Origin: Nemertoderma westbladi
Lineage: Eukaryota; Animalia; Xenacoelomorpha
DNA length: 64,000 nt
Reading direction: 5' to 3'
Assembly (NCBI GenBank): GCA_032718475.1
Contig: JAUCBJ010008853.1
Coordinates: forward strand, 1 to 64,000
The position numbers and the translations under genes were made by a program. The notes below the pieces were generated by a model, which worked only from the letters and a program-made list of their open reading frames with translations, was not told where the DNA came from and did no database searches. Positions 1 through 64,000 of the stretch are shown piece after piece; position 1 is the first letter of the stretch, and each line of letters starts with the position of its first letter.

Positions 1-1
1 A

Positions 2-481
2 AACGTTAACCCTAATGATATAACCACATATCACCTGATCAATTTTATCCGTCAGGACCCTGAGTATGGCGACATTTTCGTGAACTCGCATCCTGAACTC
101 CAGGAAGTATCTCGGCGCCCATATGAATATCGAACCCGAGAACGCGAGCTGGAGAGAACCATTAAACCGAGAAAGTTCCTCACTACTCACGGTCCACCCA
201 CCGCTAGTGTCCAGACGACCCGTCAAGGACCCGTAGGAGCTGCTGTCCTGAGACGCGCTCTAAAGGCCATTAGACCTCACTCCACTGAGGTTTATATTAA
301 TCAACCAGGTACTTCGACCGGCGGGTATACCGATCGTAACCCTGCACCTTCTGATGCAATTATATTGCACCCTTCGCCTAGGAGCTACAGCCCTCCTCGT
401 AAAGTGGCTCGCCCCAAAGAGAAAATGACTCTTGCTAGCTTTAAAAAACTGCGTAAACGCCGCCCGCGCAAGAAAGACTAA
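2..481 (+). CDS. C-terminal part of an accessory 3' ORF of BEL element 1, with basic NLS-like tail; function unknown
   Basis: The frame is open from the window edge (NVNPNDITTYHLINF...) to TAA at 479-481 and ends KKLRKRRPRKKD. A homologous peptide is encoded at 8070-8230 (-). Confidence 0.55.
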   Translation, partial: NVNPNDITTYHLINFIRQDPEYGDIFVNSHPELQEVSRRPYEYRTRERELERTIKPRKFLTTHGPPTASVQTTRQGPVGAAVLRRALKAIRPHSTEVYINQPGTSTGGYTDRNPAPSDAIILHPSPRSYSPPRKVARPKEKMTLASFKKLRKRRPRKKD

Positions 482-559
482 CTGTTTAGAGTATTTTTAT
501 ATTTTAGAAACTGTGATTTTGTATATTTTATAGACTTAAATCCCATTTTCTGGGAGCGG

Positions 560-1737
560 TGTAAAAGCTTTTGTGGGATAACTGATTCGTTTGCCTTGTT
601 GGCCAGTTCCCCCCCGGTCGCTAGAATACTCTCAAGGGGATCTATAGCTAAAATAGTGCAAGCTACCAGCTTATTGGCTGATTTGCTGTACGCAGGTATC
701 TGGGCTCTGTTTAATCGGACAACCAGCCTAGGAAGGTTGCGTCATAGCCTTGTTTTTGTATCTCCCAATAGAATTTGAGTTAGCCTTGATTTTGACCTAT
801 CACAGAGCTACTGAACTGAAATTTTCCTATCTCACTGCTCTTTCTCTGTGTTGAACGGGAGCTTCGTGGAATAAGGGTAGTTGGTATCATCGTATAGAGT
901 AGTAGTCACGAGTTTTTCAAAACCACGAAAGAACGGCTTTGTAGTGTTTTGTGCTTTCTGCTTTTTAGCTCAACACTAGTAGGTTTAATTATAAGGACAT
1001 ATATCCTTTAACTGGCTTTTAATCACTTGAATATCTCACTGCTAAAAATTACCTGCTCAATCAATGCTGTATACTGCTATTTGTTGTCGGTTATTCATTA
1101 TATTTGTTGATGAATTATTATATTGGAATAACGAGAAATAACCCCGAAAACCCAATATTCTTGATATACCGAAGGTAAGAGAGAAAGGTTACCAATAACG
1201 ATTGTGACTTATGTTAAAGTGGTTTGAAGTGAATCTAATGTTATTTGATAGACCCTACATGAGTCAGTCTGTGTTCCTTTTATATGTAACTAAAATCAGT
1301 GAAGATTGGCAGATTAGTGTGCATTATTGTGCAGCATTGTGTACGAGTGAGTCTGTTAAAGAAGCATTTCCTAAAGAATGCGCCATATATGTGAATTATA
1401 ATTAAGCCATATCGTTGTGAGTAGTTTAAGTCATAACTCTGTTTATATAAATAAAGCGCCACGTCCTAAAGGAACTGTTAATATTCCCTAAGGTGAATAG
1501 TATTGTCAGAGATTATATAATACTGTCAGTCGAATAATACATTAGGCTTACATAGCAATAAAATTAAACCGTCGAACCCAATCTCCCGGGAATATCCAGC
1601 GGGTGAATGATCGCGCACAGATTGGTTTCGACTAGTGTAGTGAATCAAATACTTGTCATAGGCTAAAAAGCGATTTAATATCTAGAAGACATCTTAATTT
1701 GGTGGATTAAACTGCCAAAGGTCTGAAAGCGCGAACA
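560..1737 (+). repeat. 3' LTR of BEL element 1 (1178 bp)
   Basis: Starts TGTAAAAGCTTTTG directly after the PPT and ends GAAAGCGCGAACA. About 1100-1737 is nearly identical to the LTRs of element 2. AATAAA at about 1557. Confidence 0.9.
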
Positions 1738-1824
1738 TTGCTGTCTGATTGGTAAACCTGAACTAACTGTAATATTTCGATATTCTGTTTATATACGATA
1801 TTCTGTATATATTCTGTACATAAT

Positions 1825-2383
1825 ATGGCTTATTGCGTTGTCATCTTCACGGGCCCGGATGGCGTTGAGGAAGTTGCAACAATATGTAGTGGATGGTTGT
1901 CGGCCGATGGACTTACATCAGCATATCCCATAAACACTAAACTTGCATCCAAGGCGCTGAGGGAGTCGTTACGTGCTGGTGACACTGCAGTTGGGCAATG
2001 GGGATCTTGGCCTTGCACATTTATTCGAAACTCTGCAAAGGTATTTTAACGGTAGTATACTGATAATTAGATAGGATCATCGTATACGAATATCTAACAA
2101 TCTAATAATTATTAATTCAAATAATAATTATTACAGTAGTGTAGACTAAATTTCAATGTTAATAATATTTTTCAGATGATCTTTGGCAGCTAAGGCAATA
2201 GAGGAGCGCGTTGTCTGTGAGGGTTCGGACATTGCAAGTTTCTAGCGATCAAGTTGGGTATTCCATTGGTATCGCAACACGATTCAGAGGAAAGAAACGG
2301 GTTGCGGTTGGAAATGAGAGCGATACAATGGATGAAGAAACAGCTGGAGTTCGACAGGACATTCAGTGCACTAGCAGCAGCAG
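1825..2383 (+). pseudogene. Two-exon remnant resembling the N-terminal domain of DUF4806-type accessory proteins of CMC/EnSpm-like DNA transposons
   Basis: MAYCVVIF...EEVATICSGWL...AYP...W..WPC pattern; GT donor at 2041, AG acceptor at 2174-2175, second GT donor at 2384. Exon 2 has a frameshift/stop (AKAIEER...SDIAS). Family assigned from memory of the motif. Confidence 0.4.
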
Positions 2384-2619
2384 GTAAAATTTATATCTTA
2401 TTATTGTTCTCATTACCAATAATTAGTACAGTACATTCGAATTATTATGTAATAACTATTTACATACTTCTGTGTAAAGTAGCACTTTACAGTGTGATGA
2501 TCCGAGTGGCTTTGTTACACGAACGAACGATAATGAGTGAGTGAAAATAAAGCCACGTGGATCAGAACACTGTAAAGTACTTTGCAACAAGTATGTATGT
2601 AGTTTTATGGAGTATATAG

Positions 2620-2790
2620 TATGGCACATTCACAAGAATGCTACGCCGGGTTCATTGTGTCAAGTACAATGCACACATCTCCAACCAGACACTATATAAC
2701 ATTGGAGGTGTCTCATTGGTTCCCCCAAGCTTGACACTAGAACAAAATCGCCTCCGCTTTGCAGGACATTGCTTTCGCCGTGAGGACCAA
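2620..2790 (+). mobile_element. 3' fragment of an RTE-like LINE
   Basis: Encodes TFTRMLRRVH...ISNQTLY...RLRFAGHCFR; near-identical copy at about 23320-23470. Confidence 0.6.
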
Positions 2791-2882
2791 ATTAATTTAT
2801 GGTCGACCAAAAAATAATTTATGGTCAACCAAAAAATAATTTATAGTCGACCAAAAATTAATTTATGGTCGACCATAAATTA
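2785..2882. repeat. About 22-bp tandem repeat (GACCAAAAAATAATTTATGGTC), about 4 copies
   Basis: Direct inspection. Confidence 0.8.
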
Positions 2883-3231
2883 TGACGTCATGGAGAACTT
2901 CTGAAAAAAAAATTCAATTAATTAGCAAAGATCAGCCACCGTACAAACCTCCCATATTACAAGATGTTATACTGTAGCCTGTCCCAGTCCCACCTGTTAC
3001 TAATTGTCCCACCCTATTGCCATGTTTTGAAGGGGGGCAGGCGGGACAAGTCAAGTCCCACCTGTTACCGTGTTTTGATGGGGTACAGGCAGGACATGTC
3101 CCACCTGTTACTAGATTTCACTGCTATTTTCTCCCTGATACCGTGGTAGTTACACATTTCATTGAGTCTCATAGAATTAATTGATATTGATATTAAAAGT
3201 TTTATTATTAGTTCTTTTTACTAATTTGATA

Positions 3232-3350
3232 TTTATCCGTTTTAAAACAATGTTTTATCTGTTTTAACACAATGTTTATCTGTTTTACCACAATGTTTAT
3301 CTGTTTTAACACAATGTTTATCTGTTTTAACTCAATTTTTTCCGTTTTAG
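3232..3350. repeat. About 20-bp tandem repeat (TTTATCTGTTTTAACACAATG)
   Basis: Direct inspection, about 5 copies. Confidence 0.8.
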
Positions 3351-3379
3351 GCGGGGTAGCTCTATTGTTTTTGGGTTAA

Positions 3380-3500
3380 GCCCCGCCAGGGTCCACTCAG
3401 ACTTTCAATCTACTGGGGTCGATAAAATGAGTTAAATTACTGGGAGCAAATCTTGGGATAGGATTAGCGTAGCGCCCAACCCTGCCCTCGGGTGCATACT
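3380..3500 (+). mobile_element. Possible SINE central-domain fragment (Meta/Sauria-like core)
   Basis: GGTCCACTCAGACTTTCAATCTACTGGGGTCGATAAAATGAGT resembles the GACTCAGCCTTCCATCC...GGTCGATAAAATGAGT core of metazoan SINEs. No tRNA head recognised. Confidence 0.35.
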
Positions 3501-3702
3501 TGCCATAATTACTGTAGAGCTGTTTTAGTACAGATGGATACCGATGGATGCTGGATCTAGTACTGTTTATTGAACTATTGATTATCGCTATTCGACTGTA
3601 GGACAGTGTATTGAACTATGGATTAACGCATATAATATAATACTAATAAACTAATAATTAATAATTATAAATTAATTTAATTAAAATATATGTATAATCA
3701 GT

Positions 3703-4045
3703 TTATCGGAGGTGGTCGTAGAGGTTTCTGCGTAATAGATCATTCAGTTGCACCTTGGAAACAGGCTCCAATCGCTCCGTTAATTCTCTCCACCATCTTT
3801 CAATTTTATTATTTGTGGATGGGCCGTAAATTACGCCATCAGTTGGATCGTCGAAAATACCAACTCTGATGATGATAAAGCTGCATGTAATGTGGCAGCT
3901 TTTCCCGTTTCCGTACCTCTGTCGAAACGGACGAAAACCGGAAGGCCTTAAAATATAAATTCCCAACAACATGGGGATTGGAGTTGGAATAAATAACTCT
4001 ACACAATAGGGTTTTCCTCGAAAATGTATCTAAACATCCGTACAT
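3703..4045 (-). pseudogene. Fragment of an rve-type DDE integrase/transposase (IS3EU/IS481EU-like)
   Basis: YGCLDTFSRK...SNSNPHVVGNLY and YGPSTNNKIERWWREL motifs in two frames. Confidence 0.55.
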
Positions 4046-4080
4046 AGGCCTACCTATATGTGTACTAGGATATATGTGTA

Positions 4081-4665
4081 CTAGGCAGTAGTTTCTACAG
4101 TAGGCAGTAGTTTCCTTCTTTTACGAGTTGCATAGACCATGTAGTGATCACTTATTTTCTCTTTGACTACACCGTAGTTATTGATCAAGCTGCAGTTTGA
4201 AACAAACACATGATTGATGATGGTTGCCGTATTCGATGTGACGCGGGTTGGTTCCATTATGAGTTGGTTCATTCCATGGGAGAGCCTGTGAATGACAGTA
4301 GTTTCTTTAGCTCAGTATCGATACCGGGGGTAGTTAATGGATATTTATTGAGTGACATTGTTTTAGAATTTACAACAGGAGTCATGTCAATGTTAGTGTC
4401 GCCCATTATAATAACTTCATTATATCTTGAGAAATCTAGACATGTTTCTAGGTTCTCAAACAGCAGTGTGTCTGCCTCAGGCCTGTAAACCGCTCCAATA
4501 AGCAAAGGCTTGATATCTGGGAGAAATAATTCTCCAACTAACATCTCGGACTGTGTGGACTTCGATGACTCGAGCTCGATGAAGTTCAGTCTATCATGCA
4601 CATATATGACTATACCACCTCCATCGCGTTCAGGTCTATCTCGTCTAAAGGTGTTATAAGAGTGA
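4081..4665 (-). mobile_element. CR1/L2-group LINE apurinic endonuclease fragment
   Basis: RDR..RDGGGIVIY, IGAVYRP, IIMGDTNID, EPTRVT, ISDHYMVY motifs; frameshifted. Confidence 0.75.
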
Positions 4666-4894
4666 ACGCAGAATTGTACAGTAATATTGTGGATAGACAG
4701 GATTGATTTACAGCAGATATTTTAGATATGTTTCGAAAACGAAAATATTTAATATTGCATCGTTATAAATTCAATAATATTGCACATCATAATAATATAT
4801 TGAAGAACTTGTAACATGCAATTAATATTGCAGTTACAGTAGTTATGTTATGGGAGTACAAATTAAAGACCTAATAACCAACACCTTAAGACCA

Positions 4895-5815
4895 AAGACC
4901 CCACAAAAGTAAGACCCCCCCTTCCCCGTCCTGGTACAAAAGTAAATCCCCATGGTACGAAAGTAAGACCTCTCAGGTACAAAAGTAAGACCCCCATGGT
5001 ACAAATGTATGACCCTTCCAGGTACAAATGTAAGACCTCCCAGGTACAAAAGTAAGACCCCCCTGGTACAAAAGTATGAACCCTCCAGGTACAAAATTAA
5101 GACCTCCCAGGTACAAAAGTATGACCCCTCCAGGTACAAAAGTAAGACCTCACAGGTACAAAAGTATCACCCCTCCAGGTACAAAAGTACTGTAAGACCT
5201 CCCTGGTACAAAAGTAAGACCCCCCCCCCCCCACTCAGGTACAAATAACAAATGTAAGACACCCCAGGTACAAAAGTAGGGTAAGACCCCCAGGGACAAA
5301 ATTAAGTCCCCCTGGTAGAAAAGTAAAACCCCCCTGGTACAAAAGTATGACCCCTCCTGGTACAAAAGTAAGACCCCCTGGTACAAAAGTATGACCCCTC
5401 CAGGTACAAAGGTAAGACCCCCTGGTACAAAAGTATGACCCCCCCCAGGTACAAAAGTAAGACCTCACAGGTACAAAAGTATCACCCCTCCAGGTACAAA
5501 AGTACTGTAAGACCTCCCTGGTACAAAAGTAAGACCCCCCCCCCACTCAGGTACAAATAACAAATGTAAGACACCCCAGGTACAAAAGTAGGGTAAGACC
5601 CCCAGGGACAAAATTAAGTCCCCCTGGTAGAAAAGTAAAACCCCCCTGGTACAAAAGTATGACCCCTCCTGGTACAAAAGTAAGACCCCCCTGGTACAAA
5701 AGTATGACCCCTCCAAGTACAAAAGTAAGACTCCTCTGGAACAAAAGAAAGACCCCCTAGTACAAAAGTAAGAGCCCCCCCCCCCCAGGTACAAAAGTAA
5801 GACCCCAAGGTACAT
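4895..5815. repeat. About 21-bp minisatellite (GGTACAAAAGTAAGACCCCCC) with an about 300-bp higher-order duplication
   Basis: Repeating unit visible throughout; the block at about 5130-5430 recurs at about 5440-5730. Confidence 0.9.
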
Positions 5816-5934
5816 CTTGAGTGATAGTTGCATGACACTGAATTACAACACTACTGTATATTCCGGGGGACCTGGTGTAATAAATATTAACGTGACTAAA
5901 TTACTGTACATTAAAATTTTCTATACAAGAATGT

Positions 5935-6373
5935 TTCTATTTAACCAATGTCAGACGTTTCAAAATAACGTTAAAATCTATGTTAAAATCCAACGTAATT
6001 TTTACGTTTGGGTTTAGTGATTTATGTACATGATTGAATTTTACCAATGTAGACGTTACAAAATAACGTTACAAATCTACTGTATGTTAAAATTCAACAT
6101 TTATTTAACGTTTGGGTTTAGTCAGTTTTGTACATGATTAAATTTAACCAATATCAGACGTTTCAAAATAACGTTAAAAATTGATGTTAAAATTCAACCT
6201 CAGTTTAACGTTTGGGTTTAGTTGATTATAAACATGTACTGTAGTTTGTAAACGATTATAAGAAGTTAGAAAACGTTTGTTCTTAAGTTATTTTTATAAC
6301 TTTATTTTTCTAACCTAAAACAGACTAAAGTCTAACGTTAGATTAGCGTAATTAACGTAAAATGTTTGCAGGG
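5935..6373. mobile_element. Non-autonomous DNA-transposon end with subterminal repeats
   Basis: Three about 105-bp repeats (CAGACGTTTCAAAATAACGTTAAAA...AACGTTTGGGTTTAGT) ending in TGTTTGCAGGG followed by TA. The matching other terminus was not found. Confidence 0.4.
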
Positions 6374-6770
6374 TACCGATTTGGACCTAACGCTATTTCT
6401 GTACTTTACCCCTGCTCTGCTACACTAACCCTAGGCATATACAGCACGACAGCTACACACTACACGCCTCTATCAGTCTACGGTATCTGTCTAATAATAA
6501 TAATAATAATAATAATAAATTCTTTTATTCCCAAAACTTCAAATATGTAAAATAATTGAAGGCAGCGTGGCCCTGGCTGATAATTTATGGGAATAAGCGT
6601 CATGTATGGCAGACAAATCCTTGACCTACACTAATTACATTACTGTGTATCCACTGGAGTCATATTGATGTTATACATACATACCCAATACATTGGCGCG
6701 TAGACACACACACACCCCATACTTACAATTTGATTGTTAATATTTATAATCCATACATATGGAACAACTG

Positions 6771-7991
6771 TGTTCGCGCTTTCAGACCTTTGGCAGTTTA
6801 ACCCACCAAATTAAGATGTCTTCCAGATATTAAATCGGTTTTTAGTCTATGACAAGTATTTGATTCACTACACTAGTCGAAACCAATCTGTGCGCGATCA
6901 TTCACCCGCTGGATATTCCCGGGAGATTGGGTTCGACGGTTTAATTTTATTGCTATGTAAGCCTAATGTATTATTCGACTGACAGTATTATATAATCTCT
7001 GACAATATTATTCACCTTCGGGAATATTAACAGTTCCTTTAGGACGTGGCGCTTTATCTATATAAACAGAGTTATGACTTAAACTACTCACAACGATATG
7101 GCTTAATTATAATTCACATATATGGCGCATTCTTTAGGAATGCTTCTTTAACAGACTCACTCATACACAATGCTGCACAATACTGCACACTAATCTGCCG
7201 ATCTTCACTGATTTTAGTCACATATAAAAGGAACACAGACTGACTCATGTAGGGTCTATCAAATAACATTAGATTCACTTCAAACCACTTTAACATAAGT
7301 CACAATCGTTTATCTGTAACCTTTCTCTCTTACCTTCGGTACATCAAGAATATTGGGTTTCGGGGTTATTTCTCGTTATTCCAATATAATAATTCATCAA
7401 CCATATTATGAAGAACTGACAGTAAATAGCAGTATAAAACAACAACTGAACACTGATTGTTATGAGTTTGCAATGTTTCAGCAGTCAGTATGTATGATCA
7501 GTTAGCAGTGATTCCATGAGTTTGATCGGTATGTCAGTTAAAGGATATATGCTCTTATAATTAAACCTACTAGTGTAAGACTAAAAACTGAAAACACGGA
7601 GGTGCCAAAAGCCGGTTCTTAGGCTCTGGGCAAAAACATAACACTGAACTACTGAGTTTCTGTATATACCTTCAACACAGAGACAACAAACGCTCTGATT
7701 GGTCAACCTGAACAACGAGAGAACAGAGAAACAAAGAAACGTCGACGTGGCAATATCAGCTGCTAGCCGTCGTCATGGTAGCGACACTGTTTTCAAGAGT
7801 ATCGAGCTTTTACGTCACGGAATTACGGATTATGTCCTCTAAAGTACAAATACAGAAGAAATAGCTTTTATGTCCGCTAAAACACCAGTACAGCAAGGAC
7901 ACGGCCTTTTTATGCCTGGTAAACCAACTACAGAGTATTTTACGGGAAAAATAAGGAAAAATAACCGGACAATTCAGCAAAAGCTTTTACA
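6771..7991 (-). repeat. 3' LTR of BEL element 2
   Basis: Direct repeat of 17305-18525; only two substitutions noticed by eye; adjacent to the PPT. Confidence 0.95.
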
Positions 7992-8069
7992 CCGCTCCCA
8001 GAAAATGGGATTTTCAGTCTATAAAATATAAAAATCACAGTTTCTAAAACATAAAGATACTCTAAACAG

Positions 8070-9356
8070 TTAGTCTTTCTTACGCAGACGGCGTTTACGC
8101 AGTTTTTTGAGGCTAGCAAGAGTCTTTTTCTCTTTGGGGGGAGCCACTTTACTAGGAGGGCCATAACTCCTGGGTGAAGGGTGCAATATGATTGCATCAG
8201 AAGGTGTAGGATTGTGGTCGGGGTATACGCCGTTTCGATATGCTTCTCCTCGAGCTGATTTTCCTCCGCTCGTAGCTGGATACGTTCATCCAAAAACTCT
8301 CGCAGAGAATGGGGTTGTCTAAGTGCGATATCTTCTTAGAGATTCTGGATTTCACAATCGAACTGAGATAAAGACAATTCGTTTATCGCTTGGACTTGCT
8401 GTTATAACTTACGTTTATCTGAACAAACGTAGGTTTCCTTTCTGATCTTTGTAGAATAGCGTTTAACTCGTTTGGTACAACGTTCTCCGCCACTCTGGTG
8501 ACAGGTTATATCGTGTCAAGCCGGGACGATGGTAAGGGTTAAACGGCGATATTAAATGTCCGCGTCACAATCCGGCTAGGTAAGATAGGCGGCTAGCTAG
8601 AAATCACTGTCGGAGTGTTACCGATTAATTGTTAGGGTAGCACTAGATCTTTGAACAGTGAATACAGTCCGCGAGGATCCGCGACATCACCAGGATCGCA
8701 GGTCTGAGGTCCAACTAAGGAATGAGGAGGTTTGACCGAGTATTCCGGGACTCTGATCGTAGGTTTACTCCAGGATCGTTCGAGCCGAGTGAGCATAGGT
8801 GATACGTCAACAAGTTTCGGTTTACGTGGATGTTTATGTCTTTCCGTTTATTAGTTGGGTCTAGGGCGTTTATCGTAATAATACCAAAGACGCACGTCTG
8901 GTAGGGTAAACGCGGGTGATATTTGTTTGTTGTTACAATGCTTCTATCAAGAATTCCAAATATACGTTGGAGTTACCGCGTCCATTTGTTTCTTTAGTGT
9001 CTTTTCTTTCGAGTCGATTTCGAATAGAATTTTCGCATTCGAATTTCAGTTTATGGTTCCGACTCCGCTGGGCAGGATATATAGTCGACATAGTCCGTAT
9101 TGTGTAAATCGATAGGATGACCAGTAGTTAAGAAGCCCATATACGTACCATTACGCTGCGTATATCGAGCAGCGAATTTTCTATAGTCCAACTCACGCGT
9201 GAGCTGCTCTTGGGACATTGGCGGTTCGATATAACGACCATCGTCCTCCGCAGCAGTTGGACTAACGTCGCCGCGTATTAAGCTATCAACAAACGCTTGT
9301 AAAAGTAGAGTATATCGCTCCCCGATACCAAGACCATCTTCTATCAACTCCGTCAT
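8070..9356 (-). pseudogene. Decayed accessory 3' ORF of BEL element 2
   Basis: A 101-aa open segment (9051-9356), then stops and frameshifts. The last about 53 codons (GVYPDHNPTPSDAIILHPSPRSYGPPSKVAPPKEKKTLASLKKLRKRRLRKKD) match the ORF at 2-481. Confidence 0.5.
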
Positions 9357-11014
9357 ATCTGCTATATATGAGTTTATCCATATTATAATGAGTTTATATT
9401 CAGGCTAGCGAGCGTCGCTGCCTACTCCAATTAACCCCCGGACAGTACGAGATCCTCAGCGCCGATGTGTCGTCGCCGCTGTACTTTCGCCAACGACGTA
9501 GCCGCACAACGACAACGACAACCGACACAAGTCACTCGACTGTCCGTCCCAAAGACTTAGATGTACTTCAGGTTTTCCTTGGAGAGTTAGGTTACTTTTA
9601 CGATTGCGACTAGCTACTGTAAACACACCTTAGCAGTAACATTCACCTATAAACTCACAAATACCACACACACAACTTGTCACAAATTACACACATTCGG
9701 GCCATTTGTCCGTTAGTCAATGCCTTCCAGAATGTCACTGTATTATTATGTATCCTTGGATACTAGTAGTGCGCTATTTATTCCCTATGCTATTCAATGG
9801 GACAAGCTTTCTATTGTTCTTTTAACTCAATTCTAATTCTAGCGTGGTTGTTGCTATGGTGACATTATGCAAAGCTAGCGGTAGAATTAGGGTGATTCCA
9901 ATGCATACAGATCTGGGATGTTATTTAATAGTAATTCTTTAATAGTCAATGTCCTGTTTTATACATGACTTTAAGAATTTTATCGGCTATTAACTATGTT
10001 TGGGAGACTTTCGTACACGTCATACGCATAATAAGATAAATCTCCGCTCCCTTGATCTATTAATTAATGGAATTTTGGGAACTGTTATAAATTGCGTAAA
10101 ATGGCAATTTATTAAATTCATTAAAAGGCATGAATTTAAATTTATTCCCTGAAATTTTATTATTTGATAATTAAATGGACATATTTTGATTCTAGAACAT
10201 GTCTAGGGGCACAAGATCCTTAATTCTAAGAAATTGTCTCTTTAAGAATATCGGTAAATGCTACGATATCTTAATTGACTAGAATTGTTGAAGGATCTGA
10301 ATTTTACAGATTTTGACTTATTTGATTTGTAAATATTAACTAATTAATATTTGAGATGGGCACCGATTTATTCCAGAACTTGTCTGGGGACGTTAACCAC
10401 TGATTCTAGAATTTGTCTTTCAAGTATATCGGTGGGTGCCGCGATATCTTAATCGACTAGAATTACAGATGGTCAAAGGGTTTAACAGATTTATTTTGCG
10501 TTATACGCTACTGTTAAAGGGACATCACGCTACTATATGTATTATTTAATATACGGTATGAGAGCAATATCGCACGAAGCAATGTCAGTGTGAAGAGGCA
10601 AGTCGTTTCCAAGGTCTACCCAGAGCTTGGTTTAGCCGAGACACGAGGATCTGAACTTTGCATTCCTAATACTCTGCCTACCAATAATACTTAAATATAG
10701 TAGTGGCTTTATTGTACTTTAATAAGTACGGACATTTCATCTTACTGTAGTCACGTATTTATAATATGATACGGACAGTAAGGAAAGAGGAAAAGAATTA
10801 TTTCTTGCCGTCGCATTAAATATAATATATACGTAATTAAGTAATAAACGCGAATATATATTGCACTAATCTACTAAATAATCGCTAAAATAACATTCTA
10901 CTGAATAAAATTAAAGAAAACGATTATAATAAAATTACATAGTAATACATACAGAAATATAAAAATAATAAAATAATATAAAATAATAGAGTCACACACC
11001 CACTCCATATGTTG

Positions 11015-14000
11015 TTACGTTATGGAGTCCCTAGATGTTTGAAGGATTAGGGAGGTGGTCGTGGGAAGAGAATCTTGCCTTCCACAGTTTCCGGAGAGTC
11101 CTCCATTCCCTTCCGATAAACACAAACGACCGACTGGGTGATTGAGTCGCTGCATCCTGAATACAATTCCAGGTTTCCTCTTCGTCCTGGAATAGTGACG
11201 ATAGAAACATCGCTCAAAGTATATGACGGCGTCACAAAGCCGATTCCAGGAGCTATAGTGGTCCGTCGCTCTCTGCAGGAGAGGTGAGAGTCCCTGCGAG
11301 ACGTCTGATGTTCCAGAGCTCCAATCGCTCTCTCTGATCTTCATGAAGGATCCACTCGCGGTGGGGAGGCCCAGATCCACGGCGTCGTCCCTGGCAACAT
11401 GTAATACCGACAGATCTATCCCGGGTTCAAATAACTCCGATCCACCCGTCCGGGTTTCAGGTTCGACTTTCTCCGCTCCCTTGGCTGGTCTAATCTCAGT
11501 CGGAGTAAGATGGGGAGGCCATTCATTCTCCTTACTCAGGAAGTCGGGTTCACCTAACCGGTCTATAGTATCTGTCAGTTCTTGAGGAGTTGCTCCTCTG
11601 GAAGCGATGTCCGTTGGATTAAACTTCTTGGGGCAATATCTCCATTGATCTACATTGGAGCTAAGATTGTCATTATCTGAGGAGTGTGGTGTTCCCTCAG
11701 TTGGGTCGTCTCCCTCACTAGTATCGTCTTCCCATTCACTCACCTGGCAGACACGATCTTGAAGCAGTCTTTCCCTGAGCGTTCTACGGGAAGGTCCAGT
11801 AAGGTACCAACCTACTCTAGTTCTTACCGCATAGGTCTGTAGTGGCTGCGGTTGAGCAGGTCGTTTCTCTAATGTCTCCAGCGCCTCATGCGCGTTTTGG
11901 CCGATGAGTATTTGCACTCCAGGATAATCAGTCTGGAATCGAGGTATGTTAAGATGTTGTATGCTCTCATCCTCGTCCCAATTATAAAGGTCTGCTTGAG
12001 TAGTAGCGAAGTTCTTTATAGCCACCATTTTCACTGACCTTATGCTGTGTTCTCCTAGTTCGTCTTGTGGGGTGGACAACGCGCCTACATAATAATCAGC
12101 AGCTGTTATTGTAGATTTCCAAACTTGCATAATGCCAGACATGTTGAGCTTAGTTTGGAACTTGGGCTGTCCAGCAAATATATCTTCGGCTAGCTCTTTA
12201 TCGATGAATGTTCCTGTGCTGCCGGAGTCCAGGAGGGCGTTCACTACATAACTCCGTTTAGGTCCGTGCACCCTTACCTGCACCACAGGAAACTCTCGGA
12301 TCCCTATATTGGAAGTTGGCGCTTTCCAAGATGGTTGTTGATCGGAAGTAGTTAAGGTAAGGTCGCTGTCTGTGTCTTTCTCATGTACGAGTGCTCGATA
12401 CACTGCGGTGGTGTTTATTAGGTAACAGGATTCGTTTTGGTCGGAGAACTCGTCCGTATAGAATCCTTCCATCTCAGATTGATCAGTGTCGTTCACATCA
12501 CTGAATTGGACATGTAGTTCGGACTCACTTACCTGACTCGGGCTGTTTCGTTCGAATTCCGTGTGCAACAAGATATGATGTTTTGCGCCGCACTTTGCAC
12601 ACCTTGCGTCGGAGTTACAGGTTCGCCGTTGGTGTCCTCGTCTGAGGCAATTATAACACAACCGCTTATCCCACATGACTTCACGTCTATCCTCGAGTGA
12701 TTTCCTCAGGAATTTATCACACGCATTTAAACGGTGGGGCCCGTCGCACAGCACACATTTCGGCTTGATGTTACTTACTTTAACCTGTGCTATGTGGTGC
12801 ACACTTGTTCTTTCCTCGGGCTTTCTCACCTGAATTCTTTTAGGAGACGTAGGAAGGGTTTTTTGTACCGGTTCCCTTCTGTCATTGGGTCGAGACTCGG
12901 ATTTACTTACCTGATCTTTAGGCAATTTATTGACATAATAAGATCTGTCAGTGTCTTTCCCGCTGTCCTCTCCTTGAGAAGTTTGGCTTTCACCGTCGTC
13001 GGTATAACATACTGGTGTTACCCTTCTCCTAGAAACGGGTTTCTCACTTACCTTGTTTTCCAATGTCTTCTCTCTGGACTGCCTTAGGAGCTGTAATTTC
13101 ACTTCTCTATCTAAGAATGACATGAGATCAGTCATGGTAGGGTCTCGTCGTTGTTGTTCCATCATATATAACACCTTCTTGTCCCAGCGTGTACCTACTC
13201 CACCCTTGGGCAGAGTAGATGCTAAGGCTCCTACAACCATAGAATTCTGGTATTCATGAGACTTACCTAACCAATCTAGTTGTCTACAGATCTCCTGAAT
13301 CTCATCGGAAAACTCTATAATCCCGCTGCTAAGAAACTTTCGGGGCGCCATTAATTTCGCATATAAATACCTAGCTATGTTAGTCCTATTACCATACCTG
13401 ATGTTTAGTGTATCCCAAACTTGTCTTAATCCGTCTGGATGTCCAATAAACTTTAACGCCATTAACTTGGGAGATCCTTCCAAGCACTCGATGAGGTATC
13501 TCAGTTTTTCTCCATTAGATAGTACAGAGTTCTGTATGTTATCTTTGTAATATTCATTAAAAGGTAACCATTTCATCTCATCTCCATTGAACTTGACGAT
13601 CTCTCCCACCTTTACCGCTTGCCGGGCTTCGGTTCTAGCCATTTGACGCGTAAAACTTTCTTGGGCCATCGTGCTATTTAATATCGAGTTATCGGTATAT
13701 AAATTTCTCGGATTATGATCAGTTCTATATGGAATATCATTATCCACAGGTCTATAATTACCCTTAATAGGGTTCACTATAGGAGTTTCTACTTCGCTAG
13801 CAGTATAAATGCGTGTAGGTTCCACACCTTGCGCATGAGATACTTCAGACCTAACGGGTTGACACATTGTTACAGGGGGTTGTGGTATACCCTTTTGTAA
13901 ATTTACTAATTTATCGCGTTCTAGCGCGATACTTTGCTGCACTTCTTGCAACTTTAGCCTACTTTCCCTCACTGTTCCCTTTAAATGTTGGACAGTCCCT

Positions 14001-15121
14001 TCCAACTCTCGGACCTGTTGGGAGGAGCGTATCCGATTCTCCTTCATCTCTCCGAGGAGAATATCCATCCCCCGCCGTCTCTCGTCTACCCAATCAACCG
14101 CCGAAACGGGATCCGCCAACGTCGTAGCGGGCAGACGAGGGACAACGGGCGACAAATTTGGAATATTTCGCTCGGGGTCCAGGACCTGAACTGTCTCCTG
14201 GGCAGTTCTACGGGGCACAGGTAGCTTAGTGCTATGCAGAGGGAATTTATAGGTAGCTTCAGGGAGCACAGGTGTATCTATTACCAAAGGGGTGATTTCA
14301 AGAACAGGCCTACTTATTTCAGGCTCATCTACTATAGTAGGGAGTCTTTCTATTGTAATTATTTGGTCTGTTGGTTCTGTACTCTCTAAGTTGGTGTTAT
14401 TTAGTTGCCTTCTAACAGCTGGAGGCAAATCAGGCAATTTCTGACGGTGGAATGTTCTTTTACGTCTACTTAGACGAGATCTATTTCCCTTGCCTTCAGT
14501 ATCGGTGGTATCGCCTTCCTCAGATGATGTATATCCCTGTCGTTTGGGAGTAGATCGATTCATCATCTGCATATTACTAGCTGTTAACTGTTTATTTATG
14601 CAGTCTTGATTCTCCTGAATGTATTCCAATTCTAGTTGGGTGGTTTCTTCAGTCGCTCTCCGTTCGGCTTCTGCCACTGCCTCTGCGGCCCTTCTCTCAG
14701 CCTCGGCCACCCTTCTTTCAGCTTCGGCCGCTGCCGCTGCCGCCCTTGCCTTTGCCGCTGCCGCCTTTCTTTCCACTTCGGCCGCTGCCATGGCTGCTGC
14801 TACTGCCGCTGCCTTTCTGTCTTCTATAAGTTTTTTCTTTACTTGCTCTTCTTGGACTCTAGTGATGCGGAGGAGTTCATCAAATTTAGCTTGGTTCGCA
14901 GCTAACATTTCCGCATCGATGGCATCCAATACAAGCTTGGTTCCTTCACTATTAGGGCTAAGCCCCTCCAGCCTTCTCCTCAACTCGTCATCACCTAAAA
15001 AACGTTGATAGTCTGACAGATAGATGTCAATGGCATCTCTCTTATGCGGCTTCTCTGCTGTCACTTCGCTCTCGGTTGTATCTAGTAGACTGTCTGACAG
15101 GTTCTGCTTTGCGTCAGACAT
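11015..15121 (-). CDS. gag-pro: BEL/Pao Gag-protease polyprotein (1368 aa) with in-frame loss of RT, most RNase H and integrase core
   Basis: Coiled-coil N-terminus; DUF1759-like KFNGD..W..F...KLRYLIECLEG; three BEL zinc knuckles (CVLCDGPHRLNAC, CYNCLRRGHQRRTC, CAKCGAKHHILLH); protease LLDSGS; then only WRYCP..NPTDIASRG, YSSWNRL and HPVGRLCL remnants of pol. Confidence 0.9.
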   Translation of the reverse strand: MSDAKQNLSDSLLDTTESEVTAEKPHKRDAIDIYLSDYQRFLGDDELRRRLEGLSPNSEGTKLVLDAIDAEMLAANQAKFDELLRITRVQEEQVKKKLIEDRKAAAVAAAMAAAEVERKAAAAKARAAAAAAEAERRVAEAERRAAEAVAEAERRATEETTQLELEYIQENQDCINKQLTASNMQMMNRSTPKRQGYTSSEEGDTTDTEGKGNRSRLSRRKRTFHRQKLPDLPPAVRRQLNNTNLESTEPTDQIITIERLPTIVDEPEISRPVLEITPLVIDTPVLPEATYKFPLHSTKLPVPRRTAQETVQVLDPERNIPNLSPVVPRLPATTLADPVSAVDWVDERRRGMDILLGEMKENRIRSSQQVRELEGTVQHLKGTVRESRLKLQEVQQSIALERDKLVNLQKGIPQPPVTMCQPVRSEVSHAQGVEPTRIYTASEVETPIVNPIKGNYRPVDNDIPYRTDHNPRNLYTDNSILNSTMAQESFTRQMARTEARQAVKVGEIVKFNGDEMKWLPFNEYYKDNIQNSVLSNGEKLRYLIECLEGSPKLMALKFIGHPDGLRQVWDTLNIRYGNRTNIARYLYAKLMAPRKFLSSGIIEFSDEIQEICRQLDWLGKSHEYQNSMVVGALASTLPKGGVGTRWDKKVLYMMEQQRRDPTMTDLMSFLDREVKLQLLRQSREKTLENKVSEKPVSRRRVTPVCYTDDGESQTSQGEDSGKDTDRSYYVNKLPKDQVSKSESRPNDRREPVQKTLPTSPKRIQVRKPEERTSVHHIAQVKVSNIKPKCVLCDGPHRLNACDKFLRKSLEDRREVMWDKRLCYNCLRRGHQRRTCNSDARCAKCGAKHHILLHTEFERNSPSQVSESELHVQFSDVNDTDQSEMEGFYTDEFSDQNESCYLINTTAVYRALVHEKDTDSDLTLTTSDQQPSWKAPTSNIGIREFPVVQVRVHGPKRSYVVNALLDSGSTGTFIDKELAEDIFAGQPKFQTKLNMSGIMQVWKSTITAADYYVGALSTPQDELGEHSIRSVKMVAIKNFATTQADLYNWDEDESIQHLNIPRFQTDYPGVQILIGQNAHEALETLEKRPAQPQPLQTYAVRTRVGWYLTGPSRRTLRERLLQDRVCQVSEWEDDTSEGDDPTEGTPHSSDNDNLSSNVDQWRYCPKKFNPTDIASRGATPQELTDTIDRLGEPDFLSKENEWPPHLTPTEIRPAKGAEKVEPETRTGGSELFEPGIDLSVLHVARDDAVDLGLPTASGSFMKIRESDWSSGTSDVSQGLSPLLQRATDHYSSWNRLCDAVIYFERCFYRHYSRTKRKPGIVFRMQRLNHPVGRLCLSEGNGGLSGNCGRQDSLPTTTSLILQTSRDSIT

Positions 15122-16499
15122 GTTTGTTTATACAGTTGAATGCCTACTGCTATATTACAGTTAAAGCAAGTCTAGCAATTCAGTATCACTGTTAGCCTAA
15201 TAATTAATTACCGATACTGCTACTCAATGTAGCGTGATATATATAATATATTAGAATACCGGTATACTTATAGTATATATAACTATATAAGTATTATTAC
15301 AGACTAGGTTTATCACAGAATACCGGTATAATTTTAGCACAAATATATATAAATATATAATAGGCCTATCTGGAATACCGGTATACAGCTTACAGTTTGT
15401 AGGATATATAATTCTGAAATAGAATTAATTACACGTACCGGTGTAATTTCAGCCTAGATTTATAGAAATAAAGATAATAGGCCTATCGTAAATACCGGTA
15501 TATCAATTATTTTAAAATAACTGAATTTCTGAATTTCAAGGGTTACTTGGTTACTTTACTTACTTTATTAACGTTATTTGAGCAGTAATCCAACTGATAT
15601 TGAGACCTAATTGTTGTATGGCAGGCCTACTATTTATAAATCGTTTGAGTTGATTTATAATATATATATACCCGTTTTAATGGGTTTTGTCAATGTTGAA
15701 ATAAATGTTATTATTTCTGGGGAGTAATCACTACACAAAGCGGTGCGCTTTCAGTGAAGTGTTACTTATAGGACACTAAAACAAATAATTCTAATTTACC
15801 TAAGTTACTTAATACTACAAATTACGTACGATTCGGGTTGAGATTACAATCTCTAAATAAACACAAAAATTTTACAAAAAACACAAAATACGAATTTTTA
15901 GGGTAATTTTACAAGAAGTCTACAAACCAGCCTAACAAAGGGTTAGATAACCGGTTATTACAACGGACAGGGTACTACGGTATTTGAAATAATAAGTAGT
16001 AGTAAATACACTGCGTTGTCTAGATAGGAAAATGCCACCGCCTGACGACCTATAGCCGTATCGCTATAGGTTCTACGTTATGTATCACGGAGTGTTCCTA
16101 CCTAGAAGTTAATAGAGCTAATCGAATGTGCCTATCAACCACTTTACAACACAAATATAATGCCTACACTAATTATTTTCGGAAAGCACTGTACACTAAA
16201 CCCTAAATTAGGTACGAGTACTTGTACAACAGATAATCAGTAGTTAAATATACTTGAACAGCTAAAAGAACCACGGCATCTGCTGGAGTGACCGATGCAC
16301 AAAATCACCAGTCTTTACCTACGCCGAGCAGCCCGTGTAGTACCGGGGTTAATTTAACTATAGCGGTATGTATAACAAACACAATTACTGTAGGAGCAAA
16401 CTTGGGGAATGAATGTTGCGGATAATCGCATAAACTCTGAATAATAAATATTACGCTACGCGTACAAACTACTCAAACAAAATACAGACCGAACACTGA

Positions 16500-17010
16500 C
16501 AGACTACTATCAAGCCTAAACAAACTACGGTATATGCAGACTCCGAAATGATTAGGGAGTATGCGCTCTAACCCAGTAGTGCGACTTATTCTTTAGTTGG
16601 GGGTTTACCTTACAGCGTTCGCTGCCCCTACTGCCTAACCGTACTTAATCGGACAGATGATCTACACACGCGGCAATCCGTTCAGACCTAATAACAGCCA
16701 GACAACTATCCAGCCTACAAATTATCTAAATAAAATTATACGCCACCCGTACAGACTTACACAAACAAAGTACAGACTAAACGATGGCAGACCACTCTCA
16801 AGCCTAAATAAACTACAGGACATGCAGACTCCGAAATGATTAGGGAGTATGCGCTCTAACCCAGTAGTGCGACTTATTCTTTAGTTGGGGGTTTACCTTA
16901 CAGCGTTCGCTGCCCCTACTGCCTAATCGTACTTAATCGGACAGATGATCTACACACACTGCAATTCGTTTGGACTTAACAGCAATCAGACAACAGCTCA
17001 GCCTACAAAT
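16500..17010 (-). repeat. 288-bp-period tandem duplication in the 5' leader of BEL element 2
   Basis: ATGCAGACTCCG...GATCTACACAC at 16534 and 16822, nearly identical core. Confidence 0.9.
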
Positions 17011-17292
17011 CGTCTGCACAATCTGATCAGGTTTACACGCCTTCTGTTCAATACTGGCCTACAAATAAATAAAGCTGACAGAAATAGGCCTAAGTAAAAA
17101 TCCCAATAAAAACCAGGCGTCCCCGATTAATTATTAAGACCTACCGGCATATATAATCAAATCGAATAATACTGCTGTACTTATACGGAAGTACCGGTTA
17201 GGACAGTTAGGCCTACTGACCTACAGATGGACCGTTCAGGTTTACCGGTTGACCGGTACTTTCAACTTTATTGCTTACCGCAATAAAGAAGC

Positions 17293-17304
17293 TATATCCT
17301 TTAA
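17293..17304 (-). promoter_or_regulatory. PBS-position sequence TTAAAGGATATA (non-canonical, no TGG)
   Basis: Immediately follows the CA end of the 5' LTR on the sense strand; exact complement of the LTR motif at 18072-18083. Confidence 0.6.
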
Positions 17305-18525
17305 TGTTGGCGCTTTCAGACCTTTGGCAGTTTAACCCACCAAATTAAGATGTCTTCCAGATATTAAATCGGTTTTTAGTCTATGACAAGTATTTGATTC
17401 ACTACACTAGTCGAAACCAATCTGTGCGCGATCATTCACCCGCTGGATATTCCCGGGAGATTGGGTTCGACGGTTTAATTTTATTGCTATGTAAGCCTAA
17501 TGTATTATTCGACTGACAGTATTATATAATCTCTGACAATATTATTCACCTTCGGGAATATTAACAGTTCCTTTAGGACGTGGCGCTTTATCTATATAAA
17601 CAGAGTTATGACTTAAACTACTCACAACGATATGGCTTAATTATAATTCACATATATGGCGCATTCTTTAGGAATGCTTCTTTAACAGACTCACTCATAC
17701 ACAATGCTGCACAATACTGCACACTAATCTGCCGATCTTCACTGATTTTAGTCACATATAAAAGGAACACAGACTGACTCATGTAGGGTCTATCAAATAA
17801 CATTAGATTCACTTCAAACCACTTTAACATAAGTCACAATCGTTTATCTGTAACCTTTCTCTCTTACCTTCGGTACATCAAGAATATTGGGTTTCGGGGT
17901 TATTTCTCGTTATTCCAATATAATAATTCATCAACCATATTATGAAGAACTGACAGTAAATAGCAGTATAAAACAACAACTGAACACTGATTGTTATGAG
18001 ATTGCAATGTTTCAGCAGTCAGTATGTATGATCAGTTAGCAGTGATTCCATGAGTTTGATCGGTATGTCAGTTAAAGGATATATGCTCTTATAATTAAAC
18101 CTACTAGTGTAAGACTAAAAACTGAAAACACGGAGGTGCCAAAAGCCGGTTCTTAGGCTCTGGGCAAAAACATAACACTGAACTACTGAGTTTCTGTATA
18201 TACCTTCAACACAGAGACAACAAACGCTCTGATTGGTCAACCTGAACAACGAGAGAACAGAGAAACAAAGAAACGTCGACGTGGCAATATCAGCTGCTAG
18301 CCGTCGTCATGGTAGCGACACTGTTTTCAAGAGTATCGAGCTTTTACGTCACGGAATTACGGATTATGTCCTCTAAAGTACAAATACAGAAGAAATAGCT
18401 TTTATGTCCGCTAAAACACCAGTACAGCAAGGACACGGCCTTTTTATGCCTGGTAAACCAACTACAGAGTATTTTACGGGAAAAATAAGGAAAAATAACC
18501 GGACAATTCAGCAAAAGCTTTTACA
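17305..18525 (-). repeat. 5' LTR of BEL element 2
   Basis: Direct repeat of 6771-7991, flanked by the TSD AACTG. Confidence 0.95.
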
Positions 18526-18646
18526 AACTGAGATACTAGTTAAAATTAAATTAAAACAATAATGTGACCATATAATTAGATAAAATTTAATTAGTTCCGT
18601 AACTTATGTAAAAAAGGATATTCCGTAATGATTAAAATTTGACGTA

Positions 18647-19830
18647 TTAACTGCGCATTTGGGGTCGATCAGTGGTCATCAGCCAGATTGCTGTTCGTAG
18701 GCGGGATCTGCAAAGGGGGATAGCCTGGCATTCCAGGTAATGTTGTTTGGTGGTCGCTGAGCAACCACACATCCAGCATTCACAGCAATCAGCTGGCCTC
18801 CAACAACTGGGATTGGGTGCAGATGCGGTGGTTGTATCCATTTGATATCAGCTGTGCGGCATAGCGGCGGCGTAAACCGGAGAGTCCAGTAACGTCTATG
18901 TCGGACGCGTCTGGATGGTCAATGGCGTGGAGGATTGCAGTAGACGAGGCAAACTTGCTGATTCCGCACCATAACTTCCAGTGGAACGCTCGCACCCGTT
19001 GCACGTGGTCCAGTTGTGTAATGTCGCTACTCGTGAAAATACTGCACCCGTATGTTGTCGATGGAAGGACGATTGATTGCCATAAACGTTGTGCCGATTG
19101 TTGGGATACTATACGAAGATTAACTTTTGTAGCGATTAATACACAACTTGATATGCCTTTAGAATACATGTGACCTTAATGCCCGCTAGCCCCATTTTTG
19201 GTTGATAGGATTACTCCTAAGTATTGAAAACAGTTCTGGAATTCCAATACTTGCCCGTTGTATTCCAGAACATCAGTGCGTGCCAATCTACCTCCACAGC
19301 GAAACTTAACGGCTTTAGTCTTTGTGATATTGACTTCGAGTTTGTTAAGTTTACAATAATCAGCGAGTTTATTCAAACTACAGTAGATTGTACGTCTGCG
19401 ATCGAGTCTCCGACAATTACTAGGTCGTCGGCGTACATTATCACCCAGATAGTAGCGAACACAATGTATGCGGGAAGGTCTGCCACGAAGAGACTAAATA
19501 ATAGTGGGGTGAGTTTGTCGCCTTGGACTACTCCAACCGTTTGAGCGATCGGTTCCAACACGTGCACTCGACGCAGATGCAAACGAAGTTTATCGAGATC
19601 AAGGCCCAAATCGCGCTGATAAACTTTCGGCTCAATCCCACATTCGATAGTTTCATGCAGAGTATCTCGCGGTTTATTGAGTCAAAACATTTCCGGAAGT
19701 CTACAAAGACGCAATAAACGTGCCCGCCTGCTGGTTGTATAGCGATGTTAATACGGTTATATAAACATCTAACGGCGTCTATCGTAGATTGCGACTTCCT
19801 GAACCCGTATTGAGCGCCAGGGAACGCGCC
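18647..19830 (-). mobile_element. 5'-truncated LINE, RT plus C-terminal cysteine motif (RTEX/Proto2-like, clade uncertain)
   Basis: QYGFRK, FVDFRKCFDSI, GVVQGDKLTPLLFSLF, MYADDL, LEVNITKTK, FQYLGV and CWMCG...HYLEC; frameshifted. Confidence 0.8.
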
Positions 19831-22534
19831 GCGGCGCTTACAATTACAAACACCATTATTTCACACATACCACACCACCCACACATACGTACACACATTA
19901 ATTGTTTACTTTATCACAGTATATTCTAAGTTGTGTAAGTTACTTGTTGCTATGTTATGGAGTCACGGTCATATATTGTATAATAGTGATTTTTAATGCT
20001 ATCCTTGTAAGTTTTTAGTTTTCCTATTTGTTTTAGAGTAATAAGAGATGCGTTCCAGATTTTTGTAGCACTGACAGTTAAACTTTTAAATCCGTAGTTG
20101 TTCCTAGTAGTAGGTATTTTAATATTATGTGTTCTGGGATTTATTAAGTATGCGTTTGTTCTTATAGTATTAAGAAATGGTAGTTGTAGTTTCTTAAATG
20201 GTGTACTTAGATTAATACAGCTTTGGTGAACTAAAGCAATTTATTGGGAAGGATTACTCCACATCATTGGGTGTTGGGACAGTACAATAAATGCCTTATA
20301 GTTTATCTGTCAAATTGAGAAGATTATAAATTATTGGAATGTCAGTGAAATATCTTAGGCTGCCTGCATACTAGCTTAATAACAGTCAAGAGTAGTGATT
20401 GGCCAGGTGTTCTTTCCTACGGGCAAGGGAGATACAGCAGCTCTGATTTACCTGGCTTACTGGATATTCTACACCACAATCCAATATTGGAGGCAGCAGG
20501 TCATACCTATTTGCAGGGAAATTGGCTAAATTACGAAATCGGTTATTTGTTGTATTTATATCTATGTGTATTCATATTTAATTGTCCTAATTCATAAATG
20601 GTCACTCAGAAGTTAAAATAGTCTTATATTACTTTCATTTGTTTATAAACGACTGGCAATGCGGCAATTGCAATTTCTTAGTTCATTAATTAACAATTAC
20701 ATAATTATTCGCATTTTTTATGAATTGATTAATAGGCCTAATTTTGATAATAGTTTACATTTTGTATGTATAGTACCCACTGTACATAAGTAACATAAGT
20801 AACATAATACATAGTGCAGTAGTGGGTGCCAAGGTCCAGCGCAGCGCAGAGGCAACAGCGGTGCCTGCGATTTAATCATTCGATTGCGCAGATTGGGCAG
20901 TATTACAAGAATTATAAGTGTTACTTCCCTTAGCACTTAGAGCAGAGCAGTCAATCACCAAGGGCACTGGTTGCTGTGGCTGCAGCCAGAAGTTCAGAGC
21001 AGAGAGGGCAGAGGGAGTGGCTGTAGCCGGCGCTGATTAAAACCGGCGCTGATTTATTGGTTTAACAATTACGGAAGTGCCTTAAAAATCGCATTTAGCT
21101 GTTTAAAAATTTTGGCTCGCTTCGCTCGGCCGAAATTTTTTCTGCTGTATGGTTGTATGGTACTGCTGTACAGGGATATAGGTACAGCTGCAGTGCAGTA
21201 CTGACATTGGCAGACTGGTTTCACTCCTTCAAAATTTAAATTGCATTGGCTGATTGGCGCGGCGCTCTTCAAAATTGTTTCTATGTGCGGCACGCTTAAA
21301 AATTCCGTTGGGGCGGGGTTTGCTTCGAAATTGCATCGGCGCGCATAATGGTCGGCGCGCTATCCGGCGCACTTTTTGGATGGATTCCATACAGGTAAAC
21401 AAGGCCATGCCATCAAGTTAACTGGGGGCCGTGACTGGGGGCAAAATTTTTTTTACAACAATTTGATATTTTGATATGGGGAGAGTTCTATAAATTTTCA
21501 TTTGCTGTAATTTGGTCAATGCAGCAATGGACGTAATTGAAAATAATTTATAATTTATTGAAAGTATATTATTGAAAGTTGTTATTGAAAATATATTACT
21601 ATATTATTACTATATATTATATAAAATCGAAACCGCTCTGGCATACATTACGTTCTATTGATTTTATTCCGGTTTAAAGTTGGCGTAACGGTCGTGCCTG
21701 AAATGGACAAGCTTTTTAGAGACTCTCCTACACATTATAAATTTCTATCGAATTTATTGTACTTATTTGCCGTTACCTACTGACTTATGTCAGACTAACA
21801 TGTTAATAGATAGAGTTTTAAATGAAATTAACAGTAAGGCAATATAATATCATTAGAGAATGTGGCAATCAATTAACCAGCGTAACGGTCGTGACATAGT
21901 TTTGTAACGGTCTGACGGTTGTGACATTATCGATTTTCACATAGGTTTGCTTATGGTCAGAGAATGATCCAACTCTGTAACTTGGCAATCGATCAAATCC
22001 ATTCATCTGAATGGCACAGTAGAGTAACCTAAAGTAAATTCCCTATACAATGTTCTGAAGGGGAGACTGACAGAGTAATTCAACAATAAAACATTTTGCA
22101 ATAATGTTGGCATTAATGTAGCCAACTCACTGTGTACTTAACAGCCATTCAGCTTACATTAGCAGAGTGAGATATTCCCATAGATTGCATTGGGAAGAGT
22201 AATTCAGCTGAGGCGATATTAGATTTCAAACTAAACCAACCAGTTAATGTTTGCTTTGACAGAGAGTGGTGGCCTATACAAACAGTATGGGTGTACTGAG
22301 TATAATAATCTTGGCAACCTCATCAATTTATTACTAAGCCTTGTGTAGAAATGCATTACATAAGCTATTTTTCATCACGACACCAGCTGTTATTGGTGTT
22401 ATTTTACCATTGCGCCTATGGCGTTTTTTCGTTTATCTCTATTTTTCGAGTCCTGAGGCTATGGACAAATTATATATATATTAAAATGTTTACATAATTT
22501 ACATATTAAAATAAGTACGTACGCGGTTAAATTT

Positions 22535-22605
22535 AATTGAATAATATAAATCGATAAAATTCATAAAATGATTTTATGAATTTTATCGATTTATATTATT
22601 CAATT
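22535..22605. repeat. Perfect 71-bp palindrome (35-bp arms, 1-nt centre)
   Basis: AATTGAATAATATAAATCGATAAAATTCATAAAAT-G-ATTTTATGAATTTTATCGATTTATATTATTCAATT. Confidence 0.95.
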
Positions 22606-22619
22606 TTAATATATATTTA

Positions 22620-22663
22620 TATCACTGAAGACGTGTGTTAATACACGAAATGGCCATATGATA
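22620..22663 (+). ncRNA. Minimal type I hammerhead ribozyme, Penelope-like element type
   Basis: Stem I TATCA/TGATA; core CTGAAGA; stem II GTGTG-TTAA-TACAC; GAAA; palindromic stem III TGGCCA; AUA cleavage triplet. Confidence 0.7.
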
Positions 22664-23244
22664 AAAAGGAATTTGTTTTACTTAGAATCGTGGCTTAGAC
22701 CCTTACAACACCAATATAACTCGATACAGGCTTGTGGCCGACATCACTACACCATACTGCCATATGTTAATTAGTCGTCTTCAGGCAGTCAGGTTAGGAC
22801 TTAGGAGTGGAACTTTCTGTGATCTGCTGGTTGATATTGAGATTATTTATTGAGGACTAATATAGTATAGGAACGAAACAACAGCTGGTTAAGATATGCA
22901 TGACAAACTGAAAGTATTTAACACGGATTTAACACAAGGCTGCAAGGCACAAAATCTAATTAGTTAAAATCACAAATTAAATTTTAAAAAGTATAAAGTC
23001 TAAGTAGGGCCTACTGTACGTAAGTTAAAGGCTCGGTATCACAAATTAATTAAAATCACGAATTTAATTTATGAATGTATGCAGGCTAAGTTAAAAGGTA
23101 AAATCACGCTTAAAATCACATTAAAATCTCTGAAAATATTTAATTTATAGCACCAATTAATTAAAATCACAAATTGAATTTAAAAATTGTATGTAGATTA
23201 AAATGTATGTCTCTCGTACCTTGATTATTTAAAATTTATCCGAT

Positions 23245-23690
23245 TATTTAGAGCAGCAGTAGTTCCAGTACTCCTCTATGGGCTGGGCTCTAACTGCTGA
23301 GGACATCAAATATATGGATTGCACATTCACAAGAATTCTACGCCGGGTTCATTGTGTCAAGTACAATGCAGACATCTCCAACCAGACACTATATAACATT
23401 GGAGGTGTCTCATTGGTTCCCCCAAGCTTGACACTAGAACTTTGCAGGGCATTGCTTTCGCAATGAGGACCAGCCAGTGCATCATAATCTCGTGCTTTGG
23501 CAGCCTCATGGAGTGAATAAGCATGGTGGACACTCTGGACAGCCCATGACTTTCTTGATACGCATCTTAAAGGACACTGGCCTTGAAGATGCGGATGATC
23601 TAACAAATGTCATGGGTGATATGGAGTTGTGGTGGCGCAATTTTGTCGACAAGCCGGCACAGCATTCTTGTAATTTAAAAGCATGCCAAT
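23245..23690 (+). mobile_element. 3' fragment of an RTE-like LINE
   Basis: LFRAAVVPVLLY..W.LT...MDCTFTRILRRVH...LVLWQP motifs; shares sequence with 2620-2790. Confidence 0.65.
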
Positions 23691-23888
23691 TGTCAATTAT
23701 CTTATCCGTATGTGCCTTGTTCTTTTGTTACTGTAACTATAATTTGCTCCTCTCCTTTCTGTTACAGCGACCTCATCGTTTATTATAATTGAGTCGCTTG
23801 AAATTTATAATAGAGAAGAGCGTGATATACATTAAACTACTGCCACCTGTATTTAATTTATCGATTAATACTTAATTAAGATTTCATA

Positions 23889-25421
23889 ATGGATCAACAT
23901 ACTAATTTATTGAAAGAGAAATCTTCTGGTGCCGGTATAATTATAAAGAGCGAACCAACCGACTATATAATCCTAAACAAAGAACCAACAGACTTTATAA
24001 TTATAAAGAAAGAACCAACAGACTTTATAATTATAAAGAGAGAACCAACAGACTGTATGATTATAAAAAGAGAACCAGCAGACTCTACCCCCTATTCTCT
24101 TGATGTTAAACAAGAGAACTGCGTTCACGGATCATCTCCCATCGAAGAGCACAACAATTTGTTCGGTAGAGTAGATGTTGTCCCTTTACTAGATGACGAA
24201 GATATTTCTTATGAACCATCTGGAGATTCTTTTATTGTTGAAAAACGGGAAAACGACAGCCCAGAGTGTTCTTATGGTAGGCCTATTGAAACTGAAGGTA
24301 CAGAAGCGACAATCAGTTGTGCAACAACAGAGTCAGGTAGTTCTAATGAAACGGTTGGGGAATTGGTATCTTCTTCAGATACCAGTTCCTGTTTGCGTTG
24401 CAATGAATTATTTAATAACAAAGGAGATTTAGAGAGACATATAGAATCCGTTCATAAAGACGTCAAGAATAAGTATAAATGCGAGTATTGTGAGAAACAG
24501 TTTAAATGTAAGCTTGGTGTAAAGAAGCATGTTAACTCTATCCATAAAGGTATAAAATATAATTGCAGTTATTGTAATAAAGAATTCTGCGTGCAAATTA
24601 ATCTGAACACCCATGTGAACTACTTTCATAAAGATATCAAGTACAACTGTCTCGATTGTGGAAAATCATTGAGTACAAAAGTCGAACTAAAACGACATGT
24701 CGACTCTATACATAAAGGTATCAAATATAAGTGCGGTTATTGTCATAAAGAATTCAGTCAGCAAGGGAATCTATACACCCATGTGAACTACTTTCATAAA
24801 GATATCAAGTACAACTGTTTTGATTGTGGAAAATCATTTGCTAGAAAATACGTACTAAAACGACATGTCGACTCTATACATAAAGGTATCAAATATAAGT
24901 GCGGTTATTGTAATAAAGAATTCAGCCTACAAAGGAGTCTAAACACCCACGTTAACTTTGTCCACAAAGGTATCATCAAGTACAACTGCTTCGATTGTGG
25001 AAAATCATTTGCTACAAAAGCCGAACTAAAACGACATGTCGACTCTATACACTCTATACGACATAAAGATATCAAATATAAGTGCGGTTATTGTCATAAA
25101 GAATTCAGTCAGCAAGGGAATCTATACACCCATGTGAACTACTTTCATAAAGATATCAAGTACAACTGTTCTGATTGTGGAAAATCATTTGCTACAAAAG
25201 CCAAACTAAAACGACATGTCGACTCAATGCATAAAGATATCAAATATAAGTGCGGTTATTGTAATAAAGAATTATGTCATCAAATGAATCTAAACACCCA
25301 TGTGAACTACTTTCATAAAGATATCAAGTACAACTGTTCTGATTGTGGAAAATCATTTGCTACAAAAGCCAAACTAAAACGACATGTCGACTCTATACAT
25401 AAAGAAAGATATCAAACTTAA
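23889..25421 (+). CDS. Intronless C2H2 zinc-finger protein, 12 fingers, with N-terminal IIIKxEPTD repeats
   Basis: 510-aa ORF with 12 CX2C...HX4H fingers and mostly HK(D/G)IKY linkers; a 13th frameshifted finger follows the stop. Confidence 0.85.
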   Translation: MDQHTNLLKEKSSGAGIIIKSEPTDYIILNKEPTDFIIIKKEPTDFIIIKREPTDCMIIKREPADSTPYSLDVKQENCVHGSSPIEEHNNLFGRVDVVPLLDDEDISYEPSGDSFIVEKRENDSPECSYGRPIETEGTEATISCATTESGSSNETVGELVSSSDTSSCLRCNELFNNKGDLERHIESVHKDVKNKYKCEYCEKQFKCKLGVKKHVNSIHKGIKYNCSYCNKEFCVQINLNTHVNYFHKDIKYNCLDCGKSLSTKVELKRHVDSIHKGIKYKCGYCHKEFSQQGNLYTHVNYFHKDIKYNCFDCGKSFARKYVLKRHVDSIHKGIKYKCGYCNKEFSLQRSLNTHVNFVHKGIIKYNCFDCGKSFATKAELKRHVDSIHSIRHKDIKYKCGYCHKEFSQQGNLYTHVNYFHKDIKYNCSDCGKSFATKAKLKRHVDSMHKDIKYKCGYCNKELCHQMNLNTHVNYFHKDIKYNCSDCGKSFATKAKLKRHVDSIHKERYQT

Positions 25422-26311
25422 GTGCGGTTATTGTCAAAGAATTCCGTCAGCAAGGCTACCTAAACACCCATGTTAATTCTCTAGTTACCGGTAACAAAAT
25501 ACAATTGTTGTATTTGTACTGAACTATATTTGTTTCGGATCATTATTGGAAAGATGTTTCTTTTAGAATGAAAAAAATATAAAATAAAACAAATGGAAAG
25601 TGGTTCAAATACATTGATTATCAGGTTATTATGCGTTCAGGGATGCTGATTGTAATGCAACATAAACCAAATCAATCAATGAACCAAAGTGAAAGTTATA
25701 AATTAGTAGGATTATCGAGTCAGATACCCCCTCACCCCCTTCAAACGATTCCCACTTATTCCCACGCTAAATTTTTCATCGTTTAATTGTTTTTCTCAAT
25801 TTTTTGTCTATAAATGGTCTCGCAATTAAAGTCTCGTCTAATTAATAAGGTAATTACGGAGTCGTATTAAATAGTTTTATTTAAATTATGATCAATTCTA
25901 AAGTTTAGCGAATTGTGCGCAGGTACGGTGTTGAGTTGATGTTTATGATAAAGATGTTTTATTAGGGGCGGGGGGGGGGGGGGGGGGGGGGGGTAGGTAA
26001 CACCCCCCTATTTTGGAAATTGACAAAAAAAGTTTTTTTATTCTATCATGTGCCGAATTTAATGGAGATTTCAAATCTGCAAGCAGTTTTCTCATATCTT
26101 TTCTCAAACTCAAGTTATTACACAAAACGTAAGAGCTAGTCTCATTTTTGTAAAGCCTTCGAGCAGCAATATATTTTACAATTGTACGGGGCCCTTTTCA
26201 TAAAAATGGCTCTCACGGTACAGATATTAACAAAATTGGTAGAAAGTTATTTTACTAGTTATCTGTTTAGCAAGCAAGAAACATTTCATCAGAATGATGT
26301 TTTTTCATGAA

Positions 26312-26577
26312 AAGGGCTATTTCTCCGCCAATTTTAACTGAAATGACTTGAAATTTGGTACACTTGTTAAGATTACTCTTCTTCATACTTCTTCCGAACA
26401 AATTTGGTTAAAAATGCCCTGGAGCCTTTTTATACCAAAAAGGCCTTTTTTGTGGCCTTTTTGTTCTAAAAAGGCTCCAGAGCATTTGAGGCAAAATTTG
26501 TTCAGAAGAATTGGAAGCAGGGTTCTACTGACGCGATATTCAAAATTTCAACAAGTATTGGTGGAGAAATAGCCCTT
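26312..26577. mobile_element. Foldback/MITE-like imperfect palindromic element
   Basis: AAGGGCTATTTCTCC...GGAGAAATAGCCCTT termini and internal inverted symmetry (GGAGCCTTTTTA/TAAAAAGGCTCC). Confidence 0.6.
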
Positions 26578-29094
26578 GACGCAAAGGGCACTTTGAATAG
26601 CACAAAAATACATTTTGGGGCCAGTTTAAAAAAATTTGGTTTGGTTATTCACACACAGTCCAGACGATGTTTAGTAGCACAAACAATAAATTTCACCCAA
26701 TTTTATGGTCTAGAGACACAAAAATGTGAAGTTCAATTTGGATGTGCTCCCCCCCCCCCCCCCCCCCCCTTAAGCTTAAATAAAAATTTAAATATCAGAC
26801 GAATTGCTAATTTTGTACAGCATGGTCTGTGTGGTAAAGTATGGGACATTGATAAAGTAAACTACGGGACCTGTAGGGTGAGTGTAGGAGACTTGATCCC
26901 CAAAAGTTATAATCGCTCTAAAGAACAGATAAATAAATTTTTCAATGCCGTTTTAACTTTTTCACATTACATTTATGATTGCTACTGTATCATTATGTGA
27001 GAGTTTGAGATTTTCAACTCTTAAACTTTTTTAATTAAACCAATTATTCGTATTTTCGAAACAGCGTCAGCGTCAAGGCTTGACAACTAGGGTGGTAGAC
27101 TTGAACCCCACCTCGCATACTTATAAATTCGTTCAAAAATGCAGAAGAAGTGTAATAATTACATGTTCAACATGTCTATTTTCTAGTAGAGCAAAAAAAA
27201 TTCAAAAAATCACACCTACTTGGGTTTTTTTATATTAATTAATATACTTTCAAAACGGTTGAACCAAAACTGGAAAACAATATATGGCAGGATAGTGCAA
27301 TAATTAGTCAACACATGTTGTGAATTACAATTAACATACATTAAAATAAGGATGCGATTTTTCATTCGTTGTAAAGGGCAAAAATTTACTTTTGAACCCA
27401 GAAAACGTTTATTGACAATAAAACAAAAAATAACCAAAAGGTAATAAAACATTGTTGCGCGGGTGTAGCCAACTTGTATTTTACACATTTTTGTGTGGTA
27501 TTGTTAAATAATTTACAATAGTTTTTGAGTTATTTAAAAAAATCAAGTTTCCCCTAAAGTCAAGTCTCCCTCACTTTTTCAACTTTCACAATTTTATAGT
27601 CGAAATGATCTCTTACACCTAATCTAAAAGTAATTTCGGGACAATTAGTGATAAAAAAAAGTGCGACTAAGTATTCCAACCAAGTGGGACGAGGCACAAA
27701 GTAAGCGAAGTGACGAGTTGTCTGTCACTGTCTAATATTTGATCGCCAATAACTCCGTCATATATTGATGAAATTAAATCAAACTTTGGGGTGTAAACGT
27801 TACGCCGACAGCAGACCACCGACAGTAGACAGCCGACAGTAGATATACTACACTACATACCCTACATATTATACGGAATAATACTATGGGGCAATACCTA
27901 CGATAAACATATTCATCCAATTCGAGTGAAAATTAACAAAATTATAAGAGCAATTACATTTAGCCACTACCAATCCCATATTTGCCTACTGTATATTGAG
28001 CGAAGTAATTTCTTCCAGTTTCGTTCCAAACTCCACCAATACTCAACACGAGGTTCTTCCTTGGTGCTGTCAGATCAAACTGTAGGACTCAAAGGAAATG
28101 CAACAACTTCGCAGACAGCGTTGTAAACATTTGGAATCTTTTACCGGCCAGTGTTGTTAATGCACGTGTACTGTAATAACCTTGGTACTCCAAGCAGGCC
28201 CGTATCGTGCGGGGGGCTTTGGGGGCACTGCCCCCCCAGAGAAGTCCCAATGCCCCCCCCCCCCCCCCCCCAGACATGTATTGTTCACTCGTCTTGTTCA
28301 CAATTAATTAATAATAATATTTTTGGAATCAATATTATTGGATTCACATACTCCTGCCCATTGACCTGGCCTGACTCCCCACCATTCCATTTGGTCCAAT
28401 TCTATAACTACATGACATTAATATACCTACCTACTGTACCTGTAATTACTAAAAAATACTCGAAAGCGCTAGGTTCTCTCATTGGCTACCAGGGTGGAGG
28501 GGTTGTTTGTTGTTGACCCATTGTTTATTTGCTTGTAGTTTGGGAGCCAGCTTGCAGCTAAAAGGCTTGGCGCTGAGGGTTGCTTGCGCTGGTATCCATA
28601 GCTATAATTTGTTGTCACTTAATCTTATCCCTATTAAACCCGGGGGGGGGGGGGTCAATATGACCCCCCCGTGGTTTTTTTATTATAATTCTGAAAAAAA
28701 GCAGTTGGGAATCTGAAATTTGATGACTTTTCCTACAAATCTATTGTCTTCCTAATAGTGAAAACCGTATTCAAAAATATTGGGTACTTTTCGAGTTATG
28801 GCACCATTTTTTAACCCTACTTTTGGCACTTTTTTTGAGACGTTTTTTGAAAATTACATTTCATTAAATATGAATTGTAACATCTCTATTTTTGATTTAC
28901 ACCGGTTTTTTGGTGTTAGAAATTTGATGGAATTCATATAAGATTTAGAAATTTCAAACTTGTTTTTTCGGTGGGTGCCAAATTTTGGTGCCAGCACCAA
29001 ATACCATTGCGTGGTTACAGTTGGTTTAAGGGGGTCCATTATTCATTGTCAGTAAATCACGTTTAAAAGAGTTTGTCAACAGGATGAGAAGGGT

Positions 29095-32000
29095 TTAAAA
29101 GGGTTTAGCATTGTCACCAATGTCCGCAGCAGGATCCGGAGTAGGGAACTTATCACCTCTCTTGGAGTCACCACTGTCATTGCCTTCAAGAAGGCAAAGC
29201 CTCTGGATAGGGCGTTGGTAGTGGCCTTTCGCCGTCCGTATCGTCACTGTCCTCGCAAGTCCGTCCTTGCTTGGGGTTATTTCCATGACTCGCGCCACAG
29301 GCCAGTGGACGCGGTCTTTAAGGTCTTCCTTAACAAGCACCATGTCGCCAACTGCGACGTTCCGGTAGGTGTTATTCCATTTCCTTCCTCCTGGTCCGGA
29401 GGGTTATGAGGTACTCTTGGGCCCAGATTCTCCACCAATGCGCTGCCAGCGCTTGGGCCTTTTTCCAGTTGGTGTGTCTCGCAATATCATTGGGATCTGG
29501 GAACATTGCCTCTGGAAGAATGTTGGTCTTGGGTCTTCCGAGTAGATGTTTGGGTGTAAGAGGCTCTAGGTCTGTAGGGTCATCGTGGATGGGTACGATT
29601 TGCCGGTTATTTAGGGTGGCCGTGATCTCGCAGAATTGTAGTGCGAAGGGTGTCATGGGTTACCCGGGTATCTCCTAATGCGACGCACATGGATCGTTTC
29701 ACCAAGTCGATGAGTTTCTCCCATACCCCGCTCGTATGGGGTGCCAAGGGCGTTTGGAAGTGCCATTGTATATGGTGTTCCTTCCAGACTTGGGATGCGG
29801 TTTCGTCGGTGAACCATCCTTCGATAGCCTCTCTGAGTTCCCTTTCTCCTCCCACGAAGTTTGTTCCATTATCGGAGTACATATGCCATTGTTCACCACG
29901 ATCCGACGCAGAGCGTTGATAAAGGCGTGCTGCGTGAGGTGTACTATGAGGTCTAGGTAAATCACCCTTGACCTAAGGCATGTGAAGGTGGCTCCCCAGC
30001 ATTTGATGTTGGATCGTCGCTCGATGACTGTAAATGGTCCGAAACAGTCTACTCCGGTTACATAGAACGGCGGTGAATCGGATTGCAGCCGTGTAGCCGG
30101 TAGGTCGGCCATTCTTTGGGTGAGCGGTGGCGCTAGGTATCGTCTGCAAGGGAAACATCGTTTTAAGACTTTCCAGATCAGTGGCTGGATGTAGGTGATC
30201 CAATATCTTTGCCGGATGTTGGCCATAATCCAGTTCTGGCCCGCGTGATGGTTTTCTTCGTGACACTGCTGGATTAATAGCTTAGCTAGTGTTGATGTAT
30301 TGAGGTGAGGCTAGTGTTGAGGTATTTGACTTCATATTCAACCGGGGCGTTCGCCATCCGGGTATTTAGTCGGATCAGTCCATCTTCCCCCATCATGGGT
30401 CTCAACCGGTAGACTGGGCTGTCAGGTTTCAAAGTCCTGCCCACGCTGAGCTGTTCCCATTCATCGGGGAATCTTTCTTTCTGTACGTATCTCACAATAC
30501 ATTTCTCCGCAATAATGAGTTCTTGTATACTTTGTCGAACTATCGGTTTATTATCCTTCCACCGCAAGAAGTTACAAAGAGTCACGACGTGGTGGATAAG
30601 ACGTCTCATCGAGGAGGTTCACTCTATCAATAGTTGTAAGGACGCGGCTGATTGCGCAGTGGTCGCAACATTATAATGCCTGCCCGAGTCCTTTGCAGGC
30701 TCGGTCAGACAACTATAGATTTCCACGGTGGCGCTTCCATGGACTTTGCGAATCTCCTTGTCGTCTTCCGAATATTTCCCGCTATCTAGCTCAGGATCGA
30801 ATCGGGTGCTCCAGGTTAGTTGTGGTTGCTTTAAGAACCCCGGGCCTGTGAGCCAAAGTTTACTCTTACCAAGCTGTCGTGGGGTGGCGCCTCTGGTCAA
30901 TAAGTCCGCTGGGTTTTCTTTTCCGTTCACGTGGTGCCATTGTTCTCGGTTGGTACATTGTTTTATTTCCGTGGCTCGGTTCGCTACGAACGTGGTGTGT
31001 CGCCATGATGGTGAGTGGAGGTAGTAAAGCACAATACTCGAATCAACCCAGAAATGCTGCGATTCAATGGGGATTCTTAGGTTCCCGCATGATCATGCGG
31101 TTCTGCCTCACTGCCCAGACTGCGGCCTGCAGCTCGTGTCTCGGGATTGTTGCCACAAATTCCCCAGATACCGTCTTGGCTTTGGAGAATAAGAAGCTCG
31201 TATCACCGTTTCCATCCTGACTTAATCTTCTTAGGAAGGTAACTACGCCGATTCCGGTATTTGATGCATCCGAGAAAGTATGGAGCTGGAATATATCGGT
31301 GGGTAGTTTGTCGAGGAAGAATGGTCGAGGGATCCGCATGAGGTGTAGCTGTTCGAGTTGTTCCGCCCACTTCTTCCATTTGGCACTGAGGTGTGGGGGG
31401 AGTTCTTCGTCCCATCCCAGTCCTTCTATCCACATTTCTTTGATCAAATTCATTCCGGCCAATGTTACTGGGGATATGAAGTTTAATGGATCAAATATGG
31501 CGCTCTTTACAGATAAACATCCCCTTTTTGTCATTGGTTTGGGCAGGGGGTTATGTTTGAAGATGAACTGATCCAGTTCTTTGTCCCATTCGATACCGAG
31601 TATGCGGTGATCTACACCCTCGGCATACATTTTGTTGTCGTCTAGCCTAATTTCTTCCGGGAACCTTTCCATAAGTTCCTTATCGTGGGATCTAATCTTC
31701 ACAAGAGGGAAACCTCCTCTCTTTAAACATTCCACCATTCCCATAGCCAGCTGATATGCCTCGTCGACGTTCTCAGCACCAGCGCATCCGTCATCTACGT
31801 AGAAACATCGTCGGATGGTCTCTATGACTGTCGGAGGGAACTCATTTTCACACATAGTCGCTGTTTTCTTCAACATGTCGCTACATGCAACCGCCGAGTC
31901 CTTAGCGCCGAAGATTCTGACAATCATGCGCATTACGTCCACATCCTTCAAGGTGAGTTGGTTTATCTCTTGTGGAGTCAATGTTTAATCTGTCCACAAT

Positions 32001-35000
32001 ATACGTAGGCAATCTGAGTCTCTTGGTAGCATTCGGACCTGGTGGAACATCGCTTTGATGCCGCATGTGAAGGCTATTTTGTTTTCTCGGAACCTGATCA
32101 ATACGCCGATCAGTGTACTGTAGATGTTGGGTCCGGTGTAAAGTTGGCTGTTTAAGGATTCGCCATGATACATAGCCACAGCGTCATTCACTACCCGGAT
32201 TTTACCGCCCTTCCGGGCTTCCATCACGTAGTGGGTCGGGAGATAATATGTCCGTCTAGTCCCCTGCAGTTCATTCAGGGGCACCATTTCCGCCAATCCA
32301 TCTTCTAAATAACCTTTAACCACATTATTATATTTCTCTTTTATCTCAGGTAGCTCGTTTAACCGGCGTAAGATACCTTTGAGCCTCCTTAGGGCCATGC
32401 TGGCGTTATTCGCCATCGGTCTATCTGGGTCTTTCCAAAGCATGGGCGAGCACCAATGTCCGTCTTTGAATGTTGCCTGGTCGAGAACATCCATACAATA
32501 TTGATCTTCTTCGGACGGATTCTCGTCCTTCTCAGCGAATTCTAGAGTCTCTAAGTTGAAATATTTTGTCATTTCCCGTTGGGTTTTTTCAGTTTCCAAG
32601 AATAAATCCTCGTCCAGGTCGGTTGCTGAACAGTAACCCACAGATATTGCGTTCTCTTTGATCTGGCATTTTGGAAGATATCTATATGTGTCGGTAGTCT
32701 CTTCTTTGATGCCACAGAGTGTCCATCCCATGATGGTGCGCTCCGCATAGAAACCATCATCCGGTTTTACAGATCGGGCTATGTCTCCGGTCGGTATATG
32801 TAATTCCGGTGTATCGAGCCCGATTAATAGCGTGATTCTGTTCAAGTCCAACGGTGGGCATCGTAGATCCACATCTTCCCGATCTAACTGTATGAGGGGT
32901 GCGTATTCGGATGATTGTCGGAATCGCACTCTGAGATCGGTATGCACCAGAGCATTTTTAATCGTTAGTTTGACCGCTTCGTAGCCTTTCATAACTCCTT
33001 CCATCCTGAGTTGTACCTCCCCGGACTCCACTTCTTTATGGTCGGTTATAGTCTGTATGGGCCGCCTGCAGGGTTCATAGTCTAGGCCTAGTTGTTCGAG
33101 AAAATCCCTGTCTGTGATCGTTCCGTCCGACCCATTGTCCTGTCCAGGAACGCGAGTGTTGTTAAGGATTTTCCGACCCCTTGGATTCTTACCAGGATCA
33201 CTTTGGTAAAGACCATATAACGGCGGTTTATTAAATTGACTGTAGCTGATATGCCGGTCACATGTGATACGTCAGCGGTGGTCTTGAACGGATTGGTTTC
33301 CCTCCGCTGAATCGTCCAGGTACCTTTGGAGACGTGATTCGTTTCTCCTCTCTGTTTGGATTCGATATGGAACGGTAGGGTGGTGAAATCGAAATTTGCG
33401 GGAATGTGGAGGAGTGTATGATGTCGTAGGTCGTTACAAACCGCACAGCATGACCTTTGGTCGCAATCCCGTACGTAGTGACCTGTTCCAAGACACCGGA
33501 AGCATCCTCGGTGTTTCATTATTGCCTCGAAGCGTGGAACGAGTTCGGCGAACTAGAATTTTCTGCAGAATTCCACCTTGAGTTTCTCCCCACAGAAGAG
33601 ACATAGAAGGGAGGTTGTTGTGCCTTCCCTCTCGGGTGCCCAATTTGCTAGATAGCATGCCCATTCCTCAGCCGATGTTGGTTCGTCATAGTCCTCATCG
33701 TCGGAATCCTCGGCCATGGTGATGGCCATCGTACTCCCCGGAGGGGGGCGGAATCTCGGTTTCGGAGTGGGTGCCCTGCTCCTAGAGTTGTTCTCTATTC
33801 CGTCTAACTTGGAGAGACTTTGCTTGGAGAACATCGAGTCGTTCATGGCTTCGGAGATATCATCTAGGAATGCCGACATTTCGAGGAAATTAGGATCCCA
33901 ATCCGGGTGTCTGCATCTGAGATCGACACATTTATACACCCATTTGCTTTGCAACCATCCGGGGAATTTCCGGGCAATCTGACGGAGGTTTAGGATGTTG
34001 TTTACTTGCTCCTCCTTGTTCAATGGGTTTAAAGTGTAGTAGGCGTCTTTCATTGAGTCCGAAAACTCTTGGATATTCGGTGGGTCCCCTAGAGATCCAG
34101 CGTCCTGTATCCGTTTTTCAAGCGTCTTATTGATTATAGTTCCGATGTTACCATATCTCTTATCTAGAGTTTTCCACGCATCATAGTACGCTTCGTGAGA
34201 TCCTCCTTCGAAACATTTTCTTTACTGGGTTTTCACATGGTATTTTCTGAACAAAATCGAGTATCGTTTCCGAAAGACAAATTGTCCAAGTCAAAATCCA
34301 GTATGTATATTGATAATGTCAGATTTACCACGACAAAACCCAGTAAACAGAGTTACTGGGTATACAGCAGTTTGAGATACTGGGTTTTGACGTGGGATTT
34401 CCCGAATGCAGATATTATGCCAAACCAAAACCCAGTAACTCCGGCAACGCAACAGACGTAGACAAATAATTAAATGTTCCAGAATATTATATTCTAGAAT
34501 GTTGCCTCTTTGTTTTCGCTAACCGTTGGCGAAGGAAAGAGTTTTAACTGGGTTTTTGGCGAAGGGAATTGTCAGTTACTTGGTTTTGGCATGGGAAAAG
34601 TAACTGATTGGAAAAGTTAAATGTTAGTTTACTGGGTTTTGGTGTGGGAAAATTAGTTACTGTGTTTTGAAATGGAAATCATGACGTTACTGGGTATTGA
34701 TTGTTCTCTTTTCTACCATACCAAATCCGTGTAAGTCGATTCATAAGAAAAGTAAGGAATAAATTTAAAAAAAGTTTTTGACTTTGCACTAATATATGTA
34801 CAATTTGTAAAGGTACACAAAATTATAACTCATCAAATTAAATTTCAACCAAGTGCCAGCTGTTTAAAGTCCAAAAATTTTAAACGCGATTATCTCGAAA
34901 AGTCAAAAAATGTACCGTACTTACTGGGTTTAGGTTTGGAGCTGCCGAGTATTAGGAGAGTAGCCCCCCCCCCCCCCCCCCCCCCGGACAGTAGCCCCCG

Positions 35001-38000
35001 GGATTTTATATCACAGAAATTCCAGAATATAATATTTTTTTAATGTTTTTTAGTATTGGGTGAATATTCTAGAACAGTAGTAGATATGTTTTTGTATGAT
35101 AGCTACCCGTTCCCGTTCCCGTTCTACCAAAGCTGACTGGAATATCGTCAGTACCGGTACTGTGGGCCTTGGTTCTACACAGGAATACAGAATAGTGATC
35201 AATAAAGCGGGAAATTTGAAGTTATTTTTATGTTAAGTTAATTTGCAATTTCAAAACATTGAAACTACTGTATAATTTTCCGATTTTCAGACAAAAATAG
35301 GATGAAACTTTAAATATCTCTTTGTGGTCCTATGGCAATCTGAACCGATTATTACGTTACGGTATTTTCGGTAATACACAATTATGTTTCGGAATTCAGT
35401 AACGTAACGTAATTTGGAAATTATTCCGTAATGTAATATCGTAACGTAAAACATCCTTGGTAATGAGGGAAGCAACTCTTTATCTCATTTTAACTTGTGT
35501 GGTTCCTTTTTCCCCTTTATTTTAACTTTTGTGGTTACCTTTCCCCTTTTGGGTTCCTTTTTTGTGAAATTTGCCGCTGGGAGGGGTGTAACTACTGAAA
35601 CCACTAAACACTACTTCCTATCAGCACTTCTTAAACTATCAAACTAAAGATTGCACATATGTACATGTACCGGTACCAAGGCCGAATAGAGGTCATGCAG
35701 CCAGAATTCAGCTTTTTAACTAGAGAGGGTTGAAGTGTTTTTAAGTGAAATACGATAGCAAAGGTAAACAAAACTGGTTTTCTAACGTTTTCGAGGGTGC
35801 TGAATCCGTTTTTACAACATTAGAAGCGTAAATAAATAAATTTCTTTATGTACTCCCATTTTTTTATTGTTAATTTTATAGTTCCTCTGTATTTCTCGTT
35901 TATTTGAATGTTTAATGTAAAATTGAAAAAAATGTTTAATGTAAAATCTTTCAAAAAAGATTCGGATTTAATTCTTAAATGTTATTAAATTAATAATTAA
36001 ATTAAAGCGAAATTAATGTTTACGAGGTTAGCTTTGTAATCTTCCTAATCTTCTGTTTATCGGGAGATCGAAAACTGGTTATGCGATTTAGTAGTGTGTT
36101 CAATTACACCATTTTAGCTTTGTGTGAAAATCCCTTTGGCAGTGAGTTGTCAGCTGAATTGAGTCTATTAATATCAAACCTCCCGATCTACATGGTAATT
36201 GAATAACTTCCATTAAAAAAGCGTAAACATACAATGCCAGTTTAAAGAACTTGTTTGGAAACGTTAGTCTGCCACGATTTAAAACATATAGTGAATTATC
36301 CAATATATAATTTGTCGCAGAGCTAAGCAGGGCATTTTTGCGCTACAAGATTCGACGTGGTTTGTCACCCAGGTATTGAGATAAATATACCAGTTTTTGC
36401 GCTTCGGTTATATACGTTGATCCAATCTGAGAAAGAACCATTTTTTAAATCCAAGATAATCAACGGGGTCTACCTCGAAGGTACGGATCTCCATCTTGGG
36501 CATAGCTAGGCGGTTCTCTAATGCTCGGATGATGCCGACGTCATCCGAACTAGGATGACTAGGAGGGTTATAGTTACTAACGCTTTCTCCCATACATGAT
36601 GGATCGATAAGAGGTGGAGTTTTAATAATGATGCGGTTACGGATTTTCGGGGTGGACGTGAATGGATTATTGGATCGAGGGGTGGCGTCCCATTCCGAGT
36701 TCTTTTCAGGCTTGTACTGGGGAACACTCGGTGCTGTAAGGTTGGAAGGGAGATAGGGTTCCTCATTCTTAAGCGTAACCGGTGGGGGATGGAATGCCGG
36801 TGCTTGCGCCGATAGTGTGGACCGGATAACTGGTGGGAACTCGGGTTTCGGAGGTTTTGCAGCCAGTGGCATAAATGACTTTTCTAATTCCGGGCCCGGA
36901 ATTGGTTCATAGTCCTGTTCTATACCCCTTTCCCAGTCCTCGTACAGTTGGAGGTCCCGTTCTATGAGTGCGGCTTCTTAGTCTGCGAGTTTAGCAATAT
37001 CCGCATTCTTTTTGTGAATAAGAATCGCTTGGGCCTCGGCATTTCGTTTATGCTTTTCGGCCTCTTGTTTCCATACCTCGGCCTGTTGTTCGGCCTCTAC
37101 TTTATGCATTTCGGCCTCTTGTTTACGTTGTTCCGCCTGTTGTTCGGCCTCTAGTTTACGCATTTCGGCCTCTTGTTTTTGTCGTTCGGCCTCTTGTTTC
37201 CGTATCTCGGCCTGTATTTCGGCCTCCTGTTTATGTCTTTCCTCAGCTAGTACGTCCTGTTCGATCTGTAATTGGACGTATTCGTCCTCCATTCGGGCTT
37301 TAAGGGCCAATGCCCTCTGTTCTCGTAGCTGATCTCGGAGTGGCTGACCCCCTTGGGAGCTGTGGCTGAACCGGATATCTCGCTCCTGGTGCTGGAGTGC
37401 TGGTGCCTCGAGGACCCCGTTCTCTTTTGCTGAACCACAGTCCTGGTGCCGGAGGTCTGCACTGATTCCGCGTCCGCCCTTTCAGTTCTTTTGTAGTACT
37501 GCTCTTCGTAACCTCTCACAAGGCTGAGGGTCCTCCGATGTTGCTTACGGAACTCTTCCAGATGTGTAACGTGTTCCTCCACTCTGGGGTAGTTTTCCAG
37601 ATTGGTTGCGGGGATGAGTTCCTGATATGCCTGTATCATCCGTTCATATCGTTGTAGGATACTTCGGATTTTTTGTAGTTGAGTCTGTATGTCGCTGAGG
37701 GGGGTCTCAACTCCCTTTAGTTGTTTCTCGATGCGGTGATATGCTCGAGTCAGTCCGCCTTTGAGAGCTCCCAGTCAACGGGCCATGTTCTTTACGTTTG
37801 GGACCTCGTTGGCTTCCGAGTCTGTGGGGGGCTCCATTTCATTGGTGTCGGAGACATTATCCATTATCATTCTAAAGCCTCGTTTATTGCTAGATATGCG
37901 ATATCGTAGAATAGTTTGTCGTAGGTTTCGTATTCAGCCTGAACTACCCGAACGGTAATCCTGAATCGTCCCACGTTCGTACCCTGTACTTCGACTTCAA

Positions 38001-38431
38001 TGTGCCAGATTCCTGGCTCTACTTGGATTATATCAATAGATGTGATCGATACTTCCATTCCCTGTTAACGACTCGCTATTAATGATCTGCCGACTACGAG
38101 TTTTAGATTGAGTTTGTAAGTTGATTAAACCACGGCTTTGTCTTAAATCAAATACCAGAGTTTCCTCGTAGTGGGTGCTGGGTAAGCACGGAGAGAGTTT
38201 GAAGAATACTGTAGAATTCCCAACTTCCACCAGTTGAAGTTGGCCCCAAATTATTCTCAATTTTGTTGCCGTTATTCCCGACACCATGGGGAAAACGCCG
38301 ATGCTGGAGGCGGAATTTTCAGACCACAGGATTCCGACCAGTCACCGGATATTGGGAGTGGAGAAGGAGTCCTATCTGAGATGCAAGATTGCAGTCGAGA
38401 AAAAGTTGCATTGGTTGGAAATAATCTTTAA
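29095..38431 (-). mobile_element. gag-pol: Decayed BEL/Pao LTR retrotransposon 3 (gag-pol with many frameshifts; 3' LTR missing)
   Basis: Gag (36408-37640 and 33088-34200, with CFRCLGTGHYVRDC and CAVCNDLRHHTLLH), YYLPTHYV, RT FYVDDG, RNase H FSDAS/IPRHEL/NPADLLTRG, integrase GVDCFGP/SDNGTNF/LTPKHLL, and C-terminal WPVARV...RPIQRLCLLE. Confidence 0.92.
34220..36345. other. About 2.1-kb non-coding insertion of DNA-element fragments splitting gag of BEL element 3
   Basis: Gag reads KLVYLSQYLGDKPRRIL up to about 36345 and resumes FEGGSHEAYYDAWKTLDKRYG at about 34215. The insert has many TTACTGGGTTTT repeats. Junctions are approximate. Confidence 0.7.
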
Positions 38432-38755
38432 TGTAACTAAACTCTGAATGAATCCTGATTGAGAATAATTTGGGCTTCCCCACACCAATATACCAAATAT
38501 TCACAATAATACACGAACATATAAATTCCTGAGTACTGCTTGATTTTGCCTCCCACCCTTGGCACTTAAATATCCGATATGAGTCCCGTGCCCCGTAAGT
38601 CGCCCCAATAGTCGCCCGTAAATCGCCCCCAGTCCATTGAATATACCCAAATTCCATGTTCCCGCACCCAGTACTGATATTGGAATATTCATTATAAATA
38701 AATCCGAAAAATATTCAACTCGCATTATGAAAAGTTGAAATACCGCGAACACTAT

Positions 38756-39432
38756 CCGTTATTGCTCGTTGTTGCTCATTGTTGTTCATTGTTGGTCATT
38801 GTTGCACGTTGTTTTTCGTTGTTCCTCATTGTTGATCATCGTTGCTCTCTGTTGCTCATTGTTGCTCGTTGTTGTTCTTTATTATTACACGTTGTCGTTA
38901 TTGCTCGTTGTTGCTCATTGTTAGTCATCGTTGCTCGTTGTTGTTCGTTGTTCCTTATTGTTGATCATTGTTGCTCACTGTTGCTCATTGTTGCTCGTTG
39001 TTGTTCTTTATTATTGCTCGTTGTTGTTCGTTGTTACTCATTGTTGCTCATTGTTGGTCATTGTTGTTCGTTGTTCCTCATTGTTGCTCATTGTTGGTCA
39101 TTGTTGCTCGTTGTGGTACTTTATTACTACACCTTGCCGTTATTGCTCGTTGTCGTTATTGCTCGTTGTCGTTATTGCTCGTTGTTGTTATTGCTCGTTG
39201 TTGCTCATTGTTGGTCATTGTTGCTCGTTGTTGTTCGTTGTTCCTCATTGCTCCCTTGTTGCTCGTTGTTGCTCATTGTTGCTCGTTGTGGTACTTTATT
39301 ACTACACCTTGCCGTTATTGCTCGTTGTCGTTATTGCTCGTTGTCGTTATTGCTCGTTGTTGTTATTGCTCGTTGTTGCTCATTGTTGGTCATTGTTGCT
39401 CGTTGTTGTTCGTTGTTCCTCATTGTTGGTCA
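38756..39432. repeat. Low-complexity TTGCTC(G/A)TTG / TTG-rich repeat
   Basis: Direct inspection; gives spurious ORFs in all + frames. Confidence 0.9.
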
Positions 39433-39869
39433 TAGCCTCTGGTGTGTTCCAAAAAGGATACCAAAAGGATTCCGTCTTGGCAAAGTTTATGGTCAGTTTG
39501 TTTTCAATACACCATTGGGCTCATTCCATGAAAAGGTCAACCTCCCCACTAATTTCTAAAATTGAGATGTAGCTTTGAATTTATACTTATTTTAGGTCAA
39601 AATTTATCCTACTTCATGAATTCAGTGCCAAAAATTGTATCAACACAGGTTGTTTATCAAAAATAGTCGAATTACAAATTATGCACCTGCTCTGCACAAA
39701 ATGTGAATAAAAGTGTGCAAAAGTTTCGTTTCCTGTAGGCACTTCCTATGACCAATAAATTAACATTTCTGAGCATGTACCAAATCATAAACAAACCCCT
39801 TTTCGAATTTTTTTGGTTTTATTTAATTTCACCAGTGTTTCATTCCTCTGTAATGAAATCGATAAAGTT

Positions 39870-41490
39870 AATCTTGTGATGTCCCATACTTTACCTAAAA
39901 TAGTGAAATTTTTAGTTTATTCACAGAGATGTAACTCTGCCTAATCACCCAGTGGAATGCAAAGCACGTTTGTGTTGCGTCATCGTATAAAACAATTAGT
40001 TTAATCTTCACTCCCTCAGAAATATCATGGCGGCCAATTGAAATTTGTCCCATACTTTACCATGAAAATGGCGATTATATTAGTGCACTGCATTAATGTA
40101 ATATGTGAAGCCATGAGTGTTATAATACTCTAAGGTCATAGACGGCCGTAAGAATAGGATTCTATATTTGAACTGAGAATCATTCCTCAGTCAATAAATC
40201 TTTGGGTTTATGCATGTAAAGTCCCATACTTTACCAAAAAATAGTGAAATTTTTAATTTATACACATAGAAGTAGTATAACTCAGCCCAATCACCCAGTG
40301 GAATACAAAGCACGTTTGTGTTGCGTCATCTTAAGAAACAATTACCTGTAGTTTCATAATCTACTCCCTCAGAAACATCATGACGGCCAATTGAAAATTG
40401 TCCCATACTTTACCATTATAATGGCGATTACATTAGTGCACTGTATTAATGTAATATATGAAACCTGGAGGGCAGGAGTGTTATTAATGCTTTAGGGTGA
40501 TAGTAGTGGGAAGCATAGAAGTATGTATTTGAACTAAGAATCATTCCTCAGTTAACTAATCTTTGAGTTTATGCATGTAAAGTCCCGTACTTTACAACAA
40601 ATTTCAAAAAATTTAGTTTTTTAGAAGATAAGAAGATCGGTAAGTACAGTAATTGATACATTTTCAGAAAAATGGAAAGAATTTCTAAACTTTTTACAGA
40701 CTACATGTGTACCAAGTTCGGTTATATTTCATCAATGATTGGCAGACTTATTTCGGTTTTTATCAAAATTTTGAAACTATCGGTACCAACAGACAGATGT
40801 CTGATATGTGACCTTTGATTCCTTAAACTTCAGATTCTTTCCAAACTTTTGACAGACTTCATACGTACCAGGTTTGATTTAATTTCATCTAAAAATGACC
40901 GAGTTATACAGTATTAGCGATCAAAAATTAGACAGATGACATACAACTCCTAAGGGCACCCATATGCTAAGACTTCGGGTCAATTTGTGGGCCGCCCCAC
41001 ATTTTGTATCCATATCTTGGTTGGAAATACTTAGTTGCACTTTATATTTATAATACTTAGTTAAGTGTAAGAGACCATTTTGACCATAAAATTCGTACAG
41101 GTCCCGTACTTTACTTAGCAATGTCCCATACTTTACCACACAAACCACACTGTAAAAAATTAGCAATGCAGCAATTCGTCTTATATTTATATTTTTATTT
41201 AAGCTTAATAATACATCTTTATCCTAAACATCAACTCAACACCGTACCTGCTCACAATTCGCTAAATTTTAGAATTGAAATCATAAAATAAAAAAAACCA
41301 TTTCGTACGAATCCGTACTTTACCTTAATTGGACAAGTTGGCGTTTTCTCAAAAGTGACTAAGTCCCGCCATAAGCTTCGCGAAATCAAAGCTGATATTC
41401 GAAAGTTTAATCCAAGCGCAATTTTGTGCACATATGTGCTGTGGTTAACATTGTACAGGCAATCAAAGTTGTGTACGAATGTCCCGTACT
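39870..41490. mobile_element. Non-autonomous DNA-element region with about 350-bp tandem units and recurrent GTCCC(A/G)TACTTTAC motif
   Basis: Units start at about 39880, 40221 and 40582. 41100-41280 is an inverted homologue of 25890-25965 joined to 26770-26875. Confidence 0.55.
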
Positions 41491-42160
41491 TTACTTTGGA
41501 ATGAGCCATTGACAGACTCTACCAATCGTGTTAGTTAATGAAATAGATATATTTTCTGAGTGTGCATCACTGTGGGCCAGTCCAGTATAGTCTGCGAATA
41601 TGGGCACTAGAGTGTCATCTTCAATTGCTTGGGGGATGTCATTGGTACCGCTGATGTACATTAGTACTCCGAGGATCGATCCCTGTGGAACCCCAATATC
41701 AATTTGCTTGCAATCGGAATGAACATCTCCTATGGAAACATACTGTTTAATTTGTTTATAACAGTTAAAACTTTCTTTGCTCAAATCGATGAGAACCATA
41801 CCTGTTAGTTGACCTCTATCTATGGACACACGGATGTAATTATCTAATAACATAAGCGCAGACTCTGTTGAGTAACCGATTCGATAACTGGACTGAAACT
41901 TGTTTAGTGTGTTGTTGGATACTAGGTAGTACATCCATTGGTCAAACACAACGCGTTCTATTATCTTGGACAGAATGGCTAATAGGGCAATTGGTCGGTA
42001 GTTACCACGCTCTAAATTGGACCCTTTTTTTTCTTTATTGGATTAAGTTGCGCGACTTTGTAGCTTTGTGGAAATGTAGATGTTTCTATAGATTAACTAT
42101 GTGCCGGAAAGGAATTACTAGTGAGTTCAATCCATCTTTAATAACTCGGGCGGGAATACA
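41491..42160 (-). mobile_element. CR1/L2-group LINE reverse transcriptase fragment
   Basis: NYRPIA..ILSKIIER, QSSYRIGYSTESAL, LIDLSK, GVPQGSILG, IFADYT. Confidence 0.8.
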
Positions 42161-42161
42161 G

Positions 42162-43005
42162 AATGTACAGTAGACATAATGTACAGTAGATATAATGTAC
42201 AGTAGACATAATGTACAGTAGACATAATGTACAGTAGACATAATGTACGTACAGTAGAAATAATGTACAGTAGACATAATGTACAATAGACATAATGTAC
42301 AGTAGACATAATGTACAGTAGACATAATGTACAGTAGACATAATGTACATTAGACATAATGTACGTACAGTAGAGATAATGTACAGTAGACATTATGTAC
42401 AGTAGACATAATGTACAGTAGACATAATGTACAGTAGACATAATGTACAGTAGACATAATGTACAGTAGACATAATGTACAGTATAAATAATGTACAGTA
42501 TACATAATGTACAGTGAACATAATGCACAGTAGACATAATGTACAGTAGACATAATGTACAGTAGACATAATGTACAGTAGACATAATGTACAGTAGACA
42601 TAATGTACAGTAGACATAATGTACAGTAGAAATAATGTACAGTATACATAATGTACAGTAGACATAATGTACAGTAGACATAATGTACAGTATACATAAA
42701 GTACAGTATACATAATGTACAGTAGACATAATGTACAGTAGACATAATGTACAGTCGACATAATGTGCAGTAGACATAATGTACAGTAGACATAATGTAC
42801 AGTAGACATAATGTACAGTAGACATAATGTACAGTAGAAATAATGTACAGTAGACATAATGTACAGTAGACATAATGTACAGTATACATAATGTACATTA
42901 GACATAATGTACAGTATACATAATGTACAGTAGACATAATGTACAGTAGACATAATGTACAGTAGACATAATGTACAGTAGACATAATGTACAGTAGAAA
43001 TAATT
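42162..43005. repeat. 16-bp satellite (GACATAATGTACAGTA)n, left array
   Basis: About 50 tandem copies with point variants. Confidence 0.97.
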
Positions 43006-43047
43006 TACGATTTTGCGATTTGATAATAATTTGCGATCATCTACTGT

Positions 43048-45109
43048 ATCCGGGAGGATTTACAGGAGGTTGGGGGTGACGTGCAGCTCTGTCTTGGCCA
43101 GAAGGCCGGGATAGAGTTCGCCATCCACAGCCTCAACGACGCCTTCGACAGCGATGATTGCGACGCGGTGTTACAGATAGACGCCACCAATGCTTTCAAC
43201 GTTCTAAACCGCCAGGCAGCGATCCATAACATCCGGTCTGTCTGTCCCTCGCTGGCCACCGTCGTCACCAACTGCTACAGTCGCCCCTCACGGCTGTATG
43301 TGGATGGGGAGTTTATCCTCTCAGAGGAAGGCTCCACACAGGGTGACCCGGTGGCCATGCCGATGTTTGGCGGCTCGATGATGCCACTTATAATCAAGTT
43401 AAGGGAACTGTGCGACATCATCCAGCGTTGGTTCGCGGATGATGGGAACGCGGCAGGGAAACTTGCGGAGCTCCGCAAGTTTTGGGACATTGTATCGAAA
43501 GAAGGTCCGCTTTACGGCTATTTCCCTTCGAAATGCCATCTAACTGTCAAACCAGGGAAACTAGCCGAGGCGGAGGCGTTGTTTGCGGGGACAGGGGTGG
43601 TGATAAACACCGTGGGCCACGAACTCCTGGGCGGCGTTATAGGGAGTGAGGGATTCAGGGGTGAGTTCCTGGACCGGATGGTGGATGAGTTCGCTGCCCA
43701 GGTCGACCGTATCTCCGACATCGCGGCGGTCGACCCCCACTGCGCGTACGCGGGGCTGGTGTTCGGGTTGTCGTGTCGGTGGCGGTACGTCTCGAGGGTC
43801 GTCCCGGGCGCCACCGAACACTTCGCTAAGCTGGAGGAGGCGGTGACGCGGTTCCTCTGTCGCCTCACCAACCGCCCCGCTATCTCCCCGGAGGAACGCC
43901 AGCTCCTCTCCCTACCGGTTCGCCTGGGAGGTCTGGGAGTCCCGGTAACCAGGGATCTCGACTCCCAATATAGGAACTCCCGGGCGATATGTGAACCCTT
44001 CCGCCAGCCAACCTCCCCCATGATGTCCCAGGTCAGGGAGGACCAGAAGCGGGTGCTGTCGGCGCTAAAGGCCGATACCGCTCAGAGAATAAAATCGAGA
44101 ACGGAGGAGGTCAACAGCATTATATCCGTAGAACAACGGAAGTTATGCGAATTAACTTCGGAGAAGGGGGCGTCTACTTGGCTTAACACCAAGCCACTGA
44201 GTCATCTAGAAACTCACCTGGACAAGGAGGAGTTCAGAGACGCCCTCTGTCTGCGGTACGGGTGGTCGCCGAAGAACCTCCCATCTCGTTGTGCCTGTGG
44301 GGAGCGATTTTCCGCTTCTCATATCCTGTCGTGCCCCACTGGAGGGTTTCCCTCTATAAGGCACAACGAGATCCGAGACTTCGTCGCCGACTCCCTGACC
44401 GAGGTGGCTCACAATGTGGCTGTTGAGCCAATGCTCCTGCCACTGTCGGGTGAGCAGTTCACCCTCCGATCCACCTCGACCGACCAGCAAGCGAGACTGG
44501 ACGTTTCGGTGAGCGGATTCTGGGGCAACCGCTTCCAGAAGACGTTCATCGACGTCTCAGTCTTCAACCCGCTGGCCGCCACCAACGCCGCCATGACGTT
44601 GGACGCCGCCCATCGCCACCATGAAGACCGGAAGGCCAGGAAGTATGAGGAGCGAGTGAGGGAAGTTGAACACGGCAACTTCACTCCCCTCATCTTCACG
44701 GCCTTCGGTGGGATGGCTCCAACCGCCACCCAGTTCGTCTCCCGCCTCGCGCACAAGATCGCCGATAAGCGGGAGATCCGTTACTCAGATAGCGTGACCT
44801 GGGTGCGCCGGCATCTCAGTTTCGCCCTCCTCCGTTCCTCCCTCCTCTGTCTGCGGGGGTGTCGGTCGGCAGCGCGCCGCCCTGTGCGCTGCAATATCGC
44901 CGACACCTCCATCCGTCTGACCAACGCAGCAGTGGACACTACCGGTACTATTAACTAACTGCAAACTGAAAACTGCAGAAGACAGGCAAATAGGCCCTCA
45001 CTACCCTACTGTACATATTCAAATGTTGTCCAAGTATTGCCGTGTGTATATAGTTTCTTGAGTTATTTTTATAATATAATATACGTTACAAAAAAAAAAA
45101 AAAAAAAAA
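43048..45109 (+). mobile_element. 5'-truncated CRE-clade non-LTR retrotransposon with poly(A) tail
   Basis: GC-rich uninterrupted ORF, about 130-bp 3' UTR and A20 tail at 45090-45109. Confidence 0.88.
43081..44958 (+). CDS. RT, zinc knuckle and restriction-like endonuclease (N-terminally truncated)
   Basis: DATNAFN, GSTQGDP, WFADDG, LPVRLGGLG, EKGASTWL, CACG...HILSC, RHNEIRD, ARLDV...FIDVSV, K.RKY, FTPLIFTAFGGM. Confidence 0.9.
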   Translation: MQLCLGQKAGIEFAIHSLNDAFDSDDCDAVLQIDATNAFNVLNRQAAIHNIRSVCPSLATVVTNCYSRPSRLYVDGEFILSEEGSTQGDPVAMPMFGGSMMPLIIKLRELCDIIQRWFADDGNAAGKLAELRKFWDIVSKEGPLYGYFPSKCHLTVKPGKLAEAEALFAGTGVVINTVGHELLGGVIGSEGFRGEFLDRMVDEFAAQVDRISDIAAVDPHCAYAGLVFGLSCRWRYVSRVVPGATEHFAKLEEAVTRFLCRLTNRPAISPEERQLLSLPVRLGGLGVPVTRDLDSQYRNSRAICEPFRQPTSPMMSQVREDQKRVLSALKADTAQRIKSRTEEVNSIISVEQRKLCELTSEKGASTWLNTKPLSHLETHLDKEEFRDALCLRYGWSPKNLPSRCACGERFSASHILSCPTGGFPSIRHNEIRDFVADSLTEVAHNVAVEPMLLPLSGEQFTLRSTSTDQQARLDVSVSGFWGNRFQKTFIDVSVFNPLAATNAAMTLDAAHRHHEDRKARKYEERVREVEHGNFTPLIFTAFGGMAPTATQFVSRLAHKIADKREIRYSDSVTWVRRHLSFALLRSSLLCLRGCRSAARRPVRCNIADTSIRLTNAAVDTTGTIN

Positions 45110-46728
45110 GACATAATGTACAGTAGACATAATGTACAGTAGACATAATGTACAGTAGACATAATGTACAGTATACATAATGTACAGTAGACATAATGTA
45201 CAGTAGACATAATGTACAGTATACATAATGTACAGTAGACATAATGTACAGGAGACATAATGTACAGTAGACATAATGTACAGTAGACATAATGTACAGT
45301 AGACATAATGTACAGTAGACATAATGTACAGTATACATAATGTACAGTAGAAATAATGTACAGTAGACATAATGTACAGTAGACATAATGTACAGTAGAA
45401 ATAATGTACAGTAGAAATAATGTACAGTAGACATAATGTACAGTAGACATAATGTACAGTAGACATAATGTACAGTAGACATAATGTACAGTAGACATAA
45501 TGTACAGTATACATAATGTACAGTAGACATAATGTACAGTATACATAATGTACAGTAGACATAATGTACAGTATACATAATGTACAGTAGACATAATATA
45601 CAGTAGACATAATGTACAGTAGACATAATGTACAGTAGACATAATGTACAGTAGAAATAATGTACAGTAGAGATAATGTACAGTAGACATAATGTACAGT
45701 AGACATAATGTACAGTAGACATAATGTACAGTCGACATAATGTACATTATACATAATGTACAGTAGAAGTAATGTACAGTAGACATAATGTACAGTAGAC
45801 ATAATGTACAGTATACATAATGTACAGTATACATAATGTACAGTATACATAATGTACAGTATACATAATGTACAGTAGACATAATGTACAGTAGACATAA
45901 TGTACAGTAGACATAATGTACAGTAGAAATAATGTACAGTAGAGATAATGTACAGTAGACATAATGTACAGTAGACATAATGTACAGTAGACATAATGTA
46001 CAGTAGACATAATGTACAGTATACATAATGTACAGTAGACATAATGTACAGTATACATAATGTACAGTAGAAATAATGTACAGTAGACATAATGTACAGT
46101 AGACATAATGTACAGTAGACATAATGTACAGTAGACATAATGTACAGTAGACATAATGTACAGTATACATAATGTACAGTAGACATAATGTACAGTATAC
46201 ATAATGTACAGTAGACATAATGTACAGTAGACATAATGTACAGTAGACATAATGTACAGTAGACATAATGTACAGTAGAAATAATGTACAGTAGAGATAA
46301 TGTACAGTAGACATAATGTACAGTAGACATAATGTACAGTAGACATAATGTACAGTAGACATAATGTACAGTATACATAATGTACAGTAGACATAATGTA
46401 CAGTATACATAATGTACAGTAGACATAATGTACAGTAGACATAATGTACAGTAGACATAATGTACAGTAGACATAATGTACAGTAGACATAATGTACAGA
46501 AGACATAATATACAGTAGACATAATGTACAGTAGACATAATGTACAGTAGACATAATGTACAGTAGACATAATGTACCGTAGACATAATGTACAGTAGAA
46601 ATAATGTACAGTAGACATAATGTACAGTAGACATAATGTACAGTAGACATAATGTACAGTAGAAATAATGTACAGTAGAAATAATGTACAGTAGATATAA
46701 TGTACAGTAGAGATAATGTACAGTAGAA
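45110..46728. repeat. 16-bp satellite (GACATAATGTACAGTA)n, right array
   Basis: About 100 tandem copies starting immediately after the poly(A) tail. Confidence 0.97.
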
Positions 46729-47016
46729 AAGGTAAAGAAAGAATTGCGTATAAAAGAAATAAAAAGAACTTACAATATTTATCTTATGCTATAATTAAAT
46801 TTACCAAAAAGGAAAATAAGGCGAAGGTAAGAACATACTGTAGAACAAATTAAATCTTATAATAAAAGTGGCGAAAATAAGAATATGATGTACAGTAGAA
46901 AAGGTAAAGAATTGCGGAAGTAGATTAATTTCTTTCAGCGTACATGTAAATAAATGTTTATAGGTTATACTACTACTACTACTAATATAATAGTACATAT
47001 AGTTATTCGATGAATT

Positions 47017-50000
47017 TTAGTTTTGATTCTCTATGGTGCAACCGATGTTAAGTACTTCTGACTGCCCCGTGTATTTTAGAAAATGGTATCTGATGGAACG
47101 AGGGTCCTCCATAAATAGTTGCAGCATTTGCTTCTGAGCCGCCAGAGTTTGATGCTGTCTCGATGCAAAGAAACAGTTCTCGACCCAGACGTTTATATAC
47201 TTCTTCACTAGTTAACATTATCTGAAATAAAAAAAATATTGGTTCTGTGTAGTCCGAAATATGCTACTTGTGGACGAGAAATGTTTTAATAAATAATAAT
47301 TACATAGAAATTATGATATATTTCAGGGCTAGCGTCGGGACGGTACTGGAGTACAGAATAAAAAGAGCATGAAGATAGGAAAAGTCAGTTCAGTATAATG
47401 GGGCGAGCCACGACGTCAGTTGAGTTAGAGGCGCCAGTTCTCTTGATTGTGTTGGCTATGATAATGTTAAATTGAACTCATTTGAATAAAATAAATCACT
47501 TAATTACAGTAGGGTGAACATATTTAGGAAATATTTAACTTAATTTAAGTTATTCTCAACTCAATTAATATTTGATTTTATATTCATGAATTATAATAAG
47601 AAATTTGCTCCCGATTTAAATATTCAGTAACCTTAATGTGAGTTGGTTCGTCCAGAGTACAATTCCAGGTTAGTCCGGTTGTGGCAGTGGTCACCTTAAA
47701 CCACAGTCTTCACTGTGGTCTCATCAGACACTACAAGTTTCACTATCCGTGAAGAATCGATTGATCCACTACTAGTTACTAGTTTCAGAGAGCAAACACC
47801 ATATTCACTCAGATCTCCAAACATAAATTGTAGAAACTGTAACTTTAGCTTCGAGAACAAGGTGTCCGCGCCCAGGTTGAAGTCTGGTAAAAGTTGCGGG
47901 TCGTTCTGAATAGCTTTCTGAACGTGGTCGAGATTTTGAACATATAAGTCAAACCAAACCTGAAAATTAGTTAATTATAATAAATTACTACAGTAGAAAG
48001 CTTGATATAAATGCTTGCTCTCAGTAAGTCAGTTGGGGTATAAAAAGTACTTATTGCCAGTGTGGTCCCCCAGATCTATACTCCCCAGCGGAAACTCCAG
48101 TAAAAATTCAACGCATCCACTGCAGTGGGGTGGGAACTCTTGACCCAATCAAAATTCATACCTCTACGGAGGAAAATCAACACAAATAATAGCTTTTAAC
48201 TCACAAAAATAAGATTGTATTCTGTTATATTGATCGTCTGAAAAAACGACATGTAATGTGGGGAGAGTTAATAAGATGGACGAAGGTCGACACCCTCAAA
48301 CAGTCCAGTCATTCCCTAATAATACACACCTGAAGAAGGCCTCTATTTGAGGCAGAAAGGTTGTAAAGATATTATTTATTTTTCTATTTGTGGGTGTCGA
48401 CCTTGGTCCGTCTTTAACTGTTCTATTGACTGCAGTTATTGTTTTGGTTAGAATAACATTCCACTGTAACCTGCTGCTTTCCCTAAATTGGTAATATAAC
48501 AATGAGGCGAGATATTAATTCGCCAGATGACTATTTAACCATACTTGATTGGCCTATCATGTTTAGACATCGTAGAAACACAACTAAATTATTTGGGGTG
48601 ATGAGGTGAGCACCAAAGAGGTGCACGCTGCCTTTGAAGACTTTAGCACTAACCTGAAATTCATGCTTTCCAGCAGCAAAGTAACTCGGACCAGCAATCG
48701 CATGTATTGGTGTAGTTGAATGTGAGGAACTGTAATCACCAGCAGCTAATGATAAAAGTAATTCAAAGTCTAGGCACTCTGCTAGAATTTTTGTACATTA
48801 CACCTGTTCAAACTACTGCTGATCCTTTCGCCCAAATCCTTTGCTAGCTGCCTCTGTTATCCTCCTCGGAATCTTCCAAAGAGCGCGCTGTCCAGGTGTA
48901 CACCTTTGTAGTTGTCTTTCGTTTGGCCCCACTTCTATCTGATGGTTGCCCTTCAGTATTTGCAACCTCAGTAATCAACCAGCCATCAACAAGTTCTATA
49001 TCTTTGTACTTCATCGCCTTCAAATCGTTCAAGTTATTAGCCAATATGCCGACATCGTTGAAGGTATGTGTGAGTTCCCTGTACATGGCCAAGAGACGAT
49101 TGCCGTATCGAACTGTCTTCCAGTGGAAGAAATCTACGACTGGCTCAACATCATTAGCTAAAAACAGAATAACAACTATCAGCGCAGAAAACCCAAAACA
49201 ATTTTTCACCACCCGCAGATGATAAACTAATTTATCGATCAGTGGGTGGTGAAAAATATGTTGTTGTTTAAAGTTTCAAAAAGTTAAACATGTAAAAATT
49301 CAAGAATATAGTGAGTGATCTGACATCCATTTCAATTATTCAGATGAAATGTTAAGATTGATTACTAGGATATATTATGGAATCCCTCCAGATTCCTTCA
49401 TCAGATGTATAACCAATTCTATAAAAACTAAATATTATTATATATTTTTATGTATAAGCGAAAAACATGACGTGTGGTGATAAATTTAATTGACTAACCT
49501 CACACAAAGGTTCCATTATCACTTGCATCGCCAGTAAATCGTATACATAATCTTGTCCGAGTATTTCATACTACAGTGTCAATATCCTTGTTTGGATACA
49601 TCTGGTGAAACGTTGTTGCATAAATTTTAAATCCCTTTGTAATTTTCCTCCACTGATCTATGTCTGAGCTTGTAAATCGCTGTGTTGCGTATGGTACAAC
49701 TACCACAACTTGCTCTTCCATTTCTTTGGCAACTGCTTCCATATGAGCAAAGCCTTTACCCCGTGAGAACAGTTTGTTGAACTTGTTGCTGCTTCCAATA
49801 AATGATAGGAAATGATCCTTGCTGCCAATGAGGCCATCACGAACATCCTGCACAACCAAATCGAGAAAATGAGCTAAATCCCAAATGACAGGTTCTAGCT
49901 CGTCCATGCGTCACTGCCACGACCTGTGCGTTATTGAATTCTGGTTTTAAATGCCTCACTCTGGTATTGCCCATCAGCAGTTGTGCCCATGTAGTACTGT

Positions 50001-51250
50001 ATTTCCTCCAAATCTAACCCTAAATTGTTTTCCAAACAAATTCATAAATAGATCAGCTAAGTCTTTTGACCCACCTGCAGTTAATAATACAGCTGATGGA
50101 AGAAGCGAGGTAACTGGATCAATGGTGTCTTCATCGCCTTCATCCTCATCTGACTCAACTTCGTCTATTAATAGATATCTGTCATGCGAGTGGTAAACCA
50201 ATGGAGCTGCAACTGGAATGGAGCACCGCCTACCATCGACTAAAAAGGCAATTAAAATTGTAAAATAACTCGAGTCTCCTTCATTATACACTTTAGAGCC
50301 AACTGTAAAATTATGTTTAGCTGTTTGCGCCCATGACAAATATTACCAACATTAACTCCACAGGAAGATGGAAGAGAAATTAATGTTTCATAGTGACAAG
50401 AAGCTGCTTTGACGCGCACATCTGGAAATGCAGCACGGACCAAATTCTGCATGATTGAATGCGAGAGATCACTTCGTTGTTTCTCCTTTGGAACGCTCTT
50501 CTGTAGCAGTGAAATGTTGCCTGCCATGATGCAAACTACTTATGCCAAGCAAATGACAACGTAAAAGTGAATTTAATCGCCTCCACGTACTTGTCTTTCC
50601 GCCTATAGCATCTCCTGTTTCCAACTTACCAATCCACATTCCACCTACTGGTGTACCTCTTGTCATCGGGGATAAATTCTGTGCACTTGTCGTTGAGTTA
50701 ATTTCTGCTGGGTCTTTCCCATGGAAAAATGAAAAGCACGTCTCACAGCATATAACACTTTCTCCTGTTTCATTGGAAATGAAAAATTATATATCCGTAG
50801 CCCTAGAAACTTCCACAATGTTGCTCAGTTTAATCCACTTGTCTAGATCGGTAATGGTTGACCCAATAGAGTCCGATATTGGATGTTCTTCTGTGGTGCT
50901 CGGAGACTGCTCCCGCAAAATTGGAAAAGTGGCAGACATTTTCTCAATTAGAATTTCAACCAGTTGGTCGATATTTGTTTGGGAATCACAAATTGCTGAA
51001 GGTAACTTTCGATCCTGAGCAGTAAATCGAGATATTGTTGTCTGTACTAATTCAACAGGTTCAACAGGTGGGGGTGGGGGTGACTCGAAAAGCACATCAT
51101 CCCGAATCATGCATGCCCGAGGTCGACTTCAGTAACAGACACTTCGTCAGGTTCAATGTCAATGCCAGATATGTTTGATATGGACCCAGATATGTTTGAT
51201 ATGGACCCAGATATGTTTGATATGGGTGACGTTGCTTGTGGTGATGAAAA
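47017..51250 (-). pseudogene. Multi-exon decayed hAT-like transposase gene
   Basis: Chain of broken minus-strand ORFs separated by AT-rich intron-like gaps. IWDLAHFLDLVVQD resembles the hAT (C/D)xxH signature and YATQRFTS resembles the TRW/TRF motif. Many stops. Confidence 0.5.
48266..48419 (+). mobile_element. Penelope-like remnant: inverted repeats flanking a degenerate hammerhead core
   Basis: GATGGACGAAGGTCGACACCC (48275-48295) and GGGTGTCGACCTTGGTCCGTC (48392-48412) enclose CTGAAGAAGGCCTC-TATTT-GAGGCAGAAAGGTTG. Confidence 0.4.
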
Positions 51251-51379
51251 AATAATAACCCCTGTCTTTGATTCCTTTTGTTTTACGCGATCATTTCGTT
51301 CTAAAACAATAAATATATTATAAGCCTGATAACAATGCGGTCTTCTTTATTAGATTCCTATTAGATTACTAGATGATAG

Positions 51380-51958
51380 TGGCAATGGTGGTATTGTTCT
51401 ATTGATGAATCCCACTGCACATGCAGCATTGGACAAATTAGACCAAATCTCCAACCGCATCATCCGTTGCCACTTCTCATGTTCTGGAAGACTGGCTAAG
51501 AAGTTTCCTAAGGTGGTTCTGATTGTGTGCTACTCTCCAACTAGTGTTGCCCCTGTAGAGGAGGTGGAAAAGTTCTACCACAATCTACAAGCAGCTACTG
51601 ATGGAGTGGATCAGCATGCATTCTTAACATTCCTTGGAGACTTTAATGCAAGTCTGCATCAATCACCTACATCGCCCTGGGTCTATAGCAATAGTGCTAA
51701 CCGAAATTCCGTCCATCTTCAGGATTTTATCTCTGGAAATGGATTGTTTTCGGCTGGAACCCAGTTCAAGAAGCGAACTGGAAAGCTATGGACTCATAGT
51801 GGACCCAGTGGTCACAAGTCCCAGATAGACCATATTCTGTTTCGTAGGAAATACAGGAGCTCTATGCAAGACTGTAGTGCATTTACACTTCGACCCTTCT
51901 CCAGTGATCACCGCCTTATTGTGGCCAAGGTAAGACTTAGTCTGCGTGTTAGCAGAAC
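51380..51958 (+). mobile_element. RTE-like LINE endonuclease fragment, cut by the BEL 4 LTR
   Basis: VCYSPTS, KFYHNL, LGDFNA, WTH...SQIDHIL, SDHRLIVAKVRL. Confidence 0.8.
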
Positions 51959-52539
51959 TGTGACGGGATCCGAGAATCCCGATTTATCCGGTGGTTATCT
52001 TATCTACGCGTCCCCGCCGTGTGTGTGTGAAAAAGAGTTCTTGAGTTGTTGACTGATCGGTATGTATAAATATAGGGTATAATACAATCGAATAAAGTGT
52101 AACACAGTTGATTGATGATAACTAAAGTGTACCGATAAAATAGCTGAAAGATGGTGGTGGCAGTAGACGGTGATAAGAGTTCCCGTTCTGCCCTAACTAA
52201 CTGACTAACTAAAGTGAATGAAATGACACAGCAACTGGTAATATATTGCACTGGTTGGCCGTATTACATTACTCAGTGGATGCCTGCCCCCCATTGGCTA
52301 ATAACCCAATTCTCGCCCTCCCATCTCTCTGGGAGTGTTTCCCCCTGCTGCTATCACTATCTCCCTCCCGGAGGTGTAACCTCTGACCCCCGCTGTGTGT
52401 GTTCCCTTGGGGTTTGTCGCCCCGTTTATTGGGGTGATACGAGGTTGATTGGCAATCAACCTCGTACTCCCAATATTGCTTAAAGCTCCTGTTTGGCCAA
52501 CTCTGTGTGGGGTGGTTAGCGGAATTGAATACGCTAACA
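51959..52539 (-). repeat. Terminal 3' LTR (LTR-a, about 581 bp)
   Basis: Sense strand reads TGTTAGCG...CCCGTCACA directly after the PPT and abuts the interrupted LINE. Confidence 0.75.
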
Positions 52540-52869
52540 CTCCCCCCATGCTATCTTCCCGGTGAGAAGATAGCATCCACCTCTAGTGCGCTACAATTCC
52601 GCTGGATCCTGATCTACTATCGGGTGTGGGGTGGAATTATTTTTTCCGGAGCCGGCTTTCCAGGCCGCTCCCTATGGGTATGATATCGCTACCCTGTTTT
52701 CCTGGCGTCCCGTGTCGGGCCGATCGTGCGCTTCTCTCACACGATTTTTGTTTCCCCAAAACCTTCGCCACTCTAGCTCCACTCTACTCTCACCCTGACT
52801 CTCCTCTACTTCTCTTCACTCCCTCTCTTCACTCTTCACTCTTTATTTTATCACGACTTTTAATTCTTT

Positions 52870-53365
52870 CTTCGTGATCATTGTGGAATGCTGTAAAGAG
52901 TTCTGGTGTTATTGATTCTCCGATATGTATAATGTGAGATATATATAAGGGTATAAGGATATAGTATAAAATGGATACGGTATAAGTAATATCTAATAAT
53001 AATGGTGGTAGGCGAGGATGGTCTTAGAAGTCTCCGCTCTACCCTAGCTAACCGACTAACACAATGAGATAACTGAAATAACTGATTACTGTCAACTGGT
53101 TATATTGCACGGGTTGGCCTTGTTACTGTACCTAGCCGGTGCCTCCCTCCCATTGGCTAATATCCCTGTTGGCGCCCTTTGGAGTGTTTCCCCTCACTCC
53201 TGCTATTCTCCCTCGGTCAGGGGTTTGGCCCCTGACCCTTATTGTGTGTTCCTCCTTCCCATTTTATTGGGGTGGCACGAGATTGGGTATCCAACCTCGT
53301 GGCCCCCAATATTGCTTAACGGCTTACTTTATGGGTTCGTGTTAGCGGAATTGGATAAGCTAACA
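52870..53365 (-). repeat. Second, diverged LTR copy (LTR-b)
   Basis: Starts TGTTAGC after an identical PPT; colinear with LTR-a but clearly diverged; the U5 end is uncertain. Confidence 0.7.
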
Positions 53366-54565
53366 CTCCCCCCCATGCTATCTTCCCGGTGAGATGATAG
53401 CATCCTCCTAAAGTGCGCTACAATTCCGCTGGATCCCGATCTAGCATCGGGTGTGGGGTGGAACTATTTTCTCTCGGAGCCGGCTTTCCAGGCCGCTCCC
53501 TATGGGTATGATATCACTACCCTGTTTTCCTGGCGTCCCGTGTCGGGCCGATCGTGCGCTTCTCTCACACGATTTTTGTTTCCCCAAAACCTTCGCCACT
53601 CTAGCTCCACTCTACTCTCACCCTGACTCTCCTCTACTTCTCTTCACTCCTGCTCTAACCCTCGGACCTCCTTGTCCCTCACTCTGCCTCTTACTCCTCC
53701 CCCCCCACACTTGAATTGCACCCGCACTCTCTTCGTGCTATCACTCGACCCCTATCTCAACCACTCACTCCTGGCGAGCCTCACCCCCCTCCTGTGCCGT
53801 CGCACTCAAGAAGTGTGAAGTTGTCCAGCATCTCGTTTGTCATAGTCAATTGTTCCCCAGTCCCAGTAGCTAATTGGAAAAAGGTTGTATGACTATAGTA
53901 CTTACTTTGATTGTATTTTCTTGCTAAACTAATGATTGTTTCGAACGTACATACTAATTGCACTTTTCAATTATTTAAATTATTTGAATTTGTACTTAGG
54001 AGTTCGCACGTCTCACGTGGTGCCTTCCAGGCATACCACATCGAAGTCTTAGTTCGTTCCACCTGTCTTTGGGAACCACCTCAACTCTTTCCCTCTGTCG
54101 TCCTCCTCCCTTGGTCGTTTCCTGGCCGCTGCCGCTCCTTTGGTCTTATCTCCCTTCAGGCTCCTGACCCTCGCCGTCACCTCTCTACTAATCCCGGTCG
54201 TTGACTCCTTGGGCGCTGGTGTTATTAGCTCCCGGTATCGCTTCGCGGGTGGCCCCTCCGAGTGGCCCTGTTGTTTCCCCCTGGTGGCGTCCCATGGGAT
54301 CACTTTCATCGCCCGCGGCACATGCTCCGCCAAGAAATCTCTGAACTCCTGTCCACCTGTCCAAATACCTCTGCGTATTTATCACCACGGCATACGACGC
54401 CGCCGTCGCTACCTCCTGGTAGGTAAACGGAAGTCTCCGTTTGATAATCTCCAAGTGGGCCTCCTGGTTGATATTGAAGAAGCCCCACCGGAACTCCTGG
54501 GCCTTCATACGTTGCCGAGTCATGGCCCCGAAGTTGGCCCACTCCTCAAAGATCCTAAACTTATC

Positions 54566-56596
54566 TTAGTCATCCATCCAGTCGCACTGGCGTCCGTAGT
54601 GCCCCCAGAAGCTGCACTTCGAACACCGGTTGTGCAACCGTGGACATGCCCCCATCCTGTGGCACGACTCGCGGCAGTAGAGACAACTAGTCCCTTTCTG
54701 GAACCGGTACAAACAGCTCCTTTCCTGGTGGGTTTGCCTCCCACAGTAATCACAGCCGAGCACCAATGTCTCCCGCCCCTCGTCGTCTTTCGTCCCAAGC
54801 GATCTCCGCGGTCTGTGGAGTCGCTGGTAAGCGAACTTCTGGACGTTAGTGTCCCTGTCCACGTCGATCTCCTCGCCCCTCCCGGGCATCGTCTCACCGA
54901 ATACTACCCGTGGTGCCGTTCCCGGTTGCTCGCCCAACCTGATGGTGCTCCCCGCGAAATCCATCGCCGGCTCCTCATGCACCCAGGCCCGCTTGCTGGG
55001 TCTATCCCAGAAGGCCCTCGCCCCACTAGCCGTCACCACCCTCCTGCTAACCCAGTCCGTGTCCGAGTGGCCGATTCTCCCGATGGGCGGCATCTCTCCA
55101 AACTCGTCATCATCCTCGTCCTCCTCTGGGAGTGGCTCCAACCCCGGTATCCCGGTGGACCCACTGTGTCCCTTCCCGCCTTGGCTCTCGCTCGTGACTT
55201 TCCATCCTTCCAACTCCCCTAGCCTCTTTAGCGGGTGATCGCCCTCGGCGCCCGCTGGTATGGGCATCATCTCCAATCCCGATGTCGCCTGTTTCGGTGA
55301 TCCCACCATCCACCCTAATTCTCGCCCTAGAGACTCCCCCGAACTCCCTGATGACGTCCATCGAAGTTCGTCTAAGGCCGCCTGTTCCTCGAAGCCGTAG
55401 CTCTGCGCTCTAGCTTCTTCCTCCCTTTCCTCTGCCTCTCTCCTTTCATGTCTAGCGATTTCTTCCAATCGCTTCGCTTCTCGTCTATCCGCCTCTAGCT
55501 GCTCCCATCTCTGATATGGCGTATCTACCTCCCCGTCTACCAGATGTCGGCAGTTATAGTACACCGACTCGCCCTTCAGCCCTGGGAGGTCTACTAGACC
55601 CTCGAAAGCCGTCTTGAAGGCTCTTCTGTAGCTTCGGGGTGATCCCGATAGCAGGAATGCTGTTGGTTCCCTCTCGATAACCACGGTCATGAATAGGTTA
55701 AGCGAACCCATCATTATCCAGTCCTCCTGTAGGATATATCGCTTCTGATATACCTTTATCGCTCCTCTCTGGAATTGATACACCTCTTGTTTCCCTGGCC
55801 TTTTCCCTGGCGAGTTCGCCAACTCCACTCCGTACTCCTCTCTGAACTTACTCCAGTCCATAGGTTTGTGACACACGAGCCCCATTAGCTGGCCCATCGC
55901 CACCGCTCCACAATGGCGTGAGTTCTCCACTAGTCCCAACCCGTCTGGTGTTGTCATAGCCACGTAGACCGTCTGCATGTCCAGAAGGTTGGGGGTGTCC
56001 GGACTGATGATTCTCTCCGCATCGTCGCAAATCGCCGATCCCACTTTCGTCCTCGACTTCTCTCTCACTAGGGTTTGCACTGCCTTCGGCAACCGGTTCA
56101 ACTTCGGCCCGTCCTTCTTCCCATACGTCCCTAGATCGAATAGGAATATATCTCCATTTGGCGCGCCCAAATTTAGGAGTATGGTTCTGGCCGACCCCGC
56201 CGATCCTCTCCTCGAACCCTCCTCGTCTTCCACGGTCCCCTCATCGTCTAGGATCATGTATCCTCCTCTGCTGACGGACTCTACGAACCTCTTCCAATCC
56301 TTTCTCGGTAGCTCTCTTGCGTACTTCGGAATCCCGAACTTCGCTTCGTCTCCTTTCACCACATAGTGGAAATGCTCAAAGATCACGTTGTGCAGCGACG
56401 GCGTCCCATAGGTCCCGACCAGCCGCTGTTCATGCACCTCCCTGAAATGGTCCTGTAGCGCTCGCGCCTTGTGACCTCTCTCTAACCGCTCGTAGTATCC
56501 CCTCGTCTTCTCTTCCGGATGCCTCTCGGTGAAATCCACCAGTATCTCCTTTCCTCCTAACTCCACCTTTCTCTTTCGGACAAGCTTCCCTGCCAT
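54566..56596 (-). CDS. Accessory ORF: DEDDy 3'-5' exonuclease-like domain plus three CCHC zinc knuckles; the same frame continues to 54188 after one TAA
   Basis: YMILDDEG (ExoI), LLNLGAPNGDIFLFDL, LPKAVQTLVREKSRTKVGSAICDDAERI (ExoII), LLDMQ, YQKRYILQED (ExoIII-like); CDYCGRQTHQERSC, CLYCRESCHRMGAC, CSKCSFWGHYGRQC. Confidence 0.7.
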   Translation of the reverse strand: MAGKLVRKRKVELGGKEILVDFTERHPEEKTRGYYERLERGHKARALQDHFREVHEQRLVGTYGTPSLHNVIFEHFHYVVKGDEAKFGIPKYARELPRKDWKRFVESVSRGGYMILDDEGTVEDEEGSRRGSAGSARTILLNLGAPNGDIFLFDLGTYGKKDGPKLNRLPKAVQTLVREKSRTKVGSAICDDAERIISPDTPNLLDMQTVYVAMTTPDGLGLVENSRHCGAVAMGQLMGLVCHKPMDWSKFREEYGVELANSPGKRPGKQEVYQFQRGAIKVYQKRYILQEDWIMMGSLNLFMTVVIEREPTAFLLSGSPRSYRRAFKTAFEGLVDLPGLKGESVYYNCRHLVDGEVDTPYQRWEQLEADRREAKRLEEIARHERREAEEREEEARAQSYGFEEQAALDELRWTSSGSSGESLGRELGWMVGSPKQATSGLEMMPIPAGAEGDHPLKRLGELEGWKVTSESQGGKGHSGSTGIPGLEPLPEEDEDDDEFGEMPPIGRIGHSDTDWVSRRVVTASGARAFWDRPSKRAWVHEEPAMDFAGSTIRLGEQPGTAPRVVFGETMPGRGEEIDVDRDTNVQKFAYQRLHRPRRSLGTKDDEGRETLVLGCDYCGRQTHQERSCLYRFQKGTSCLYCRESCHRMGACPRLHNRCSKCSFWGHYGRQCDWMDD

Positions 56597-57069
56597 CTCT
56601 AACTCTCCTCAATCGCTCACCTGTAAGGTGGTGCCTTGCCAAGGCGCAGTACAGATGAGTGATAAAGTTAGGATGGTCTGTACAGTTCGACAATGGCCTA
56701 TCTCTTACTTAACTTGAGTTTTCGCCTAATTTTCCCTACTTAATTTCTAAAACTGCTAAATTGTACCCTAAATTGTAATTTTGTCCGCTACTTTAATTAT
56801 GTTCCAGAATATTTTTCCCTACTGTTACCATAATTTGTTTAATTTCTACCTTTTATTTTTATTTTTAATCTAATTCAATCCTACTACTGTGTTACTACTT
56901 CTGCCAATGGATTATTTTACTTTATAATCCACACTCTGGCCTATTTTGTGGGCTTGTGCAGTACAACAGTATGCGTCGTGTGGCCTACACGATTTATCCA
57001 GCTGTACTCACGTGCCCCCCTCTCGCTACTCACTACTAACTAATATCTATATTATATATATACCCTTCT

Positions 57070-57780
57070 ACCACTAACTTCTAACTAACTTCTACTAACC
57101 GGTACTACGTACCCTCTTACTAACTTCTGACTGACTTCTACTAACCAGTACTACGTACCCTCTTACTAACCTCTAACTAACTCCTACTAACCGGTACTAT
57201 GTACCCTCTTACTAACCTCTAACTAACTCCTACTAACCGGTACTACATACCCTCTTACTAACCTCTAACTAACTCCTACTAACCGGTACTACGTACCCTC
57301 TTACTAACCTCTAACTAACTCCTACTAACCGGTACTACGTACCCTCTTACTAACCTCTAACTAACTCCTACTAACCGGTACTATGTACCCTCTTACTAAC
57401 CTCTAACTAACTCCTACTAACCGGTACTACATACCCTCTTACTAACCTCTAACTAACTCCTACTAACCGGTACTACGTACCCTCTTACTAACCTCTAACT
57501 CTCTCTCAACTAACGGTACTACGTACCCTCTTACTAACCTCTATCTCTCTCTCAACTAACGGTACTACGTACCCTCTTACTACTAACTCTTACTAACTAA
57601 CGGTACTACGTACCCTCTTACTACTAACTCTTACTAACTAACTAACGGTACTACGTACCCTCTTACTACTAACTCTTACTAACTAACTAATGGTACTACG
57701 TACCCTCTTACTACTAACTCTTACTAACTAACTAATGGTACTACGTACCCTCTTACTATTAACTAATTATCTAACTATCT
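57070..57780. repeat. About 40-46-bp tandem repeat (GGTACTACGTACCCTCTTACTAAC...) between pol and the accessory ORF
   Basis: About 15 copies with a gradually changing unit. Confidence 0.92.
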
Positions 57781-57909
57781 GCCTACTTACTCTTTCTTTT
57801 CTTTTCTTTTCATTTCTTTATTTATTTTTATTTTTAAGTGTGGGAAGGGCGTCTTGCCCTCAATCCCACCCCCCTCAGTCCAAAACTTGGACGATTAAAC
57901 TCTACTCGT

Positions 57910-60900
57910 CTAAGGTGCTCCCTCTAGTAGGCAGCACTTCCCTACAGCCCTCCTGTAGGTCTTCCTATCTTTCGCTCCTATCTTACCACCTATCCGCACT
58001 TCTACCGATCGGACTCTTCCGTCCTCGCCGGAGTAAGTGCCCACAACTCTCGCCAACCGCCATTGGTTGTTGATGATGGTATCGTCCGTGACGATCACCA
58101 GATCACCCTCCTTTAGCTCTCTATTCGTATCCCTCCACTTGCTTCTCCTATGGAGCGTGGGTAGATATTCCTCGACCCACCTCCTCCAGTACTCTGCGCT
58201 TATTGCCTTAGCGACTTTCCAACTCTGTCGGGAGTGTATATCGTCTGGGTCTACACCCCACATGTCGATGGTCGCCGGCCTCTCCATTAGAAAGTGACTG
58301 GGCGTCAGCACATCTAATGACTCTGGGTCATCATTTTCTGGATATAGCGGTCTGCTATTAATGATACCCTCACATTTTGCTAGTACCGTCCTTAGTACGT
58401 CCTCGGTAACCATGTGGGTGTTCATCAACTTCGTCATCAGATGCTTGGAACTACCCACGAGTCTCTCGACGCATCCTAGAGTATGCGGAGCATACGGCGT
58501 CCTCCTCTCCCACTTCACCTGTTGTCTTCTCATGGCTGCCCTGACTTCCTCCCCTTCCAGGATATCCAAGGCCGCTGCCATCCCATTCTCTGCCCCCACA
58601 AAGTTGGTTCCGTTATCGGAGTATATTACTGCGATCGTCCCACCTTTGCGGTCTCTGAACCTTTCTAGGGCATTAATGAATGCCGATGCGGTTGCATCTT
58701 GGGTGAGTTCTATCCCTACCGCTCGCGTGTTGTTACATACGAAGATAATACCGTAGCGTTTCTCCGTGTGTCGCATCACCTTAATCTTTATCGGCCCGAA
58801 CATATCCACACCGCAGTGCGTGAATGGCGGGTCATGTTGTCTCACTCTGCTGGCCGGTAGTGGCACCATCTCCTGTATGGCCCGCTCCTTCTTCGTTCGT
58901 CGGCAGGTCTGGCACTGCCCCACTACTGCCTCTACCTTCTTCCTTAACTGTTTGACCCAAAAGGTCCTTCGTATCTCCGTGAGGGTTCGGTTGGTGCCCC
59001 CATGCAATATCGACTTATGGGAGTCCCAGATGATCTGGTGGACTATCGGCGATCCATTAGGGATGATGATGGGCTTTGGCGGAATGATAATACTGTTGTT
59101 ACTCAACACCCTAGAGTTCATTACTAAGATCCTGTCATCATTGAGTTGTGGCGACAGCGCGATCAGCTCACTGTCCCGTCGGAGATGCTGTTGTCTACCG
59201 ACGCATTCCACCTTGTCGCTGTAATTCTTTCTCTGTTCATAGCGGATAACGGCTTTGGCCGCTCCCTCCAGATCGATGGTTGTTCTAATTTTTACGTCTT
59301 TGCCGACTCCCTTGAGGAAATCCCCGAAGGCTCTGCAGTACGCCACTAACTTCTTGGTCTTGTACCAACTAGAGCTGTAGCTAAGGAGTTTGTCCGTCGG
59401 GTTATCGCACAGTTCTTCCGATTTTAGTTGCACGTCCCTTATCTCCCTCACCATCTGGCTATATATTTCCTCACCTTCTGAATCTCCTCCCTCTTCCTCT
59501 AACGCTACTTGCTCTGCGCCCGGGTCCACCTTTCTCATCGGCGGCCAGGCTGTCTTATCATTTAGTAATTGCGGCCCATGCTGCCACAATACTTCCTTCT
59601 TAAAGAAAGTGTGGCATGCCACGCCCCTCGATAACAAGTCTGCTGGGTTCTCGTCCATTGGGCAGTAGTGCCACCTTTCTAACTCTGTGGTCGCCCTTAT
59701 TTCGTCCACCCTGTTTGCGACGAATATAGGGTATCTCGTCCTTTCGTTATGTAGCCAACCAAGCACTACCATGGAATCCGTCCAGTAGTGTGTTTCCACT
59801 ATGTTGGGAATAGCGCCCATCAAGTAGGCTGTGGCCCTAACTCCTAACCTCGCAGCTGTCAACTCGAGTTTCGGAACTGATGCTGAATCTGGTGGCGTCG
59901 ACTTCGCTTTGCTGAATGCGAGTCTGGGCTTGTGAGCCCCCTCTCATTGTACTAAGTAGAGTGCCGCTCCGTATGCCTCTAATGATGCATCGGAAAACAT
60001 GTGTAGATCCAGATTCATCATGTCCCCATCCGGGAAATACACGCGTGGCATGCTGTATGTTCCCATCTGCTCTAAACTCTCTGTCCACTTACACCACTGC
60101 TTGCTGATCTCTTCCGGTACCTCTGTGTCCCACTCGTCCTTTAGTTTGTATACTCTCTTGAGTATCTGTTTCCCCGTGACTAATAATGGGGATGCTAGGC
60201 CTAGGGGATCGTATATCCTTGCTATGTACGAAACATAGCCCCTCTTTGTGTGGATGTCTGCGCCCTCCTGATTCAACTGGTATTTCAACTTGTCTGTCTC
60301 TCGGTTCCACACGATCCCTAGTGCCTTCTGTTGGGACTCTACTCTCTTGTTCGCCATGTCCTGTCCCTTGGCTGTCGTGGGATTATCCATGGTCGACTCT
60401 GGCCTCCTGTCCTCTATGGCTTTCATGAACTCTTGCGAGCTGGATTGGAACTTGGTTAGGTTGAACCCGGATCCTTTTAGGATGTCGCGAACCTCGCACC
60501 CCGTATCCAGTAGTTCCTTAACCGTATTTCCAGACTCCATCCCGTCGTCTACATAGAAGCCGCGTCGAATCATATCAACGGCTTTGTCGCTGAATTTATC
60601 TTCCTTCCCTTCTACTGTGTCTCTTACGGCCACAGTCGTCGTAAATGAAGACGACTTGGCTCCCATATTCTGTACTACCATCTTATACATCGGTATGGTC
60701 GACGGTTCCTCGTCGCCGTGTACCATAGAACGTCGCTGTCGCTATCCTCTTCCGTTACACGGACTTGGTTGAACATGCCTTCGATGTCGCAGGTGAAGGC
60801 GTGTTTCCCGTTCCTGAATCTAAGTAAGACCTCTATCCCTGAGTTGTAGATATTGGGACCCTCCAGCAGATAATCGTTTAGGCATTTGCCGTTGGTCTTA

Positions 60901-63141
60901 GCTGATGCGTCAACTACCATCCGCAGTTTACCTTTCTTCGGGTCTAGAGCCACGTGGAGTGGCAGGTAATAGGTCCTGTCCGTGTTTGGTTCGTCGACCG
61001 GTAGCTCTACGGCCCATCCTTTCTCGACATACTTCCTAATCGTCTTATGAATGTACTCATTCTTTTCGGGGCTCCGTTTTAGCGTCTGCTTCAACTTACG
61101 AAGCCTCGTGAGTACCATTCCTCTGTTGTCGGGTAGCGGTAGCTTCGGTAGCTTCCATACCATTCCTATGGTATACCGCCCCTCGTCGCACCTCATCGAC
61201 TCCTTTACGCTCTGTAGAGCCTGTTTATCTTCTACCGAGGTTCCGACCCCGGTCTCTTTTAATCCCTCAAAATCCTGCCTGAGCAGTCTCCTGAGCTGCT
61301 CCTCCGCTCCCTCATCTCCCATCTCTCGCATAGTTCCCGCGAACATGCAGCCTGATGTCTCCGACATCCTAAATGGTATCTTGCTCTTAATTGGGCCGCT
61401 CAGCGTCCACCCGAATGGTGTTAAAATCGCCACCGGGTCACACTGCCTGTCTTCGCCGAAGACCGTTTGCATTCTCTCGTGGGCCGTCGGGCAGTCCATT
61501 CCTACTATAATGGATACCTTCCTAACGTCCACCTCTGGGATTGAGAAGTCGATACTGTCCAGGAATTTATATTGTTCGACCTCGATGTTGGTTGGCCGCC
61601 TGGCGTTGATATTTATCGACTCTATCACCTGGATGGGGTCGATGGTCGCCCCATAGTCGCATCCTGGTGCTATCGCTGCTATCGCGCACCGTCCGGTCCT
61701 CATCTCCAGGACCTCATCTTTGCTGGAGATGGTTGTTACCGCCATTCTACTTGGCCTCGTTCTCAATCCTATCTCTTCGGCCACCCAGTTCTCGACTAAT
61801 GTGAAGGCTGCTCCACTGTCGACCAGCATCAGTGTGGTCACTGATCGATTGCCTTCCCCGATCACTCGCACTGGTACTACCCCAAGTAGTACCGTTCCTC
61901 TCTTCTTTGCCCCTACGGTGCTCGTTGCCATCGTCTGACCTTTACTTTGACCGAACTTAATTGGCGTTTCCTTGCATTGGTTGGCTCTATGTCCACTCAT
62001 CACACATCGTGAGCAGATTTCATTTCTTCTCGCGTATTCTACCTGATCTTCCCTGGGTAGCGCTTGCCAGTACCTGCAGTTCATGGTCTGATGAAGTGCA
62101 TTTGTGATGTAATTGGCATTTGCTCTTTGGGTTGTAGCCGTCCTTATAAAGTGCGTTGCATATCGCACTTATGTTTGTACCAAAGTCCCTACTATTCTTA
62201 TTGTTTGGGTTCGGCCTACTGGGCGTGCTGGGGTTATGTTTATTTGTGTTGTTATTTTTCCCCTGTCCGCTCCATGATGTGGTCTTACCCCCGGCTACTT
62301 GTGGACTAGCAGTCCCCTGCGTTGCTGCGTACGGCAGTGACTGTCTGAGCTTTGGCAATGCGTTCGACGCGTTGTGTTCTGGTTTCGGTCTGTGGTAATC
62401 GGTCTTTGGTCCCTTTCCCAGGCTATCCTCGCTATAGACTGGGTCTGTTATTAATTCGGCTTCATAGTTCAAGAAGCTCGACATTTCTTCTAAACCCGGT
62501 TCCGCACCCTTCTTATCTCGAGTGGTGAAAGCGATTTTCCTCCACTTATTACGCATCCAGATCGGCAGTGCCTGTGCTATCGTGGTGATGTTGTTAGACG
62601 CGTTGAGTTCGTATGGTGCGTCTAGCGTCTTTAGTACGATTAGCGCCTTCTCAACCTTGTTCGCAAACGTCTTTATGCTAACGGGATTATCCTGTAGGCC
62701 ACCCGATGTTATACCTCTCAGGGTCTGCCGGATGATCTTGGCCGGGTGCCCGTACTCCCTGTCTAATGCCCGCCATGCTGTCGTGAAGCCGCCCTCGATA
62801 CCCTGGTATTGCCTCACGATATCGTATGCTGGGCATCCTGTATATACTTGTAGATATTTTAGGCACTCCGCCTGCGTCAAGTTCTTTGTTAGTATTTCGT
62901 TACTATACATGCGCCGAAACTGTAGGTATTCTTCCGGCCTACTTCCATCGAATTTGAATGGTTCCACGGGTGGTAACTCGATCCTAGTTTTTAATGCATC
63001 GATTAATGTAGCCATTCCCATCGCTTGCGCTTCCAATGGGTTCGATGGATGCCATATAGGTTCTCCCATTGGGTGCGGTCCGTTCGTCCTGTCTGACGCT
63101 TTTCTTTGACTTATATCATTGGGGGTAGCGGCCCCCTGCAT
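57910..63141 (-). pseudogene. gag-pol: BEL/Pao gag-pol of element 4, broken by a few frameshifts
   Basis: Gag KFDGS..EYLQF, protease LVDSGA, YYLPLHV, DIEGMFNQV, RT FYVDDG, RNase H FSDAS/WTDSM/NPADLLSRG, integrase HGG..CQTC/GVDMFGP/SDNGTNF/ERLV. Confidence 0.93.
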
Positions 63142-63447
63142 ATTTTAGTGTCGCACGATCTATTCTTATCCCTATTGGGGTATATTGTTGATATTGTGAT
63201 GGGGGAATGTCACCCTGCCCCCCCCCCCCCCCCCACCGGTATGTTTGATACTGGGGTTGATGTTAATATATTGGGGCCCATACACCTATCCACAATAATT
63301 CTCCCCTCCCCTGGGTATATGTTATGTCCTTGCATGCTGTAGTCATACTGCTGTGCTGGTACCGGTATAGGCCTATCCACTTCTGGCCTACCTGCCGGTA
63401 TATACTCCGCGACTTCCGGGTTTAGTCCCGTCGTCCGCGCTATCCTA

Positions 63448-63850
63448 TTGCTTACATTATCTCTCCCAGCATGGCCTATGGTATGTGGGGCGAGACACGC
63501 AGTCGGCGAGCCTTGGCATACGGTTCATATAGGGCAAATGGGGCATGTCCATCTGTCTGTCTGTCTGGCTGTCTGTCTGTCTGGTAAATGTTTGAACGCG
63601 AATTTCTCTGCATCGCTGGTTCGGAATTGAACCAAACTTAGTAGGTAAGTAGTATAGAAAAAGTTTAGAAAGTTTGTAAAGTTTGGTGAAAAATCATGCA
63701 GTCTGACGTCAGCTACGACAGATTATGTGGTTTTTAGAAAATGTTAAATTTCTCGGGAAGGCCTCATTTTCCTGAGCTTAAATTTTGGTGGCCTGTAGAG
63801 AATCATGAAGTCTATCTTTTACGAAATTGAAAAGTTAAGACATTTAATTG
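63448..63850 (+). mobile_element. Possible DINE/Helentron-like non-autonomous element truncating BEL 4
   Basis: (GTCT)n microsatellite followed by CGCGAATTTCTC...ACCAAACTT, a layout typical of such elements. Termini not defined. Confidence 0.35.
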
Positions 63851-64000
63851 GGGATCCGCTAGAGACTCAGAAGTAATGACATAGGCCTACCGGTACGGTA
63901 CTGCTGTACAGTGCTGCACTGGTAAGTACGAAATTGCAGAATAACAATTTGACACCACCTAGCGGATTAACATATGATTGTATATCGAATGAATACATTT

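Follow-up and report, generated by a model that had tools for sequence, protein, structure and literature searches.

A putative third gene with a DEDDy exonuclease-like domain and zinc knuckles in a BEL/Pao retrotransposon of Nemertoderma westbladi

Results

Organisation of the locus

The window, i.e. the whole 64,000-nucleotide stretch of Nemertoderma westbladi DNA analysed here, contains a BEL/Pao element with a broken gag, a partly broken pol, a spacer, a further open reading frame (ORF3), a polypurine tract (PPT) and two LTR copies, A and B (Table 1). The Pao-type domains DUF1759, Asp_protease_2, Peptidase_A17, Integrase_H2C2, rve and DUF5641 were found in this order, the reverse transcriptase being recognised by its YVDD motif only. 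The PR-RT-RH-IN order and a PPT of approximately 10 nucleotides before the 3' LTR place the element in BEL/Pao. It is longer than 10.6 kb, its 5' LTR excluded; the ICTV gives 4.2-10 kb for BEL/Pao elements. Its gag is cut at approximately 63540 by another high-copy repeat, and no 5' LTR was found within the 64-kb window, beyond which the 5' end lies. BEL/Pao elements have paired LTRs of 0.2-1.2 kb, a PBS for tRNA-Arg or -Gly and a target-site duplication; of these the window shows the 3' LTR. Two other BEL elements in the window are devoid of ORF3.

LTR A carries CCAAT (53156), an initiator-like TCAGTT (53085) and a hairpin with AATAAA (53268). LTR B matches it at 78% over 696 columns, and both copies stop at the same homologous 3' terminus, with unrelated flanks. 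A tandem arrangement of elements with ORF3 upstream of gag was ranked low because of this shared terminus.

The spacer between pol and ORF3 looks, from its motifs, like an LTR relic. A PPT-like GAGGGGGGTG lies at 57876-57867, after the pol stop, and further motifs comprise TATA (57062), GTGAGT (57033 and 57011), AATAAA (56863/56857), a PBS-like TGGTAACAG (56830) and, as the best acceptor-like site, a CAG at 56621.

Table 1. Coordinates of the features of the BEL/Pao element in the window
Feature	Position	Strand	Details
LTR copy B	52027..52881	-	second and diverged copy; ends approximate
3' LTR copy A	52882..53783	-	~900 bp; 3' end approximate
Polypurine tract, then TG	53784..53793	-	
In-frame continuation past the ORF3 stop	54188..54565	-	125 codons
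ORF3 as in the window copy	54566..56596	-	676 aa
Three CX2CX4HX4C zinc knuckles	54584..54754	-	residues 615-671
Charged segment	55367..55519	-	residues 360-410; 33% D/E, 20% K/R
DEDDy-like 3'-5' exonuclease domain	55661..56329	-	residues ~90-312; D117, E123 (or E119), D192, Y287, E291
Spacer between pol and ORF3	56597..57909	-	
Tandem array	57085..57764	-	15 units of 41-46 nt, one shared core
BEL pol, RNase H end and integrase	57910..59943	-	Peptidase_A17, Integrase_H2C2, rve, DUF5641
BEL pol, protease and reverse transcriptase	59944..62168	-	broken into frames
BEL gag	62020..63540	-	broken; DUF1759 in 62023-63144

Reading frame and limits of ORF3

ORF3 starts with an ATG at 56596 and ends with a stop codon at 54566-54568. 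An earlier reading of the sequence only had described a separate 676-amino acid ORF on the same strand between the pol stop at 57910 and the PPT/3' LTR, without obvious transmembrane segment, and all of this agrees with our results. The best 19-residue hydropathy window reaches 1.08, which indicates that ORF3 has no transmembrane segment, and no Pfam fusogen was matched. An env role was rejected on the absence of such a segment.

The ORF itself was real, but the range first given for it, 54188-56596, also took in the stretch behind the stop. A conserved module at the C terminus (FE-x-A-x-x-G-x-x-T ... GFF) comprises the first ~65 residues of this continuation, and the BLASTP alignments of two homologues continue through the stop position. 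In all four runs (36, 38, 27 and 3 contigs), contigs that deviate from the window at the stop codon make up 99-100% of the summed depth. When scored alone, the continuation was marginal (22.3 bits vs 21.6 for the best of 100 shuffles). The stop is thus peculiar to the window copy, and the family gene, as judged from these sequences, is approximately 802 codons long.

An exonuclease-like N-terminal domain

ORF3 contains the motifs ILDDEG (residue 115), GSAICDDAERI (186), LLDMQ (204) and YILQED (287), followed by three CX2CX4HX4C knuckles, all in the order claimed initially. The acidic pair of ExoI is intact, D117 being combined either with E123, through a 4-residue insertion, or with E119. The ExoII Asp, D192, is intact as well and in register with EXD2, WRN and bacterial enzymes. 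ExoIII departs from YxxxD in that Y287 is kept and E291 replaces the Asp. D117, E123, D192 and Y287 are invariant in a seven-row alignment including the bacterial enzymes. The doubt already raised over ExoIII was therefore real; as the Glu is also present in the homologues (all three full domains, i.e. window ORF3, P0002 and P0006), it is a family trait rather than a sign of decay.

The Pfam family initially thought of was not recovered, and Pfam, NCBIfam and single-sequence PDB searches with ORF3 gave no match. ORF3 shows neither an HRDC nor an Rrp6 signal. When a profile of the N-terminal domain was searched against solved structures, EXD2 (6K17) ranked first (E 0.031) and WRN (2E6L) followed at E 0.27, with a WD40 protein between them; these E-values are weak, and trypanosome RNase D (TbRND) was not among the matches. 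A profile search of 301 bacterial genomes resulted in four matches, three of which are PF01612 exonucleases, the fourth (L090) being without Pfam family. Comparison by hhalign with 30 independently chosen PF01612 sequences gave a probability of 71% (E 3.7e-5) and a score of 38.7, vs 22.1 for the best of 30 shuffles, over an alignment that spans the ExoI-ExoII half only. The hhalign comparison with the three bacterial matches (93%) is circular and was not used as support, and that with a bacterial RNase D profile gave a probability of 1.4%. By its Atlas features, ORF3 reached 0.92 to a PF01612 cluster. AlphaFold models from single-sequence and 3-row runs were of low confidence (pLDDT 34 and 33, respectively), and the Foldseek search that used such a model as query gave no match, so that the structural check proposed at the outset was uninformative.

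Profile evidence and motif register support the proposed DEDDy, WRN/EXD2-type assignment, although neither a direct Pfam match nor a confident fold was obtained, and the N-terminal domain is best described as a putative divergent DEDDy relative on the WRN/EXD2 side. It shares with EXD2 and WRN (PF01612; 6K17, 2E6L) the strand-helix motif order, the KVG..I..D of ExoII and the L-x-x-Q-x-x-Y register of ExoIII, and differs from them by the ExoIII Glu, by insertions, by lying below Pfam detection and by being transposon-borne. It is highly improbable that the domain is no DEDD nuclease and resembles one by chance; the absent Pfam match, the models at pLDDT 33-34 and the PDB E-values of 0.03-0.27 would suit this explanation, but four partly independent comparisons led to the same family with the catalytic columns in register.

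Zinc knuckles and homologues

The charged segment is followed by a G/P/S-rich linker up to residue 612, and the knuckles start at residues 615, 638 and 658. Among solved structures they match TbRND best (7C42, E 3.3e-5), and retroviral nucleocapsids match them weakly. TbRND (PDB 7C42; PMC7797062) is also a DEDD exonuclease followed by C-terminal tandem CCHC knuckles, which increase RNA binding and cleavage. However, this cellular enzyme has four knuckles behind a linker of 28 residues, whereas ORF3 has three knuckles approximately 300 residues away from a nuclease domain that is nearer EXD2/WRN than RNase D. As the match is confined to the knuckles, the likeness is likely convergent.

Three distant homologues of ORF3 were found (P0002, P0004 and P0006), two of them with the full architecture. 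In P0006, ExoI has an Asn and ExoIII lacks the Tyr, and P0004 has a degenerate nuclease part with the knuckle module kept and duplicated, which suggests that catalysis is often lost. Together with the Asp to Glu change in ORF3 itself, these features would fit a catalytically dead or weak nuclease fold acting as an RNA-binding adaptor similar to EXD1, Egalitarian or Maelstrom, which might localise or shield the RNA of the element, a possibility named in PMC5408684. We consider it unlikely, since the window protein and P0002, which are ~26% identical, both retain the four carboxylates and the Tyr.

P0003, a plant match through the knuckles only, was left out of later alignments. Single-sequence searches of the 5.8-billion set (lengths of at least ~350 aa) gave no match. 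Locus scans revealed no homologues in viral contigs, prokaryote genomes, phages or plasmids, and those of metagenomes yielded nothing but L001, a false match.

Copies of ORF3 and ownership by the BEL element

The ORF3 region is multi-copy in three studies, as are pol and gag. In the four runs 8901, 5270, 5752 and 103 contigs aligned to 52835-56970, most of them 90-99% alike, and copies with internal deletions exist. The summed depth of ORF3 relative to pol was 0.54, 0.73, 0.63 and 1.14, a ratio that is no copy number, and the LTR core reached several times the summed depth of ORF3. The copy differences listed are 40 of about 650. None of the 12 listed indels falls in ORF3, and 17 of the 21 listed pieces wholly inside it are gapless, two more having 3 and 6 gap letters. 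The 25 listed ORF3 differences are spread 13/7/5 over the codon positions, without third-position excess, and 33 listed pol differences 9/6/18; the two lists have different thresholds, and the ORF3 differences are mostly private to the window copy.

The purine share is 0.58-0.68 across 52027-63540, compared with 0.51 and 0.46 beyond these limits. Codon usage of ORF3 correlates with that of the adjacent integrase frame (r = 0.73), vs 0.41 and 0.00 for two other BEL elements. ORF3 is probably the third gene of the BEL element, as its position, the multi-copy nature of both halves and the composition suggest, but the pol-ORF3 link across the array is missing: other copies join leader, ORF, 3' UTR and LTR on the one hand and the pol end on the other, and 56971-57769 lies outside the copy comparison. 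This unbridged array and the likeness of the spacer to an LTR relic keep our confidence short of full.

Alternatively, ORF3 and LTR A might be parts of another element or of a non-autonomous one. The BEL element would then end with the PPT-like motif that follows pol, and chance or recombination within the array would have brought the two elements together. The same 10-mer, GAGGGGGGTG, indeed occurs after the pol stop, the 1 kb that follows is LTR-like (array, TATA, AATAAA, CA end and PBS-like motif) and without similarity to LTR A, no copy bridges the array, and the window offers neither a 5' LTR nor a target duplication for comparison. Diverged contigs nevertheless join the 5' part of the spacer to the end of pol and its 3' part to the ORF3 leader, all units of the array form a single homologous series, and the codon usage and strand bias of ORF3 match those of pol, which makes a separate origin unlikely.

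Discussion

The retrotransposons Juno and Vesta are gypsy-like elements. Both are LTR retrotransposons of bdelloid rotifers that carry a DEDDy ORF3, also known in Athena/Terminon (Rodriguez et al. 2017, PMC5408684), so that the surprise implied by the sequence-only reading was overstated. As far as their description goes, they resemble the window element by a separate, DEDDy-type ORF located after pol in the env slot, with an altered catalytic motif and without transmembrane segment. In the window the carrier is BEL/Pao, the catalytic motif is D-E-D-E vs DEED in Juno/Vesta (PMC5408684), and the window ORF3 differs further by its three CCHC knuckles and the module at its C terminus. The BEL carrier, the WRN/EXD2 affinity and the exonuclease-plus-CCHC layout, similar to that of trypanosome RNase D, are new.

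Env-like third genes are known in the BEL/Pao elements roo and Tas and in mosquito chuvirus-glycoprotein elements (PMC8742986, PMC13524379). They too lie between integrase and PPT, but encode a fusogen, whereas ORF3 encodes a soluble nuclease-like protein. Nuclease cargo is thereby extended from rotifer elements to BEL/Pao, whose third genes have been described as env-like, and LTR elements seem to have captured different DEDDy nucleases repeatedly.

We think it reasonably probable that ORF3, likely a BEL gene, trims RNA 3' ends by means of its WRN/EXD2-like DEDDy domain and three CCHC knuckles. Expression would start from a promoter within the spacer (TATA at 57062), with the two GTGAGT donors and the acceptor located 25 nt upstream of the ATG. 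Single-stranded RNA would be bound by the knuckles and by the module at the C terminus, and its 3' ends would be passed to the exonuclease, on the model of the trypanosome RNase D knuckles. Substrates may be the RNA ends of the element itself or host small-RNA guides, in which case ORF3 would weaken the tailing or silencing directed at the element; within this explanation, such an RNA substrate with a counter-surveillance role seems to us nearly an even matter, and more probable than other uses. A bolder proposal, which we hold to be doubtful, is that a very successful BEL/Pao family owns a counter-defence RNase, an independently captured nuclease of WRN/EXD2 type equipped with a D-E-D-E site and a three-knuckle module for RNA binding, which would trim host small-RNA guides or untail element RNA, and that the family of P0002, P0004 and P0006 would represent a widespread, unrecognised accessory gene of animal LTR retrotransposons.

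The knuckles might instead be nucleocapsid-like and direct the protein to the particle, in which it would edit mismatches or untemplated bases at cDNA 3' ends or trim the tRNA primer. WRN and EXD2, the nearest solved relatives, include DNA exonucleases, and retroviral nucleocapsids match the knuckles, if weakly. This role is nonetheless quite improbable, given that the knuckles match an RNA-trimming enzyme best, that most BEL elements, including the two others in the window, do without ORF3, and that the copies are not unusually homogeneous.

The window family is abundant, unlike the low-copy rotifer cases, so that selection, expression and small-RNA effects are measurable. The nuclease domain, uninterrupted in the window copy, lends itself to a separate assay, so that the role of such ORFs is directly testable.

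Anatomy of the element

The ORF lies between the pol of a BEL/Pao element, whose gag and pol frames are broken, and a 3' LTR (see the table). The pol stop is at 57910, and another repeat interrupts gag near 63540. LTR A, the 3' LTR, extends over ~900 bp after the polypurine tract and TG, and contains CCAAT, initiator-like and AATAAA motifs. A second copy, LTR B, lies directly behind it and is 78% identical over 696 columns. Matching between the two stops at the same point and the flanks are unrelated, which is the behaviour of LTR termini. No 5' LTR was found within the window. Both copies keep a hairpin before AATAAA, with stems altered yet still paired.

Coordinates of the element and of other features in the window
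Feature	Position	Strand	Remarks
ORF	ATG 56596 to stop 54566-54568	minus	676 aa
gag and pol frames, broken	upstream of ORF	minus	Pao-type Pfam set: DUF1759, Asp_protease_2, Peptidase_A17, Integrase_H2C2, rve, DUF5641
Polypurine tract	53784-53793	minus	followed by TG
LTR A	52882-53783 (3' end approximate)
LTR B	52027-52881		ends approximate
Tandem LTR copies	52027-53783	minus	~100% identical at 5' side of match, down to ~70% at 3' side
pol-ORF spacer	56597-57909
Tandem array	57085-57764		within spacer
LTR-like anatomy in spacer	56830-57876	minus	PPT-like 10-mer and TG, array, TATA, AATAAA, PBS-like motif
Another BEL gag-protease ORF	11018-15127	minus	1370 codons; ~500 residues of unknown sequence precede DUF1759
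Third BEL element	29098-34221	minus	broken; no LTRs; no homologue of the nuclease ORF
C2H2 zinc-finger array ORF	23880-25418	plus	513 codons
16-bp satellite	42162-46727		interrupted by 2-kb GC-rich insert
Frame in satellite insert	43030-44955	plus	642 codons; by eye like non-LTR reverse transcriptase; no Pfam match at 0.01
LINE-type endonuclease frame	51354-52052	plus	truncated by LTR B
~800-bp repeat	962-1744, 6764-7587, 17303-18121		three near-identical copies, one inverted

A multi-copy accessory gene

The ORF is a real, conserved, multi-copy accessory gene, which most likely belongs to the BEL/Pao family described above. The ORF half (52835-56970) was found on 8901, 5270, 5752 and 103 contigs, and the pol half on 30716, 11047, 15483 and 317 (57770-64000, a range including an unrelated repeat), with a similar identity spread among copies. 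Diverged contigs join the leader to the ORF and the ORF to the 3' UTR. None of the 12 indels listed lies inside the ORF (24 more are unlisted), and 17 of the 21 listed contig pieces wholly within it are gap-free; deleted copies exist as well. Purines make up 0.58-0.68 of each part of 52027-63540, against 0.51 and 0.46 beyond it. Codon usage of the ORF correlates with that of the adjacent integrase frame at r = 0.73, as against 0.41 and 0.00 with the window's two other BEL elements.

Three observations argue against a single element. No other copy was seen across the array, contigs having been compared over 52835-56970 and 57770-64000, on either side of 56971-57769. The ORF/pol ratio of summed depth is 0.54-1.14, a figure that does not measure copy number. 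Finally, 25 listed differences in the ORF (stop codon excluded) fall 13/7/5 at codon positions 1/2/3 and 33 in pol fall 9/6/18, counts obtained at different thresholds, the ORF changes being mostly peculiar to the window copy. On balance, ownership of the ORF by the BEL element is probable.

The family gene is longer than the 676-aa ORF of the window copy. An in-frame continuation of 125 codons follows the stop. Contigs were compared from four runs, covering three samples and three studies; 99-100% of their summed depth departs from the window at the stop codon. The read-through protein, with X at the stop, has 802 residues, and its alignments to the distant homologues P0002 and P0004 run past the stop into a conserved FE..A..G..T...GFF module. 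The evidence for this lies in the contigs and the in-context alignment, because the 125-codon stretch aligned alone scores 22.3 bits, barely above the best shuffle (21.6).

Protein family and probable nuclease domain

The sequence-only reading had placed a DEDDy 3'-5' exonuclease with three zinc knuckles in the env slot. All the motifs it quoted are present, the three knuckles match CX2CX4HX4C exactly (residues 615, 638 and 658), and, as it stated, no transmembrane segment was found. The Pfam search it proposed gave no match to the ORF, nor did NCBIfam.

Searching 1.84 billion representatives returned three matches: P0002 (715 aa), with the same architecture; P0004, with a degenerate nuclease part and the knuckle and C-terminal module in two full copies; and a plant knuckle protein, which was dropped. 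P0006 was added by profile search. All three homologues retained are singletons without a name, and their genomic context was not found in any locus scan (viral, metagenome and prokaryote sets).

A profile built from three rows of the N-terminal domain matched six solved sequences within E 10: EXD2 (E 0.031), WRN (E 0.27) and, in four entries, a single WD40 protein. Among 301 bacterial genomes it matched four ORFs, three of them PF01612 exonucleases. Aligned by hhalign to 30 independently picked PF01612 sequences, it scored 38.7 (probability 71%, E 3.7e-5) over the ExoI-ExoII half; 30 column shuffles scored at most 22.1. With ESM Atlas features, a cluster in which 50% of the members carry PF01612 scored 0.92, three unnamed clusters ranking ahead. 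Two AlphaFold runs yielded no usable fold, and the fold search was uninformative.

In a seven-row alignment D117, E123, D192 and Y287 are invariant, with I280 and Q284 in the L-x-x-Q-x-x-Y register. E291 occupies the ExoIII Asp column, bearing out the earlier remark on Glu at this site; P0002 and P0006 likewise have Glu.

Possible function and related elements

Among solved structures the knuckle region best matches 7C42, trypanosome RNase D (E 3.3e-5). This enzyme is a DEDD nuclease, and its CCHC knuckles increase both binding and cleavage of RNA (PMC7797062). Because of this analogy, and since four carboxylates and the Tyr are kept between proteins 26% identical, we favour a product acting as a metal-dependent 3'-5' ribonuclease, which the knuckles would guide to RNA ends. 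Its targets would be RNA tails of the element or host small RNAs. Retroelement restriction by host tailing enzymes is known, as is small-RNA trimming by Nibbler and Mut-7. Since P0004 and P0006 have lost catalytic residues, the nuclease fold may alternatively serve as an adaptor; a third option is that the protein edits cDNA or primers inside the particle. On a bolder and less likely reading, the gene would encode an active counter-silencing RNase spread across animal LTR elements.

DEDDy ORF3s are carried by Juno, Vesta and Athena elements, there with the motif DEED (Rodriguez et al. 2017, PMC5408684, in the portion available; restated in the available portions of PMC6431247 and PMC6338049). 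The ICTV Belpaoviridae profile gives gag, pol and env as the only genes (PMC8742986), and the word 'exonuclease' is absent from the accessible parts of PMC3118150 and PMC13524379. No BEL element with a nuclease gene of this type appeared in the literature searched; subscription journals, Repbase or supplements could hold one.

The pol-ORF spacer

The spacer contains the array, made up of 15 tandem units 41-46 nt long, together with a TATA box and two GTGAGT motifs, and its best acceptor-like site is 25 nt upstream of the ORF ATG. Judging from these motifs, an internal promoter with a short 5' intron may drive the ORF. No BLAST similarity to LTR A was found. The spacer may be a relic of an older LTR, since its start is the 10-mer GAGGGGGGTG also found at the PPT/LTR junction, while AATAAA, CA and a PBS-like TGGTAACAG lie at its end; this old LTR was possibly retained as an internal promoter.
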